Source of the DNA: a bacterium
GTDB lineage: Bacteria > Bacteroidota > Ignavibacteria > UBA10030
Direction: 5' to 3'
DNA length: 64,000 nucleotides
Assembly (NCBI GenBank): GCA_043803945.1
Contig: JAZDJN010000034.1
Span: 3,190-67,189, forward strand
The position numbers and the translations under genes are program-made. The notes beneath the pieces were generated by a model, which was not told the origin of the DNA, did not search any database, and saw nothing but the letters and a program-made list of their open reading frames with translations. Of the stretch, positions 1 to 64,000 are shown one piece after another. Each line of letters opens with the position of its first letter. Positions within the stretch are counted from its first letter, which is position 1.

Positions 1-1799
1 TTGTTTTCCGCAACGTATTCGCTATTATTGTACTTTTTATTACACTTCATTCCCTTTATGCTCAGCGCAATCCAGAGATTACCATACCAGAATTGCAGAA
101 GCATCTTAAGTATCTCGCTTCCGATAAATTACAAGGGAGAGAGGCTGGAACAAAGGGAGCCGAGGAGGCAGCACGCTATCTTGCTAATGAATTTAAGCTC
201 TATGGTTTGAAACCCTTGGGAGATAAGGGAACCTACCTCCAGAATTTCAATTTTATTTCAACACCCAAACCCGGGAAAGCCAACGTATTGTCGTTGGTCA
301 TTAATGGAAAGACACGACAAGGGAAAATGGATAAGGACTTTCGTCCCTTCAACTTTTCTGCGAACAATTCGTTCCAAAGTCAGGTTATGTTTGTCGGATA
401 CGGAATCTCTGCACCTTCACTTGGATACGACGACTATGCAGGACTCGATGTAAAAGATAAAATTCTCATCATGCTTAGAAACTCCCCTCCTTCCGACTCT
501 ATAAAAAACTTCGGTCAATTCAGCAGAGATCGATACAAAGCATCAAAAGCAAAAGAACTTGGTGCCAAAGCTCTTCTCCTCGTTCAGGGGATCGAAGATT
601 ATAAAACCGATAATCTTGTTTCACTCCGCTATGATATCTCCTCTGGCGGCAGTGCCGGCATCGTGGTGATTCACATCAAACGCAGCTTGGCTGATGAGAT
701 CCTCGCGAGTGTGAAACAAACCATCAACGACCTTCAGAAGAAAATTAACGAAACCAAATCACCTTCATCGTTTGCTCTTACCGATGTTGTGGTGCGCGGC
801 TCAGTTGACCTCAAGGAGATGTCGGTAACAACCGCCAATGTCGTTGGCATGCTTGAAGGAACTGATCCCTCATTAAAGGATCAGGTGATTGTAATTGGTG
901 CCCACTATGACCATTTGGGAATGGGTCTTGAAGGATCTTCAATGAAACCGGAAATGAAGGCTGTGCACAATGGTGCCGACGATAATGGCTCCGGAACAAC
1001 AGGCCTTCTCGAACTTGCGCAGGCATTTGCCGCAAAACGATTGGAGTTGAAACGGAGCATGATATTCGTTGCGTTCACGGGAGAGGAACTTGGAGTACTC
1101 GGATCAGCACACTACGTGAAAACTCCACCCTACCCACTGGAAAAAACAGCGGTCATGATGAATATGGATATGATTGGCAGACTGAATAACCGAAAACTGA
1201 TTGTGTATGGAACTGGAACATCTCCTGATTTTGAAAAACTTGCCAAGAAATATAATCGTGACTCAACATTTGATTTAAAGCTTGTCAAAGACGGCTTTGG
1301 CCCGAGTGATCAAGCATCATTCTATGGCAAAAATATCCCTGTGTATCACTTCTTCACTGATTTGCATTCAGATTATCATACACCCTTCGATGATTACGAG
1401 AAGATTAATTTTGATGGGATGAAAAAGGTAGTGAAATATGTTTACGAAATTGCTCACGATCTGGATATCGTTCCGGAACGCCCCAAATATCTTGCGGTAG
1501 AAACGCCCAAGGCACCAGCGGGCCGAGGAGTGAGTGTTTCTACCGGCGTGATTCCGGACTTTGGCGGTGAAGGGGATGGCTTTAAAATATCCGGCGTGCG
1601 AGCAGGAAGCACGATGGCAAATGCAGGATTAACAGGCGGAGATATCATCATCAAATTTGGAAAAGTCGACATTAAAAATATCTATGATTATACCTATGCA
1701 TTGGGAGAATATAAACCCGGTGATGAGGTAGAGGTTACTTATAAGCGTGGAACAGAAGTGAAAACTATAAAGGTTAAACTGGAGAAGAGAAGTAACTAA
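1..1799 (+). CDS. M28-family zinc aminopeptidase with C-terminal PDZ-like domain; the 5' end is cut by the window edge (the reading frame stays open to nt 3 and encodes a signal-peptide-like leader)
   Basis: HYDHLGMG and DDNGSG metal-ligand motifs; EELGVLGS; C-terminal PDZ-like segment; upstream in-frame translation ...FAIIVLFITLHSLYAQ looks like a cleaved signal peptide. Confidence 0.8.
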   Translation, partial: VFRNVFAIIVLFITLHSLYAQRNPEITIPELQKHLKYLASDKLQGREAGTKGAEEAARYLANEFKLYGLKPLGDKGTYLQNFNFISTPKPGKANVLSLVINGKTRQGKMDKDFRPFNFSANNSFQSQVMFVGYGISAPSLGYDDYAGLDVKDKILIMLRNSPPSDSIKNFGQFSRDRYKASKAKELGAKALLLVQGIEDYKTDNLVSLRYDISSGGSAGIVVIHIKRSLADEILASVKQTINDLQKKINETKSPSSFALTDVVVRGSVDLKEMSVTTANVVGMLEGTDPSLKDQVIVIGAHYDHLGMGLEGSSMKPEMKAVHNGADDNGSGTTGLLELAQAFAAKRLELKRSMIFVAFTGEELGVLGSAHYVKTPPYPLEKTAVMMNMDMIGRLNNRKLIVYGTGTSPDFEKLAKKYNRDSTFDLKLVKDGFGPSDQASFYGKNIPVYHFFTDLHSDYHTPFDDYEKINFDGMKKVVKYVYEIAHDLDIVPERPKYLAVETPKAPAGRGVSVSTGVIPDFGGEGDGFKISGVRAGSTMANAGLTGGDIIIKFGKVDIKNIYDYTYALGEYKPGDEVEVTYKRGTEVKTIKVKLEKRSN

Positions 1800-1811
1800 G
1801 AAGAATTATTG

Positions 1812-1843
1812 GTAACCGTTACCCGTGGGAGGGGAACGGTTAC
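1812..1843. terminator. Imperfect 13-bp hairpin between convergent genes (gtaaccgttaccc / ggggaacggttac); possible bidirectional terminator
   Basis: Inverted repeat read directly; sits between the + peptidase stop (1799) and the - ORF stop (1873); no strong T-tract. Confidence 0.3.
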
Positions 1844-1872
1844 AACGTTGCTGTATACCCACTTGAACCGGC

Positions 1873-2196
1873 TTAAGCTACCTCGACGAGTGTTGAGTAT
1901 CTTGCCTTTCCTTGTATGAGCGGATCCAAATTGTTTACCAACGATTCGCTCTTCTCATCAAGATCATCTTCAAGAGCATCATACTCTTCAATGGAGTTAC
2001 AAGTAAATTCTTCAACGAAAGAGTTCTTCTTCCCTTTCAACTCAAAGATAGTATAGTGCTTTTTTCTGATCTGTGTAAAGTGAGTCTTCATTTCCTGAGC
2101 AAGAGCGAGATATTCTTCCCTTTTTTCCTGCTTGATATCATATGAAATCTGTAATAAGACGCTGGGCATAGTATCCTTTCTTTGAGACGATGGCAT
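1873..2196 (-). CDS. Hypothetical small acidic protein (107 aa)
   Basis: Clean ORF in the ORF track with no recognisable motif. Confidence 0.4.
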   Translation of the reverse strand: MPSSQRKDTMPSVLLQISYDIKQEKREEYLALAQEMKTHFTQIRKKHYTIFELKGKKNSFVEEFTCNSIEEYDALEDDLDEKSESLVNNLDPLIQGKARYSTLVEVA

Positions 2197-2199
2197 CTG

Positions 2200-2577
2200 T
2201 TAGACAAAATCCTGCATTGCTTTTCGAATTTCAGTTTCTTTCATGCCAAAATAATGGCCTAGTTCGTGAAAAAGTGTGAGTGCTAGTTGGTGCTGAACTT
2301 CTTCATCGGTTTTGCACATTGCTTCAATGTTCTTTTGATAGAGCGTAATCTTGTCTGGTGTTACAGGATACATTCCATAGGATGTATCTCTTTTCGTTAA
2401 CGGGATGCCTTGATAGAGTCCGAGCAAATTCTTTTGTTGGGCGCGGACAGATCGATAATCATTCTTGTCTGGCACATCTTCCACAACGATACGAACATTC
2501 TCAATTCGGGTTTTAAAAATCGTCGGCAATGAATTGAATGCCTGCTCTATAAGCTCCTCAAAATGTTCCCGTGTCAT
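2200..2577 (-). CDS. Zincin-like metallopeptidase family protein (DUF1025-like), HExxH
   Basis: HELGHYFG motif near the C-terminus. Start reassigned to the internal Met (MTREHFEEL...) because ATGA overlaps the upstream gene's stop at 2574-2577; the longer 2200..2727 track ORF overlaps the neighbour out of frame. Confidence 0.6.
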   Translation of the reverse strand: MTREHFEELIEQAFNSLPTIFKTRIENVRIVVEDVPDKNDYRSVRAQQKNLLGLYQGIPLTKRDTSYGMYPVTPDKITLYQKNIEAMCKTDEEVQHQLALTLFHELGHYFGMKETEIRKAMQDFV

Positions 2578-3338
2578 ATCATTCCGTACTTCGTTGCTAT
2601 AGTCCAAATTGTGGCAACGAGAGCAGCTAGGGTGATTGACATGGCAATAATGGATCTCAGAATAGAAATCCGATGTCCTTTCACTGTCGCAATAACTGCG
2701 AGGATGAGACTCCACACCACTACACATCCATCAATTCCCATGAGAATCGTATACAAGACCGGATTTATTGTATATGGAGGTGGATTTGCAGTGAAGAAGT
2801 ACATCCCAAAGGTCAGCAGTTCAATAGGAAGAATAAAAATGAGAGAAAGAACAACCGGGACAAGGGAGTATGCCAAAAGTGCAAATGAGCTTCGAATTTT
2901 CGCAAGACCGCCGAAAAGTCTTACTGCAATGTGATACGGAATCACCAAGACAGCACCGAGAACAATTCCGATTCCGAAGCCAGAAATAGTAGCTGCCGGA
3001 ATAAGCTCAAATAAATTGGTAAAACGGTTACCAAGTCGGAAAAACCAGAAAAGTGCGAAACTCAGGGCAATTCCAGACATTGTAAAGAGGAACAGAGAAT
3101 AGTTTTTCTGTTCCGATCGTACAATTATAGGAAATGTCGTGCTGGGCGATTCAATAACTTTCCAAACAGTTTCAAAAAAATTAAGATTTGGAACGCGGTT
3201 CTGAAGGAATGCCTTACAGCTTTTGCATGTTACAGCAAAAAGATCATTTTCAGTCTGGCAAATTGAACATTTAATCATCGCATCCCGATATTTTTCTCTT
3301 TCTGTAATAAATTTAGCAAGAATGTCGACCGGATGCAA
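2574..3338 (-). CDS. N-terminal zinc-ribbon plus polytopic membrane protein (Yip1-like architecture)
   Basis: CSICQTEN...CKSCKAF C4 zinc ribbon followed by about 5 hydrophobic helices; stop overlaps the start of the downstream metallopeptidase (ATGA). Confidence 0.5.
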   Translation of the reverse strand: MHPVDILAKFITEREKYRDAMIKCSICQTENDLFAVTCKSCKAFLQNRVPNLNFFETVWKVIESPSTTFPIIVRSEQKNYSLFLFTMSGIALSFALFWFFRLGNRFTNLFELIPAATISGFGIGIVLGAVLVIPYHIAVRLFGGLAKIRSSFALLAYSLVPVVLSLIFILPIELLTFGMYFFTANPPPYTINPVLYTILMGIDGCVVVWSLILAVIATVKGHRISILRSIIAMSITLAALVATIWTIATKYGMI

Positions 3339-3361
3339 TGAATTATTGGCATGCTCCCCAC

Positions 3362-4732
3362 TTAAAGGTACTTGAATTTTGCTGTGAAATGTCGGAGTAC
3401 GGGTGCCTCGTGAGTAATTGCCATCCCTTTTAGTTGATCCCGGCTTGCAAAGAGTTCGAGAATAATCTGAACAACATAATCGATATGGCTCTGCGTATAG
3501 ACACGCCTGGGAATGGCAAGCCGAACAAGTTCCATCGGTGGCGAAATGAACTTCCCTTCGGGTGAGTACTTGCCAAACATAACACTTCCGATCTCTACGG
3601 TTCGAATACCTCCAAGTCGATAGAGCTCAGCCACAATGGATTGACCCGGGTAATGATGTGGTTCAATGTGTGGTGCAAACCTTCGGGCATCCAGGTAGAT
3701 GGCATGACCTCCAGGCGGTTGCACTATTGGAACACCTTCCTGAACAATCTTCTCGCCTAAATATTCCACTGAGCGGATTCGATACGTCAGATAATGCTCA
3801 TCGACAACTTCAACCAAACCCTGAGCAATTGCCTCGAGATCTCGACCTGCCAATCCTCCATAGGTGTGAAATCCTTCAGTTACAATTAAAAGATTCCGCG
3901 CCTTTTGTGCCAAGGTATCGTCGTTCAGAGCAAGGAAGCCCCCCATGTTCACCAGTGCATCTTTTTTTGCACTCATCGTGCAGCCATCTGCATACGAGAA
4001 CATCTCTTGAGCAATTTCTTTAACTGACTTATGCTCGTAGCCCTTTTCCCTTTTCTTAATAAAAAATGAATTTTCAGCAAATCTGCAAGCATCTAAGAAA
4101 AAAGGAATGCCATATTTGTTTAAGAGTCTTTTTGTCTCTCGGATGTTCTCCATTGACACCGGTTGACCACCTCCGGAGTTATTCGTCACTGTGATCATTC
4201 CCAGAGGAATATTTTCCGGCTTCACTTTCTGTATGAATTGTTCAAGCGCATCGAGATCGATATTTCCTTTGAAATCAGCGATCACATCAGGTTTTTTTCC
4301 CGTCTCATTGAGTAAATCGACAGCTTCAGCACCCGTGAATTCAACGTTTGCCCGTGTCGTGTCGAAGTGAGTATTGTTCGGAAAGTATTTACCAGCACCT
4401 CCTGTGATTGAAAAAAGAATTTTTTCAGCTGCCCTGCCCTGGTGGGTTGGAATAATATGTTTGAAGCCCGTTAGTTCTTTGATTACTTTTTCGAAACGAA
4501 AAAAGCTTTTAGAACCTGCGTAGGCTTCATCTCCATCCATAATTCCTGCCCATTGCTTGGCGCTCATTGCTGAAGTACCGCTATCCGTCAGCAAGTCGAT
4601 TAGGACATCATCGGCGTGAATGAGAAAAGGATTATAATCGGCCTTTTTCAGGATCTCATCGCGTTCCGTGATTGTCGTGAATCGAATCGGTTCGACAGAT
4701 TTAATTTTAAAGGGTTCGATAATAATTTTCAT
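3362..4732 (-). CDS. Beta-eliminating lyase of the tryptophanase / tyrosine phenol-lyase family (paralog 1)
   Basis: [35 protein letters not shown] (PLP-lysine region), RLAIPRRVYTQSHID; full-length 456 aa. Confidence 0.85.
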   Translation of the reverse strand: MKIIIEPFKIKSVEPIRFTTITERDEILKKADYNPFLIHADDVLIDLLTDSGTSAMSAKQWAGIMDGDEAYAGSKSFFRFEKVIKELTGFKHIIPTHQGRAAEKILFSITGGAGKYFPNNTHFDTTRANVEFTGAEAVDLLNETGKKPDVIADFKGNIDLDALEQFIQKVKPENIPLGMITVTNNSGGGQPVSMENIRETKRLLNKYGIPFFLDACRFAENSFFIKKREKGYEHKSVKEIAQEMFSYADGCTMSAKKDALVNMGGFLALNDDTLAQKARNLLIVTEGFHTYGGLAGRDLEAIAQGLVEVVDEHYLTYRIRSVEYLGEKIVQEGVPIVQPPGGHAIYLDARRFAPHIEPHHYPGQSIVAELYRLGGIRTVEIGSVMFGKYSPEGKFISPPMELVRLAIPRRVYTQSHIDYVVQIILELFASRDQLKGMAITHEAPVLRHFTAKFKYL

Positions 4733-4800
4733 AATAATTCCAAAGAAAGCGCCGTCATTGAAATCATTCGGGTGGGATGTATTACATCAGCGTAATTGAG

Positions 4801-5325
4801 CTATTCTTCGCTGTAAGTGATAAGAGAGAATGTATTGTATTTACTAAGTTTATCTCGTCCTTTAAGAAAATTCAATTCAATAAGGAACGAGACCCCAACA
4901 ATGTTCCCTCCCAGCTTTTCGACGAGTTTACAAGCTGCTGAAACAGTTCCACCGGTTGCTAAAAGATCATCATGTACCAATACACGGTCCCCAGGAGATA
5001 TGGAGTCTTGATGAATTTCGAGGGCATCAGTTCCATACTCAAGTGCATATTCTTCTCTAAGGGTAGCTGCAGGAAGTTTTTTGGGTTTCCTCACCGGAAT
5101 AAAACCTGCCTTTAAAGCTGAGGCGAGCACTGCGCCAAAAATAAATCCTCTCGATTCAATACAAACAATTTTTTCTACCTGATTATCCTTGTACTGATCA
5201 ACCAGAATTTGAGAAGCACGATGGAAGGCAGAAGCATCTTTAAGAAGAGTGGTAATATCTCTGAAAACGATCCCCTTCTTTGGGAAGTCGTTGATGTTTC
5301 TAATATACATTGCTAAGTCATCCAT
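4801..5325 (-). CDS. apt: Adenine phosphoribosyltransferase
   Basis: FPKKGIVFRDIT, ESRGFIFG, HDDLLATGGT PRPP-binding motif; 174 aa. Confidence 0.85.
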   Translation of the reverse strand: MDDLAMYIRNINDFPKKGIVFRDITTLLKDASAFHRASQILVDQYKDNQVEKIVCIESRGFIFGAVLASALKAGFIPVRKPKKLPAATLREEYALEYGTDALEIHQDSISPGDRVLVHDDLLATGGTVSAACKLVEKLGGNIVGVSFLIELNFLKGRDKLSKYNTFSLITYSEE

Positions 5326-5341
5326 ACTACACTCTTGTCTT

Positions 5342-6124
5342 TTACCATTTTGCAGATTCGTTATTCAATATTGCCTCAACACCTTTTTTACAGTCTTCGG
5401 TCATTCTGGTCAGTGCATTGAGATTGGATGCGTAGTTGAGGGCATCTGCTGTTGACATCCCATGAAATCTTGAAAGCAGCTCTTTGATGAGGCTAAGAGA
5501 TGATGAACTGCATTCCTCGACGATCGATCGGGAGAATTCCATGGCAAACTGCTCGAGTTGTGTGTCGGGAATAATAAAATTAACTATGCCAATTTTTAAG
5601 GCTTCTTCTGCATTGAGAACGTTGCCGCTGAGGGCCAATTCTCGAGCCTTGGATTCCCCTGTTCTTCTTACAAGAAAAAGCAGCAAGAGAGCGGGAATAA
5701 ATCCTTGCTTAACTTCAGTGAGGCCAAACTTTGCTGTTTCTTTTGATGCAATGACGAAATCGGATACAACTACCAACCCACAACCATTCTGAAGAGCTTC
5801 GCCCCGTACGACACAAATGACGGGCTTCCGGTGTGTGTACATTTGCTGAAATAATTTCATCAGGTTTGCGGAATCTTCCTGATTCTGATTAAAGTCAAAG
5901 GTGGATGACTGGTGCAGATGGTCCAGATCACTTCCGATGCAAAAGGTATCACCCTCACCTGCGAGGATGATTACTTTAACTTCTGAATCACGTTGTGCAA
6001 ATGTCAAAGCAGATGAGAGTTCAGCGATCATTGATGGATCGAGAGCATTCTGTTTTTCCGGTCGGCTTAACTCGATTCTGCAGACTCGTCGTCGTGTTGT
6101 ATATTTGATTCTAGTGAAATCCAT
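5342..6124 (-). CDS. Enoyl-CoA hydratase/isomerase (crotonase) family protein
   Basis: FCIGSDL oxyanion-hole region and crotonase-fold length (260 aa). Confidence 0.75.
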   Translation of the reverse strand: MDFTRIKYTTRRRVCRIELSRPEKQNALDPSMIAELSSALTFAQRDSEVKVIILAGEGDTFCIGSDLDHLHQSSTFDFNQNQEDSANLMKLFQQMYTHRKPVICVVRGEALQNGCGLVVVSDFVIASKETAKFGLTEVKQGFIPALLLLFLVRRTGESKARELALSGNVLNAEEALKIGIVNFIIPDTQLEQFAMEFSRSIVEECSSSSLSLIKELLSRFHGMSTADALNYASNLNALTRMTEDCKKGVEAILNNESAKW

Positions 6125-6190
6125 AAGTTCTGTTTGCTCGGAATGAAAGTAGCAAGAAGGGTATGAAAAAGCAAGGAATGGAAGCGTCCT

Positions 6191-6233
6191 GCCAAAAATA
6201 AGAAGAGTCTCACAATCAATCTGCGAGACTCTT
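6191..6233 (-). terminator. Rho-independent terminator downstream of glnA
   Basis: On the minus strand: 9-bp perfect stem (aagagtctc ... gagactctt) followed by CTTATTTTTGG. Confidence 0.6.
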
Positions 6234-6255
6234 TGATGTCAATCACTGAAACGAT

Positions 6256-7713
6256 TTAGGCATCGTAGTAGAGCATGAACTCATAAGGATGAGGTCTCAA
6301 TTGCATTGGCTCGATTTCCCTTTTCGTTTTATAGTCAATCCACGTTTCAATCATATCAGAACTAAAGACATCTCCTCTGAGTAAGAACTCGTGGTCATCC
6401 TGCAAGGCTTGCAGTGAATCCTTCAACGATGGAGGTGTTGATGGGACATCGCTCAATTGTTCCGGTGTCAAGTCATAGATATCTTTATCCAAAGGATCTC
6501 CTGGATCGATTTTATTGATAATGCCATCCAGTCCAGCCATCAACATCGCAGAGAAAGCAATATAGGGGTTGCAGGTAGGGTCAGGGCATCGAAATTCGAC
6601 GCGTTTTGCTTTTGGATTAGAGGAATACATCGGTATACGGATCGCCGCAGATCGATTCCGCTGCGAGTAGGCAAGGTTCACTGGTGCTTCGTATCCTGGT
6701 ACCAATCGTTTATAGGAATTGGTGGTTGGATTTGTGAATGCGCATAAAGCAGGAGCATGCTTTAAAAGGCCACCGATGTAATACACTGCCATCTCACTTA
6801 ATCCAGCATACCCGTTTCCAGCAAACAACGGTTTCCCTCCTTTCCACAGACTTTGGTGGACGTGCATTCCAGATCCGTTATCTCCATAGATCGGTTTTGG
6901 CATGAATGTGACAGTCTTTCCGTGTTTCTTCGCAACATTCTTTGTGACGTATTTGTAGGTTAAATAATTATCAGCCATTTTGGTCAACGTATCTCGTTTC
7001 ATATCAATCTCAGCCTGACCTGCTGTGGCAACTTCGTGGTGGTGAACTTCCACTACAATTCCAACTGCTTCAAGTGTCAGCACCATATCCGATCGAATAT
7101 CCTGTAAACTGTCGATCGGCGATGCTGGGAAATAACCCTCCTTCAACCTTGGTTTATGGCCGAGGTTCTGTTTTGATTCCAGGCCGCTATTCCAGAATCC
7201 TTCATCACTATCGAGATAGTAATATCCGAAATTGTGTGATTGATCGAATCGGACATGATCGAGAATGAAGAATTCTGGCTCGGGTCCGAAGTACGCCATG
7301 TCTGCCAATCCAGTTTTCTTAAGATATGCCTCCGCCTTTTTTGCGATGTAGCGGGGGTCACGTGAGTAGCTTTGCTTGGTGATCGGATCGGCAATGTCAC
7401 AGATCAAACTTAGCGTAGCAGCCTCGGTAAACGGATCGAGAAATGCCGATGATGGATCGGGAAATAAGACCATATCGCTTTCATGAATCTTCTTAAATCC
7501 GCGGATACTCGAACCATCAAATCCAATTCCTTCAATAAACACCTCTTCAGAAAATTGGGAGGCAGTAACTGAAAAATGTTGCCATTGCCCCAGCAAGTCT
7601 GTGAACTTCAGGTCAATCACCTTGATTCCGCGTTCTTTGATCATTTTCATCACCATCGCCACGCCACTATTTGATTTTACTTTAGTAGACATAGATCTCC
7701 TTTTATAAGACAA
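6256..7713 (-). CDS. glnA: Glutamine synthetase type I
   Basis: GS-I N-terminal beta-grasp ([16 protein letters not shown]) and catalytic-domain motifs; about 470 aa; the true start may be the internal MSTKV. Confidence 0.9.
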
Positions 7714-7716
7714 GTT

Positions 7717-8181
7717 TTATTTATGGGTTGATAATTTTATTGATGTACTTTCCTTTTGTGACGAGAGCACGAGGCTCGTCGTCGTCTTCACGACACCAGT
7801 CCAGGATTGAATCTTGGCGAGGAGCTTTTCAAGATTATAAGTATTTTCTGTTCTGATTTTCAATAAATGTGTGCCTTCTCCTGTCACGGCATGGCATTCG
7901 AGAATATCCTCTGATGTCTGAACATGGTCCACAAACGAGGTGTAATGCTTTGAAGAATCGATCGTAACAACGATAAATGCTGTAATGTCTTTTCCCAACT
8001 TCCTATAGTTAATTTTGGCATGATAACCGAGAATAATCTGCGCCTCCTCGAGTTTTCTCAATCGCTCACTAACAGCAGGCAGTGAGAGGCCAACTTTATC
8101 TGCAAGGTCATTTCTTCTAGTCCTTGCATTTCTTTGAAGAATCTCAAGGATTTTGCAATCAATATCATCTAGGGTAGTCAT
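7717..8181 (-). CDS. Lrp/AsnC-family transcriptional regulator
   Basis: N-terminal HTH (DCKILEILQRNARTRRNDLADKVGLSLPAVSERLRKLEE) plus a C-terminal RAM domain; 4 nt upstream of glnA on the same strand. Confidence 0.8.
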   Translation of the reverse strand: MTTLDDIDCKILEILQRNARTRRNDLADKVGLSLPAVSERLRKLEEAQIILGYHAKINYRKLGKDITAFIVVTIDSSKHYTSFVDHVQTSEDILECHAVTGEGTHLLKIRTENTYNLEKLLAKIQSWTGVVKTTTSLVLSSQKESTSIKLSTHK

Positions 8182-8265
8182 CAGTAGAGCTTTCGTTGCA
8201 GGTTCTTATAATGAACGCCTTAATAAGTAAGGAATTATCTGTATTTACTTACCAATATATAGGTA

Positions 8266-8288
8266 TGTATTGATATTGTCAATACATT
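8266..8288. promoter_or_regulatory. Palindromic candidate operator upstream of lrp-glnA: ATGTATTGA-TATTG-TCAATACAT
   Basis: Perfect 9-bp inverted repeat read directly from the sequence, about 85 nt upstream of the lrp start. Confidence 0.3.
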
Positions 8289-8324
8289 AGGAAGAATATA
8301 AGGCTCATGGCATGAAAGTATGGG

Positions 8325-9534
8325 TTGAAAAAGAGCATCCGGGTAGGTATACTCCAGACGTTCAATCAGAAAAGGAGAACGATAAAGAGGCCCAACCGGA
8401 TGCAGTACAAATATCTGACAGAACTTTTGGAAAGACAAGGATTTTTCGTGGTTGATATCAAGCTCAGAGAACGTAAGGGAAAGAATGTTGTAATCGTGAA
8501 TCTTGAACGCAGCCGGAAGGAATATCGGTGTAGCGGATGCGGAGCGCCTATGACAGTACGCAACAAGAGGTTCAGCATTTGATGCTGTGGAACCATCTGA
8601 CCTATGTCGATTTTTACCGTTGTAGAGTGCATTGCTGTACGTGCGGGATACGGACGGAGGCGTTGGATTTTGTAACAGTTCGTGGTCCTCGAGTGACGAA
8701 ATCTTTGGCTTCGTTGATAGCAGAGCTTTGTAAGGTGATGAGTAATCAGGCTGTGGCAGTGTTGCAGGGACTTCATCGACATACGGTCAAAGCCATCGAC
8801 AAAGAAGCTCTTCAAGCAGTTCAAGCTCAACGTTCCTTGGATGGCATTACCGTGTTGGGAGTAGATGAAATTGCCGTGGGTCGAGGTCACACCTACTGGA
8901 CGATGGTGAGTGCACTAGAAGGTCCTCGGGGTCCGGAGCTGTTGGCAGTGGTTGAGGGACGCAAAGAGAAAAATCTTGAAAAATTCTGGAGATGGTTTGG
9001 CAAACGCAGGGCCAAGCATATTACGTACGCTGTGATGGATATGTGGAAAGCGTTCAGAAACAGCTTTACCAAACACTGTCCTAACGTGCAGATTATTTAC
9101 GATAAGTTTCATGTCATACGTCATCTGTTAAATGCTCTCAACGAATTGCGCAAAGCCGCTGGACGTTTCAAGGATTTCTTGGCGGGGAAGAAATTCATTT
9201 TTCTCTCGCGTCAAGCCCATGTACGAGGCAAAGCTCGAGAAGCCCTCAACCAGTTGCTTGGCGCTAATCGAAATCTGCTAAAGGAATCCTTTGGTCACTT
9301 GTGGTCATATTGCTCCAACACGTGGGCACGGAAGTTCTTTCGCTCTTAGACAAGCCAACTAAAATGGAATCGGTTGAAATTGTATCAGAAGTTTGCCCTC
9401 TTAGTCGAGAAGCACCTTGATGGCATCTTGAGTTATTGCGATAAGAAAGTTCCTCTTGGTTATCTTGAGTCCGCAAATTTGAAAGCAAGAAATGTTATTC
9501 GTCGTGCCTATGGCTATAGGATAAGGAATATATG
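8325..9534 (+). mobile_element. ISL3-family transposase gene, inactivated (zf-ISL3 N-terminus, DDE body, C-terminal ...RAYGYRIRNI); has one frameshift near 8540-8580 and one in-frame TAG at 9347-9349
   Basis: The N-terminal ORF 8325..8582 (CSGCG ... zinc finger) is in a different frame from the body ORF 8537..9349 (DEIAVGRGHTYWTMV...). Reading on past the TAG gives TSQLKWNRLKLYQKFALLVEKHLDGILSYCDKKVPLGYLESANLKARNVIRRAYGYRIRNI in the same frame. Confidence 0.75.
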
Positions 9535-9595
9535 AAACTCAAAATTATTCAAGCTTGCACTCCTTGGATTGTGGTGATCTTTTCTCGAATAGTGT

Positions 9596-10290
9596 TCATC
9601 GAACCTCTTGCCTGAATCGATAGCCAACCCCTTTGATAGTTTCAATGTGGATTGCGAATGAGTCGAGCTTTTCTCGGATTTTTCGGATATTGACATCGAT
9701 CGTGCGATCGACTACATAGACATCTTCCCCCCAGATGGAATTCAGGAGCACTTAACGACTGATGACACGGTCGGGATGACTTGCAAGGAATTGTAAGACT
9801 TCAAATTCTTTTTTAGGTAATGAGAGTTCCTGATTATTGATCTTCACAAGATAGTAGTTTGGATGGATCTCCATCTCTCCTACAGTTAGTATCTGAAGCG
9901 ATTTGACATCGATGGGATTCTTTCTTCGCCGCAGCATATTCTTTATCCTGGCAAGCAATGTCCGGATTGTTATCGGTTTCGTGACATAATAATCCGCGCC
10001 GAGCTCGAGGCCGAGGACTTCATCCAGTTCGCTGTCCCTTGCCGTGAGGAAGATGATGGGGAGTTCGAAGAAATCGGGATCCTTTTTTATTTTTTTTTAC
10101 AGACTTCCCAGCCATCCATTTCAGGTATCATAACATCAAGCACTATGAGATCAGGCTTGTGATGCAAGGCCTTCAGGGATTCTAATCTATTCCGGGTTGT
10201 GAGAACAGTATATCACTCCTTCTGCAGATTGTATTTAAGAAGATCAAGGATATCACTTTCATCATCAACGAGAAGAATTTTTGTTTTCAT
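9596..10290 (-). pseudogene. OmpR/PhoB-family response regulator (receiver plus winged-helix), disrupted: in-frame TGA at codon 26 (expected Gly), 1-nt loss in a poly-A run, in-frame TAA in the winged-helix domain
   Basis: Minus-strand translation MKTKILLVDDESDILDLLKYNLQKE*YTVLTTRNRLESLKALHHKPDLIVLDVMIPEMDGWEVCKKK, then a frameshift, then DPDFFELPIIFLTARDSELDEVLGLELGADYYVTKPITIRTLLARIKNMLRRR...[35 protein letters not shown]...GVGYRFRQEVR. Confidence 0.7.
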
Positions 10291-10335
10291 CAACCGTCCA
10301 TCGCGAACAATGATATTTCCTGGAGGGAACAACTC

Positions 10336-10709
10336 TGGTGGAGGTGCGGGGAGTCGAACCCCGGTCCGAAGAGAAGATCCATACGATCTCTACGTGCATA
10401 GCCTGCTTTTTATAATTCGCATTCAGAAACTCCAGCAGACAGGATTGGCTGAACGCTATCTCAAGTAATTCCTGCTTTCGGCAGGATTCATCTCTCCACC
10501 CTGAGAACGTGGAAAGGCTATCCTATCAAAGCGACGTTCTTAAAGGTCCCGATAGGCAAAAACCAAAAAGAACGGGTTACCTAGTAATTAGGCAGCCAGT
10601 GCGTAGTTGTAGTTGGCACTTAATGGTTTACCGCTTATTTTACGTGGACACGGAGACCACAGCACGCAATCCTATGCTTCCTCATCCCCGTCGAATCCAA
10701 GTCACCCCC
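10336..10709 (-). ncRNA. ssrA: tmRNA (ssrA); tag reading frame GCC AAC TAC AAC TAC GCA CTG GCT GCC TAA (ANYNYALAA)
   Basis: 5' end GGGGGTGACTTGGATTCGACGGGG and tRNA-like 3' end GGTTCGACTCCCCGCACCTCCACCA; internal tag ORF ending YALAA-stop. Confidence 0.85.
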
Positions 10710-10784
10710 AGAGAAAAGGTTTACAATTCAATGTATAGCAAACTTCCTGAATATCCAATTAAAGAAATTGTTAATTCTTCCAGT

Positions 10785-11672
10785 TCACTTTGTCAGAGCA
10801 GGATAGTTCTTTTTTAATTCCATCTTAAGATGTTCAAATGCCTCTTCCGGCGAACTTGCAAACTTGAATAATTTCATATCTTTCTTGCTGATGACTCCAA
10901 GTTTTACCATAGCATCAAAATTGATAATCTTTTTCCAATACTCTTCACCGTAAAGGACCACGGTAACTTTTTTCTTTATCTTTTTGGTTTGAAGAAGGGT
11001 AAGTACTTCAAAAAGTTCATCGAATGTTCCAAATCCGCCTGGAAACATCACCAGAGCCTTTGAAAGATAAACGAACCAAAACTTCCTCATAAAAAAGTAA
11101 TGAAATTCAAAGTTCATATCTTTTGTAATAAACTTATTGGCACCTTGTTCGAATGGAAGACTGATGTTCAAGCCTATTGACCTTCCCTTCCCTGCGATTG
11201 CTCCTTTATTGGCAGCTTCCATTATGCCAGGTCCGCCACCTGAACAAACTACAAAACGATTTGGCTCCGATAAACCATTAGACCATTCTGTGATATATTT
11301 TGCCAGCTTGACAGCATCTTCATAGTACTGTGACATTTGAAAATCTGTTTTTCCTTGTGAAAGCTTTAACTTAAGTCCAGCAGGTGATATTTTGTTATTC
11401 AAAGATCTAAGCTTAAGGTTATTCAAGCTATTTCTCGCTTCGACTTTCGACTTTATTCTTGCGGAACCAAAGAAAACAATAGTGCCATTGACACGATGTT
11501 TTCGGAATCGTCTATGAGGTTCTAAAAATTCTGAAATTAACCTTATCACCCGCGCATCTGGACTGTTTAAAAATTCCAAATTATTATATGCTTTTGGTGC
11601 ATTACTCATGTTTAATCGTCTCGTTTTTCGGTTAGTACTACTGTTCAATGTCCAGTTATTAATTTGAATCAA
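10785..11672 (-). CDS. TIGR00730/LOG-family Rossmann-fold protein (long form; nucleotide 5'-monophosphate nucleosidase-like)
   Basis: VVCSGGGPGIMEAANKGA and PGGFGTFDELFE LOG signatures, with an N-terminal extension of about 100 aa. Confidence 0.75.
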   Translation of the reverse strand: MIQINNWTLNSSTNRKTRRLNMSNAPKAYNNLEFLNSPDARVIRLISEFLEPHRRFRKHRVNGTIVFFGSARIKSKVEARNSLNNLKLRSLNNKISPAGLKLKLSQGKTDFQMSQYYEDAVKLAKYITEWSNGLSEPNRFVVCSGGGPGIMEAANKGAIAGKGRSIGLNISLPFEQGANKFITKDMNFEFHYFFMRKFWFVYLSKALVMFPGGFGTFDELFEVLTLLQTKKIKKKVTVVLYGEEYWKKIINFDAMVKLGVISKKDMKLFKFASSPEEAFEHLKMELKKNYPALTK

Positions 11673-12871
11673 TCAAAATCTAATACTGTGATCTGGGCGG
11701 GAGCGTGAAATCGTATGGGCGCCAAAGTGAAACCCAGCCCATTGTTCACGCTAATAAGCGTTTTGCCCTTTTCGTAAAATCCGCTTACATAGCGTGATTC
11801 AAAATTTGCCGGCGCGAGAAGGAATATTCCAGGTATACCAAACGAAATACCACCGCCGTGCGTATGGCCAGCCAGGAAGAGTTGATATTTCTGCTCCACA
11901 GCAATACTTACAAGTTCCTCTGCGGGTTGATGTGAAAGCATTATTTTATAATATGATAATGAATTATCTGTTTTATCGTTAAGCTCTTTCTCGCTAGGTT
12001 TCTTACTGTATGTATAGGTAACTCCCGTTATTTTTACAACAGCTTTTTCTTTTAAGAAAGTAATTGTTGTATCCTGCAAAAGGATAATTCCATTCTTCGC
12101 TAGTTCCCTGATAACCATTGGCGCATCAGAAAAATAATCGTGATCACCGAGGACGGCATAAGTCTCATATTTCGGCTTTAGATTTCCTAATATCCTAGCA
12201 GTAGAAGCGATATAGTTCTTCCCTGAGGTAACCAGGTCGCCCGCGTAAATGATAATGTCTGGATTTAAGGCATTAACCTTTTTTACAAATGATCGTAATT
12301 TATTCTCGTTGGTTCTGCCATCACCCTGAACATCCGATATCTGCACTAGGCGCACTCCGGTTAATTGCTTCATTTCTGAAGGCAAATTAATCTTCTTGCT
12401 TACAATTTTAATAGTCCAGGTGTTATCAATTACTACGATAGCTGAGTAAAGAATGATGAACACTGTTGTCCAACTCAAAATGAGGTGGTGTTTGTTCCTT
12501 AACCATTCTCCATACAGTTTCAACACTTTTTTTATAATAAATGAGGTTAATTCAAAAATGGAAAAGAGAATGAACAGTTGGAACAGGACAACCAGAAAGA
12601 ACCAGAATGGATATATGATGAACAGATCGATGAGAAAGTAATCACCTGCGAAGTAAACAGAAGCTCCTCTTCCCAGGAAAAGAAATGCTAGACAAAAGCT
12701 TATTGGCAAAAGACTTAAATAGCCAAAAAGGAGAATGAGTGTGAGGCGAATTTGCTTTCTCTGCCATCGCTGATAGGAATCGACAACGTCAAGTAAAATT
12801 TTTCCAACAAAGAATGCTAATCCCGCCAGAGGGAGAAAAATGACCAATACAACGCCTAAGATCCAGGGCAT
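11669..12871 (-). CDS. Membrane-anchored metallophosphoesterase (calcineurin-like; YkuE/YaeI-like)
   Basis: N-terminal multi-TM region, then GDLVTSG, GDHDYF, LAGHTHGG phosphoesterase motifs; stop overlaps the LOG gene start by 4 nt. Confidence 0.75.
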   Translation of the reverse strand: MPWILGVVLVIFLPLAGLAFFVGKILLDVVDSYQRWQRKQIRLTLILLFGYLSLLPISFCLAFLFLGRGASVYFAGDYFLIDLFIIYPFWFFLVVLFQLFILFSIFELTSFIIKKVLKLYGEWLRNKHHLILSWTTVFIILYSAIVVIDNTWTIKIVSKKINLPSEMKQLTGVRLVQISDVQGDGRTNENKLRSFVKKVNALNPDIIIYAGDLVTSGKNYIASTARILGNLKPKYETYAVLGDHDYFSDAPMVIRELAKNGIILLQDTTITFLKEKAVVKITGVTYTYSKKPSEKELNDKTDNSLSYYKIMLSHQPAEELVSIAVEQKYQLFLAGHTHGGGISFGIPGIFLLAPANFESRYVSGFYEKGKTLISVNNGLGFTLAPIRFHAPAQITVLDFD

Positions 12872-12936
12872 GTGCTCAAGAATATATTAAATGTATAGTT
12901 GAAAGAATAAGTGAGTTATGGCTGTATTTACTACAG

Positions 12937-14007
12937 TTATGGCCTCTTATATAAATATGCACACTCTTCGTGTCGGCTCTTCGGATCACCGGTATTTACT
13001 GCAAATCTGGCACCGCTCCATATCGAAGCACCGCCGTACTCACCCCTCTTATTAATCGCATAGAAATTCACGTTGAACTTTGGGCGGCCTTTTTCATCCA
13101 GAAGCCTTGCAGTCTTCGTTTGTTTTGCGATGCGTTCGCATGCTTTCAGGCAAGCCTCAACAGGTGATTTCCCTTGCCTCATATATTCAACAATGATAAC
13201 ACTGCTGCAAGCTAACAAGTTTGCCTCGCCCCTGCCAGTTGATCCTGCCGCTCCGACGTCATTATCGACATATAATCCGGCTCCGATAATCGGCGAATCA
13301 CCCACCCTGCCGGTTATTTTCCAGGCGAGACCGCTTGTTGTTGTTACTCCCGATAGATTCCCTTTCAAATCAAGTCCATCGCAGTTAATCGTTCCTGTAT
13401 TTCGAATAGCCGATCGAATTCCTTCCCCTATATCCTTCGTGTCAATCTCATAAGGTGGCAGCCAATCATCCTCAGTGCTTAGATTTTCCTTCCATTTCAA
13501 CCACGCACGGCGTGATTCCTCTGTGAGAAGGTTTTCTTCCTTGAATCCATGCATCTTCGCAAAGCGGAGTGCTCCCGGTCCAACTAAGAGGACGTGATCA
13601 GTACGCTCCATAACCAGCCTGGCAATTTTTGACGGATTCTTAATATTTCTCAATGAAGCTACTGCGCCGCCTCGTCCGCTTGGACCATGCATCACAGAGG
13701 CATCCAGTTCAACATCGCCATCTTCATTCGGTAAACCTCCATATCCGACACTATTGTCATTCGGATCGTCTTCGACGATGTTTACACCCGCGATAACAGC
13801 ATCCAGCGCATCAGCACCTGCTAGCATCATCTCCATCGCCTTCGCAGTTGCTATCAATCCGTTTGCGCTTGAAATGACCACAGGTTTAATAGCTGATGTA
13901 GGAGGAGCAATGAGTTGCGATGAAGCTTGCAGGATGCTAGCGCCCGATAAAGCAGCTGCACCAGCTATTCCCGACGATTTTAAAAAGTTTCTTCGATTAA
14001 TCTTCAT
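12937..14007 (-). CDS. Ntn-hydrolase of the asparaginase-2 / glycosylasparaginase (isoaspartyl peptidase) family, Tat-type signal
   Basis: MKINRRNFLKSSGIAGAAALSGA leader; the autoproteolytic Thr region GTINCDG...; GAGLYVDNDVGAAGSTGRGE. Confidence 0.8.
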   Translation of the reverse strand: MKINRRNFLKSSGIAGAAALSGASILQASSQLIAPPTSAIKPVVISSANGLIATAKAMEMMLAGADALDAVIAGVNIVEDDPNDNSVGYGGLPNEDGDVELDASVMHGPSGRGGAVASLRNIKNPSKIARLVMERTDHVLLVGPGALRFAKMHGFKEENLLTEESRRAWLKWKENLSTEDDWLPPYEIDTKDIGEGIRSAIRNTGTINCDGLDLKGNLSGVTTTSGLAWKITGRVGDSPIIGAGLYVDNDVGAAGSTGRGEANLLACSSVIIVEYMRQGKSPVEACLKACERIAKQTKTARLLDEKGRPKFNVNFYAINKRGEYGGASIWSGARFAVNTGDPKSRHEECAYLYKRP

Positions 14008-14045
14008 TTTTTGACTACCTCCAATTGTATAACAATTGATGAATA

Positions 14046-14555
14046 CTATGAGCCTCCCTTAGTCTTGCTACGAGAATTCCCATATTTTTGGATCAAGAAA
14101 TTCTGCAGTTGAGTAAATGATGGGAATATTTTCGTCGTGCACCCCAATACCCAGCCTGGAATATTGGTGAGACTCATCTCAGTTACGAGATATACCGGTT
14201 TTTTATAAAATCGCGCGATAGTCACTTCACCTTGGGTCCCTGCACCACGCTGGGCTCCTTCATCCCAGAGACAGATGACATAGTCTGATTTCGCTGCTAT
14301 TTCGCGAGAGTCGAGATCGACAATTCTGTGCACGACTCGAATAAAGCGCATGGTGTCAGAAGTCTTGAGTGTCCTGAACTCATCTTTGAGCTTCCGTTTG
14401 AGAAGGTATTTTTCACTTTCGGTATTTGGATTAAAGACAGTATGACCAAGGTTTTTTTTTAGCCAGATCTCTATGTCTTTCCGCCAATCCATCCCCTCCC
14501 GATGTGCGTATTCCATCCCTCCTGATAAATACGCCTTGAGCCTTTTATGCTTCAC
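14046..14555 (-). CDS. Hypothetical; possible YtoQ / nucleoside 2-deoxyribosyltransferase-like (SLOG-type Rossmann) protein
   Basis: AYLSGGMEYAH..WR and DYVICLWDEGAQRGAGTQGEVTIA resemble the YtoQ family; the similarity is weak and motif-based. Confidence 0.35.
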   Translation of the reverse strand: MKHKRLKAYLSGGMEYAHREGMDWRKDIEIWLKKNLGHTVFNPNTESEKYLLKRKLKDEFRTLKTSDTMRFIRVVHRIVDLDSREIAAKSDYVICLWDEGAQRGAGTQGEVTIARFYKKPVYLVTEMSLTNIPGWVLGCTTKIFPSFTQLQNFLIQKYGNSRSKTKGGS

Positions 14556-15873
14556 ACACCCTCCGTAAGAATGTTGCTGTATGGATCAGTTGAATGGACA
14601 ATCCTCCCTTGTTCAAGCCATGCTGAATCTGAATCATGCATCCAGGATTTCCCGTTACAATCCAGTCTGGTTGTATAGACCTGATGTTTTGCACTTTTCG
14701 ATCGAGCAATTTCATCGCTTCGTCATAATGCACCACATTATAGATCCCTGCACTTCCACAACACCAGGTCGATTCCGGAAGTTCAATGTATTGAATCTGC
14801 GGAATTGATTTAATGAGTATTCGCGGCTGCTGGCTGATCTTCTGTGTATGGACCAAGTGGCATGCATCGTGATAACTGACCCGCTGGTTTTGGAATGGCA
14901 GGGGGTCACCATTTTTTTTCTGCGGAAGTTTGAGTCCTATCTCGAGAAGGAATTCAGTAATGTCTTGAATTTTGGCAGAGATCTGGCGGGCTTTTTCGCT
15001 CATCTCCTGATCATCTTCAAAGAGATGGGTGTATTCCTTCATATAGGCACCACAGCCGGCTGAATTCATCACAATGCTGTCAACCTGCAGCTTGGAGAAT
15101 ATTTCGATGTTATGGCGAGCCATCTCTTTCGCAGATGCCATAAAACCATTATGTGCCTGAAGTGACCCGCAACACCCTTGCCCTTTTGGAATAATGACTT
15201 CACACCCATGGTGTGTGAGCAGAGCTACAGTGTCGATATTGACATCGGCAAAGGCAACATCCATGATGCAACCGGTAAGAAATGCCACGCGATGCGTTTG
15301 AATTCCTGCCGGTTTAATGACTTCCGGTAATGTGTCGCTGGAAAAAGATTTTGATATCGTCGGCGTAAGAGGCTGAATATCATGAAGTTTGGTGGAGAAC
15401 AGTTTAAGAAATCCAGATTGTTCTAACAACCTTCGAAGCCCTGATGCCTCATACATCCGCAGGCCAGTGGCAACGAATTTTAATCGGCTATGTTCTTTAA
15501 AGAGCCACGACAGTGCCAGCCTCTTGAAGTTTCGAACAATCAGCGGCTCTTTTTTCTGAAGCGTAATCTGTTCGCGAGCAGTCTCCACCAACGAGCCATA
15601 TTTCACTCCGGCTGGGCATGCCGTTTCACATGCCTGACAGTCGAGACAAAAATTCATCTCCTCGATAAATCCTTTTGTGATCTGCAGTTCACCCTTTGCA
15701 ATAGCTTTAATAAGCCGAATACGCCCTCGTGGAGAAGACTTCTCCATTCCAGTTAACGAGTATGTAGGGCAATGCGGCAGGCACAAACCGCAATGCATAC
15801 ATTGGGCAATCAGTTCCGAGTTTGGAACTGTAACACCCTGAAAAGCTGAGACGTTATTTGCTATTGAGTTCAT
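14545..15873 (-). CDS. (Fe-S)-binding protein, GlcF / heterodisulfide-reductase-D-like (two 4Fe-4S motifs plus CCG domains)
   Basis: CMHCGLCLPHCP and CLDCQACETACP ferredoxin motifs; C-terminal cysteine-rich CCG-like repeats. Confidence 0.75.
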   Translation of the reverse strand: MNSIANNVSAFQGVTVPNSELIAQCMHCGLCLPHCPTYSLTGMEKSSPRGRIRLIKAIAKGELQITKGFIEEMNFCLDCQACETACPAGVKYGSLVETAREQITLQKKEPLIVRNFKRLALSWLFKEHSRLKFVATGLRMYEASGLRRLLEQSGFLKLFSTKLHDIQPLTPTISKSFSSDTLPEVIKPAGIQTHRVAFLTGCIMDVAFADVNIDTVALLTHHGCEVIIPKGQGCCGSLQAHNGFMASAKEMARHNIEIFSKLQVDSIVMNSAGCGAYMKEYTHLFEDDQEMSEKARQISAKIQDITEFLLEIGLKLPQKKNGDPLPFQNQRVSYHDACHLVHTQKISQQPRILIKSIPQIQYIELPESTWCCGSAGIYNVVHYDEAMKLLDRKVQNIRSIQPDWIVTGNPGCMIQIQHGLNKGGLSIQLIHTATFLRRVCEA

Positions 15874-15878
15874 GACGA

Positions 15879-16388
15879 CTATTGATATTTCCTAAAAGGC
15901 ATCACAAGGATCAAGCCTGCGGCAAAACCACCGATATGTGCCCACCATGCGACGCCTCCCATCCCGCTTGTTTCAAATCCCAATGAGAGTATACCGTTGA
16001 AGAATTGCATCACAAACCAGAAACCAAGAATGACCAACGCAGGCAGCTCGACGAATTGCAGAAAAATGAAAATTGGAATGACCGTTAAGACGCGTACACC
16101 TGGAAAGAGAAGCAGGTACGCTCCGAGCACGCCTGAGATCGCTCCACTTGCTCCAATGGTAGGAATAGCCGAACCCGGGTCAATGACGATGTGAAGCACT
16201 GAAGCTGAAAATCCGGTAAGGAGATAGAAAACAATGAACCTTCCGTGCCCCAGTTTATCTTCAACATTATCACCAAAAATCCAGAGATAGAGCATATTAC
16301 CGCCAAGATGGAGCCATCCACCATGGAGGAAGAGTGAACTTACAAAAGGAATCCTTCGTGTGGGATTCCTGTCCTTCAGCGGGATCAA
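15879..16388 (-). CDS. Rhomboid-family intramembrane serine protease
   Basis: GASGAISGVLGAYL (GxSG catalytic Ser) and a downstream AHIGGF (catalytic His) within a polytopic membrane protein. Confidence 0.7.
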   Translation of the reverse strand: MIPLKDRNPTRRIPFVSSLFLHGGWLHLGGNMLYLWIFGDNVEDKLGHGRFIVFYLLTGFSASVLHIVIDPGSAIPTIGASGAISGVLGAYLLLFPGVRVLTVIPIFIFLQFVELPALVILGFWFVMQFFNGILSLGFETSGMGGVAWWAHIGGFAAGLILVMPFRKYQ

Positions 16389-16485
16389 TGATCTAGCGAG
16401 AAATTGATGAATCTGATTTTTTCAAACCGATACCCTGTTGTTCTGCGGTGGTCAAAAGACATTCACGCTCATTCAAACACTGCCA

Positions 16486-17979
16486 TCATGTGAAAGCTCC
16501 CTTTTTGAGAAGAGCTTCTAATTGATACTTGTTCCTTGGGAGAGGCCCTTCACAACGCGGGTGTAATGAAAATATCTTCCCGGGATTCAATACCGCTTGG
16601 GGATCGATGGAGGCTTTAATCTTTCGCATCATATCGATGGCCGGCTCACTCATAGTCTTCTCAAGAAATTTCAATTTTGCCAGGCCAATGCCATGTTCAC
16701 CTGATATTGTTCCACCCATTTGTACGGCTGCAGAGAATATTTCTTCAAACGCTTTTTCTGCCCGTGCAATCTCACTCACATCTCGCTCATCAGTGAGACA
16801 CGTTGGGTGAAGGTTTCCGTCACCCGCATGGCCAAAGTTGCCAAATGTTAAATTATAATTTCTCGCGATAGTGTTAATGCGCTCCAACATAGGGGCAACT
16901 TCACTACGTGGAACTGTTGCATCTTCAAGAATGGTGGTCGGCCGGACACGGGCAAGTGCCGCAAAGGCGGCTTTCCTTGCTGTTCTCAATTTGACTGCTT
17001 CCTGTTCATTCTCAGCGATACGAACTTCCTTGGCATGATGCTTCTTGCAAAGTTCAACAATCTTCTGCGCATCGATCTCCACCTCTCCCCTTCTCCCGTC
17101 GACTTCAATCAGTAATATCGATTCCAGATTAGTCGGTAAATTCAGATGAGCGTAGTCCTCAACGCATTTGATCGTTGTGTTATCGAGAAACTCTAATGCT
17201 GAAGGTGTAATTTTTGATGCGATGATATCTGAAACAGTCTCCGCGGAGTCGCTTAGCGAATCGTAGTAGACAAGCATAGTTCGGGTGACTTCTGGTTTTG
17301 GAATCAATCGTAAAAGAACGCGTGTGATGACACCTAATGTACCTTCCGAGCCGATGATCCAATCTTTGAGTGTATATCCTGCAACGTCTTTTACCGATTT
17401 TCCCCCCGTGAGAATTATCTCACCAGTCGGTAAAACGACTTCCATGCCGAGGACATAATTCTTCGTAACTCCATATTTTAAACCGCGCAATCCTCCTGCA
17501 TTTTCTGCAACATTACCTCCGATTGTACTGATCGTTGAACTCCCCGGATCAGGCGGGTAGAGCAAATTCAAAGCTTCCACAGCTGAATGCAACTGTGCGG
17601 TAATAACACCAGGCTCAACCCATGCTGTAAGATTCTTTTGATCGATTTCGAGTATTCGATTCCACCTATTCATCAGAAGAACGATCGAATTTTCCACGGG
17701 AATTGAACCGCCACTCAGACCTGATCCGGATCCTCGCGGAACTATGGCAAAGTGTTCTTCATTGGCAAGTGTGAGAATTGAACTGATCTCCTCAGGAGAT
17801 CGGGGAATGACGATTGCATCGGGCAATTGATGAAGAATTGGAGTGCCGTCATAAGAATAGGAAATCCTATCCTCAGCAGAGTCGAGATAATTCTCTCTGC
17901 CAACAACATTGCGAATTTTCTGAAGCGTCGATTGGTGTATCATTGAAAAGAAGATAGGAGAAGGGGTATTGAAATGCAA
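16486..17979 (-). CDS. FAD-linked oxidase (GlcD / D-lactate dehydrogenase-like)
   Basis: FAD-binding PCMH-type N-terminus (RGSGSGLSGGS) and a C-terminal FAD-oxidase domain; 497 aa. Confidence 0.8.
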   Translation of the reverse strand: MHFNTPSPIFFSMIHQSTLQKIRNVVGRENYLDSAEDRISYSYDGTPILHQLPDAIVIPRSPEEISSILTLANEEHFAIVPRGSGSGLSGGSIPVENSIVLLMNRWNRILEIDQKNLTAWVEPGVITAQLHSAVEALNLLYPPDPGSSTISTIGGNVAENAGGLRGLKYGVTKNYVLGMEVVLPTGEIILTGGKSVKDVAGYTLKDWIIGSEGTLGVITRVLLRLIPKPEVTRTMLVYYDSLSDSAETVSDIIASKITPSALEFLDNTTIKCVEDYAHLNLPTNLESILLIEVDGRRGEVEIDAQKIVELCKKHHAKEVRIAENEQEAVKLRTARKAAFAALARVRPTTILEDATVPRSEVAPMLERINTIARNYNLTFGNFGHAGDGNLHPTCLTDERDVSEIARAEKAFEEIFSAAVQMGGTISGEHGIGLAKLKFLEKTMSEPAIDMMRKIKASIDPQAVLNPGKIFSLHPRCEGPLPRNKYQLEALLKKGAFT

Positions 17980-18105
17980 GACACCATCGTCGTTCTATCT
18001 CTCTCCTTTAAGAATTTCTGATTGAACGTTTCTTGTAACTGCGTCAATTTTCGTATACATTACAGTTGCTTTTACATCGATAACCCTGAAGTACTCCCCT
18101 ATTGA

Positions 18106-19723
<1,618 letters not shown>

Positions 19724-19848
19724 TTTTTTTCAACTCTCTTTTAGAGCGTCGAACATAAGCAATCGGCCTACAAGGGAGTTGCCGATCCCAAGAATTCTTT
19801 TTATGGCCTCCGTTGCCTGCAGTGTTCCTACGATACCAGGCAACATCA

Positions 19849-20400
19849 TTATTGAAGACCGAGGCGTTGGGAATTACTCTTCATCGCATCGATCACAAAA
19901 CGGATATGATCATCCAACGGGGTTCCCAATTCTTTCGTTCCTTCCAGGATATCTTCTCTGCTCACATTCTTGGCAAATGCCTTATCTTTCATTTTTTTCT
20001 TCACTGAAGAGACTTCGAGATCCATAACCTTATTTGGGCGAATCACTGAAACGGCATTGATAAAACCGCACAACTCATCGACAGCATAAAGGACTTTTGC
20101 CATCAACGTCTCTCTTGCAGTGTTGGTATAAGACGCATGCCCCAATATGGCAATTCGGACATCCTCAGAATAGCCTTTCTCTTTAAGGATTTCTGAGCCC
20201 TTCAATGGATGTTCAGGTACCGTCGGAAACATTTCATAATCAAAATCATGAAGGATTCCGACGATCGCCCATTGTTCCTCATCTTCGCAATACTTCTTTG
20301 CGTAGGCGCGCATGGCGGCTTCTACGGAGTACATATGAATGCGAAGCGCTTCGTTTTTCGTGTATTCATGCATCAGGTCTAATGCAGCTTGATAAGTCAT
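19849..20400 (-). CDS. HD-domain phosphohydrolase
   Basis: Metal-binding H...HD motif (ILHDFDYE) within an all-alpha protein of about 180 aa. Confidence 0.7.
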   Translation of the reverse strand: MTYQAALDLMHEYTKNEALRIHMYSVEAAMRAYAKKYCEDEEQWAIVGILHDFDYEMFPTVPEHPLKGSEILKEKGYSEDVRIAILGHASYTNTARETLMAKVLYAVDELCGFINAVSVIRPNKVMDLEVSSVKKKMKDKAFAKNVSREDILEGTKELGTPLDDHIRFVIDAMKSNSQRLGLQ

Positions 20401-20445
20401 TCTCGCTCCTTTTGCTTGTCAAATAGTTCAGGTGAAATTTTTATT

Positions 20446-21108
20446 CTACTCAAGAAAGACCTTGGCTGAGGGACAGAGTTTTATAACAGCACATTGAGAG
20501 CATAAAGGTTTCCGCGCCCCGCAAACTCTCCGTCCATGCCAGATCAGTAAATTCCCAAAGTCATACCATTCTTTTTCGGGAATGAGTGCCATAAGATCTT
20601 GCTCTATCTTTTCCGGATCATCATGCTGTGACAATCCTATTCGCTGGGATAACCGGTTGACATGGGTATCCACGACGACGCCTGAGTTTATTCCAAACGC
20701 ACCGCCGAGTACGCAATTGGCGGTCTTTCTGCCGACTCCGGCAAGTTCTATTAGCTGCTCCATGGAATTGGGGACTCTGCTATTGTGGTGGTCTACCAGT
20801 GCTTTGCAGCAGGCGATGATATTCTTCGCTTTATTTTTGTAAAATCCAGTCGAACGGATGTCCTGTTCGAGGATTGCTGGATTTGCAGCAGCATAGTCCT
20901 TTGCGGTTTTGTATTTTTTAAACAATTCAGCCGTCACGATATTTACGCGCACATCGGTACATTGCGCTGAAAGCATGACGGCAACAAGTAATTCCAGAGG
21001 ATTCGAAAAGTTGAGTTCAACCCTGCAATCCGGATACTCTTTCCGAAGTGCAGTGATCATTTTTTTTACCCTTTGCTTCTTCCCTGCAATACTTTCGTGG
21101 TTCTCCAT
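20446..21108 (-). CDS. nth: Endonuclease III
   Basis: HhH-GPD (LIELAGVGRKTANCVL) and a C-terminal C-x6-C-x2-C-x5-C Fe-S cluster loop. Confidence 0.85.
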   Translation of the reverse strand: MENHESIAGKKQRVKKMITALRKEYPDCRVELNFSNPLELLVAVMLSAQCTDVRVNIVTAELFKKYKTAKDYAAANPAILEQDIRSTGFYKNKAKNIIACCKALVDHHNSRVPNSMEQLIELAGVGRKTANCVLGGAFGINSGVVVDTHVNRLSQRIGLSQHDDPEKIEQDLMALIPEKEWYDFGNLLIWHGRRVCGARKPLCSQCAVIKLCPSAKVFLE

Positions 21109-21117
21109 CCTCTTCTC

Positions 21118-22881
21118 TCATTTACCTTTAGAATTTTTTAAACTTTGGAGATACTTCGTGAGAACGTTTGCATTCCAGGTATTCACGACATCTTTCGCTT
21201 CTAACCAGCCCTTTCGAGCGATTCCGACACCAAATCTGACATCCTGCAATCCAATGATCTCGTGAGCATCGGGATTGATATAGATGGGCACGTGTTTTTC
21301 CTTGGCATACCGTAGAAAGCGCCAGTCGAGATCCAGTCTCATGGGATGTGAATTGATTTCAATGCCTTTGCCATAATCCGACGCCGCATTAATAACTTCG
21401 ATAAGGTTTACAGGATAACCTTCTCGCGCAAGGAGTAGTCGACCGGTTGGATGGCCAAGAAAAGTTACATATTTATTTTTGAGTGCTTGAATAATCCTCT
21501 TTGTCGCTTCGACCTCGGTCATGGTGAACTTGCTGTGGATCGAGGCAACGACATAATCGAAGGAGGAAAGAAGTTTGTCGGGATAATCCAGGGAACCATC
21601 AACCAGAATATCGCATTCTGTTCCGGTAAAAATTCTGAAATCTTTCTGCTTCTCATTAAGAGAATCGATTCCCTCCAGTTGCTCTCTCACACGATCTGGC
21701 GATAAACCCCCGGCATAGACTGCGGACTGGCTATGATCTGCGATACCGAGATATTCCCAGCCAAGTTGTTTTGCTGCTTGAGCCATTTCCTCAAGCGAAT
21801 TGATGCCATCGCTCACATTTGTATGACAATGGAGAGTTCCGCGGATATCTGCATATTCGATTAACCGGGGAATCTTGCTCTCGCGTGCGATATCAACCTC
21901 TCCCATGTTTTCACGCAGCTCAGGAGGGATATAATGTAATTCTAAAGCGTGATAGATTTCCTTCTCATCTCGACATTTCGGAAGTGTGCGTGCGTCAATT
22001 TTTTTCTTTTTCTCCTCGATGGCAGTGAATCCATATTCGTTCAGGCTCCAACCGAATTTCCGTGCAAGTGAGCGGAGTTCCACATTATGTTCTTTACTGC
22101 CGGTAAAGTAGTGCAAGGCGAAGGGGTACTCCGCTTCTTTCACAATTCGAAGATCGCAAGGAATCCCACCTCGTAGAATGACACTGGATTTTGTTTCTCC
22201 GCGAGCCGTGATCGTTTCTACTTCGGGGCGTGTCGTGAAAAACTCCATGATGGTTGTACGGTCATCATCATCGGCCGCAGCAACGATATCGATATCGCCG
22301 ATGATCTCCTTCCTCCTCCTGAGGCTTCCGGCAATTTCGCATCGAATAATTTCTTTCCGTTTCGAGAGGCTGGAAAATATTTTATCGGCAATTTCTTTTG
22401 CCTTGGGAAAGAGATGCTTATCAGCAACCCGACTAAGCAATTCAATGCCTTTAAGGATATTTTCTTCCGTTTTGACTCCAAATCCGTCCAGATTAGCAAC
22501 GCGATGGAGGGAGCAGGCCTTCTTGAGTTCTGTGATCGTGGAAATTTTGAGATTTTCATGAAGAATTTTTATTCTCTTTGGACCTAATCCTTGGATGCGA
22601 ATCATCTCGAGCAAACCTGCAGGCACAGATGCTTTAAGCGCAAGATGCTCTTTCGATTTTCCCATAATCACCAATTCTGAAATAACCTTTGCCAGCCCTT
22701 CCCCAATCCCTTTGATCTCCTTAATCTTCTCGGATTCCACCAGGGTGGGGAGATCTTCCCGCAGAGTTGAAATGATTCTCGCAGCGTTGTGAAATGCGCG
22801 GGCTTTGAAAATGTTCTCACCCTTCAGTTCAAGAAGGATTCCCATTTCTTCCAGTATTTCAGAAACTTGTTTTTTATCCAT
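21118..22881 (-). CDS. DNA polymerase X family with C-terminal PHP 3'-5' exonuclease/phosphoesterase domain
   Basis: PolX N-terminal 8-kDa/fingers ([23 protein letters not shown]), catalytic [16 protein letters not shown], and a PHP domain ([10 protein letters not shown]). Confidence 0.85.
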
Positions 22882-22884
22882 TGT

Positions 22885-23880
22885 TTAGAGCTGCACCGAC
22901 AGAGTCAGTTCTTCAGCTTTGAGCTGATCAACGTAATGAGTAAGTTTTTCCACAATTGGCTCGAAGACGATATACTGCATTAACTCCAGTCTCAGTTTTG
23001 CGTTATTTGGCATCCCTTTAAGGTAACCAGAATAGTATTTCCGGAACTCGATCACTGCTCTCCGTTCACCTTTTGCCTCAACAGATAAGCGTAAATGTTC
23101 CAAAAGGATACTCAGTTTTTCATCAATAGTCGGTTCAGGTTGTAATGCACCATGAGCGAGATAAAACTTTATCTGATTGAATATCCAGGGATTATCAATT
23201 GCTGCCCTGCCAATCATGATTCCATCGCAGCCCGTGTTCTCAAAAACTTGTTTGGCATGTTCTGGAGTACCAATACTTCCGTTGACGATAATGGGAATCG
23301 AAACACTTTGCTTAACTTTTTCAATCCAGGAATAATCGGGATCACCTTTATGCCCTTGATCCCTCGTACGGCAGTGGATGGTCAACATGCTAACACCGTT
23401 TTGCTCGAGCATTTTTGCCACATTTACGATATTGATGTTTGCTTCATCCCAGCCGAGTCTGGTTTTAACACTCACAGGAAGCACAACAGCTTTTACAACT
23501 GCGGAGACAATACGCTCCATTCGGGGTAAATCTTTTAATAAACCTGCTCCAGCTCCCCTCAGAGCGACATCTTTCACCCAGCAGCCGCAATTGATATCAA
23601 TGAAATCTGGTGAGTAGCTCTCGGCAATGCATGCTGCATTTCCCATTGAATTTTCAGATGCACCATAGATTTGAATCCCAAAAGGACGTTCTTCTTCCAT
23701 GAATAGCATTTTTTTTCTAGTCTTACTAGATTCTCTGACCAGTCCTTCTGCATTCACAAATTCAGTAAAGAGAATATCAGCACCCAGGCGTTTACAAATT
23801 ATCCGGAATGGCGTATCAGACACATCCTCCATGGGCGCCAGTGTGATTGGATTCAATATTTCATGTCTACCAAGTTTCAT
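22885..23880 (-). CDS. dusB: tRNA-dihydrouridine synthase
   Basis: LAPMEDVSDTPFR, DINCGCW (catalytic Cys), FMN-binding TIM-barrel motifs. Confidence 0.8.
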   Translation of the reverse strand: MKLGRHEILNPITLAPMEDVSDTPFRIICKRLGADILFTEFVNAEGLVRESSKTRKKMLFMEEERPFGIQIYGASENSMGNAACIAESYSPDFIDINCGCWVKDVALRGAGAGLLKDLPRMERIVSAVVKAVVLPVSVKTRLGWDEANINIVNVAKMLEQNGVSMLTIHCRTRDQGHKGDPDYSWIEKVKQSVSIPIIVNGSIGTPEHAKQVFENTGCDGIMIGRAAIDNPWIFNQIKFYLAHGALQPEPTIDEKLSILLEHLRLSVEAKGERRAVIEFRKYYSGYLKGMPNNAKLRLELMQYIVFEPIVEKLTHYVDQLKAEELTLSVQL

Positions 23881-23919
23881 AAATTTTTTGTATTAACTCT
23901 AATAAAACAATACTTTTAG

Positions 23920-24951
23920 TTATGCTGATTCAATGTGTCGTACAAGAGCATTCGCCATTTCAATCGTACCTACAAAAGCTAATGGATTCAAATCTTTTGT
24001 GACTTCCTTGCCATCCCGAACAATCTCGGCAACAGCAGCTTTGATCTTCTTTGCCGCATTGAGCTCCCCCATGTGTTCAAGCATCATGGCAGAGGCCAGA
24101 ATTAAGGCGCTTGGATTTGCAAGATTTTGACCTGCGATGTCGGGAGCACTACCATGAACGGCCTCGAATATTGAGGTGTTATCCCCGATGTTTGCACCCG
24201 GAGCTAAACCGAGTCCGCCAACCAGGCCTGAACAGAGGTCAGATAAGATGTCACCAAAGAGATTTGTCGTAACGATAACATCGAATTGCTCTGGTTTCAT
24301 GACAAGTTGCATTGCCATATTATCGATAATTCTATCATTACATTCGACTTCTGGAAATTCCTCAGCAATTTTTCTACCCACATCCAAGAAGAGGCCACCG
24401 GTATACTTTAAAATATTAGCCTTGTGGACGATTGTAACCTTTTTTCTGCCATGGGACCGTGCATATTGGAACGCTGCTCTTAATATCCGCTCACACCCAA
24501 ACCTTGTTACAACACCGATTGTCTCTGCTGCGCTTTTCTTATTATCGATGTAATGCTCAATACCAGAATAAAACTCCTCAGTATTTTCTCGAAAGACAAT
24601 AAGATCTATATTATTATAAAAGGATTTAATCCCAATCATTGACTTAGCAGGTCGAAGATTAATGTAGAGATCAAATTCTTTTCTGAGCGCTACGTTGACG
24701 CTACGGAAGCCGGAACCGATAGGTGTTGTCAAAGGACCTTTGAGGGCAATTTTGGTGGAGTTGATTGAGTCTAGAACTTTCTGCGGAAGTGGATCTTTGA
24801 ATTTTTCAATTGCCGCAACTCCCGCCTCTTGAAAATCCCAATCGATTTTTACCCCCGTTGCATCAATAACGCGTCGAGCAGCTGTTGATATATCCGGGCC
24901 GATCCCATCACCAGGAATCATTGTTATAGAATACATAGAGCCATACCTCAC
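23920..24951 (-). CDS. Isocitrate/isopropylmalate dehydrogenase family, most like NAD-dependent isocitrate (or homoisocitrate) dehydrogenase
   Basis: IPGDGIGPDIS, LKGPLTTPIGSGFRSVNVALRKEFDLYINLRP, NLFGDILSDL family signature; 343 aa. Confidence 0.6.
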   Translation of the reverse strand: MRYGSMYSITMIPGDGIGPDISTAARRVIDATGVKIDWDFQEAGVAAIEKFKDPLPQKVLDSINSTKIALKGPLTTPIGSGFRSVNVALRKEFDLYINLRPAKSMIGIKSFYNNIDLIVFRENTEEFYSGIEHYIDNKKSAAETIGVVTRFGCERILRAAFQYARSHGRKKVTIVHKANILKYTGGLFLDVGRKIAEEFPEVECNDRIIDNMAMQLVMKPEQFDVIVTTNLFGDILSDLCSGLVGGLGLAPGANIGDNTSIFEAVHGSAPDIAGQNLANPSALILASAMMLEHMGELNAAKKIKAAVAEIVRDGKEVTKDLNPLAFVGTIEMANALVRHIESA

Positions 24952-25068
24952 ATTATTTCATTAAAAATATAGGAAAACTCGTCTGGACATACAACAATCC
25001 GAAGATAGCAAACAGTTTCAAGAACTATAATGCAGATATTTCGAAAAGGTGTCTAAAGGTCAATGATA

Positions 25069-26610
25069 TCAAATATTATAGAAACTCCTATCGAGACTCC
25101 GATATTGGATTGCCTCACTGAGATGTTCAGGCAGTATTTGCTCTGAGTTACTCAAATCGGCAATAGTACGCGATACCTTTAGAATCCTATCATAAGCTCT
25201 CGCAGATAGACCCAACTTAGTCATCGCCATTTTTAATAGATCTTGACAATTACTATTGATTTGGCAGTATTTTCTTAGATCTTTTGGATCCATGTCGGCA
25301 TTACAAAATCTGCCTCTTTCGCCACCAAACCTTACTGCCTGAATTTTTCTTGCATCTTCTACACGATCACGTATGAGAGATGATGATTCGCCTCCTCTCT
25401 TCGATGACAGATCTCCATATTTAACGGCCGGTACATCAACATGGATATCTATTCTATCGAGAAGTGGACCTGAAATTTTTCCCATATACTTCTGAATCTG
25501 AATTGGATTACATGCACAATCTTGATTTGGATTCCCGAAATTGCCACACGGACAAGGATTCATTGCGCACACAAGCATGAAGTTTGCCGGATACTCTATA
25601 GTTAACTTTGACCGACTAATAGTAACTCTGTTGTCTTCAAGTGGTTGCCGCAATACCTCTAATACATTCCGTGCGAATTCTGGAAGTTCGTCCAGGAACA
25701 AGACACCATGATGAGCTAGCGAAATTTCGCCTGGCCGTGGAATTGTTCCCCCTCCAACTAATGCCGAATCAGAAATTGTATGATGCGGGGAACGGAATGG
25801 ACGCATGGTTATCAAAGCAGTGTTTGGAGGTAACAATCCAGCAACTGAGTGAATTTTTGTTGTTTCCAACGCTTCTTCAAATGTGAGGGATGGCAGTATT
25901 CCAGGAAGACGCTTTGCCAACATAGTTTTTCCTGAACCTGGAGGACCAATAAGAATAATATTGTGGCCTCCGGCAGCGGCAACTTCCATAGCACGCTTTA
26001 CATTATCTTGTCCTTTGACATCTGAAAAATCAATCATCTCAGATGTTAGACGATTAAAAACCATTTCAATATCGACAGTTGTTGGTATTCTATTGTTACA
26101 TCCGCTCAATAGTAATTCCACTGTGTCCTGTAATGAATTAACTGCAAACACATCAATTCCTTTAACAAGAGCTGCTTCGGATGCATTTACTTCCGGAAGA
26201 ATAATCCCTTTGAATCCTTTTATTTTTGCTTCCATCGAGATAACAAGTGCACCCCGAATTGGCCGCAATGTTCCATCCAATGCAAGCTCACCAAGTATAA
26301 CATAGTTATCTGAAATTTCTGAAAATAGTTGTTCGGAAGATCCTAAAACACCCAGCGCTATCGGCAGGTCAAATGCAGATCCTTCTTTTCTTATATCAGC
26401 GGGAGCTAGATTGACTGTAATACGATGAAATGGAAATCTGAAGCCGGAGTTTTTTATCGCTGCAAGAACACGCTCACTGCTTTCCCTTACTGCACTATCC
26501 GGTAAGCCAACAATGAAAAACTTGAACAGGGTACGTTCAATGTGTGTCTCAACATCGATAATTGAGGCATTAATCCCAAGAGTTGTACCGCTCACGAAAT
26601 GAGAGAACAT
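25069..26610 (-). CDS. YifB/ComM-family Mg-chelatase-like AAA+ ATPase
   Basis: Lon-like N-domain, Walker [10 protein letters not shown]-terminal Mg-chelatase domain; 513 aa. Confidence 0.85.
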
Positions 26611-26626
26611 AACAACCTCTAAAGAT

Positions 26627-26659
26627 AGAGATCAGTGTATTGGCACACTGATCATCTCT
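26627..26659 (-). terminator. Hairpin (agagatcagtgt ... acactgatcatctct) between the nuoI stop and the comM start
   Basis: Inverted repeat of about 12 bp read directly; weak T-tract. Confidence 0.35.
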
Positions 26660-26699
26660 GGTGCTTTGCATTTATGTACTAGGATAAAGACGCTTCGCT

Positions 26700-27200
26700 T
26701 TAACGGTGCTGACGAAGGAATTTCAAACGATCTCTGAGTTTCTCGGCAGGCGTTAGCAGCTTATCCTTTCCAAACACTGCTTCTTCCTGACTATTAAAAA
26801 CGAGTTCGTACTCTTTACTCATAATGATGGCTTCTTCCGGACAAACCTCTTCACAGAATCCGCAAAAAATGCAACGAACCATGTTGATTTCGAACTTCTC
26901 CGGATACCGTTCCTTCTCCAACTCTGTTTCTGACGCTTGAACTTCGATGGCAAGAGCAGGACATACTCGAGAACACAAACCGCACGCAACACATCTCTCA
27001 ACACCGTTCTCTTCAACCAGTACCGGGCGACCTCTGAAGGAACCTTCTGGTTTAAATCGTTCTTCAGGATAGTTATAGGTAAATTTCGGTTTGAAGATTT
27101 GAGAGATTGTCAGTTTTAATCCCTTAAGAATTTCAACGATGTAAAGTAACTGAGTTATTGTCAGGTCTTTTTTACGAATTATTTTCCTTTTCTCTTCCAT
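26700..27200 (-). CDS. nuoI: NADH-quinone oxidoreductase subunit I
   Basis: Two CxxCxxCxxxCP 4Fe-4S motifs (CVACGLCSRVCP, CIFCGFCEEVCP). Confidence 0.85.
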   Translation of the reverse strand: MEEKRKIIRKKDLTITQLLYIVEILKGLKLTISQIFKPKFTYNYPEERFKPEGSFRGRPVLVEENGVERCVACGLCSRVCPALAIEVQASETELEKERYPEKFEINMVRCIFCGFCEEVCPEEAIIMSKEYELVFNSQEEAVFGKDKLLTPAEKLRDRLKFLRQHR

Positions 27201-27224
27201 AGCTCTCGAATCGCGCTCCGCAGT

Positions 27225-28265
27225 TCAACCTATGAGTAGGATGATAAGTCCGGTAACGAGAATATTTGCAATCGTCACCGGAAGCATCCACTTCCATCCA
27301 AGATTCATTAATTGATCGTAACGGAATCGTGGAAGTGTCCAACGAACAATGATAAAAAATATCAAGACGATGAAGACTTTCGTCATAAAAGTTGCAATCT
27401 GAGCAAGGCTTAGGACAAATCCAGAAAGCCCTAACTGTTCAATATAAGGGAAATGCCACCCTCCTAAAAACAGCGTTACAATGATGGCGCTCGATGTGAT
27501 CATATTGGCATATTCAGCAAGAAAAAATAAACCAAACTTCAGTCCAGAGTATTCTGTGTGATAGCCTGCGACCAATTCGGGCTCTGCTTCCGGTAAGTCA
27601 AATGGCAGTCTATTTGTTTCAGCAAACGCAGCAATGAAGAAGGTGATAAACGCTACAGGTTGCAGAAAGATATTCCAGGCAGGAAACCATCCCCCCAGAT
27701 AGACAGTTTGTTTTTCCACAATTTGATCCAATTGGAGTGTACCGCTTACGAGAATTACTCCAATGATAGAGAGCCCCATGGACAATTCATAACTTATCAT
27801 CTGAGCGGAGGAACGCATTCCACCAAGAAGTGAATACTTATTGTTCGAGGACCATCCTGCCAGAGTAATTCCATAAACACCAAGCGATGTAAGCGCAAGA
27901 ACGTAGAGTATCCCGACATTGACATCGGCTACCATCAGACGAATGGATCGGCCAAACAGTTCTATTGTTGTTCCGAAAGGGACAACGGCAAATGTACTGA
28001 GTGAAACAGCAATAGCCACAATGGGGGCAAGGTCGTGAATCGGTTTATAAGCGTTCTTCGGTACGATATCTTCCTTCAGGAGAAGTTTTACCACATCCGC
28101 CACGCATTGCAGGAGGCCATAGGGACCAACCCTATTAGGACCGACTCTGTTTTGGATAAATGCAGAAATTCTCCTCTCGAGATATACAAGGATAATAACG
28201 GCTGTGAGCACCGTCAGGATAAACAGTACAACTTTTATTGCCGCTTCAATGATTATCTCATTCAT
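27225..28265 (-). CDS. nuoH: NADH-quinone oxidoreductase subunit H
   Basis: Polytopic membrane protein with conserved NuoH/ND1 motifs (RVGPNRVGPYGLLQ, AEYANM). Confidence 0.9.
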   Translation of the reverse strand: MNEIIIEAAIKVVLFILTVLTAVIILVYLERRISAFIQNRVGPNRVGPYGLLQCVADVVKLLLKEDIVPKNAYKPIHDLAPIVAIAVSLSTFAVVPFGTTIELFGRSIRLMVADVNVGILYVLALTSLGVYGITLAGWSSNNKYSLLGGMRSSAQMISYELSMGLSIIGVILVSGTLQLDQIVEKQTVYLGGWFPAWNIFLQPVAFITFFIAAFAETNRLPFDLPEAEPELVAGYHTEYSGLKFGLFFLAEYANMITSSAIIVTLFLGGWHFPYIEQLGLSGFVLSLAQIATFMTKVFIVLIFFIIVRWTLPRFRYDQLMNLGWKWMLPVTIANILVTGLIILLIG

Positions 28266-29950
28266 ACGTTCACCATCGAAGCTGATTTTTGTTGACTCAC
28301 CATGATTTGACAGCCTTTATTTCCCAATTTGCTGTACGAGATGCCCTTATAGGCCGGGACACGTTCAGTAATTTCTCTAAAGACTTCTTCTGCTGCAGTG
28401 TACTTCATTTTACCACCAAGTGCATTTGCGATGGATGAAATGATTCTCCAGGATCCACGTGCATCCCGCTTCAACGGTCTTCCCCATCTGTCATTCTGCG
28501 ATGAAAATTTATCCCAACGGCTCTGTTCATACCCTTCCAACACTCGATCATGCTCAATGGTAGCAACGGCAGGACGTATGCGCTGCACGTGTCCGTTTAA
28601 ATTAGTAAACGTTCCATTCTTTTCGGCATACGTCGCTGAGGAGAGCACAATATTTGCCAGTGCAGTGGTGGCATTCCGTGTGGATGAATGGACGATGAGA
28701 AGCTCCAAATTTGGCAACACTTCCGCGATTTGCGGAATGAGAGCAATGTTATCATCCAGCACATACAGAGCGCGGATGGTGTTATTCTCTATTCCTCTGA
28801 TGATCGAGGAGAGATTAAATCCTTCTTCTACAGGTTTGACTCCCATCTGCTTTGCACCAGTGTTATTCGGAGTCTTATCCGACGTAATGAGGAAATTATC
28901 ACGGCTTTCCAGAACTATATGAGGAATGAGATCGATGAACTTTGTCCCCAGAATATCCTTCATCAATTTCTGGAACAGATAGTTTTCTTCATTCGTCGCA
29001 TACGGAGATCCTATCCCCGCTATTTCGTGTTTCTTAAAAGACCGAAGCTCGGAGACCGCTTGCGAGATGGCTTCGTCCCAACCAACTTCAACAAGTTTAT
29101 CATCCTTACGGAGGAGAGGCCCGCTGAGCCGCTCTTCATTATTGACAAACTTAAAGGTATCCAGCCGCCCTGAATCACACATCCAGTAAGAGTTGACCTG
29201 ATCGTTAACGCGGGGCGTTATCCGCAAGATAGTATTGTTGCGGACCCAGATATTAGTATTACAGCCTCTTGAGCATCCTATGCATACGCTATCGGTGGAG
29301 GACATTTCCCACACCCGCGCTTTGAATCTGAAGTCAGCGCTCGTCAATGCTCCGACTGGGCAAAGCTCAACCACATTCATCGAATACTGATTGTCTAGCT
29401 GCATTCCTGGAAATGTGGCTAATTCCACATGCGTACCGCGCTGAACGAACGTCAACACCGGTTGCCTGGCGATTTCATCCGAGAATCGGATGCATCGCGA
29501 ACACATGATACAACGCTCGACGTCGAGCATCACATTGGGTCCAAGCGGCACACGTTTTGGCTTATGGACCTTATCTTCATCGAATCGACTGGAGCCAGTG
29601 CTGTGTTTATAAGAATAATCCTGCAACTTACATTCCCCTGCCTCATCACAGATCGGGCAATCCAATGGGTGATTAATCAGAAGAAATTCCATTACAGCTT
29701 TGCGTGCATCGAGGACGCGTTCATTTTGGGTCTTTACGACCATCCCCTCCGAAACTTGTGTTGCACAGGCAATGACGAGTTTCGGCATTTTCTCAACCTC
29801 AACGAGGCACATTCTGCAATTGCCCGAGACAGAGAGTTTTGGATGCCAGCAGAAATGCGGAATCTCAATGCCGTGCTGCGCCGCTGCCTGTATGATGGTC
29901 AGCTTTGGATCGACTTCAATCGTTTTTCCATCAATAGTAATTTTTGCCAT
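28262..29950 (-). CDS. nuoG: NADH-quinone oxidoreductase subunit G (short form, 562 aa)
   Basis: N-terminal 2Fe-2S (CWHP...CRMC), HPLDCPICDEAGEC, CIMCSRCIRF, then a molybdopterin-oxidoreductase-like domain. Confidence 0.8.
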   Translation of the reverse strand: MAKITIDGKTIEVDPKLTIIQAAAQHGIEIPHFCWHPKLSVSGNCRMCLVEVEKMPKLVIACATQVSEGMVVKTQNERVLDARKAVMEFLLINHPLDCPICDEAGECKLQDYSYKHSTGSSRFDEDKVHKPKRVPLGPNVMLDVERCIMCSRCIRFSDEIARQPVLTFVQRGTHVELATFPGMQLDNQYSMNVVELCPVGALTSADFRFKARVWEMSSTDSVCIGCSRGCNTNIWVRNNTILRITPRVNDQVNSYWMCDSGRLDTFKFVNNEERLSGPLLRKDDKLVEVGWDEAISQAVSELRSFKKHEIAGIGSPYATNEENYLFQKLMKDILGTKFIDLIPHIVLESRDNFLITSDKTPNNTGAKQMGVKPVEEGFNLSSIIRGIENNTIRALYVLDDNIALIPQIAEVLPNLELLIVHSSTRNATTALANIVLSSATYAEKNGTFTNLNGHVQRIRPAVATIEHDRVLEGYEQSRWDKFSSQNDRWGRPLKRDARGSWRIISSIANALGGKMKYTAAEEVFREITERVPAYKGISYSKLGNKGCQIMVSQQKSASMVNV

Positions 29951-29974
29951 TGCTACCGCTGCTTGCCAGTTATA

Positions 29975-31216
29975 TTAAAATAATTTGTTATACGCTTCCA
30001 ATGCATGCTTGAGAATGTTCAGAGATTTCTTCAAATCCTCGCTCTTCAACATGAATGCTATTCTGACTTCGTTCGTTCCCTTTCCGGGCGTTGCATAGAA
30101 ACCCTGAGCGGGTGCGAGGAGCACAGTTTCTCCTTGGTGTTCATAATCCTGAATAAGCCACTTGGCAAAGTGTTCCGAATCCTTTACAGGTAATCCGATC
30201 ACAATATAAAACGCCCCTTCAGGTTTATAGTACGTCACACCAGGGATTTCCTTTAATCCTTGAAACACAACATCTCGCCGCTGCCGGAATTCCTCCACAA
30301 TGGGCTGAACGTACTTTGGCGAATCTTCGAGGAGAGGGATCAATGCTAGTTGTTCGATGGAAGCAACCGAGAGCCGTGCCATGCCCATCTTGAGTGCTGA
30401 ATGAACAATTTCCTTATTGTGACTGACCAATGTACCGATTCTTGCTCCGCAGACATTAAATCGCTTTGATGAGCTATCAAGCATGATTGCCTGCTGCACA
30501 ATCTCGGGAAAGCTCATCACTCCACATCGCTCGCCTTCATAAGCGAATTCACGATACACCTCGTCTGAAAGCAGAAATAAATTATGCTGCTTTACAATTG
30601 CGACTAGCGAATGCATCTCTGCTTTTGTTAAGACGGTTCCTGTCGGGTTGGCAGGATTACAGATTAATATTGCCTTTGACCTTGGCGTAATCTCCTTTTC
30701 AATTTCTGCAGTTGAAGGAAGATGGAATCCATTCTCGATCGCGAGTGAAAGCGGACGCAATTTGACATTGGCGATGCTTGCGAATCCATTGTAATTGGTA
30801 TAGAACGGTTCGAAGACGATAATTTCATCACCGGTGTCGCACACTGCACACATTGCAAAGATGATCGCTTCAGAACCACCTGTTGTAATAATGATTTCAC
30901 TCTCATCCACCTCAATACCGAGGTGTTGGTAGTAAGTTTTCCAGGCCTTCAGCGCTTGAGGGAGACCATTCGAGGGTGCGTATGCCAGTGTGGAGAGGCG
31001 TAACTGCTGTATGGTTTCAAAGACCACAGGATGGGTTGGCAAATCAGGCTGTCCGATATTAAGATGAAAAACCTTGATGCCGGTTTTCTTCCGGGCTTCT
31101 GCTACGGCAGCGAGTTTCCGAATCGGTGAGCCTTGCATCGTACGAGCCCGTTCAGAAATTGCGATGTTCCTCTCAATGTCCATGGAAACCACTTCATTTT
31201 CCTGTACTGCTGCCAT
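29975..31216 (-). CDS. Class I/II PLP-dependent aminotransferase (aspartate-aminotransferase-like)
   Basis: Fold-type I aminotransferase layout with an SSSKRF PLP-lysine region; 413 aa. Confidence 0.8.
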   Translation of the reverse strand: MAAVQENEVVSMDIERNIAISERARTMQGSPIRKLAAVAEARKKTGIKVFHLNIGQPDLPTHPVVFETIQQLRLSTLAYAPSNGLPQALKAWKTYYQHLGIEVDESEIIITTGGSEAIIFAMCAVCDTGDEIIVFEPFYTNYNGFASIANVKLRPLSLAIENGFHLPSTAEIEKEITPRSKAILICNPANPTGTVLTKAEMHSLVAIVKQHNLFLLSDEVYREFAYEGERCGVMSFPEIVQQAIMLDSSSKRFNVCGARIGTLVSHNKEIVHSALKMGMARLSVASIEQLALIPLLEDSPKYVQPIVEEFRQRRDVVFQGLKEIPGVTYYKPEGAFYIVIGLPVKDSEHFAKWLIQDYEHQGETVLLAPAQGFYATPGKGTNEVRIAFMLKSEDLKKSLNILKHALEAYNKLF

Positions 31217-31246
31217 AATCCTTATTCCTTCTGCACGTAGGTACGA

Positions 31247-32572
31247 TCATTCCCTCTCTCTATTCACTTCTTCTTTTTCAGTCGGGTAAAAGATCACTGT
31301 GGACAAATTTTCTTTCACGTAGAGATTCTTTGCTACGGAATAGACATCGTCCGTCGTTACCGCATCAATCTGTTGAATGATTGAATCGATGGGTTTATGT
31401 TCATGAAAATATAATTCTGAACTACCCAAACGAATCATCCTATTCGGAATACTTTCGAGGCTCAGCATCATACTTCCCTTGAGCTGTGCCTTTGTTCGCC
31501 TCAGCTCAGAACGAGAAATCGGCTTCGCAAGAATCTTATCCATCTCACGATAGATTAAATCAATGGAATGATTGATGTGCGATGAGTCAGTTCCGATATA
31601 AGAGCCGAAGACACCTGAATCACTCATCATATGTACATAACTATACACCGAGTATGCAAATCCGTGCTTCTCACGGATATTCTGAAATAAGCGAGAACTC
31701 ATACCATCGCCAAATAGGGTATTTAATACTAGTAATGGATATCGCTGTTTGCTTTTGATGCCAAAGGATTGAGCTCCCAAACAGATATGTGCCTGTTTGA
31801 TTGGTTTCTTATACTCCTGCTGCTCCGCCTTGCGCGTACCCGGCTTTCGCCGCATCAGAGCGCCTTGAGATGGGGAGAACTGAAAATCTCCCAGCAGTGT
31901 TTGTGCCATTGACACAAGGGCTTCGTGCTTGATGTTTCCCGCCGCCGCAACAATCATGGAAACCGGAAGATAACTCTTCTGTACATATTCAAACAGATCA
32001 TCCCTTGTGAACGATCGAAGATTCGATTCTGTACCGATGACAGGATATCCTAATGGATGCTTGCCGAAAATTGATTTATCAAAGTAATCGTGGATGATAT
32101 CATCCGGATCGTCCTCTGCATTTCTCAACTCCTCAATTACTACTCCCTTTTCCTTTTCGAGTTCCCGTTCGGGAAAAATTGGATGTTGGATAAGATCAGA
32201 GAGGACATCGAGTGCCAGATAGGTATGCTCATCAAGCACCCTTGCATAGTAGCATGTATGTTCTTTTCCTGTAAATGCATTGAGGTAGCCGCCGACTGAT
32301 TCCAAACTGCGCGCAATTTCTCTTATGCTTCGATTCTTAGTTCCCTTGAAAACCATATGTTCGATAAAGTGAGAAATACCATTATTCAAAGCGTTTTCGT
32401 CACGGGAACCTACATCAAACCAGAGACCGACAGAGACTGAACGAACATGAGGAATTTCTTCGGAAATGACCCGTATCCCATTCGAAAGAACAGATTTTGC
32501 ATACGTAGAGTGAAATCGTGCACCCTGTGCGGTTGTTGAGGAAGTAAGAAATGACGCCGTTTCTTTTTTCAC
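31247..32572 (-). CDS. M16-family (pitrilysin-like) zinc peptidase
   Basis: Inverted zinc motif HFIEHMVFKGT ... E; 441 aa. Confidence 0.8.
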   Translation of the reverse strand: MKKETASFLTSSTTAQGARFHSTYAKSVLSNGIRVISEEIPHVRSVSVGLWFDVGSRDENALNNGISHFIEHMVFKGTKNRSIREIARSLESVGGYLNAFTGKEHTCYYARVLDEHTYLALDVLSDLIQHPIFPERELEKEKGVVIEELRNAEDDPDDIIHDYFDKSIFGKHPLGYPVIGTESNLRSFTRDDLFEYVQKSYLPVSMIVAAAGNIKHEALVSMAQTLLGDFQFSPSQGALMRRKPGTRKAEQQEYKKPIKQAHICLGAQSFGIKSKQRYPLLVLNTLFGDGMSSRLFQNIREKHGFAYSVYSYVHMMSDSGVFGSYIGTDSSHINHSIDLIYREMDKILAKPISRSELRRTKAQLKGSMMLSLESIPNRMIRLGSSELYFHEHKPIDSIIQQIDAVTTDDVYSVAKNLYVKENLSTVIFYPTEKEEVNRERE

Positions 32573-32693
32573 ATGCTACCAGATGAGTTCAATCATGAAT
32601 GGAAAAAAACTCTAAATACTTCAAAATTACGTGGCAAGATAGCGGTTTTTCGAGGGAGAGTCAAGAAAAGGTCCACAAACCACGCGGCAGAGA

Positions 32694-33377
32694 TTACATA
32701 TATCCCACTGTGTTGGAATCAGATCTCTGCTTGAGCAACGATTTTATTTTCGTGACAACCATATCGATGGCAACAGTGTTTTCATAACCACGAGGGATAA
32801 TAACATCTGCCCAGCGCTTGCTTGGTTCGACAAATTCGAGATGCATCGGCTTGACTGTGGTGATGTATTGATGCATAACAGATTCGATGGATCGCCCTCG
32901 TTCCATAATATCTCGCCGAATTCTTCTTAATAAGCGTTCATCAGCATCAGTATCGACAAAGATCTTGATATCCATAAGATCACGAAGGCGCTTGTCAACA
33001 AAGATCAGAATGCCATCGATGATGATAATTTCTTTCGGCTGAATGGTCCGGATTTCAGGCATCCGCCGATGTGTGGCGAAGTTATAGAGAGGTTGATCGA
33101 CACTCTTATTCTCTCTCAGCATTTGAACGTGTTGAACCATGAGATCGGTTTCCAGAGAATCCGGATGATCGAAATTGATGGCAGCGGGATCCGGGTCTTT
33201 ATATGTCATCAGATCCCGGTAATAGGAATCGTGCTGTATAACGAGAACACGGTCCTTGTCCAACGAATTCAGAATTTCATTGGTTACAGACGTTTTCCCA
33301 GATCCTGTTCCACCGGAGATGCCGATGACAAGTGTGTTCTTCATATAACCCTCAAGGTAGTAAAGAAAGGCATTCAA
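32694..33377 (-). CDS. udk: Uridine kinase
   Basis: P-loop IGISGGTGSGKTS and uridine-kinase-length PRK fold. Confidence 0.85.
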   Translation of the reverse strand: MNAFLYYLEGYMKNTLVIGISGGTGSGKTSVTNEILNSLDKDRVLVIQHDSYYRDLMTYKDPDPAAINFDHPDSLETDLMVQHVQMLRENKSVDQPLYNFATHRRMPEIRTIQPKEIIIIDGILIFVDKRLRDLMDIKIFVDTDADERLLRRIRRDIMERGRSIESVMHQYITTVKPMHLEFVEPSKRWADVIIPRGYENTVAIDMVVTKIKSLLKQRSDSNTVGYM

Positions 33378-33463
33378 CCCGATTGAATATAGAAGTTTTG
33401 GAGTGAAGTATCAATGAAACAGAGGTTGATATCCAAGCATAATTTCCCGATTATTATTCCTAT

Positions 33464-34609
33464 ATGACACTGGTGTTTATCATAGAACTTATATTGTTCT
33501 TGTGCATCGGCTATTATGCCTTTGTCGGGCTGGGGCTTCTGCTCGGGCTCTCCCGTTGTCTTTACAAGAAATCGGATGAAACTCCATTAGTCTCTGTGAT
33601 TGTGGCAGCGCGAAATGAAGAGCACAATATTCCTCGTCTTCTCGGTGCGTTATCTAAGCAGTCCTACTCTCCCTTTGAAATTATTATCGTGAATGACCGT
33701 TCAACGGATAGAACCAGACAAATTGCAGAATCCTATCGAGCCCGTGATCCAAGGATTACCATCCTCTCTGTGGAATCAATGCCAACAGCTCTTCCGCCAA
33801 AAAAGAATGCCCTGCACCTTGGGATCACTCACAGCAAAGGAGAAATCCTCTGCTTCACGGACGCTGACTGTGTTCCCCCTAAGCAGTGGTTGACCGAACT
33901 CGTTGCAGCTTGTTCGCATGACGTTGGACTTGTTGCGGGCTATTCGCCCTACGACACGTCGCTCCTCAACGGTGGGCAAGGAAAAGCGAATCTTTTTTCC
34001 TCCCGTCTTCACCGATTCATTGAATTCGAGGAATACAAAGGAGCACTTTGGTCGGCTGGTTCCATTGGATTACACAAAGGGTGGTTATGTACGGGCCGTT
34101 CACTCGCTTATCGAAAATCTGTTTATGAAGAGATTGGAGGGTTCCGGGATATTGCAAACTCAATAAGCGGAGATGACGATCTGCTGCTTCAGCTCGTACG
34201 GGAAAAGACGTCCTGGACAATGAGGTACGTCACATCTCCAGAGAGTTTTGTGACTACAGCGCCCCCGTCAACGTTTAAAGAATTTATCCAGCAGCGCACT
34301 CGGCATTTCTCAGCAAGCAAATATTTTTCGCTGCCAATGAAACTCTTTTTCTTTACCTACCACAGCGCAAATTTTTTATTGCTCTCCTCACTTGTGTACT
34401 CAATCGTGGCCGGCAGCTCCTTTATGCTTGCTCTCCCGGGATTGCTCAAAATAGTTATCGATGTTATACAATTAAGTCTCGCCTCGAACGTATTCCATGC
34501 AAAATTCTCTGTAGTGGAATCCTTTTTCTATGAGTGCTGGACCATCGCCTATAATACAATCATTGGCCCCTTGGGATTTCTCCAACCGGTTCGTTGGAAG
34601 GAGAATTGA
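33464..34609 (+). CDS. Membrane glycosyltransferase family 2, processive-type (paralog A; QxxRW degenerated to QQRTRH)
   Basis: VSVIVAARNEEHNI, FTDADC (DxD), SGDDDLL, C-terminal TM helices. Confidence 0.8.
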   Translation: MTLVFIIELILFLCIGYYAFVGLGLLLGLSRCLYKKSDETPLVSVIVAARNEEHNIPRLLGALSKQSYSPFEIIIVNDRSTDRTRQIAESYRARDPRITILSVESMPTALPPKKNALHLGITHSKGEILCFTDADCVPPKQWLTELVAACSHDVGLVAGYSPYDTSLLNGGQGKANLFSSRLHRFIEFEEYKGALWSAGSIGLHKGWLCTGRSLAYRKSVYEEIGGFRDIANSISGDDDLLLQLVREKTSWTMRYVTSPESFVTTAPPSTFKEFIQQRTRHFSASKYFSLPMKLFFFTYHSANFLLLSSLVYSIVAGSSFMLALPGLLKIVIDVIQLSLASNVFHAKFSVVESFFYECWTIAYNTIIGPLGFLQPVRWKEN

Positions 34610-35580
34610 AAAAGATGTCCCTGGATCACTCTGCCACAGCCAGCGGCGTTAAACGATATCGTCCATTATTGATAAGGATCTTCATTGGATTTGCAATTCT
34701 TTATGCTCTTGTCTCTCTGATCGATCCGGAAAAGCTACAGACTGCTTTTTCCAACTCAGACCCTCTTCCAATTATTGGGGCGTTCCTCCTGATGGCTCTG
34801 AATATTTTTCTTCAACTGGCTAAGTGGCATTACCTTCTCAAACTTGCTCAAGCATCTTTGGCATGCAGTGAGACGTTCCGTTCGTTTCTGTTTGGCATCA
34901 CAGTCGGCCTTATTACGCCGGGCCAGATCGGGGAATTCGGAGGCAGGGCATATGGGCAAACCTCACTTTCTTCGGCCACAATTATCGGATTAACGCTCAT
35001 CGACAAACTTCAAATTACCCTGATCATAACACTCGGGGGGATGGTGAGTGTCTCATTCCTCTATCTCCAAAATTCTGCTGTCAGGATCGCCCTTATCAGT
35101 GTGAGCTGCTTAGCTGTGATCTTGGTTTTCTTTAATTTACATTTCCTTCGACGCCTGGCGGTGATTCTACCAAGCCGTTTTCGCGATCACGAATGGGTTC
35201 AGGATGGTATTCAATCAATCGGACTGCTGAACGGAAAAAGCTTATTGTATTCCTTCGGTCTGACATCCGGGTATTATCTAGTACTATTTCTTCAATTCTA
35301 TCTTCTTCTGAATGCTTTTGAATCTGTTTCAGTGTGGAATTCCTATCTCGGCTTTGCAGCCGTCATGTTTTTTAAGGGGTTTCTCCCCATTTCATTTGGA
35401 GATTTAGGAGTTCGTGAAGGTACGTCTGTTTATGTGTTTTCTTTGTTAGGAGTACATGCTGCCGCCTCCTTCAATGCATCGGTACTCCTATTTGTATTTA
35501 ATCTCTTGATTCCAGCTTGTGCAGGATTAGTGATCTTTCCATGGCTAGAGAGAAATCGTAAAATTCCCCCGCTTAAATAA
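34594..35580 (+). CDS. Flippase-like membrane protein (lysylphosphatidylglycerol-synthase TM-region / UPF0104-like)
   Basis: 8-TM protein with a GQIGEFGGRAYG-type loop characteristic of the MprF-TM-like family; overlaps the upstream GT2 stop. Confidence 0.6.
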   Translation: MEGELKKMSLDHSATASGVKRYRPLLIRIFIGFAILYALVSLIDPEKLQTAFSNSDPLPIIGAFLLMALNIFLQLAKWHYLLKLAQASLACSETFRSFLFGITVGLITPGQIGEFGGRAYGQTSLSSATIIGLTLIDKLQITLIITLGGMVSVSFLYLQNSAVRIALISVSCLAVILVFFNLHFLRRLAVILPSRFRDHEWVQDGIQSIGLLNGKSLLYSFGLTSGYYLVLFLQFYLLLNAFESVSVWNSYLGFAAVMFFKGFLPISFGDLGVREGTSVYVFSLLGVHAAASFNASVLLFVFNLLIPACAGLVIFPWLERNRKIPPLK

Positions 35581-35595
35581 TTTATTGAATTCTCC

Positions 35596-36729
35596 TTGAT
35601 TATCGCTCTTATCATACTCCTCATCTGTAGCTTTCTTTTTTACAGTTACTTCCTTTTTACAATACGGAGAGGACTCCTTCGTGCTCCCTGTTCCGGTGTT
35701 CCAACACCTCCAATGAATTCTATTGCTCGCGTCTCGGTCATTATTGCTGCACGTAATGAAGAGCTCACCATCGGCCAATGCTTGAGTACAATATTAAAAC
35801 AAACCTATCCCCTTGAGTTGGTCGAAATTATTGTTGTGGATGATCATTCCACAGATGCTACACTCTCTGTGGCCGGAACTGTCTTGCAAGCATTTCCTCA
35901 GAAACAGATCCTTTCGCTTTCCGGCGATCAAGATTCCCATGGTAAGCCTGCAGCAATTGCCTATGGTCTTCAACATAGCAGTTCCGATATTCTTCTCTTC
36001 ACTGATGCGGATTGTCTCGCTTCGCCTTGTTGGATCGAATCTACCGTTGCACACTTTGAGCATGAAGTCGCCTTTGTTGCTGGTGCTGTGCTTGAAGAGG
36101 CCAGTTCAACTTTTCTTTCAGCTCTCTCCTCATTAGAATTTCTCAGCCTCATCACGACAGCAGCCGGGCTCATTGGTGCCGGGAAACCAATCATCTGCAA
36201 TGGAGCCAACATCGCCTACCGAAAAAGTGCCTTTCAGAAAGCGGGTGGATTTGGAGAGCAATTCGGATCATGCGATGATGAGACAATAATGCAGCGGATG
36301 ATACTCAGAAGTGTCGGGACTGTACGTTTCAATTTCGATCCACGATCACGCGTCTTCACAAAATCACCAGCCACAATCAGACAATTCTGGTTACAGCGTA
36401 CCCGATGGGCATCGAAACAGGGGCATTATGAGGATCGGTGCATACTCTGGAAATTACTAGCGCTCTATTCGTTCTTTGTGGTGATGTTGATCTCGGGAAT
36501 TCTTGTCGTGTACGATTCTTCACTTATTCCGATACTCTCCTCTATCGCACTCTTAAAGGCACTCATCGATTACAGAGTGTTGGCTGCCGGTGCAAGAATC
36601 TTCCAGATACGGCTTTCGCTCTTCGACTTTTTCATTGCAGAGATTTTTCACGTTCCGTATATTGCGATTGCAGCTCTCGTTGGTCAAGTTGCTTCAATCC
36701 GCTGGAAGAACAGAACGGTTACAGCATGA
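35596..36729 (+). CDS. Membrane glycosyltransferase family 2, processive-type (paralog B; QRTRW)
   Basis: VSVIIAARNEE, FTDADC, WLQRTRWASK (QxxRW), C-terminal TM helices. Confidence 0.8.
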   Translation: MIIALIILLICSFLFYSYFLFTIRRGLLRAPCSGVPTPPMNSIARVSVIIAARNEELTIGQCLSTILKQTYPLELVEIIVVDDHSTDATLSVAGTVLQAFPQKQILSLSGDQDSHGKPAAIAYGLQHSSSDILLFTDADCLASPCWIESTVAHFEHEVAFVAGAVLEEASSTFLSALSSLEFLSLITTAAGLIGAGKPIICNGANIAYRKSAFQKAGGFGEQFGSCDDETIMQRMILRSVGTVRFNFDPRSRVFTKSPATIRQFWLQRTRWASKQGHYEDRCILWKLLALYSFFVVMLISGILVVYDSSLIPILSSIALLKALIDYRVLAAGARIFQIRLSLFDFFIAEIFHVPYIAIAALVGQVASIRWKNRTVTA

Positions 36730-37349
36730 GAGTACACTGGACGCATTTCGCAAAGGTTCTTTTTCCATCGCTTGTGTGTGAGGGACCGGCGCCTTTTCTT
36801 TATTTAACATTCGATGATGGACCCCATCCAAAGGCAACTCCTCCTCTCCTGGCTGTTCTGCGCAAAGCGATGGTGAAGGCAACTTTCTTTCTCCTTGGGG
36901 AGCGTGTTGCACTCTATCCAGACATTGTTCGTCAGATTGTTGAGGAAGGTCATGTGCTTGGGAATCATGGATACACTCACCGCTCGCTCATGTTCAGGAA
37001 GTCAGTTGAGCAGGAGGAAGAGATAGCAAGGACAGATGATGCGATCAAGGCAATTCTCGGAGACTCACCAAAACTCTTTCGCCCTCCGTTTGGATTCTTC
37101 GATATGCGGACCGTCAGTCTCGTCGAAAAGCAACAAAAACGATTTGTCCTTTGGAGCAATGACCCTAAGGATTACCTTGAGCAGAAGCGAGCGACATTAT
37201 TCGAACGTACTAGACGATCGCTCACAACTCGTGCTATTATCCTTCTCCATGACAATGAAGCAACCCTTGAGTACTTGCCACACACTGTGCAGCGGCTAAT
37301 CCACTATTCCCAGGATCACGATTTTCAATTTTCCTCTTTGTCACTATGA
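36726..37349 (+). CDS. Polysaccharide deacetylase, NodB-homology domain (207 aa, NodB-size)
   Basis: LTFDDGPHP motif 1, HGYTHRSL, LHDN. Start taken at the internal ATG (ATGA overlap with the upstream stop) rather than the longer out-of-context 36438 ORF. Confidence 0.8.
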   Translation: MRVHWTHFAKVLFPSLVCEGPAPFLYLTFDDGPHPKATPPLLAVLRKAMVKATFFLLGERVALYPDIVRQIVEEGHVLGNHGYTHRSLMFRKSVEQEEEIARTDDAIKAILGDSPKLFRPPFGFFDMRTVSLVEKQQKRFVLWSNDPKDYLEQKRATLFERTRRSLTTRAIILLHDNEATLEYLPHTVQRLIHYSQDHDFQFSSLSL

Positions 37350-38440
37350 GCATAGAACTTCTTCTCTGTGTTATTTTGATCTTCTATCTTGCACAAGTCT
37401 GCTTTTTCCTCTATGGAATTACCCATCTTCGTGATGAGTGTTCTTCAACTGCCCAACTTTCTGTTTCTGTAATCATCGCCGCCCGAAACGAAGAGAAGAA
37501 TATTGCACCTTGTCTTGAATCGGTACTGCAACAGACCTATTCATCACATTCGTACGAAGTAATCGTTGCCGATGATCATTCCTCAGATTCCACTAGGAGC
37601 ATTTGTGAAGCGATTGCAAAACTCCATCCTAGCCTCACCGTATTTCTCTGCGTTGATGATGAAACATTACGTGGAAAATCCAATGCTCTGCATCAGGCCA
37701 TTGACAGGGCAAAGAACGAGATTATTCTTGTTACGGATGCAGATTGTACCGTTCCCTCAACATGGATTGAACATACAGTTAAGCGCTATGGGCCAAACAC
37801 AGGGATCGTTGGAGGCGTGACACTTCAGAAATCGACCGATTGGTTCGGAGGGATGCAATCTCTCGATTGGGCATATCTGTTAGGGCTCGCGGCGTCGGCA
37901 GTTGCCCTGAATAATCCACTCAGTACGATCGGCAACAATCTCTCTTTCCGGAAATCGGCGTATGAAGAAGTAGGAGGTTATAAGAAGATTCCTTTCAGCG
38001 TGACAGAAGATTTTATGTTATTCCAGTCAATCTTGCAATTGAAAAAATATTCATGCCTCTACCCGGTCGATTCTCACCTCACCGTAATAACAAATCCGTG
38101 CTCGACGTTTGCCGAACTTGTGAGGCAGAAACAGCGTTGGGGCCGGGGTGGCGTCGATATGAAACTCAGCGGGTTAGCGATCATGGTTATTGGATTCCTC
38201 ACGCATGGAATCATCATCGCCGGATTTATTGCCGGAGATATATTATTTGCCGCTACAGCACTTTTAATAAAATGTATTGCTGATTATAGTTTTCTCCATC
38301 TTACTCTGAAGCGTCTCAAACGGATTGATTTGCTAACGTATTTCTACTGGTTTGAGGCCTACTATATCGTCTATGTGATTCTTCTCCCCTTCATCGTCTT
38401 CCTCGGAGGAAAGGTGAAATGGAAGGGGCGCTCCTATTGA
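37346..38440 (+). CDS. Membrane glycosyltransferase family 2, processive-type (paralog C; QKQRW)
   Basis: VSVIIAARNEEKNI, VTDADC, VRQKQRWGRGG (QxxRW); ATGA overlap with the deacetylase stop. Confidence 0.8.
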   Translation: MSIELLLCVILIFYLAQVCFFLYGITHLRDECSSTAQLSVSVIIAARNEEKNIAPCLESVLQQTYSSHSYEVIVADDHSSDSTRSICEAIAKLHPSLTVFLCVDDETLRGKSNALHQAIDRAKNEIILVTDADCTVPSTWIEHTVKRYGPNTGIVGGVTLQKSTDWFGGMQSLDWAYLLGLAASAVALNNPLSTIGNNLSFRKSAYEEVGGYKKIPFSVTEDFMLFQSILQLKKYSCLYPVDSHLTVITNPCSTFAELVRQKQRWGRGGVDMKLSGLAIMVIGFLTHGIIIAGFIAGDILFAATALLIKCIADYSFLHLTLKRLKRIDLLTYFYWFEAYYIVYVILLPFIVFLGGKVKWKGRSY

Positions 38441-40050
38441 ACTTTTCGCTGGAGTTTTTCACCGCCCTTCCGATCATTCTTTACGCAGAGACACATTATC
38501 GGTTTCCATTCCTTTTTAGCTACCTTTTTAAAAAGGAGCCTGAGGTCATCTTTGATGCTCCGCATCGCCTTGAGCCCAATCAACCGATACCCATTCTCCT
38601 GCTCGTTAAAGATGCAGACAGATTCTCCTGCAACCTAAAGAACATCACATTCCGCTTAATGCAAGATTCAACACTCATCGTCGAACAGAGAGCGGCAGAG
38701 ATTCCCATCATCCCCTCTCAGCCAATATGGTGGATGCTCCTTTCTTTGGATTCACATAGCTGTTCAGGGTGGGTTTCGCTCCAGATCTCATTTACTCTCC
38801 AAACACCTTCCGGTGAGTATACTTATAAGAGTGATAACAATCGGACATCGAGTCATCGCCCCCTGAAAATATTTCTTTCTCGTGAACTTCTCCCACGATT
38901 GCCGAACTTGTATCTTGGCGATGCGCATACCCACTCGAATTATACAAACGATCAAGTAGAATTTGGCTCACCGCTGGAGGCTTCGCGGCTGCTCTGTAAA
39001 GCCATGGGATTATCCTTTTTTGCTGTCACCGATCATTCCTACGACCTGGATGATCGACCGGATAATTATCTTGTGAACGATCCAGATCAGCCGAAGTGGA
39101 AGACTTTTCTTGAAGAGGCAGAAGCCTGTAACGCCGAAGAACGGGAGTTCGTCATTCTTACCGGCGAAGAAATTACCTGTCGAAACAATAATTCTCGTAA
39201 CGTACACCTTCTTCTCTATGGTGATCATCAATTTTTCAAAGGATCTGGAGACGGTGCAGAACGAAGCCTACACACCTGGAGCGAACACAGTATTCCCGAA
39301 ATCCTTCAACAGAAATCATCTGCTTCAGTAGTGTATGCATCCCATCCTTTTGAGCCAATCCCTTTTCTTCAAAAACTCCTTTTAGGACGGGGTGAGTGGG
39401 CTGTCGCGGATCTTACCTCTGAAAGTATCAGCGGTTTGCAAATCCTTAATGGAAGCAGGGATAAAGGATTCTTCGATGGATATCATATCTGGATCCAGCA
39501 ACTTCTCCAAGGGAAAAAACTATTTCTTCTCGCAGGCAATGATGCTCATGGAAATTTTAACCGCTTCAGTCAACTTGCAATCCCATTCATTTCAATTAGA
39601 GAGCGCGATACACAACTGTTCGGTAAAATGCGGACGGGAGTATTTATCGATGGAGAGCTTTCTGCAAATACCTTATTAGATGCGTTACGAAATGGTACAT
39701 CGGTGATCAGTGATGGTCCAGTCGCTGAACTCAATGCCCGGCAACGCCCCAGCTATGCAAAGAGTGAATCAGAATCAAAAACGGTAGCGCTTCGGCTTCA
39801 TGCGGTTTCGAGCGCAGAGTTTGGAAAAATTAGGAGGTTGAATATCTTTCTTGGCATACTCGGAAGTGAATGTGAACGATCCATTGATATTGACGGATTT
39901 CAAGAAGGATACTCTGTGCAATTGGAAAGAGAACTGCCCGTTAACTCTGCCTGTTATTTCAGGGCTGAGGTCGTCACATCTTCGATGGGAACCTACGACA
40001 GCCGAGAACACTTCTGTTACACCAATCCGGTCTGGATTACTCCTGCTTGA
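38419..40050 (+). CDS. PHP-domain metal-dependent phosphoesterase-like protein (543 aa) with an N-terminal domain of unknown function
   Basis: GDAHTHSNYT, VTDHSY, ASHPFE, GNDAHGNF PHP-type His/Asp motifs. Confidence 0.55.
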   Translation: MEGALLLNFSLEFFTALPIILYAETHYRFPFLFSYLFKKEPEVIFDAPHRLEPNQPIPILLLVKDADRFSCNLKNITFRLMQDSTLIVEQRAAEIPIIPSQPIWWMLLSLDSHSCSGWVSLQISFTLQTPSGEYTYKSDNNRTSSHRPLKIFLSRELLPRLPNLYLGDAHTHSNYTNDQVEFGSPLEASRLLCKAMGLSFFAVTDHSYDLDDRPDNYLVNDPDQPKWKTFLEEAEACNAEEREFVILTGEEITCRNNNSRNVHLLLYGDHQFFKGSGDGAERSLHTWSEHSIPEILQQKSSASVVYASHPFEPIPFLQKLLLGRGEWAVADLTSESISGLQILNGSRDKGFFDGYHIWIQQLLQGKKLFLLAGNDAHGNFNRFSQLAIPFISIRERDTQLFGKMRTGVFIDGELSANTLLDALRNGTSVISDGPVAELNARQRPSYAKSESESKTVALRLHAVSSAEFGKIRRLNIFLGILGSECERSIDIDGFQEGYSVQLERELPVNSACYFRAEVVTSSMGTYDSREHFCYTNPVWITPA

Positions 40051-40071
40051 GACAATATCCCCTAAACTAAG

Positions 40072-40095
40072 AACGCCCTCGGATCAGAGGGCGTT
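40072..40095. terminator. Perfect 9-bp hairpin (aacgccctc-ggatca-gagggcgtt) between convergent genes
   Basis: Read directly from the sequence; lies between the + stop at 40050 and the - stop at 40117. Confidence 0.45.
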
Positions 40096-40116
40096 GGTGT
40101 TGAAAGATGCCAATAG

Positions 40117-41097
40117 TTAGTGTCGATGTCGGGCACTCGGGATTGCAAGTCGTTTTAATTTATAGCGGAGCGTTTGCTCCGTCATACCAAGGAATCCAGC
40201 TGCCCGTGATTGGTTAAAGGAAAATTTATTCAGCGCCCGCTCAATAATTCCTTTTTCAATCACATCTAAAGAAGCATCGAGAATGAATTCCTGCCCATTG
40301 ATGACATTGTTGATCATCTTGACGACCTCGGTTTTTTCATCGGCAAGTTCGGGCGGCAATGTAAATTTTCCACCGGAAGAGAAGAGAACGGATTTATCGA
40401 TGACGGCTTTTAATTCTCTAATATTCTCACGCCACGGGTGCCGAATAAGCACATCGATGGCATTAATATCGATTGCCACATCTTTGATATTCAGGTCTTT
40501 GCAAATTTCCGTAATAAAATGCTTCGCAAGCATGGGAATATCTTCTGGCCGCTCACGTATCGGAGGGATATAGATCTTTTCACATTGTTCCAAACGCTTG
40601 TAAAAATCATCATACAATTTATTCTGTGTGAACAATTCTTTTGGATATTTTTTTGTTGTGAGAATTACCTGGACTTCTGCTGAACGTCCTTCCTCTGATC
40701 CCAACCGTTTTGATTTTCTCTCAGCAAGAAAGTTCAGGATCTTAATCTGATTCCTGAATCCAGCTTCTTCGACTTCTTCGATGAACACGGTGCCGCCATT
40801 CGCCAATTCGAATATTCCTCGTTTGGTCGTGGGCGGCATACCTGCGACACCTTTCTCAAAACCGAAAAGAATTGCTTCGAGCTCCCGATCGTCGATGACT
40901 GATGCATTGACACTCAGGAAGGGATGTTTGTCACTGGGTTCACCGTAATGTTCAGCATGGATGCTTTTAGCAACCATGCCTTTGCCAACGCCCGATTCGC
41001 CGATAATCAAGACATCTTTACTTGATCTCGCGACCTTCACGATCTGTTTCTTAATATTGTCTACGGGCTTGCTTTTGCCAACGATCGCTGATACCAT
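40117..41097 (-). CDS. Stand-alone AAA+ / Fis-HTH transcriptional regulator of the sigma54-activator (NtrC) class with a degenerate GAFTGA loop
   Basis: Walker A GESGVGKG, arginine-finger region, C-terminal Fis-type HTH (SRAAGFLGMTEQTLRYKLKRL). The usual EKGAFTGA position reads FEKGVAGMPPTTKRG; no receiver or other N-terminal sensor domain. Confidence 0.75.
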   Translation of the reverse strand: MVSAIVGKSKPVDNIKKQIVKVARSSKDVLIIGESGVGKGMVAKSIHAEHYGEPSDKHPFLSVNASVIDDRELEAILFGFEKGVAGMPPTTKRGIFELANGGTVFIEEVEEAGFRNQIKILNFLAERKSKRLGSEEGRSAEVQVILTTKKYPKELFTQNKLYDDFYKRLEQCEKIYIPPIRERPEDIPMLAKHFITEICKDLNIKDVAIDINAIDVLIRHPWRENIRELKAVIDKSVLFSSGGKFTLPPELADEKTEVVKMINNVINGQEFILDASLDVIEKGIIERALNKFSFNQSRAAGFLGMTEQTLRYKLKRLAIPSARHRH

Positions 41098-41187
41098 ATC
41101 TGATTCTCCCTATAAACGTGATAGATAAAAGAAGAACGTAACCACTGTTCTTATCCAAAGAGTTTTAATACGATCCGTTGAAGAATA

Positions 41188-42333
41188 TTAGGTTTTGTCT
41201 CTTGTCTCGCGCGATGCAAGAAGCCTTCCATGAAACGTTTTCGTGTTAAGAAAATGATGTACAATAAGATTATCAAAAGCGTCGCGCCAGCGACTAATAT
41301 GTTCAGAATCAGAAACCAATTCGTGCTCATAAAACTCGCCTTTGATACTTGTAATAAATCGGAGTCTTAAAATGAAGAACAGCAGTAATCCCAGGACATT
41401 GAGGAGAGTCAGTACCAGACCGATCCTGAAAATGTCAAGATACGTTGCGTACTCAACCGATTTAATGTATGCGTAATAATGAAGAATTTCAAGGGAGCAA
41501 TACGGAACAAAGAGAAGGAGAATTTTTTCGATATACGCGCCCTGCGGTGGATCTTTTTTGTACTGATAACCAAAAAAGAGGGAGATGAATACCAGACAGA
41601 GCACATTTATATAGATACCTGTTCTATGCAATGGCGCACACAGCAAAACCAGGGAATTGCTCCCTTCAAGGTAAGGAATAAATTCAAGGACCCGTTTCAC
41701 TTTCTCGTCATCAAATAATTCCCCCACCTCTTTTCCGTTTTTCCATGCATGCAGGTTCGTCTGTTCAGCTATCAACACTGCATCGTTGGCAGTAGGAGTT
41801 TTGAGCTGCAGTTGTTCTACTGCTCCCCGTACCTTTCTGAAATCAATTATCTCTTCAGACCGATAGGCAGCGAGAGGATCAACTAAAAACGGATGGAAAT
41901 AATAGACGAAGACTCCGCCGGCAATGAGGAATGTGAAAAAATATTTAGCAGGCGTTCTCCAGTCGTAAAAGAGCGAATCGATAACAAGGTAGACAATTGC
42001 TATAGAAAGGGAGAGACAGAAAAACCCGATGGTGAAATATTGATAGCTGTAGAAACTGGCAAAATGGTTGGTTTGAAATATCGCTTTGCCAATGAGTGAA
42101 GAAAACGGACTGAGAGAACTAACGCCGAACATGATCGCAAAATTAATGAAAATTGGTTTATTGCGTTCGTTCGGTTCTTTAATGCCGATGACAACAGATA
42201 TGATTGCTAGTAATCCAATTCCCATTGCTAAGATCATCTGCCAGGTGTCAATATCCTGGTGCGGAAAAATCACTAACGAACCACTTGTTGCACCGATCAA
42301 TAACAACCATGAAAAGAGAATTTTTTTCGTCAT
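41188..42333 (-). CDS. Hypothetical polytopic membrane protein (about 9 TM)
   Basis: Hydrophobic-helix pattern only; directly upstream of the AAA+ regulator on the same strand. Confidence 0.4.
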   Translation of the reverse strand: MTKKILFSWLLLIGATSGSLVIFPHQDIDTWQMILAMGIGLLAIISVVIGIKEPNERNKPIFINFAIMFGVSSLSPFSSLIGKAIFQTNHFASFYSYQYFTIGFFCLSLSIAIVYLVIDSLFYDWRTPAKYFFTFLIAGGVFVYYFHPFLVDPLAAYRSEEIIDFRKVRGAVEQLQLKTPTANDAVLIAEQTNLHAWKNGKEVGELFDDEKVKRVLEFIPYLEGSNSLVLLCAPLHRTGIYINVLCLVFISLFFGYQYKKDPPQGAYIEKILLLFVPYCSLEILHYYAYIKSVEYATYLDIFRIGLVLTLLNVLGLLLFFILRLRFITSIKGEFYEHELVSDSEHISRWRDAFDNLIVHHFLNTKTFHGRLLASRETRDKT

Positions 42334-42707
42334 CGTTTTTCTCTCACTCGTTATCTGCGACGAATATATAATGATTTAAGATTCAGGTCAAGAATAAAAT
42401 CGAATATCTATAACAATTGCGTAATACCCCTAGCCTTCTACCACAAATGCTTCAAAACAATGAAAAAAAGGCGATAAACCAGAACATTCTATGTACGATA
42501 TTTATTAGCCTATAGCAGGATGTGACGGCCAACACATAGAAATTCGGAGAGGTCGGGCAGTCTGTTTGTTTCTTTGCCTGTCGTGTTGGTGCAATCAGGA
42601 GACTATGCCAGCCAACACATCAGTTCATTTCCTGCATCCTGTTTAGTACAATAAGTCGATCGCATTAATACTATTCGCAATTCTCTTGAAAATATTCGCC
42701 AGAATTC

Positions 42708-42735
42708 TTGACAATAGGATAGAATTTGCTAAATT
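42708..42735 (+). promoter_or_regulatory. Sigma70-like promoter candidate TTGACA-N16-TAAATT upstream of the repeat-protein gene
   Basis: Exact TTGACA hexamer and an A/T-rich -10 read directly, about 75 nt before the ATG at 42809 (which has an AAAGGAG RBS). Confidence 0.3.
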
Positions 42736-42808
42736 ACGCCCAGCGGCCTTAAAAAGAAAACTAATTCATTCTTCCTATTTACTTAACAACCTCTCAAAGG
42801 AGATTTCT

Positions 42809-43105
42809 ATGCGTACATCAGCATCAGTAAAACGGATCGTGTCAATTTTTATTGCAGTAGGATTGACGCTCATCATAAATTCGGCTATAACCATTGCCGC
42901 AAAAGTTGGCAGTGAACACAGTCCATATCAAACTCAGGCAGGCGTTACCACGGGACCGGGAACAACAATTCCAACAGATATTCCAAAACCGTACGGCGTC
43001 ACAACAGGACCTGGCACTCCTATCCCAACAGATATCCCGAAACCTTCAAGCGTTATCACAGGACCTGGTACACCTATTCCGACAGATATTCCAAAACCTC
43101 TCTAA
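42809..43105 (+). CDS. Small secreted protein (98 aa) with three tandem 18-aa repeats GVTTGPGT(T/P)IPTDIPKP(Y/S/L)
   Basis: RBS AAAGGAG 7 nt before the ATG; N-terminal signal-like helix (IVSIFIAVGLTLIINSAITIAA); Pro/Thr-rich repeats. Confidence 0.55.
   Translation: MRTSASVKRIVSIFIAVGLTLIINSAITIAAKVGSEHSPYQTQAGVTTGPGTTIPTDIPKPYGVTTGPGTPIPTDIPKPSSVITGPGTPIPTDIPKPL
42941..43102 (+). repeat. 3 x 54-nt coding tandem repeat with many synonymous differences between copies
   Basis: Copies ggcgttaccacgggaccgggaacaacaattccaacagatattccaaaaccgtac / ggcgtcacaacaggacctggcactcctatcccaacagatatcccgaaaccttca / agcgttatcacaggacctggtacacctattccgacagatattccaaaacctctc. Confidence 0.75.
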
Positions 43106-43118
43106 CAAGCAGTGTCAC

Positions 43119-43180
43119 TACTCCAACGGACAATGTGTTATGCCCGTTGGAGTACCTCTTTGTTTCGCTTCTCTCTTTTT
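43119..43180 (+). terminator. Rho-independent terminator (stem actccaacgg ... ccgttggagt, then a T-rich tail)
   Basis: 10-bp perfect stem, 15-nt loop, followed by acctctttgtttcgcttctctctttttcc. Confidence 0.55.
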
Positions 43181-43257
43181 CCTATCTTGAGTAAAGTATC
43201 CATGGATCGTAGAAACGTCAGATAACCCCTGATTCATCGTCTCAAACTGGCCAAGCA

Positions 43258-44268
43258 ATGAATTTTAAACCCAGGATTGATTATCGCAGCCTCATTAATC
43301 TACTTCTTCTGCTTCTTACATTTTTTACAACGGCTGTAGCAGGTGTCCAATGGCTGAATAAAAATCCATACGAACTTTCAAATCTTGCATCTGGACTCCC
43401 TTACGCATTTTCCATTTTATTTGTGCTAGGAGCCCATGAATTCGGTCACTACTTTGCCGCACGACATCATAACGTAAACACTACGCTTCCATTTTTTATC
43501 CCTTTTCCGCCACTGCCCTTTCTTCTGAATTTTGGGACATTTGGCGCAGTCATTCGCACACGCTCCGAAGTACCATCAAGAAAAGCGATGTTTGACATAG
43601 GAGTTGCTGGTCCAATAGCTGGCTTTGTTGCCTGCATCATCCTTCTCATCTATGGATTTCTTAATTTACCGAATCCAGAGTACATTCTCACCATCCATCC
43701 TGATTACGATTTTGTATTGAATGGAATACCCGGATCACAAGGATTGAAATTGGAATTTGGCAGCACGCTTGCTTACTCGTTCATCGAAAGTCTCTTCACA
43801 AAATCCACGGGACAATTTATTCCGCCTATGAGTGAAATTTATCACTATCCCTATCTTTGTGTGGGGTGGTTTGGCCTCTTTGTCACTGCAATGAATCTCA
43901 TCCCGATCGGACAATTCGACGGCGGCCACTTGATCTTTACCATGTTCGGTGATAAACATAAGTTTATTGTGCGTTTTTCATTCGGAGCACTCCTCATTGC
44001 TGGATCTCCAGCATTCGTTGAGTCGCTCATCCAAAGCGTATATAGCATTTTTTCTGACTCTACCCTTTCATTCGGTATTTCACTGACTCAGTACAGCTGG
44101 GCAGGTTGGTTCATTTGGGCTTTGATCTCCTATTATGGAATCAAATTGTATCATCCACCGGTAACCGACGATACGCCGCTCGATCCAACGAGGATGTATA
44201 TTGGATGGTTAACAATCTGCATCTTCATCGTCTCTTTTTCATTGGTTCCATTTACTATACTCTTCTAA
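43258..44268 (+). CDS. Site-2-protease-like (peptidase M50 family) intramembrane metalloprotease
   Basis: HEFGHY within a TM helix and a downstream FDGGH (LDG-like) motif; polytopic. Confidence 0.65.
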   Translation: MNFKPRIDYRSLINLLLLLLTFFTTAVAGVQWLNKNPYELSNLASGLPYAFSILFVLGAHEFGHYFAARHHNVNTTLPFFIPFPPLPFLLNFGTFGAVIRTRSEVPSRKAMFDIGVAGPIAGFVACIILLIYGFLNLPNPEYILTIHPDYDFVLNGIPGSQGLKLEFGSTLAYSFIESLFTKSTGQFIPPMSEIYHYPYLCVGWFGLFVTAMNLIPIGQFDGGHLIFTMFGDKHKFIVRFSFGALLIAGSPAFVESLIQSVYSIFSDSTLSFGISLTQYSWAGWFIWALISYYGIKLYHPPVTDDTPLDPTRMYIGWLTICIFIVSFSLVPFTILF

Positions 44269-44367
44269 TATGGCTTGACTTTCAAGGAGGTGTTACGTAC
44301 TTTTGATTGGAACAAAAAGTATTAATCCAACTACTTGAAAGGCTGATTAGGAGAGATTGCGATTGGT

Positions 44368-45303
44368 TTGTTTTTTCAGGTATTACAAAGGAAGCAATCA
44401 TTGAATCGGCCATTCACCTTCGATAGAATTCTTCAAGCACATTCACATTACGGACAGATCAGTCTCATCATCTATCTCATGCTCATGAGTTCAGGTTGTG
44501 AGAGAAAACATGAGGAGCTCGTAGATAGTACTGTAACTCTGCCTGTACTTCAACAAGCTCAACTCTTTCCCACTGAAATCAACACCGATACCATTGTCAT
44601 TGGATCAGTTCGAAATCCTGATGATATCCTGACCCTTTCACCAATACTTACAGCATTCCTCTCCTCTCCTGTAGATTCAGGAACCGTAGTGCAGTACTCT
44701 ATTAGGAAAACCATTGGCGAGCCACCTTTCTCCACAGGACAGCTCAACGACAATGGTATCAAACCTGATTTGAGGCAAAGAGATGGAATTTTTACTGGCT
44801 TGGCTACTCTCAACATCAAGCGTTCTGACGTTGGGTCCTATCACTTCGAACTTGCGGCATTCACCGCAGAAGGATTGAGAAGCACAACATTCTTTCTGCC
44901 ATTGAAGGTGTACCGATCCAACAAAGCTCCAGTTCTCTCAAACCTAAGCGCACCAGATACTGTTAAACTGGCGAATCAAACACAATTGCTATTGCTTACG
45001 GTCAAGGTGACAGATTCTGATGGATTATCTGACATCCAACGTGTCATTTTCAATTCCTACCGGCCAGATGGATCTTCGTCGAGCGGAAATCCATTCAAAA
45101 TGTATGACGATGGCAGTGAAAGTATTCTCTTCCCTCCTGAAGGAAAAAGTGGCGATCAGGTGAAGAGTGACGGTGTGTTTAGCCTGATGATATCGATGCC
45201 GGCAACAACATCCACTGGCACTTATCGCTTCGAATTTCAGGCTTTCGATCGATCAAATGAACCTAGTAACATTCTCATCCAAAGGATCACAGTTCGCCAA
45301 TGA
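44368..45303 (+). CDS. Hypothetical secreted/lipoprotein with internally repeated beta-rich domains
   Basis: Hydrophobic leader ...LIIYLMLMSSGC; repeated DDG/DG-IFT motifs; stop overlaps the start of the next gene (ATGA). Confidence 0.4.
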   Translation: MFFQVLQRKQSLNRPFTFDRILQAHSHYGQISLIIYLMLMSSGCERKHEELVDSTVTLPVLQQAQLFPTEINTDTIVIGSVRNPDDILTLSPILTAFLSSPVDSGTVVQYSIRKTIGEPPFSTGQLNDNGIKPDLRQRDGIFTGLATLNIKRSDVGSYHFELAAFTAEGLRSTTFFLPLKVYRSNKAPVLSNLSAPDTVKLANQTQLLLLTVKVTDSDGLSDIQRVIFNSYRPDGSSSSGNPFKMYDDGSESILFPPEGKSGDQVKSDGVFSLMISMPATTSTGTYRFEFQAFDRSNEPSNILIQRITVRQ

Positions 45304-46865
45304 AGATTTTTCTTCAATTCGCTCTGTTATTGTGTATCGCTGAAGTTGTTCAGAGCCAGGAGCCACGCCTCTTTAAGCTTACGGACCAATCGCTTTCACC
45401 CAGATTGAGGAGTAATAGTGTTAACGATCTGGTTGCTGTAAACGGTACACTTTGGGTCGCCGGTGGAAAAGGAATTAGCGTGACCACCGATCGAGGGATA
45501 TCATGGAATAATTATGCGAACACCGGTACGTTCGATGAAAAAGGTGTTTCTGCGATTGCACTTCGTGGAAGAGATATCTGGATTGCAACCTCCTATACAA
45601 CAAAGAAAGACGATCAGTCCTTCCCCACAGGCCACGGCTTGCATTACTCAAGCGATGCCGGGGTTACCTGGAAATTTATATCTCAGCCCCTAGACGCCGG
45701 CAAATTTGATACGCTGAGCTATGGAAATAATAAAATTGCCGCACTCGCTGTTACGGTTCCTCAACAAAATCTTGTGTACGATATTGCTTTGACAAGTAAC
45801 ACCGTCTGGATTGCCACATGGGCTGGAATGCTGAGGAAATCTACCGATCACGGAATGACATGGCAGCGTGTCGTTCTTCCACCCGATAACCTGAATGCTA
45901 TTTCTCCCCGCGATACACTGCAGTTCACCATGATCAATGTGGACCGGATCGTGACGAATGACGCAACGGGTAAGAAAGATACGTTAAAAGGAAGCAATAA
46001 CTTTCTTCTCTTCTCCGTTTTGACGACAAACGACTCAACCATTTGGGCTGGAACTGCAAACGGTATTAATAAATCCACAGATGGAGGAATTAGCTGGAGA
46101 AAATTCAACCATCAAAATCAGAAACAGCCAATCTCCGGAAATTTCGTTGTCGCTCTCGCAGAACAGCGCTGGAACAACCAAAGCATCATCTGGGCTGCAA
46201 CAGTGAATGCCGTTGATCAAGAGGAAAAGCGCGGCGTGAGTTTTACAACCGATGGCGGAGAAACCTGGAACACCACGTTACTCGGAGAGTTTGCTCACAA
46301 CTTCGCTTTTCAGGATTCTCTGGTCTACATTGTGACCGACAACGGTCTGTTCCGCTCTTCAAACTTTGGTCTAAGTTGGATCCGAAATGGCACCATTGTT
46401 GATCCTCAGAACAGACAACGCTTTACAGGCAGCGAACTCTATGCTGTGGCAACCAGAGGTAATACGATTTGGACTGGCGGTCCGGAAGGACTGGCTTCGA
46501 CTACAGATTCTCCTCAAGAATCATTTGGAACCCAATGGAGTGTATTCCGTACTTACCTTGAAGTAGGAAGCAACGCTGCGACATATTCTTATCCGCTTCC
46601 ATTCTCGCCGGACGATGAAGCGGTCCGATTGCATTATAGTACGAACAATAAGACCGCTGCTGTGACAATTCGAATATTCAACTTTGCAATGCAGCCCGTT
46701 CGAACATTGATCAGGAATGCGATTCGCTCAGGTTTAATAGAGCATGATGAGATTTGGGACGGAAAAGATGATTCGAATCGCAGTGTTGCGAATGGGGCCT
46801 ATTTCTATCGAATTGAGATAGAGGGAGGCAACACTCTCTGGGGAAAAATTCTGGTGATTCAATGA
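45300..46865 (+). CDS. BNR/Asp-box repeat protein (Ycf48/sialidase-like beta-propeller) with a type-A T9SS C-terminal sorting domain
   Basis: Six S-x-D-x-G-x-T/S-W boxes (TDRGISW, SDAGVTW, TDHGMTW, TDGGISW, TDGGETW, SNFGLSW); C-terminal YSYPLPFSP...VTIRIFNF...IWDGKDDSNRSVANGAYFYRIEI...GKILVIQ matches the Por_Secre_tail pattern. Confidence 0.7.
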   Translation: MKIFLQFALLLCIAEVVQSQEPRLFKLTDQSLSPRLRSNSVNDLVAVNGTLWVAGGKGISVTTDRGISWNNYANTGTFDEKGVSAIALRGRDIWIATSYTTKKDDQSFPTGHGLHYSSDAGVTWKFISQPLDAGKFDTLSYGNNKIAALAVTVPQQNLVYDIALTSNTVWIATWAGMLRKSTDHGMTWQRVVLPPDNLNAISPRDTLQFTMINVDRIVTNDATGKKDTLKGSNNFLLFSVLTTNDSTIWAGTANGINKSTDGGISWRKFNHQNQKQPISGNFVVALAEQRWNNQSIIWAATVNAVDQEEKRGVSFTTDGGETWNTTLLGEFAHNFAFQDSLVYIVTDNGLFRSSNFGLSWIRNGTIVDPQNRQRFTGSELYAVATRGNTIWTGGPEGLASTTDSPQESFGTQWSVFRTYLEVGSNAATYSYPLPFSPDDEAVRLHYSTNNKTAAVTIRIFNFAMQPVRTLIRNAIRSGLIEHDEIWDGKDDSNRSVANGAYFYRIEIEGGNTLWGKILVIQ

Positions 46866-47821
46866 GATCATACAGTTTCACATTCCTGGTTTTGTCATTG
46901 TGCTGTGCGATTCATCTCGGCGCACAGACTGAGTATGACCTTGGACGCCTTCCTGGGTCGCCGCTGCGCATGGGCTTTGGCGCTCGCGGCATTGGCATGG
47001 GGAATGCTCTCTCCTCCATTCGAACCGATGAAAGTGTCAGTTACTACAATCCAGCTCTCGTCGCCTTCCAGATGAAGCGCAAGTTATCGATCGGTTCTGG
47101 TCTTCTTTCGCTTGATAGGAAGCTCAACACACTATCGTATTCACAGGGGATTGGAAAATCTGCGGGAATCGCACTGGGAATAGTCAACACTGGTGTCACG
47201 AACCTTGAAGGAAGAAACCGCGATGGCCTTCTTACCGAATCATACTCAACCTCGGAGAACTCCTTTTTCTTCAGCTTCGGAACACAGCTCAGTAAAAGTG
47301 CGTCACTCGGCTTGACAACGAAAATATTGTACTATTCGCTCTTTGAAAAAGTGGCAAGCACCACTGTAGGATTCGATATCGGATTACAGTATGCTCTCAA
47401 CAACGAGGTCACAGCTGCATTTGTCCTTCAAGATCTCAACTCAAAATATAAGTGGGATACGACACCCATCTATGGCCGGGATGGAAATACGACGATTGAG
47501 CGTTTTCCTCTCAGACGGAAAATGGGCATCAGCTATTCCCCACACTTTGCCAATGCCGTCGGTTCAGCAGAAGTGGAATGGATCGGAACGAACAGCCTCG
47601 TGCGAATCGGCTTCGAAGCTTCGCTGCACGAGACCTTTTCACTTTATTGTGGAATCGATCAGATATCGTTTGCCCGCAGCCTTGATGCAAAGCCTGCTGC
47701 GGGATTTTCATTCCTCCTTCCTGTTGAGTTTTGGAAACCAAAGCTTCACTATGCTTATGTTATCGAACCCTATGCACAGTCCGGAATCCATCTGCTTTCT
47801 CTATCCTTGACTATTGAATGA
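46862..47821 (+). CDS. Outer-membrane beta-barrel, FadL / PorQ / PorV-like (T9SS-associated candidate), paralog 1
   Basis: Signal peptide ...AIHLGAQ, GFGARGIGMGNA...YNPAL N-terminal motif, alternating amphipathic strands; ATGA-coupled to the T9SS cargo gene. Confidence 0.4.
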   Translation: MRSYSFTFLVLSLCCAIHLGAQTEYDLGRLPGSPLRMGFGARGIGMGNALSSIRTDESVSYYNPALVAFQMKRKLSIGSGLLSLDRKLNTLSYSQGIGKSAGIALGIVNTGVTNLEGRNRDGLLTESYSTSENSFFFSFGTQLSKSASLGLTTKILYYSLFEKVASTTVGFDIGLQYALNNEVTAAFVLQDLNSKYKWDTTPIYGRDGNTTIERFPLRRKMGISYSPHFANAVGSAEVEWIGTNSLVRIGFEASLHETFSLYCGIDQISFARSLDAKPAAGFSFLLPVEFWKPKLHYAYVIEPYAQSGIHLLSLSLTIE

Positions 47822-48714
47822 AATTCCACCACATCTTCATACCGCTCTTCTTGTTTTTATCTCCCCTACTCTTTGGACAGGGAAGTTCAACAGGATCTTC
47901 ACACTTGAAGCTCCCAACAAATGCCCAAGATGCTTCACTCGGACAATCGAGAGTTGCGTCAACCGGTTCTCTGCATTCAGCCTCATTAAATCCTGCCACA
48001 ATTTATACGACACACGCCCCACAAGTATTGATCTCGCATACGTCATGGATACAGGATCTTCAGCGTCAATTAATTCAGGCACGATTCCCGCTCCTCAATG
48101 GAACGACAGCGCTTGCCGTCTCATCATTTTCCCTGAACGGAATTGAACTGCGCGAACAACCCGGTGCCGCATCAGGAACCTTTAATGCAACCTCAGCGGT
48201 TTTTGAAGCGGCCTATTCAACACCGCTCGACGAATCCTTGACCATCGGTATCGCAACACGATATCTCTACGAAAAAATATTTATCGACGAAGCAACCGGC
48301 TATGGCATTGATATTGGGGCATTGTATCAGGTCTCACTAGAGAATCTCTCCGTAGGTCTTGCTGTAACAAATTTAGGGTCGATGAAGGCTTTTCGATCTG
48401 TCGCTGGAACATTACCTACTACTGTACGGATTGGAGCCCAATATCATTATCCCGTTTCTGATGTTCTTCTCACCCCAACTTTTGCATTCTCCAATGAGAC
48501 TCACACCGGTGTGAATCATGTCCATGCCGGAATGGAAGGATTGTATGACAATCTCCTGGCGGTTCGATTCGGATATGTGACCGGGTATGATTCTCGTGGA
48601 TTCTCAGCAGGAATTGGTATTCACTATACAGGCATTCAACTCGACTATGCCTATCTCCCATTCTCGCTTGGGCTGGGAGATGCTCACATTCTGTCACTTG
48701 CATTTCAATTCTAG
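47818..48714 (+). CDS. Outer-membrane beta-barrel, FadL / PorQ / PorV-like, paralog 2 (C-terminal Phe)
   Basis: Signal peptide ...PLLFGQ, SLG...SLNPATI motif, terminal ...LSLAFQF typical of OMP barrels; ATGA-coupled to paralog 1. Confidence 0.4.
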   Translation: MKFHHIFIPLFLFLSPLLFGQGSSTGSSHLKLPTNAQDASLGQSRVASTGSLHSASLNPATIYTTHAPQVLISHTSWIQDLQRQLIQARFPLLNGTTALAVSSFSLNGIELREQPGAASGTFNATSAVFEAAYSTPLDESLTIGIATRYLYEKIFIDEATGYGIDIGALYQVSLENLSVGLAVTNLGSMKAFRSVAGTLPTTVRIGAQYHYPVSDVLLTPTFAFSNETHTGVNHVHAGMEGLYDNLLAVRFGYVTGYDSRGFSAGIGIHYTGIQLDYAYLPFSLGLGDAHILSLAFQF

Positions 48715-48716
48715 CC

Positions 48717-49682
48717 ATGACTATTACTGTTCTTCCATACACCGAAGCGTGGAGAGATAAATGGGATTCGTTTGTCCTCTCCTCCAATAATGGTACAATG
48801 TTTCACATGCATCAATTCTTCTCCTATCACGAAAAGAATCGATGGAACTGGCATCATCTGCTTTTTCTTGATGGGGATAAAATTGTTGCCGTACTTCCTG
48901 GTGCTAAAATGGGATCGACATTTGAATCGCCCATCGGCGCATCGTACGGTTCAATTGTGACAGGAGATATTAATTTTGCGACTGCGCTCTCCATTGTCGA
49001 TGCCTTTTCAGACCATTGCCGTGAACAACAATTCGAACGGGCACTCCTGACTCCGCCGCCGATCATTTACCAAAAAGTGATGTCGCAAAACATCGATTAC
49101 GCACTCGCCTATCGCGGCTTTACGTATGACAAGCATTATATTTCTCATGCAATTCCGCTGGATCAGGAAGATATTATTTCTACGTTCCAAAGTACCGCCC
49201 GCCGTTATATCCACAAATATCTTCGCGAGCGGAACCTGCGGGTGGAAATATCCAATGACTACGATATCTTCTATCCAATTCTGCTGAACAACAAACAGCG
49301 GCATGGTGTAAAACCCACACACTCGCTCGAAGACCTCTATAAATTGAAAAAACTGATGCCGGATAATCTGGAACTCTTCCTGGTCTACAAAGGAAGCAAG
49401 CCAATTGCCGGTTCATTAATGTTCGTCTGCAACAAACAGGTAGCGCTTTGTTTCTACAATATGTTGTTGTATGATTATGAGCAATATAACCCGATCCATG
49501 TGGTGATGTATGAAGTGATGAAATGGGCTATGGAGAAAGGATTTTTATGGGTGGATATCGGAGTCTCTCAGGATACCAAGGCAGAGAACCAGATGGCTCC
49601 TTCCATGAATTTGATCCGGTTCAAAGAAAAATTCAATTCACGCGGTATTTTACGCAGCACCTTCTATAAACGATTCATTTAG
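48717..49682 (+). CDS. FemAB-like / GNAT-fold (Acetyltransf_6-type) acyl/aminoacyl-transferase
   Basis: About 320 aa with the tandem GNAT-like arrangement of the FemAB family; the call rests on length and layout, no catalytic motif confirmed. Confidence 0.45.
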   Translation: MTITVLPYTEAWRDKWDSFVLSSNNGTMFHMHQFFSYHEKNRWNWHHLLFLDGDKIVAVLPGAKMGSTFESPIGASYGSIVTGDINFATALSIVDAFSDHCREQQFERALLTPPPIIYQKVMSQNIDYALAYRGFTYDKHYISHAIPLDQEDIISTFQSTARRYIHKYLRERNLRVEISNDYDIFYPILLNNKQRHGVKPTHSLEDLYKLKKLMPDNLELFLVYKGSKPIAGSLMFVCNKQVALCFYNMLLYDYEQYNPIHVVMYEVMKWAMEKGFLWVDIGVSQDTKAENQMAPSMNLIRFKEKFNSRGILRSTFYKRFI

Positions 49683-49685
49683 AGT

Positions 49686-50771
49686 ATGAAGGTCCTTCAT
49701 ATTGCGCCGCTCAACGTTGCCGGTGTTCCCTACTCGATGATGGAGATGCAACGGCGTTCCGGTGCAACAGCGCGATTGGTGACACTCCACCGAAATCGGT
49801 ATAATTTCCCTGAAGACATTTGCCTCGATTTACCACTTCCCAGGAACAGCGCTGCAGCATTCTGGAGATCAATAAAAAATAAAAAGCGAAAAGAGGAATC
49901 AAGAGAACTTCCTTCAACGCCTCGCGGCACTCCTCTCTTGTACGAACCTGCAAACCTCCTGGAAGCACTCTATTTTCAATGGGACGACCGTCGCCGGAAA
50001 TCTCTGGTCGATGAGGCTGTCAAAACGTATGAGCTGGATCAATATGACATTATCCATTACGATGGCGGTGCCGACCTTTTCCGTGACGCTCACCTTGCTC
50101 AGCAATGGAAAGCTGCCGGCAAGAAAATCGTCTGTCATTACATGGGAAGTGATTTACGGTTACGCGGCGTTCATCCGAGAATGGAGCACCTCAGCGATCT
50201 CAACCTGACCAATGAAAGCGACCATCTCCTCCTTCATCCTAATATCCATTACCTCTATATTCCATTTGATACATCGGTTTTTAAAGTTCGCCTTAAAGAA
50301 AACAATCGACTCCGGATTATTCATTCACCTACCAATCGGGCGGCAAAGGGAACAGCATTAATACTCCCTGTCATCGAAGCAATTAAAAAAATACGCCACA
50401 TCGAATTCTTGCTGGTTGAAAACAAAACACATCAGAAAGTGCTTCAAATAAAAGAAACATGTGATATTGCGATCGAACAGGTGGGAAATTACGGTGGAAC
50501 AGGATATGGGCGGAATTCACTAGAAACGCTAGCGCTCGGAATTCCTACAATCACGCAAATGACTCCCGACTACCTTGCCTGGCTTCCTGAAAATCCATTC
50601 ATACTGGCGAATCCTAATACCCTCTATGAAACTCTCCTTCGGGTGATCGATGACAAAGAGCTTCGGATGAAGAAAAAGGAAGAAGGCCGGCAATGGGTAG
50701 AACGATATCATTCAGTTGAATCTGTTCATGCCAGCTTAATGATATTGTATAACCAATTCGGGATAGTGTGA
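49686..50771 (+). CDS. Glycosyltransferase family 1/4-like (GT-B fold)
   Basis: MKVLHIAP N-terminus; C-terminal E...LALGIPTI...E region resembling the GT4 nucleotide-sugar binding half. Confidence 0.45.
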   Translation: MKVLHIAPLNVAGVPYSMMEMQRRSGATARLVTLHRNRYNFPEDICLDLPLPRNSAAAFWRSIKNKKRKEESRELPSTPRGTPLLYEPANLLEALYFQWDDRRRKSLVDEAVKTYELDQYDIIHYDGGADLFRDAHLAQQWKAAGKKIVCHYMGSDLRLRGVHPRMEHLSDLNLTNESDHLLLHPNIHYLYIPFDTSVFKVRLKENNRLRIIHSPTNRAAKGTALILPVIEAIKKIRHIEFLLVENKTHQKVLQIKETCDIAIEQVGNYGGTGYGRNSLETLALGIPTITQMTPDYLAWLPENPFILANPNTLYETLLRVIDDKELRMKKKEEGRQWVERYHSVESVHASLMILYNQFGIV

Positions 50772-50949
50772 ATGTCTGGGAATCTCTATCAACAATTGCA
50801 GAAAGCAGGATATCGCTGCAGAATAGTCTGAAACACCTGGTGAAGTGCTACCTCAACTGGGAAAAGGAGAAATACTCTTCTGTCTTGCTACTGATGCCGT
50901 GTAAATAACAATCGTGTTTTCTCCTTTTCACCATCAGTAGGAGGATCTT

Positions 50950-52091
50950 ATGTCAACCTATCGATGCACCACTCTCATATTAATTGTTCTTGCATTCGCA
51001 TTCCAACGACCGCTTGCCCGCCAAGTTTCAACTGCCAATAACAATAAAGCAGATAATCATTTCAAACTGCAAAAAGAATATTTTCTAAATCCACCTGCTC
51101 TATCAATGCCGGAGATTTTTACACACTCAACAATATTTATTTTAATCAACGAAACAATGTAGTCATACCAGATTTTCGAAATTATCGCATCCTGATTTTT
51201 AAGCAAGATGGTACATTTATAAAATCTTTTGGTAGAAAAGGCCAATGCCCTGGCGAGTTCCTATTTGATTGTCATGTGAATGTATCGCCTAAAGGCTTCA
51301 TTTATGCCATTGAAGGAATAGCGACTAAGAGAATTCTCGCGTTCGATCAGAATGGTAGTTTTGTGAGGCAATCTCATTATTCAAATAAGGAATATGGTAT
51401 AGGAGATTATTCATTTCTTAGTGAACAAGAAATTGTTGCACGCCTTAATGCATCGATTAAGCTGTCCGGCAAGGAGTTGAAGCGAAAAGAGTATATAGCC
51501 ATCATTAACTTAAATGATTATACAACAAAAATTATTGAAGAAGGTCTTGAAAAAGATATGACAGATTTTTCTTCTGATTTCACTAATGTTCTAAGCACCA
51601 AAGAGGGTCGTTTCGTATTCGGACTTTCGAGCCAAAAGGAGTACAAATTATTCTTCTATGATAAAAATGGAACGCTGATAAGAAACATCGTTAAGGAATT
51701 TGAACCGGTAAAAATGAAAGGTAAAAAGAGAGAAGAATATGAGAAACTCGCAGATAGAAGAAAGAATGTTCAAATGAAATTGGGAGGCAGTGCAAATACC
51801 CAGATCGAAAGTGAGCCATATTTCTACATCATAAGAAGATTGACTCTCGACTCATATGATAATCTCTGGGTATTTACCTCGGAAAGTCAAAACGAAGATA
51901 TGTTGTCGGTAAATTTGTATGATAAACAAGGTAACTTCATAAAGGCTTTCTATTTGGAAAACGAAGAACTTGGCAGTCAGAATCTCTTGAGAGTGGTCAT
52001 TCGTGATAATTATCTTTATGCAATCGTTGCTGATAAAGATAATTTTGAGCATATATATACGTATTCTCTCCCAAAAGAAATATGCCAATAG
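50950..52091 (+). pseudogene. Six-bladed beta-propeller (NHL-like) lipoprotein-family gene split by a frameshift near 51060-51120 (signal-peptide ORF 50950..51162 in frame 1, propeller body 51057..52091 in frame 0 with no ATG)
   Basis: The body translation ...SINAGDFYTLNNIYFNQRNNVVIPDFRNYRILIFKQDGTFIKSFGRKGQCPGEFLFDCHVNVSPKGFIYAIE runs in frame upstream of the GTG given by the ORF track. The separate leader ORF MSTYRCTTLILIVLAFAF is signal-peptide-like. Confidence 0.45.
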
Positions 52092-52171
52092 AATGAATGA
52101 AACTGTTCGATATATACTTACTGCTATTAATTAATTGTGTTTATTATAGAGGATCTGGTTGCTAACACAAT

Positions 52172-53965
52172 ATGCATTTCGATTATTTAAAGCAAAATAA
52201 GAACTTTCTCTACGGCGGAGTGATCGCAGCAATAGGGCTCCTGCGGTTCATTAACCTAGGATTTCTCGATCTTCAGGCCTGGGATGAAGCGCTCTATACC
52301 GTGCGTGCGCAGGGAATTCTCCACTACGGCACGTGGCTCGACCAGACTTCGACGTCCATTGGAGGATTATATTCTGCACTCCATCCTCCCTTCTATGTCT
52401 GGCTGACAACGGTATCATTATTTCTTTTTGGGGAAAATGAATTCGCTGCTCGCTTCGTTTCTGCCCTCTGCTCGGGATTAACTCTGCCTATAGTGTATAC
52501 AATCGGAAAACGGTTAGCCAATCGCGAGGTCGGTCTTTTTGCTGCGCTTTTCTTTGGACTGAATCCCTTTGTAAACTTCTATGCCCGCCAGGGTCAGTTT
52601 GATTCAACATTGGTATTCCTTCTGGCACTCTCTGTACTCCTCCTGATTCAGGCCCTCGAAGAAAATTCATACCGACTGTCGATACTGACCGGAGTAGTAA
52701 TCGGGCTTGGATTGTTGACTAAGCTCTTCGTCGCTTTCGGTATTCCATTAGTATTCTCATTATGGATTGCTTTCAATCGTGAAATCGATGAGTCTAAGTA
52801 CTGGAGGCACTTTATCGTCCTGCTGATTCCGGCTATCCTTATTGCGGCGCCCTGGCTTTGCTACATGACCGTTGTTCATGGAAACGGAAATGTGTTTTTC
52901 TTCCTGAAGGCCTCGGCAATAGTCGAGCGCAGCGTCGCCGGAATTGAAGGAAATGCAAAGCCGCTGGAGGTATTCTATTTTATCAATCAGCTATTCGTGC
53001 TATTTCCTATTGGTGTTTTCTTCTTATTACGCAGCCTTTTTGATGCGATGAAAACAAGAGAAGGCTTCAGATGGTTTATCTCCCTATGGTTTATTATCTT
53101 TTTCTTCATCTTCTCGATCATGCGGACGAAACTCGAGGTCTACATGCTCCCTATGCTGGTTCCAGCTTCACTCCTCGCAGCATTTGAATTGGAGCGTATC
53201 AAGAACGAATCACGGTCATCAAAGGAAACGGTTGTTCTCCTATTATTTACCACTCTTGCTGTAGTATGGTCTCTCAGCCAGCAGTGGCGCAATTCTTTAA
53301 AATCCTTATTCCTCTCGAGCATTGGGAGATCCAATATTGATGTAACAGAACTTCTTCAGGCCATTCCCCTCCTCGCTCTTTGCCTAACTTCCTCGATTGG
53401 TTTCTTTTTTCTCTGGAAAAGTGGCAGACTGAATATTGTTACTAAATATCTCGTTGTTCTTCTCTTTCTTCCATTCTTTATCTACATCAATTATTGCATC
53501 CTCTATCGTGATCTTATATCGTTTGATGATGGTGGAAAGAGGGCCGCCGAGTTAATTGAATCGAGAGACTTTGAACGCATCGCAGTGATTGGCTTCGATC
53601 GGAATCCGCAATTAACCTACTACCTAAAGGGAGCTGATATTGGATGGCGAAATGATTTAGAAATTGAACGGTTCACTCCACCGCAGAATCGTTCGGAGAT
53701 CCGGCTCTGGCTCACTCACCAAATGCTCGAGATGCCGGAAGGTACTGCGATCGTGATCGAGAAGGATAAATTTATCCGCTATGAGTGGGTAACAGCTGAA
53801 GAGGTTGTCCCGACAAATTATCAAATCGTTTTTGACAGCAGGCGGTATGCTATTTTCAGCAAGCCGAAATTCCATCATCTCGCTGAGGGTTCCAGGTCTT
53901 TCTGGAATGAAGCGAATCCATCTATAATGCGCTCTTTATCCATTGAAGGTTTTCGAGAGGAATAA
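52172..53965 (+). CDS. ArnT/PMT-like (GT39/GT83 family) polytopic membrane glycosyltransferase
   Basis: First-loop DE motif (LDLQAWDEALYTV), about 12 TM helices, 597 aa. Confidence 0.7.
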   Translation: MHFDYLKQNKNFLYGGVIAAIGLLRFINLGFLDLQAWDEALYTVRAQGILHYGTWLDQTSTSIGGLYSALHPPFYVWLTTVSLFLFGENEFAARFVSALCSGLTLPIVYTIGKRLANREVGLFAALFFGLNPFVNFYARQGQFDSTLVFLLALSVLLLIQALEENSYRLSILTGVVIGLGLLTKLFVAFGIPLVFSLWIAFNREIDESKYWRHFIVLLIPAILIAAPWLCYMTVVHGNGNVFFFLKASAIVERSVAGIEGNAKPLEVFYFINQLFVLFPIGVFFLLRSLFDAMKTREGFRWFISLWFIIFFFIFSIMRTKLEVYMLPMLVPASLLAAFELERIKNESRSSKETVVLLLFTTLAVVWSLSQQWRNSLKSLFLSSIGRSNIDVTELLQAIPLLALCLTSSIGFFFLWKSGRLNIVTKYLVVLLFLPFFIYINYCILYRDLISFDDGGKRAAELIESRDFERIAVIGFDRNPQLTYYLKGADIGWRNDLEIERFTPPQNRSEIRLWLTHQMLEMPEGTAIVIEKDKFIRYEWVTAEEVVPTNYQIVFDSRRYAIFSKPKFHHLAEGSRSFWNEANPSIMRSLSIEGFREE

Positions 53966-55253
53966 ATCCATAATTGTAGAAATTATAACTGTTAACTCCC
54001 AAATCCTTCGCAACGATCATTCGATCGAGAAAATCTTTCTTCCCTCCGCTCTCTGGTAATCCAACCTGAAATCCCAATGTAATAGCCGCTTCACCAAAGT
54101 CTCTTCGCATCGATTCATATTGTTGGCGAAGCGTTTTGCCGTCGCGGACATAACCCAAGAGTAGTGCATCGTGGGTCCGAGCTACGGTTTTACCAGAATT
54201 CACACCAACGACGAAACGCGCAGTCGGATCGAGCGAAAACATTGGTCGGAGAATACATGAACCTGCTTGCTCCATCAACTCATCAATTAATGAAAGTAGA
54301 GATTGTTGACGCCAATCTTGAAACGGTGTAACAAGTTCTGAGGGCAAATCTTCTGGTTTGGAATATTTTATGTTGATTGAACCCGGCGATGCAAAGTGAG
54401 CCGTTAAGGTCTTTCTCGTAAAGTGCCTGAGAGGCTCAAGTGTATAGCCCGTCATTTGAGCCGATTTTTCACATGAGGAACAAAAGCAGCATCCTAAAAG
54501 AAACCTAAGTCCCGCACTAAGTTCAATCCCTTCCCGTTCATGGTGATAGCCGTGCGTGTATCCTTGAAACTGCAGAGCCTCCAACTCGATGGCTTCAACA
54601 CCACACTCAGCCACATTCTTCACAAGCCCTCTCAGATAGTGTCGTACTAACGGATTATTTGGGCATAGATTGTGGAAGATTGTATCTCCGAAAACATTCT
54701 CACAGGCCGCTTCGGGATAGGCCATACCAATTCGCGTATTATGGCAGCAGACGATCCACGCCCTGGTTGAAAATCTCTTCTTCTCAGCGTACCGTTTGAA
54801 CGATTGCAGAGAATACCCTTCTCTCACCAGGGAGTGTTCCTTCGGCTTGATTTGACCGTAATATTTCTGGTTCGCTTTAAAGTATATCACACCATCTTCC
54901 AGGAAGACAACCTTCCTCTTTGGATTATGCGGAGCCAGAAATTTGCCAGCATGATACGCACTTGCGAGACTCACGGAGTTTACACCAACTTCACTCAATC
55001 GGCCAAGAACTGTATCATACCCTTCATCGACCAAATCCCACAGATAGGTCCACATGGAAGCTGAGTATTTCATTTTCTGCTCGGCTTTTACTAGTTGAGG
55101 GAATATTTCTAAATGAGCAGCACCAAAGCCGAGTGCGGCGGCTTTCATACTTGTGCTGATAAATTTTTTTCTATTCATTGTGAAATACCTGAAGTTGATG
55201 AACTCCTTGTTCTGTAATGGAAGGTAGAGTTCTTCATCTCCTTTTTCAAGCAC
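53922..55253 (-). CDS. Hypothetical secreted protein (possible glycoside-hydrolase-like TIM-barrel); true start probably the internal MNRKKF
   Basis: N-terminal signal-like KKFISTSMKAAALGFGAA; no confident motif; 3' end overlaps the convergent gene by about 44 nt. Confidence 0.3.
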   Translation of the reverse strand: MLEKGDEELYLPLQNKEFINFRYFTMNRKKFISTSMKAAALGFGAAHLEIFPQLVKAEQKMKYSASMWTYLWDLVDEGYDTVLGRLSEVGVNSVSLASAYHAGKFLAPHNPKRKVVFLEDGVIYFKANQKYYGQIKPKEHSLVREGYSLQSFKRYAEKKRFSTRAWIVCCHNTRIGMAYPEAACENVFGDTIFHNLCPNNPLVRHYLRGLVKNVAECGVEAIELEALQFQGYTHGYHHEREGIELSAGLRFLLGCCFCSSCEKSAQMTGYTLEPLRHFTRKTLTAHFASPGSINIKYSKPEDLPSELVTPFQDWRQQSLLSLIDELMEQAGSCILRPMFSLDPTARFVVGVNSGKTVARTHDALLLGYVRDGKTLRQQYESMRRDFGEAAITLGFQVGLPESGGKKDFLDRMIVAKDLGVNSYNFYNYGFIPLENLQWIKSAL

Positions 55254-55318
55254 ATCTGAAAATAATTGTTATTCTACCACAGAAGCACTATCTTGAGCAA
55301 GAGAAGAGGAAAATTTTG

Positions 55319-55840
55319 ATGAAAACCAAGATTGTGATAGGTACAGGACTTGCTATTCTTATCACCGCATTTGCACTTATGGATGGATTCCAGGGTGAAG
55401 AAAGCACCGCATCTGCAGCAATACCATGGAAGAAGTTTGATGAAGGTGTTTTGCTCGCAAAGAAAGAGAATAAAAAAATTATTGTCGATGTCTACACAGA
55501 TTGGTGCAGCTGGTGTAAAAAAATGGACAAGGAGGTTTACGGAAATCCGGCAATTAGCAAAATGCTTTCGAAGAACTTCATATCTGTTAAGCTGAATCCG
55601 GAAGCTTCGGAACAGGTTACCTTCGAGGGACGCTCTATTGCTAACAGTCAATTTGCGCAGAATTTCGGCGTTACCGGTTACCCGACGACACTTTTTCTCG
55701 ACTCAGAGATGAAGCCCATAACGATTCTCCCAGGATACGTTACTGAAACTGAATTCCGTAAAATCCTGACCTACATCGGAGAGAATCATTATAAATCAAT
55801 GAGTTTTGACCAATACCGTTCAACCGCGTCAAAGGAATAA
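55319..55840 (+). CDS. Thioredoxin-fold protein (DUF255/thioredoxin-like, CxxC)
   Basis: N-terminal TM/signal MKTKIVIGTGLAILITAFAL, DWCSWCKKM active-site motif, GYPTTLFLD. Confidence 0.65.
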   Translation: MKTKIVIGTGLAILITAFALMDGFQGEESTASAAIPWKKFDEGVLLAKKENKKIIVDVYTDWCSWCKKMDKEVYGNPAISKMLSKNFISVKLNPEASEQVTFEGRSIANSQFAQNFGVTGYPTTLFLDSEMKPITILPGYVTETEFRKILTYIGENHYKSMSFDQYRSTASKE

Positions 55841-55855
55841 TTTTCTGAACCTACG

Positions 55856-56722
55856 ATGAAAGTTACTGGGTTTTCATTTGTCCGAAATGCGCTGAAATAC
55901 AATTATCCTGTCCTGGAATCCTATACCTCGATTCTTCCTGTCTGTGACGAGTTTATTGTCGTAGTCGGAAAGTCAGAGGATGCGACTCTCGATCTGATAC
56001 AATCGATCAATTCACCAAAAATAAAGATTATCGAAACGGTATGGGATGAATCGCTCCGATCCGGAGGCCTCATACTCTCGCAGCAAACAAACGTTGCCCT
56101 TCATGCCATCAGCGCAGATTGGGCGTTCTATATTCAGGCTGATGAGGTAGTGCATGAGAATGACCTGCCGGCAATTCGAACAGCAATGGAGGAGTACCTG
56201 CCGGAAAAAAAGGTCGAAGGGCTTCTCTTTTCCTATAATCACTTTTTCGGCAGCTATGAGTATATTGGATCCTCACGACGATGGTATAGGAAAGAAATCC
56301 GTGTCGTGCGGCCCGGCATTGGAGTCTCTTCATGGAAGGATGCGCAGGGTTTCAGAATAGCGGATCGCAAGGTACGTGTAAAAGAAATCGATGCAACAAT
56401 TTTCCACTACGGCTGGGTTAAACCACCTCAAGCGCAGCAGGCAAAACAGAAAAGTTTTAATAAGCTTTGGCATTCCGATGATTGGATCGATCACAATGTC
56501 GGTTCAGGTGAAGAATATGAGTACCAGGGAAGATCAGCCCTCACTCGCTTCAGTGGGAGCCACCCTGCCGTCATGAAGAAACAGATTGCAGATCAAAACT
56601 GGAAGTTTGAGTACGATCCCGCTGCCATTCATCGCCGAATGAAGGATGGTGTACTCGAATGGATAGAATCAAATACCGGTTGGAGAATCGGTGAATATAA
56701 AAATTATGAACTCATTGAATGA
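55856..56722 (+). CDS. Glycosyltransferase family 2-like (LPS-core type), tentative
   Basis: Rossmann-like N-terminus FSFVRNALKYNYPVLES...CDEFIVV with an acidic DE-containing motif; no strong match recalled. Confidence 0.4.
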   Translation: MKVTGFSFVRNALKYNYPVLESYTSILPVCDEFIVVVGKSEDATLDLIQSINSPKIKIIETVWDESLRSGGLILSQQTNVALHAISADWAFYIQADEVVHENDLPAIRTAMEEYLPEKKVEGLLFSYNHFFGSYEYIGSSRRWYRKEIRVVRPGIGVSSWKDAQGFRIADRKVRVKEIDATIFHYGWVKPPQAQQAKQKSFNKLWHSDDWIDHNVGSGEEYEYQGRSALTRFSGSHPAVMKKQIADQNWKFEYDPAAIHRRMKDGVLEWIESNTGWRIGEYKNYELIE

Positions 56723-57936
56723 TGCTGAGGATCCAAGTTCTCATCAGACTGTGCCACAGCGGCTGACGCAAAAATCAATCCTGCCACAAACCACCATCCC
56801 AAACAATTAATAAACGACCCATAGTAGTTCTGGAAGAAGCTGCCTATCAGAAATCCACATAATGCCACTGTTGAACCGTTGGCAATGGCTCTCAAGTTAT
56901 TATCCTTCGCTCTCCGACTCGTACGCAATCCGGTCCACAACGCAATGAACCACAGAGCGATAAAATTCAGAAAGCCAATTATTCCAGAAGAAACCAGGAC
57001 AGTGAGATAGTCGTTATGAGGATGAACCGTTGTATCATAGAACCCCGGAACCTTGAAACGCTCGAAGACGAGATCCCAGTTGTCTTCACCAATACCTAAC
57101 ACGGGGGTATCTTTCCAGACTGCAATTGCTGTTTTCCAGAGGTTGAGCCTGGTCTCGTTCTGCGTTACATCGACGATTGAGAATATTCTCTCTTTTATTG
57201 CCGGAACGGTAAGCATTACGGCGATGATAACAACCACAAGAGAGGCTGTAACGATGAGTCCCAATTTTTTAGATTTTAAAAATGAAAAGAGAGGAATAAG
57301 TGCTGCGATTGCCAGCCAAATACTTCGTGCGAAAGTTCCAATAATCGCGAAGAAGGATATTGCCGTTATACTGAGATACATCCAGCGTCTCCTTCCCTTC
57401 GCCTCAACGCTGTGACTTGCCGCAAGGAACAATACAGACATCGCGAACGCTGCGAAGGTAAGGTAAAACCCATAGAATCCAACAGCGCGATAATAATTTC
57501 CCATTGGATCCAACGGAAGATTCCTGTACAACTCAACACCCGCAAAAGTTTCCCACATTGCATAGACCATCGCAATTGAAGATGAGAAAAGAAAGAGGTT
57601 GACAATTCTCTTTAAGACGCGAACATCCTTCACGTTCCAGAAAAGCATGACCATCAACAGCGCAGGCCACTCATTATCGATCAGTGCTGTTAGGCTATGA
57701 AGCGGCCTTTCAGAGATTGCTGATGAGAGAATATTCCAAATGAGGTAGAATGTTAATGGAATAAAGAAGACATGACGCTGAATTTGCCATCGCTTATTCA
57801 GCAAGCCTTCCAGGAACCATCCAATGAAACTGAATGCGATGCCGAATTGAGCTGGGACATGAGAGATCGGAATGCTAAATGCAAAAAGGTAAAAGCCTGT
57901 AAGAGTGAGCGTGGTGGGAAATGTTGCTCTCTTCAT
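56704..57936 (-). CDS. O-antigen ligase (WaaL/Wzy_C) family membrane protein
   Basis: About 11 TM helices with a large periplasmic loop near the C-terminal third; stop overlaps the start of the upstream GT9 gene. Confidence 0.55.
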   Translation of the reverse strand: MKRATFPTTLTLTGFYLFAFSIPISHVPAQFGIAFSFIGWFLEGLLNKRWQIQRHVFFIPLTFYLIWNILSSAISERPLHSLTALIDNEWPALLMVMLFWNVKDVRVLKRIVNLFLFSSSIAMVYAMWETFAGVELYRNLPLDPMGNYYRAVGFYGFYLTFAAFAMSVLFLAASHSVEAKGRRRWMYLSITAISFFAIIGTFARSIWLAIAALIPLFSFLKSKKLGLIVTASLVVVIIAVMLTVPAIKERIFSIVDVTQNETRLNLWKTAIAVWKDTPVLGIGEDNWDLVFERFKVPGFYDTTVHPHNDYLTVLVSSGIIGFLNFIALWFIALWTGLRTSRRAKDNNLRAIANGSTVALCGFLIGSFFQNYYGSFINCLGWWFVAGLIFASAAVAQSDENLDPQHHSMSS

Positions 57937-59084
57937 CGATTCTTCATACTCCCGGAAAAATTTTTAACTGCTGCAACCAACGTTTCTATCGGAATACTGG
58001 AAACAGGTTTCTGTTCCTCCGCTCTCACCGCTGCGTAAGGCACCTGGTAAGGCAGCCATTCGTGCACTTCTTTCAAAGGAGTATAAATTCCAAGAACCGG
58101 AGTTTTCATCGCTGAGGCAAAATGAACGATGGAGGTGTCAGGGGTAATGGCAAAAAGTGCTCCTTCAAGGAGAGACGCGATTTCGAGCAATGATGCGACT
58201 CCTTCCTCAGGATAAAGGAGAAGGTTATTCTTTTTACTCTCTCTCTTCAATAGTCCTATCATCTCTGTATCATTTGGTGCAACAATAGAGATTGTCTTTT
58301 CTGGATGAAGTGTAGCCATAAATTCCATCAATCCTTTTGCTTGCGTTTGAGAGATCTGCCGTTCCCTATCACCGGCGGAGGGATTTAAAAGTATATATCG
58401 ATTGCCTTCCGTTCTTGGAGAACCGTATCTGACCAGATTGTGAGTCCGGAGATATCTATCAACAGCAGCCTTGCTTTTCTCGTCGATAAAGATTTCAAAA
58501 GGAAATCTTTTCCCTTCGGCCGATTCGTGAAATACTTGATCAATGATCGAGTAAAGCGTTTCAACCATATGGGCCTTTAAACGATCGAGCTTCAGCAGTC
58601 GGTTATAGTAAAATCGATACTTCTCATCTCCCTGACCAACTTTATACCCTTCAGGAGCTATGATATTTGCCAGGAGTGCGCCGGATGTGGTTCGATTAAA
58701 AATAAAATTGAGTACTACGCTGTACTGTTCCCTCCGTGCCCGAAGAATCTCCTTGAAAAGGCGAAACCAATTCTTTTCCAGAAGGAAAATAGTATCGATA
58801 AAAGGATTTTTTTTAATTAATTCCGCGTTGCCCGGACTCGCAAAAACACCAATGGAGAGTGCGGGATGAATTGATTTCAATGTACGAAATATCGGTGTAG
58901 TGACGATCATATCACCTAATCGATCGTAACGAAGGATGAGAATCTTACGGATTGAATGGAGGTGCAGCGGAGCGTTTGACTCAGGATTTCTAAAAATGAA
59001 ACGGAGGAGCGGATAGACAAGGCGGTGTCTGAACCAATATTCCAGTTTTTCTACAAGGGGTCTCATAAATGCTTCATTGGCCAT
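57933..59084 (-). CDS. Glycosyltransferase family 9 (LPS heptosyltransferase-like), paralog 1
   Basis: ILRYDRLGDMIVTTPIFRTLK and VHFASAMKTPVLGIY GT9 motifs. Start moved to the internal MANEAF to remove a 200-nt out-of-frame overlap. Confidence 0.75.
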   Translation of the reverse strand: MANEAFMRPLVEKLEYWFRHRLVYPLLRFIFRNPESNAPLHLHSIRKILILRYDRLGDMIVTTPIFRTLKSIHPALSIGVFASPGNAELIKKNPFIDTIFLLEKNWFRLFKEILRARREQYSVVLNFIFNRTTSGALLANIIAPEGYKVGQGDEKYRFYYNRLLKLDRLKAHMVETLYSIIDQVFHESAEGKRFPFEIFIDEKSKAAVDRYLRTHNLVRYGSPRTEGNRYILLNPSAGDRERQISQTQAKGLMEFMATLHPEKTISIVAPNDTEMIGLLKRESKKNNLLLYPEEGVASLLEIASLLEGALFAITPDTSIVHFASAMKTPVLGIYTPLKEVHEWLPYQVPYAAVRAEEQKPVSSIPIETLVAAVKNFSGSMKNR

Positions 59085-60168
59085 GATACAGAGTCCTTTT
59101 GTAGAGTGAACGAAACGCTTGTTCAACTTTCTCGACAGGAATAGTACGCAAATCATCGATTTCAGTAACGAGCGCCTCGCAATCAACACCGTACGGTTCC
59201 CAAATCCGAAGCTCTTTATTAGATTGAACGTAGAGAACGACGGAGGGAATTTTGTACGCTGCTGCAAGATGGACAACAGAAGTATCTGGTGTGATCAGGA
59301 TCGCGGAATGCTTCACAAGTGCAGCAAACTGGTCAAATGTAGGTGTGATTGGAGATAATGTAATTCCCGGACATTGAGCGATGATTTCTTCAGCCTCCTT
59401 CCTATCGGAAGGTTGACAGAGAAGAAGTATGGGATGATACTGGAACTCTCTCTGAAGCATCAGGAAAAGTCTTTGATAATTCTCTCGCCCCCAATAGCGC
59501 ACTCCATCTGTTGGGGAAATATTCACGGCGATGAGAGATCTTCCAATAATCTTATGACTCTGGAGGAATTCTTCTGCAAATGAATCTGATTGCTGAGATG
59601 TTTTGTAGGAGAGATCAAACCGTTCTCCTGAAGGATCGATCTTGAATACCGTGAGTAGTTGAGCAATCCGATCGATAATATGGACATCTCTTCGTGATAA
59701 CAGCGGGATGGTAATATCGTAGACATAGTGATTCTCTTTGCTCAAGCCAATATTCCATTTTCCATTGGCGAGCGCACAGAATACCGTAGATGTTGTGGAT
59801 GGATTATCCATCAGATCGATGACGAAATCGTACTGTTCTTTGCGGATGGCGCGTAGAAGGGAGAGTGCGTGCGAGAAAGACTTTCTATAGATCCATCGTT
59901 TTCGAATGAGAGGGTCGTTGTCAAGCACAAAATGGTTATTGGAACTGAGAAAGAAATCAACCGTTGCGTTGGGATAATGATTTTTGAGTGATCGATAGAG
60001 TGGCGTTGAAATGAGCACATCGCCGATTCTATCCTGCCGAACAAAGAGAAATTTGCATGTATTAAAATCGATGGTTGGCGGCAGGCTGTTGTTTCTTCGA
60101 ACAAAGAGGCTGAGGGCCCTGATGAGAAAACGGCGTAATGAGATCTCAAGAGATTTGAAGATGCCCAC
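59074..60168 (-). CDS. Glycosyltransferase family 9 (LPS heptosyltransferase-like), paralog 2
   Basis: FVRQDRIGDVLISTPLYRSLK and VVHLAAAYKIPSVVLY GT9 motifs. Confidence 0.75.
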   Translation of the reverse strand: MGIFKSLEISLRRFLIRALSLFVRRNNSLPPTIDFNTCKFLFVRQDRIGDVLISTPLYRSLKNHYPNATVDFFLSSNNHFVLDNDPLIRKRWIYRKSFSHALSLLRAIRKEQYDFVIDLMDNPSTTSTVFCALANGKWNIGLSKENHYVYDITIPLLSRRDVHIIDRIAQLLTVFKIDPSGERFDLSYKTSQQSDSFAEEFLQSHKIIGRSLIAVNISPTDGVRYWGRENYQRLFLMLQREFQYHPILLLCQPSDRKEAEEIIAQCPGITLSPITPTFDQFAALVKHSAILITPDTSVVHLAAAYKIPSVVLYVQSNKELRIWEPYGVDCEALVTEIDDLRTIPVEKVEQAFRSLYKRTLYHGQ

Positions 60169-62012
60169 TACACTCTGCCCTCGTGCTGGTTCAAGTGATC
60201 GGTGAATTGCAAGGAGTAGAGGCGTTTATAGAGTCCTCGTTCATCCTTTAACAGTTGCTCATGGGTGCCAATTTGAACGATACTGCCATTCTCCAGTGCA
60301 AAGATTCTTGAGCTTCGATAGACGGTCGATAGCCGATGAGCGATGACGAAAGAAGTTCTTCCCTGCATGAGCCTCTCGAGTGCTTCCTGGACGAGCTGCT
60401 CCGATTCGCTATCGAGCGCTGAAGTCGCTTCATCGAGAAGTAATATTCTGGGATTCCGTAAAATAGCCCGAGCAATGGCAATACGCTGCCGTTGGCCGCC
60501 GGACAGTTGCACCCCACGTTCTCCTACCTCTGTTTGATAACCTTTGGTGAGTTCCTGAATGAAATGATGGGCATTTGCAACTTTTGCGGCTTCGAAAATC
60601 TCATCCTCTTTGGCATCGAGACGGCCATAGAGAATATTATCGTAGATGGTGCCTCCAAATAGGACCACCTCCTGAGGTACTATCGCAATTTGGGAACGAA
60701 GATCATTCAGGTCCATTTTCTTCGAATCGATCCCATTCACATAGATTGTTCCTCTCTCAATTTCATAGAATCGCGGGATCAGATTGATAAGCGTTGTCTT
60801 TCCGCCGCCGCTGGGACCGACAAGAGCAATGCTCTCACCAGGGTCAACAGTAAACGAAATGTCCTGTAATGCCTCAACTTCCCCGCCATAAGCAAAAGAA
60901 ACATTCCGAAATTCGACCTGACCAGGTTCACCTTGGAGTTGTTTCTTGGCAGGGATGTGATGTTCTCTCTCCAAATCAAGAATCTCAAAAATTAGTCCTG
61001 CTGATACGAGATTCTTCTGCAATCGGGCTACTCCTTCGCCCAGCGCTTTCACCGGTTTGGCAAGGAGATTGATCAGAATTAGAAACCTAATCATTGATTC
61101 AATATCCATCTGGTTCTTAAGAAACAGGTACCCAGTGAAAACAACAAGAAGAGATGCAACGAAGGTATTGAAGAATTCATTTGTGGGGCTCAGCAGGGCC
61201 ATCGTTCTAACGATTTTCATAGAATGATGATAGTTGTCTTCTACCTTCTGACGAAAGACTTTTCGCTCATATTCTTCCCTTGTAAAGGATTTTACGATGC
61301 GAATCGCGGCGATTTTCTCCTGTAAAAAGGAGGTAATATCGGCAAGCGTATCCATAAGATTACGGCTATGGTGCCGAATGCTATCACCAAATTTTCTGGA
61401 CGAGATGCCGGAAACAGTGAAGATAATTATCGTGAATAGCGTCAATTGCCAATTGGCGCTGATTAGTGCTATAGTGAACACTACGGTGAATACGATGTTC
61501 TGTGCTATTTCAACGATCAAGGAGAGAGATTGTTCAACATTATTGATGTCATTCGTGATTCGAGACATCAGCTTTCCCGTCTTCTGCTGATCAAAATACT
61601 TTATCGGGAGAGTGAGAATGGTTTCGAAAAGCTCAACACGGAATTTCATCAGAATTTTCTGCTGCGCTGAGCTCATGACATATTCACGGATATAGACAAA
61701 AATAATCTTAACAACTATGAGCCCGAGCAGAACTACAGCAAATAAAGTAATTAGCTGAAATGCTTCACCTTCGCCCGAAACAGTAATGGATGCGATTGCC
61801 CAGTCGAGGAATTTAATAATATGACCACTGATCAGAATATCCTTACCGGCCTTTACCAGTCCTCCTATTTTTCCAAGAATTTCAAAGAGTGAAGCTATTA
61901 AACTTGCAGAGAGTGTATCTGTAAAGGACATAATCGCAACGGCGAACAACCCTGCCGCAATTCGCCATCGGTAAACGATAAAATATGGAAGGAGCCTCAG
62001 TAGAATCTTCAT
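60168..62012 (-). CDS. msbA: ABC transporter permease/ATPase, MsbA-like lipid A exporter
   Basis: Six-TM domain, then Walker A GPSGGGKTT, signature LSGGQRQR, Walker B LLLDEATSALD. Confidence 0.75.
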   Translation of the reverse strand: MKILLRLLPYFIVYRWRIAAGLFAVAIMSFTDTLSASLIASLFEILGKIGGLVKAGKDILISGHIIKFLDWAIASITVSGEGEAFQLITLFAVVLLGLIVVKIIFVYIREYVMSSAQQKILMKFRVELFETILTLPIKYFDQQKTGKLMSRITNDINNVEQSLSLIVEIAQNIVFTVVFTIALISANWQLTLFTIIIFTVSGISSRKFGDSIRHHSRNLMDTLADITSFLQEKIAAIRIVKSFTREEYERKVFRQKVEDNYHHSMKIVRTMALLSPTNEFFNTFVASLLVVFTGYLFLKNQMDIESMIRFLILINLLAKPVKALGEGVARLQKNLVSAGLIFEILDLEREHHIPAKKQLQGEPGQVEFRNVSFAYGGEVEALQDISFTVDPGESIALVGPSGGGKTTLINLIPRFYEIERGTIYVNGIDSKKMDLNDLRSQIAIVPQEVVLFGGTIYDNILYGRLDAKEDEIFEAAKVANAHHFIQELTKGYQTEVGERGVQLSGGQRQRIAIARAILRNPRILLLDEATSALDSESEQLVQEALERLMQGRTSFVIAHRLSTVYRSSRIFALENGSIVQIGTHEQLLKDERGLYKRLYSLQFTDHLNQHEGRV

Positions 62013-62023
62013 GACTATTCTAA

Positions 62024-62722
62024 TTATCTGCCTGTATTCTTCTCAGAAAGCACCTGATACTTTTGCGTAAAGATACATAAATCAAAGATAGGACACGAGC
62101 CACATTTTGGCTTTTGTGCTTTGCAAATATTCCTCCCAAAACGTATTAGATTTATATGAAATGAATAGGTGCTCTTGGGATCTACCAATGGTTGCATTGC
62201 TCTCTGGGTTTCATCTGCTGTACGTGCATTGACGATGCCAACCCTCTTGCATATGCGATGGATATGGGTATCGACAGGGAAAATAGATCTACCAAAAGCG
62301 AAAATCATTACACAGGCAGCAGTCTTTGGTCCAACCCCATCAAATTGTAATAGATAGTTAAACATTGACACATCATCGTATTTCTTTAGATAAGCCAAAG
62401 AATAATTACCAGTATTAGCTTTTACTGTTCGCAGTATCTTCTTAATTGTTAAGGCTTTCTGATTTTTTAATCCACCAACTTCTATAGTTCTTGCAAGAAT
62501 ACGTTGGTCTGCTTTATCGGCCAGATACCAAGAGGGAAAACGTTTCTTAAGCGCTATCCATGCACGATGACTATTCTTATCGTTTGTGTTTTGAGAAAGA
62601 ATTGTCTGAATGGGGGAATCCAGTGGATTATGCAAAACCTTGGGCAGCGATTTTCTTCCATAAAGTTCGTTTAATAAATCCATTAATAGATCCACTTTAT
62701 GACTCTTTTGAAATTTTGGCAC
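62024..62722 (-). CDS. HhH-GPD base-excision DNA glycosylase (endonuclease III-like) with Fe-S loop
   Basis: FDGVGPKTAACVM...VDTHIHRI HhH-GPD and C-terminal CKAQKPKCGSCPIFDLC. Confidence 0.7.
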   Translation of the reverse strand: MPKFQKSHKVDLLMDLLNELYGRKSLPKVLHNPLDSPIQTILSQNTNDKNSHRAWIALKKRFPSWYLADKADQRILARTIEVGGLKNQKALTIKKILRTVKANTGNYSLAYLKKYDDVSMFNYLLQFDGVGPKTAACVMIFAFGRSIFPVDTHIHRICKRVGIVNARTADETQRAMQPLVDPKSTYSFHINLIRFGRNICKAQKPKCGSCPIFDLCIFTQKYQVLSEKNTGR

Positions 62723-62753
62723 TATTGAGGAGTTCCTCTATGTTCGCAAAGGG

Positions 62754-63083
62754 TCATTTCTGACAGTTTTTACACTCACATAACGATCGCAGATGTTCCC
62801 AGGTGTAAAGACCAGTATTATGTCCATCTCCCCATGTCAGGCTCAAAGCATATGAGCCAATTTGTTGCGCATATTGAAGTGAGTATTTGCCAGGCACTGA
62901 TGGTTGTGGAATGGGCTTATATTCTTTTAGAAGAATCGTTTCGCCCTGACAATCCGCGCAAGGGCAGGCATTTCGTAGTTTTGTTAGAGTAACAATTCCT
63001 TTATGAGCATCATCCCAAAGAATTGAAAGGATAGACGTTCTAGATTTGGATTCTTGTTCGAGTTTTATCGAGGTAGGAATCAT
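62754..63083 (-). CDS. DUF971-family (GBBH-like N-terminal zinc-ribbon) protein
   Basis: CPCADCQGE ... CECKNCQK paired-Cys motifs in a 109-aa protein. Confidence 0.5.
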   Translation of the reverse strand: MIPTSIKLEQESKSRTSILSILWDDAHKGIVTLTKLRNACPCADCQGETILLKEYKPIPQPSVPGKYSLQYAQQIGSYALSLTWGDGHNTGLYTWEHLRSLCECKNCQK

Positions 63084-63155
63084 TTGGCCATCTAAAAAGA
63101 TTGGTATGAACGAAAAAGGACAATCCTAATTGATTGTCCTTTTAAATTTCTTGAG

Positions 63156-63229
63156 TGGACCGTACCGGGGTCGAACCGGTGACCTCCACAATGCCATTGT
63201 GGCGCTCTCCCAAACTGAGCTAACGGCCC
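63156..63229 (-). tRNA. tRNA-Ala (anticodon GGC), CCA not encoded
   Basis: GGGCCGTTAGCTCAGTTTGGGAGAGCGCCACAATGGCATTGTGGAGGTCACCGGTTCGACCCCGGTACGGTCCA; cloverleaf with the G3-U70 Ala identity pair and a 7-nt anticodon loop AT-GGC-AT. Confidence 0.85.
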
Positions 63230-63403
63230 TAATTGCAGGAATAATATAGCCAAACGATGCAGAAAAGTCAACGAGAAATTTGTTGCTCAGAGAATCGTTT
63301 TTCTTTATAATGAGGTAAGAGATGATACATTGCATTTATTCTGCAATAGAATTCTAAGAAGATATTCTAGAATGACAAGCAAAATAAATAATGGGGTGAA
63401 TGA

Positions 63404-63817
63404 ATGGCAAGATTAGATAAGATATTGCTGATTCTCGTGAGCGTTTGCAGTCTTATTTTCCTTGAAAGCTGCAAGGATGAAATTGCCGACCCAAATACAG
63501 ATCCAATTGTTTTTCCTGAAAACAATATCAGCTACTCAAAGCATGTACAACCGTTATTTCAGCAACGATGTGCACTCCCAGCCTGCCATTCCGGTTCTAA
63601 CGCGGCTCGTGATCTGGATCTTACGACTCCATCCTACTCTCAATTGCTTAATCATCAACCGCGACTTGTTACATCAAACGCAGCGGCAAATAGCCTGCTT
63701 GTTCAACGGCTGGAAGGCACTATACCTCCTCGAATGCCGTTGAACTCAACATCGCTAAATACTAATCAACTCAATGGTATAAAGAAATGGATTCAGGAAG
63801 GTGCTTTAAATAATTAA
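63404..63817 (+). CDS. Hypothetical lipoprotein
   Basis: Lipobox-like LIFLESC after a hydrophobic leader; no CxxCH heme motif (only CALPACH). Confidence 0.35.
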   Translation: MARLDKILLILVSVCSLIFLESCKDEIADPNTDPIVFPENNISYSKHVQPLFQQRCALPACHSGSNAARDLDLTTPSYSQLLNHQPRLVTSNAAANSLLVQRLEGTIPPRMPLNSTSLNTNQLNGIKKWIQEGALNN

Positions 63818-64000
63818 AGCATAAAGTAGTGTGTCTCAGCTTTCCGATTGATATCGAATGTCTCTTCCCCACTGCAGCTTTTTCCTTAGTACTTCATAGT
63901 AGCTCGTGTTTTTCCGCTTCACCAGTTTAGCACTCCATTTAGATTTCCTTATCGAGACTTCTGCCGGAGCTGAAATTAGTAGTTCTTCCTGACCATCAGC

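What the first reader, a model, noticed from the sequence alone, without database searches (positions are those of the whole stretch)
33464..40050. Coupled six-gene locus: three paralogous processive GT2s, an MprF-like flippase domain, a NodB-size deacetylase and a PHP hydrolase
Six + strand genes are packed with start/stop overlaps (ATGA at 36726 and 37346; 16-22 nt overlaps at 34594 and 38419). Three of them are clear paralogs, each about 370 aa. They share VSVI(I/V)AARNEE...(F/V)TDADC and a QxxRW-type motif (QRTRW, QKQRW, degenerate QQRTRH) with C-terminal TM helices. That is the processive NodC / PgaC / chitin-synthase-like architecture, not a simple LPS GT2. The second GT2 is ATGA-coupled to a 207-aa NodB-homology deacetylase (TFDDGP). 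A flippase-like UPF0104/MprF-TM protein sits between GT2 A and B, and a 543-aa PHP-domain metallo-phosphoesterase closes the operon. By analogy to nodBC and pgaBC, the locus could make and export a partly de-N-acetylated hexosamine oligo/polymer or glycolipid. The three-fold GT2 paralogy, the PHP enzyme and the MprF-like partner are not the canonical form of either system. The NodBC/PgaBC assignment is inference, not demonstrated.
Basis: partly seen in the sequence, partly recalled or inferred. Interest (0 to 1): 0.7.

Follow-up and report, generated by a model that had tools for sequence, protein, structure and literature searches.

The report
Ignavibacterial membrane amino-glycolipid-type gene cluster
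A tightly packed six-gene operon, conserved in dozens of Ignavibacteria-type genomes, most likely builds a short amino-sugar head group on a membrane lipid and flips it outward rather than making a PNAG- or Nod-factor-like polymer; its product and the role of its PHP hydrolase are unknown.

Summary
All six + strand genes, their overlaps, the three-fold GT2 paralogy and the quoted motifs are real. The window is an uncultured Ignavibacteria-type MAG. The block sits in a fixed frame (udk ... M50 peptidase) in at least 59 related species genomes. It is modular: PHP alone, GT2C-PHP, FLP-GT2C-PHP, the six-gene form (the commonest), and forms with an extra GT28-like or radical-SAM gene.

The three GT2s are separate orthogroups with fixed active-site signatures. 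They have the membrane-embedded cellulose-synthase-like fold, which is shared by polymer synthases and by single-sugar lipid glycosyltransferases such as ceramide glucosyltransferase. None reaches the PgaC, NodC or HpnI thresholds.

The CE4 deacetylase has all catalytic motifs and no signal peptide. The PF03706 protein is an MprF-type flippase domain without the synthase domain. The last gene has a true PHP fold and a short interfacial N-terminal anchor.

The best reading is a GT2-based relative of the HexSDF / GpgSDF synthase-deacetylase-flippase operons: stepwise assembly of a partly de-N-acetylated glycolipid on the cytoplasmic face, then flipping. This is inferred, not shown. The PHP role is open; supply of diacylglycerol is one idea. 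I rate it a new variant of a known kind, of moderate interest.

The parts
33378..33463 (.). 86-nt divergent intergenic region between udk (- strand) and GT2A; the likely promoter region of the operon
   Evidence: It is the only sizeable gap upstream of the block. Weak sigma-70-like matches occur there, but Bacteroidota-type promoters are not covered by that scan. The divergent udk arrangement is conserved in most related loci.
33464..34609 (+). GT2A: membrane GT2, orthogroup A (GDDD motif, QxxRH instead of QxxRW). NCBI's start is TTG 33494.
   Evidence: Pfam GT2 and GT21 hits. An N-terminal membrane helix and C-terminal hydrophobic segments. GDDD and Q-x-x-R-H are fixed: H in 53 of 54 orthologs. 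MFH0989781.
34615..35580 (+). FLP: PF03706 (LPG_synthase_TM / UPF0104) polytopic membrane protein, an MprF-type flippase domain without the aminoacyl-PG synthase domain. The ORF extends upstream to TTG 34594.
   Evidence: PF03706 at 87.1 bits against a cutoff of 33.4, covering the whole profile. TIGR00374 at 39.4 bits, below its 43.2 cutoff. About seven hydrophobic segments. 321 aa, as annotated in MFH0989782. Present in 54 of 59 bounded related loci.
35596..36729 (+). GT2B: membrane GT2, orthogroup B (QRxRW), ATGA-coupled to the deacetylase; the candidate HexNAc transferase
   Evidence: Pfam GT2 hits. QRxRW is invariant in 64 orthologs. It co-occurs with DAC in 49 of 59 loci and both are absent in 7. 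NCBI's start, ATG 35713, would delete the conserved first membrane helix.
36726..37349 (+). DAC: 207-aa CE4 / NodB-homology de-N-acetylase, predicted cytoplasmic
   Evidence: Polysacc_deac_1 at 123 bits. It aligns to SpPgdA 2c1g (E 5.5e-31) with TFDDGP, HGYTH, RPPFG, DPKDY and LLHD. D-D, H...H, R, D and H are invariant in 68 orthologs. No hydrophobic segment, signal peptide or lipobox in the window protein or its orthologs.
37346..38440 (+). GT2C: membrane GT2, orthogroup C (TED, QKxRW), overlapping the PHP start; in the reduced loci that keep only one GT2 gene, this is the one next to PHP
   Evidence: AF2 model at pLDDT 92.4: membrane helix 3-26, GT-A domain, interface helix 255-271, and three C-terminal helices. 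Foldseek and PDB profile results. TED and QKxRW are invariant in 59 orthologs. GT2C-PHP pairs occur in reduced loci L032 and L058. JGI labels some orthologs 1,2-diacylglycerol 3-beta-glucosyltransferase.
38419..40050 (+). PHP: 543-aa PHP-fold metal-dependent hydrolase. It has a short interfacial N-terminal anchor, an N-terminal beta-sandwich, a PHP barrel and a C-terminal beta-sandwich.
40072..40095 (.). G+C-rich hairpin between the convergent PHP gene and the sigma-54 activator gene; the likely terminator that ends the operon
   Evidence: 9-bp stem with 6 G-C pairs, found by the terminator scan. The sequence is seen directly.

Best explanation
The locus is a chromosomal, vertically inherited operon of Ignavibacteria-type bacteria that assembles a short, partly de-N-acetylated sugar head group on a membrane lipid and moves it to the outer leaflet of the cytoplasmic membrane.

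Proposed steps; all of them are inferred:
1. GT2C, the GT2 kept next to PHP in reduced loci, puts the first hexose on a lipid acceptor. Diacylglycerol is favoured; ceramide or another lipid alcohol is possible.
2. GT2A and GT2B each add a further sugar, with their catalytic domains on the cytoplasmic face. GT2B adds a HexNAc.
3. The cytoplasmic CE4 enzyme, coupled to GT2B, removes the N-acetyl group and leaves a cationic amino sugar.
4. The PF03706 protein flips the finished lipid.
5. The membrane-docked PHP hydrolase carries out an associated phosphoester cleavage. My preferred guess is release of diacylglycerol from phosphatidic acid or a phospholipid, as PlcP does for Agt/Pgt.

In logic this is a GT2-based, multi-sugar relative of HexSDF (C. 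difficile) and GpgSDF (P. aeruginosa).
For: Shown:
- All gene families and catalytic motifs are intact and fixed across 54-68 orthologs.
- The three GT2s are distinct, ancient orthogroups with different active-site signatures: GDDD/QxxRH, QRxRW and TED/QKxRW. This fits three different transfer steps better than one polymerase.
- The number of glycosyltransferase genes between udk and PHP is graded among species: 0, 1, 2, 3 or 4. GT2C can be replaced or supplemented by a Glyco_tran_28_C protein, a domain whose best-known members (MurG, MGDG synthase, HexS) use lipid acceptors.
- GT2B and DAC behave as one module: together in 49 of 59 loci, both absent in 7.
- DAC has no signal peptide in any ortholog. 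The GT-A domains lie between membrane helices, as in MgdA. The PHP N-terminus is a short aromatic interfacial helix, not a signal peptide. All predicted chemistry is therefore cytoplasmic, and the PF03706 protein is the only candidate translocator.
- The only full-length match of the GT2C profile among solved structures is ceramide glucosyltransferase, a single-sugar lipid GT (query 6-321, E 2.4e-13). HpnI also aligns end to end. JGI labels some orthologs DAG glucosyltransferase.
- No PgaA, PgaD, PilZ or NodA partner is present in the locus, and the gene packing leaves no room for one.

Precedents:
- HexSDF and GpgSDF combine a lipid GT, a deacetylase and a PF03706 flippase-like protein, and they make aminoglycolipids.
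- PlcP phospholipase C often sits in an operon with a DAG glycosyltransferase, and sometimes sits alone.
- E. coli ybhP-clsB-ybhN links a phosphoesterase, a lipid head-group enzyme and a PF03706 protein.
Against: - There is no chemical evidence of any kind. Nothing on Ignavibacteria polar lipids was found in the searchable literature.
- Polymer synthases share the same fold. Hyaluronan synthase gives the best TM-scores.
- Mycoplasma galactan synthases with only three membrane helices and QxxRW still make polysaccharide.
- PgaC is the best-scoring NCBIfam model for GT2C (96 bits), and the alignment to E. coli PgaC is collinear.
- Flippase activity is unproven even for HexF and GpgF, and neither is needed for product formation.
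- The PHP role is a guess. PHP occurs alone at the same site in L021, L025 and L033. Relatives at 32-35 % identity have no GT neighbours.
- Topologies come from hydropathy and AF2 models, not from a dedicated predictor or an experiment.
Confidence: 0.5

Rival explanations
1. Synthase-dependent exopolysaccharide system (Pga/Ica-like). One or more of the GT2s polymerises and translocates a hexosamine polymer such as PNAG, which the CE4 enzyme partly de-N-acetylates.
For: - The GT2s have the cellulose-synthase-like membrane fold with D, DxD, (T)ED and QxxRW.
- PgaC/IcaA is among the best partial NCBIfam hits (64-96 bits).
- Identity to E. coli PgaC is 26-28 % over the catalytic domain, in a collinear alignment.
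- Small GT2 synthases with three membrane helices do make polymers in Mycoplasma.
Against: - Scores are far below the PgaC equivalog cutoff of 422.
- The locus has no PgaD/IcaD, no PgaA porin and no PilZ or c-di-GMP module, and there is no room for them.
- The deacetylase has no signal peptide, whereas PgaB is a lipoprotein. It also shows no significant similarity to PgaB.
- Three different GT2 orthogroups, replacement of GT2C by a GT28-like enzyme, and a variable gene number are not expected for a homopolymer synthase.
- A lipid-flippase-type protein has no role in synthase-dependent export.
Confidence: 0.1
2. NodBC-like cytoplasmic synthesis of short chito-oligosaccharides. These are de-N-acetylated at one residue and then further modified or exported as signalling molecules.
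For: - The CE4 enzyme is cytoplasmic and of NodB size. NodB is among its best NCBIfam hits (114 bits).
- NodC-type enzymes are small membrane GT2s with QxxRW.
- The ATGA coupling of GT2B to DAC mirrors nodBC adjacency.
Against: - NodC scores 27-46 against a cutoff of 550, and NodB 114 against 240.
- There is no NodA acyltransferase and no NodIJ transporter in the locus.
- The block is a syntenic housekeeping-context locus across a whole class, not a symbiosis island.
- The model does not explain three GT2 orthogroups, the PF03706 protein or PHP.
Confidence: 0.08
3. Polyprenyl-phosphate amino-sugar donor pathway of the Arn / Lgm / NaxD type. A GT2 loads HexNAc on undecaprenyl phosphate, the CE4 enzyme deacylates it, the flippase moves it to the periplasm, and a GT-C enzyme encoded elsewhere transfers the amino sugar to lipid A, LPS core or proteins.
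For: - The enzymatic logic is the same: GT2, then a CE4-type deacylase, then a flippase. This is from my own knowledge of ArnC/ArnD/ArnEF, and of Francisella FlmF2/NaxD and Bordetella LgmA/LgmC.
- LPS genes (Glyco_transf_9, Wzy_C) lie 7-10 kb downstream in relatives.
- The topology argument is the same as for the best explanation.
Against: - ArnC-type enzymes lack QxxRW and have a different C-terminal layout. The ArnC model scores only 24-32 bits against a cutoff of 529.
- No GT-C transferase is in the block or its immediate flanks.
- Three GT2s are more than a monosaccharide donor needs.
- In my recollection, known Arn-type flippases are small EamA/SMR-like proteins, not PF03706 proteins.
Confidence: 0.14
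4. Glycosylation of a non-acyl isoprenoid lipid (a hopanoid or carotenoid), as with HpnI/HpnK/HpnJ or CruG/CruC. The radical-SAM gene of some variants would act like HpnJ.
For: - HpnI aligns end to end with all three GT2s (44-66 bits), and CruG and HpnB give partial hits.
- Some related loci insert a radical-SAM gene directly before DAC or after the GT2 (L001, L049, L073, L075, L072).
- From my own knowledge, the sequence GT2, deacetylase, radical SAM is the bacteriohopanetetrol cyclitol ether logic.
Against: - All scores are far below the equivalog cutoffs (HpnI 310, CruG 600).
- The radical-SAM protein is a 345-366 aa SPASM-like enzyme with no HpnJ hit.
- The deacetylase is CE4. As I recall, HpnK belongs to the YdjC family instead.
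- No shc, hpn or crt genes were seen in the 20-kb neighbourhoods.
- The radical-SAM gene is absent from the window and from most loci (2 of 59 bounded).
Confidence: 0.07

Closest known systems
HexSDF of Clostridioides difficile (aminohexosyl-hexosyl-diradylglycerol synthesis; PMC10128005)
   Same: - An operon of a lipid glycosyltransferase, a CE4-type polysaccharide deacetylase and an MprF-like flippase domain without the lysinylation domain.
- A HexNAc is added to a glycolipid and then de-N-acetylated.
- Variant loci related to the window even carry a Glyco_tran_28_C enzyme, the domain type annotated for HexS.
   Different: - The glycosyltransferases here are three polytopic GT2 paralogs, not one GT28/MGDG-synthase-like enzyme.
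- A PHP hydrolase is co-translated at the end of the operon.
- The host is Gram-negative.
- There is no adjacent two-component regulator.
- The product is unknown.
GpgSDF of Pseudomonas aeruginosa (glucosaminyl-phosphatidylglycerol; PMC12713373)
   Same: - Synthase, then deacetylase, then a UPF0104/PF03706 flippase-like protein.
- Synthase and deacetylase are both predicted cytoplasmic.
- The organism is Gram-negative.
   Different: - GpgS is a soluble GT4 enzyme and GpgD a COG3233 deacetylase. Here the enzymes are membrane GT2s and a CE4.
- GpgSDF adds one sugar; here there are three or more glycosyltransferases.
- GpgSDF has no PHP partner.
Lipid-acceptor members of the cellulose-synthase-like GT2/GT21 fold: ceramide glucosyltransferase, cyanobacterial MgdA (Sll1377), PcManGT, rhizobial Pgt, HpnI
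   Same: - A size of about 350-480 aa, with a cytoplasmic GT-A domain between N- and C-terminal membrane helices and D/DxD/D/(Q/R)xxRW motifs.
- Full-length profile match to ceramide glucosyltransferase.
- Best Foldseek hit is PcManGT.
- MgdA has the same layout and needs its membrane helices for activity.
   Different: - No equivalog-level match to any of them.
- GT2A has QxxRH.
- Three paralogs act together.
- Acceptor and donor sugars are unknown.
PgaABCD / IcaADBC (PNAG) and NodABC (Nod factor backbone)
   Same: - A GT2 with QxxRW next to a NodB-homology deacetylase.
- 26-28 % identity to E. coli PgaC across the catalytic domain.
   Different: - No PgaD/IcaD, PgaA or NodA.
- The deacetylase is cytoplasmic and unrelated to PgaB beyond the CE4 motifs.
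- Scores are far below the family cutoffs.
PlcP-Agt/Pgt lipid-remodelling operons (PMC4796936) and E. coli ybhP-clsB-ybhN
   Same: - A metal-dependent phosphoesterase is genetically coupled to a membrane-lipid head-group enzyme.
- PlcP supplies diacylglycerol to the adjacent glycosyltransferase, and in some genomes it stands alone, as PHP does here.
- The ybh operon also contains a PF03706 protein.
   Different: - The phosphoesterases are not homologous. As I recall, PlcP is calcineurin-like; YbhP belongs to the EEP family; the enzyme here has the PHP fold.
- FLP and YbhN share no pairwise similarity.
- No activity is known for the PHP protein.

Membership tests
PgaABCD / IcaADBC PNAG system | Synthase reaches the PgaC/IcaA equivalog model (TIGR03937, cutoff 422.3 bits) | tested here: not met
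   GT2A scores 64.4, GT2B 87.7 and GT2C 96.4 bits. Identity to E. coli PgaC is 26-28 %, over the catalytic domain only.
PgaABCD / IcaADBC PNAG system | Small membrane partner (PgaD/IcaD), secreted or lipoprotein deacetylase (PgaB/IcaB), and outer-membrane porin (PgaA) | tested here: not met
   - There is no extra ORF space in the block.
- DAC has no signal peptide or lipobox in 45 orthologs, whereas PgaB starts with a lipoprotein signal.
- DAC against PgaB gives E 0.45.
- No porin was seen within about 10 kb in relatives. The rest of the genomes was not examined.
NodABC chito-oligosaccharide pathway | NodC (TIGR04242, cutoff 550) and NodB (TIGR04243, cutoff 240) equivalogs plus the NodA acyltransferase | tested here: not met
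   NodC scores are 27.1, 45.8 and 36.0 bits; NodB scores 114.3 bits. No NodA-like gene is in the locus.
Synthase-deacetylase-flippase aminoglycolipid operons (HexSDF / GpgSDF type) | Co-operonic sugar de-N-acetylase with intact catalytic residues | tested here: met
   All five CE4 motifs are present and invariant. DAC is ATGA-coupled on both sides.
Synthase-deacetylase-flippase aminoglycolipid operons (HexSDF / GpgSDF type) | Stand-alone PF03706/UPF0104 flippase-like membrane protein in the same operon | tested here: met
   PF03706 at 87.1 bits against a cutoff of 33.4. The protein is 321 aa with no other domain. It is conserved in 54 of 59 bounded loci.
Synthase-deacetylase-flippase aminoglycolipid operons (HexSDF / GpgSDF type) | Glycosyltransferase that uses a membrane lipid as acceptor and HexNAc as donor; the product is an amino-glycolipid | not testable with these tools
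   Only indirect support is available: full-length similarity to ceramide glucosyltransferase and HpnI, JGI labels, and the GT28-type substitute. The GT family also differs: GT2 here, against GT28-like or GT4 in the known systems.
MprF (aminoacyl-phosphatidylglycerol synthase/flippase) | N-terminal PF03706 flippase domain fused to a C-terminal aminoacyl-PG synthase domain | tested here: not met
   Only PF03706 is found. The protein ends at residue 321-328.
Hopanoid HpnI / HpnK / HpnJ side-chain pathway | HpnI equivalog (TIGR03472, cutoff 310) together with HpnK and HpnJ | tested here: not met
   HpnI scores are 43.9, 43.5 and 65.6 bits. The deacetylase is CE4. The radical-SAM gene of variant loci has no HpnJ hit, and the window has no radical-SAM gene at all.
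CE4 / NodB-homology deacetylases | Motifs TFDD, H(S/T)xxH, RxPY/F, DxxD(W/Y/F) and LxH, which carry the metal ligands and the catalytic base and acid | tested here: met
   TFDDGP, HGYTH, RPPFG, DPKDY and LLHD align to SpPgdA 2c1g. D, D, H, H, R, D and H are invariant in 68 orthologs.
Cellulose-synthase-like membrane GT2 fold | GT-A domain with D, DxD, a catalytic (T)ED-type Asp and QxxRW on an interface helix, flanked by membrane helices | tested here: met
   - The AF2 model of GT2C has pLDDT 92.4.
- Foldseek matches PcManGT (E 2e-16), CvHAS (TMq 0.71-0.74) and BcsA.
- The motifs are fixed in orthologs.
- GT2A departs with QxxRH.
- GT2A and GT2B were not modelled.
PHP superfamily metal-dependent phosphoesterases | Distorted (beta/alpha)7 barrel with an HxH motif and further His/Asp/Glu metal ligands | tested here: met
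- H170, H172, H206, E250, H263, H309, D375 and H377 are invariant.
- NF038032 scores 84.8 bits against a cutoff of 80.
- No Pfam family, PF02811 included, hit at E<=0.01, and the profile search of PDB sequences found nothing significant.
Arn / Lgm / NaxD polyprenyl-phosphate amino-sugar pathway | ArnC-type GT2 (PRK10714, cutoff 529) and a GT-C transferase (ArnT/LgmB type) | tested here: not met
   ArnC model scores are 23.6, 31.8 and 29.9 bits. No GT-C-like gene lies in the block or its flanks. The rest of the genome was not examined.

The most novel reading that the evidence does not exclude
Ignavibacteria-type bacteria carry, as a core envelope trait, an undescribed class of cationic oligoglycosyl membrane lipid. 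It would be made by a GT2-only assembly line whose sugar number varies by species through gain and loss of GT modules. The associated PHP protein would be the first PHP-fold lipid phosphoesterase, a phospholipase C or phosphatidate phosphatase that feeds diacylglycerol to the first glycosyltransferase. That would make it a non-homologous analogue of PlcP.
Probability: 0.25. Interest if true: 0.65.

Novelty: new variant of a known kind. Interest (0 to 1): 0.45.

Why it matters
- Amino-sugar glycolipids change membrane charge and resistance to cationic antimicrobials. Their genetics became known only in 2023-2025, from two systems (HexSDF and GpgSDF).
- This locus would extend that logic to membrane-embedded GT2 enzymes, to multi-sugar head groups, and to a whole, largely uncultured bacterial class. 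There it sits in a housekeeping context and so is probably a constitutive envelope component.
- It is a concrete caution that D,D,D,QxxRW and 'PgaC-like' labels do not imply a polymer.
- It offers an orphan PHP-hydrolase family, seen mostly in Ignavibacteria-type MAGs (777 cluster representatives in 1.8 billion), a testable substrate class.
- The graded series of natural locus variants is a ready-made experiment for assigning each glycosyltransferase to one sugar.

Tried and rejected
- A profile search of the PHP family against PDB sequences found nothing significant.
- FLP has no sequence match in the PDB and no pairwise similarity to E. coli YbhN. Its assignment therefore rests on the Pfam profile.
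- Literature searches for Ignavibacteria or Melioribacter polar lipids, and for any description of this cluster, found nothing usable.
- Contexts of PHP relatives at 32-35 % identity were short contigs without glycosyltransferases, so they gave no clue to PHP function.
- An N-terminal signal peptide or lipobox in DAC was considered, because of the 'SLVC' in the window protein. It was rejected because the Cys and the hydrophobic run are not conserved.
- A classical membrane anchor for PHP was rejected. In many orthologs the hydrophobic stretch before the invariant ETHYRF is only about 8-14 residues.
- HpnJ-like identity of the variant radical-SAM gene was rejected.
- The sigma-54 activator and membrane-protein pair downstream was considered as part of the system. 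It was left out because it is convergent and present in only a subset of loci.

Full report
OBSERVATION.

The junctions read directly from the sequence are as follows:
- GT2B/DAC and DAC/GT2C share ATGA at 36726 and 37346.
- GT2C and PHP overlap by 22 nt (38419-38440), with GGAGGAAAGG upstream of the PHP start.
- The flippase-like gene more probably starts at ATG 34615, preceded by GGAGAA and 5 nt after the GT2A stop, than at TTG 34594. ATG 34615 is also NCBI's call (MFH0989782).

NCBI starts GT2A at TTG 33494 and GT2B at ATG 35713. The GT2B start would delete an N-terminal membrane helix that all three paralogs and the 376-aa orthologs keep. I therefore keep TTG 35596. A G+C-rich hairpin at 40072-40095 closes the block against a convergent gene.

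Pfam and NCBIfam confirm three GT2s, one PF03706 (LPG_synthase_TM) protein and one CE4 deacetylase. The last protein has no Pfam hit at E<=0.01 but passes NCBIfam NF038032, CehA/McbA metallohydrolase (84.8 bits against a cutoff of 80). The GT2s are 29-32 % identical end to end (E 1e-40 to 1e-44) and carry the quoted motifs.

WHERE IT COMES FROM AND HOW CONSERVED IT IS.

The window is an NCBI MAG labelled only 'bacterium'. Its proteins find their nearest relatives (about 50-62 % identity) in Ignavibacteriales, Ignavibacteriota and Bacteroidota MAGs.

The best 80 loci were fetched. My ORF/BLASTP synteny analysis shows a fixed frame: aminotransferase(-), M16 peptidase(-), udk(-) | block | [sigma-54 activator(-), membrane protein(-)] | M50 peptidase.

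Among 59 loci bounded on the upstream side:
- 24 have exactly GT2A-FLP-GT2B-DAC-GT2C-PHP.
- 8 add a Glyco_tran_28_C gene before PHP.
- 7 have that gene in place of GT2C.
- A few insert a radical-SAM gene before DAC.
- Reduced forms occur at the same site: PHP alone (L021, L025, L033), GT2C-PHP (L032, L058), FLP-GT2C-PHP (L008; also L031, which is cut upstream and so not among the 59) and GT2A-FLP-GT2C-PHP (L022).

Between 89 and 100 % of gene junctions are 20 nt or shorter. GT2B and DAC are present together in 49 loci and absent together in 7. G+C content is the same as in the flanks. This is therefore a native, vertically inherited, modular operon, not an island.

In a second lineage with different flanks (L072, labelled Zhuqueibacterota), PHP is again preceded by a membrane GT2 and a radical-SAM gene, separated from them only by a small inserted two-gene cassette that looks like a toxin-antitoxin pair (a guess from the sequences, not tested). 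Relatives at 32-35 % identity lie on short contigs with no GT neighbours.

THE PARTS.

(a) The glycosyltransferases.
- The three GT2s are separate orthogroups, each with its own fixed active-site signature over 54-64 species: GT2A has GDDD and QxxRH (H in 53 of 54), GT2B has QRxRW, and GT2C has TED and QKxRW. The 'degenerate' QQRTRH is thus a conserved feature, not decay.
- The GT2C model (pLDDT 92.4) has one N-terminal membrane helix, a GT-A domain, an interface helix carrying QKQRW and three C-terminal helices.
- Foldseek places it with the 'minimal cellulose-synthase-like' mannosyltransferase PcManGT, hyaluronan synthase (TMq 0.71-0.74) and BcsA.
- A profile of GT2C orthologs against PDB sequences matches most entries only over the nucleotide-binding half. 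It matches ceramide glucosyltransferase over residues 6-321 (E 2.4e-13).
- HpnI also aligns end to end. PgaC gives the highest partial scores. All are far below the equivalog cutoffs.
- JGI labels orthologs either 'cellulose synthase/PNAG synthase-like' or '1,2-diacylglycerol 3-beta-glucosyltransferase'.
- From the literature, cyanobacterial MgdA is a polytopic enzyme with the same layout that adds one glucose to diacylglycerol.
- On the other side, Mycoplasma galactan synthases with only three membrane helices and QxxRW make polymers. Fold and motifs alone therefore cannot decide between lipid glycosylation and polymerisation.

(b) The deacetylase.
- It aligns to the pneumococcal PgdA structure with all five CE4 motifs, and these are invariant in 68 orthologs.
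- Its first 25 residues or so run straight into the first strand of the domain. No ortholog has a signal peptide or a conserved Cys. It is predicted to be cytoplasmic.
- It shows no significant similarity to PgaB, which starts with a lipoprotein signal.

(c) The flippase-like protein.
- It is a PF03706 domain only. It corresponds to the flippase half of MprF without the synthase half, as HexF and GpgF do.

(d) The PHP protein.
- The model (pLDDT 84.7) has a helix at residues 11-26, a beta-sandwich, a barrel at about 164-430 and a C-terminal beta-sandwich.
- The N-terminus is a short hydrophobic run followed by the invariant LYAETHYRF(R)YFFS-LKK, with no positive charge ahead of it. This suggests an interfacial anchor holding a cytoplasmic domain at the membrane. 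That is an inference.
- The family is small: 777 cluster representatives at E<=1e-3 among 1.84 billion.

MECHANISM.

Every predicted catalytic domain is cytoplasmic, and the only candidate translocator is a lipid-flippase-type protein. There are three (and in relatives zero to four) non-equivalent glycosyltransferases. One of them can be swapped for a GT28-type enzyme, a domain whose best-known members act on lipid acceptors. The HexNAc-type module GT2B+DAC comes and goes as a unit.

This pattern fits stepwise construction of a short, partly de-N-acetylated glycan on a membrane lipid followed by flipping. HexSDF (C. difficile) and GpgSDF (P. aeruginosa) establish that scheme.

I propose that GT2C acts first on the lipid, because it is the GT kept in the smallest loci. 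GT2A and GT2B would extend the glycan, DAC would unmask the amine, and FLP would flip the product. None of these steps is shown. The acceptor may be diacylglycerol, ceramide or something else, and the sugars are unknown.

The PHP step is the weakest part. The gene is translationally coupled to GT2C or GT28 wherever these are present, yet it also stands alone in some genomes. This is the behaviour described for PlcP, the phospholipase C that supplies diacylglycerol to the adjacent Agt/Pgt glycosyltransferases. E. coli likewise couples a phosphoesterase, a lipid head-group enzyme and a PF03706 protein in ybhP-clsB-ybhN. I therefore suggest, at low confidence, that PHP supplies or trims a lipid phosphoester. 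A UDP/UMP hydrolase that relieves product inhibition is an alternative.

RIVALS.
- A Pga/Ica-like polymer system is disfavoured. PgaD, PgaA and c-di-GMP modules are missing, the deacetylase is cytoplasmic, the GT set is variable and non-equivalent, and family scores are low. It is not excluded by fold.
- A NodBC-like oligosaccharide pathway lacks NodA and explains neither FLP nor PHP.
- An Arn/Lgm/NaxD-like polyprenyl-phosphate amino-sugar pathway shares the logic. However, it needs an ArnC-type GT2 and a GT-C transferase, and neither is seen.
- A hopanoid or carotenoid glycoside pathway is suggested by the HpnI-length alignments and by the occasional radical-SAM gene. It fails every equivalog test.

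COMPARISON AND NOVELTY.

In the way it works, the locus is closest to HexSDF and GpgSDF. In membership, it shares with them the deacetylase-plus-PF03706 pair but not the glycosyltransferase family. It adds two further GT2s and a PHP hydrolase. No paper in the searchable library describes it, and NCBI annotates the genes only generically.

I rate it a new variant of a known kind. It is of moderate interest because it is clade-wide, modular and experimentally tractable by heterologous lipidomics.

LIMITS.
- There are no chemical data.
- Topology comes from hydropathy and AF2 only.
- GT2A and GT2B were not modelled.
- Only about 20 kb around each related locus was examined, so partners encoded elsewhere (exporters, GT-C enzymes, GT cassettes in 'PHP-only' genomes) cannot be excluded.
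- The taxonomic labels of the MAGs are heterogeneous.

Noticed in passing
window 40117-41097 (-) and 41188-42333 (-): A sigma-54-dependent activator with only the AAA+ and HTH parts and no receiver or sensor domain (PrdR/AtoC-like partial hits). It is followed by a 381-aa polytopic membrane protein with no NCBIfam match (only that library was searched). The pair lies convergent to the PHP gene. It is present in only a subset of related loci and is duplicated in L021.
   Followed up: partly
window 42942-43099 (within ORF 42686-43105, +): A 54-nt tandem repeat of 2.9 copies (76 % matches) that encodes repeated GVTTGPGTPIPTDIPKP units in a small protein with an N-terminal hydrophobic segment.
   Followed up: no
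L001 4940-5977; also L049, L073, L075; L072 7759-8859: Some related loci insert a 345-366 aa radical-SAM (SPASM-like, weak PTO1314-family hit) gene next to the deacetylase or the GT2. This suggests a further, unknown modification of the sugar or lipid in those species.
   Followed up: partly
L021, L025, L033 (PHP at about 10001): In three species genomes the PHP gene sits directly after udk with no glycosyltransferase, flippase or deacetylase gene. It is unknown whether the cassette lies elsewhere in those genomes.
   Followed up: no
L083 (CALRIY020000005.1) and several 'uncultured Chitinophagaceae' loci (e.g. L046, L055, L061): A contig deposited as a Synechococcus sp. MAG, and several labelled Chitinophagaceae, carry the full Ignavibacteria-type synteny (M16, udk, GT2A-FLP-GT2B-DAC-...-PHP, M50). 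They are probably mis-binned or mislabelled records.
   Followed up: no
window 35596-35712: The public annotation of this MAG (MFH0989783, 338 aa) starts GT2B at ATG 35713. That omits the N-terminal membrane helix present in the paralogs and in the 376-aa orthologs, so it is a likely start-site miscall.
   Followed up: yes
L072 9187-9727: Two small ORFs (111 aa and 74 aa, the latter with CxxC...CxxC) are inserted between the radical-SAM gene and PHP. They look like a toxin-antitoxin pair, but no family search was run on them.
   Followed up: no
window 27225-29950 (-) and 44368-46865 (+): Upstream lie NADH dehydrogenase subunit genes (NuoH- and NuoG-like by sequence). Downstream lie two secreted-looking proteins; the counterpart of the second has faint BNR/Sortilin hits in relatives. 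The context is ordinary housekeeping and envelope genes.
   Followed up: no
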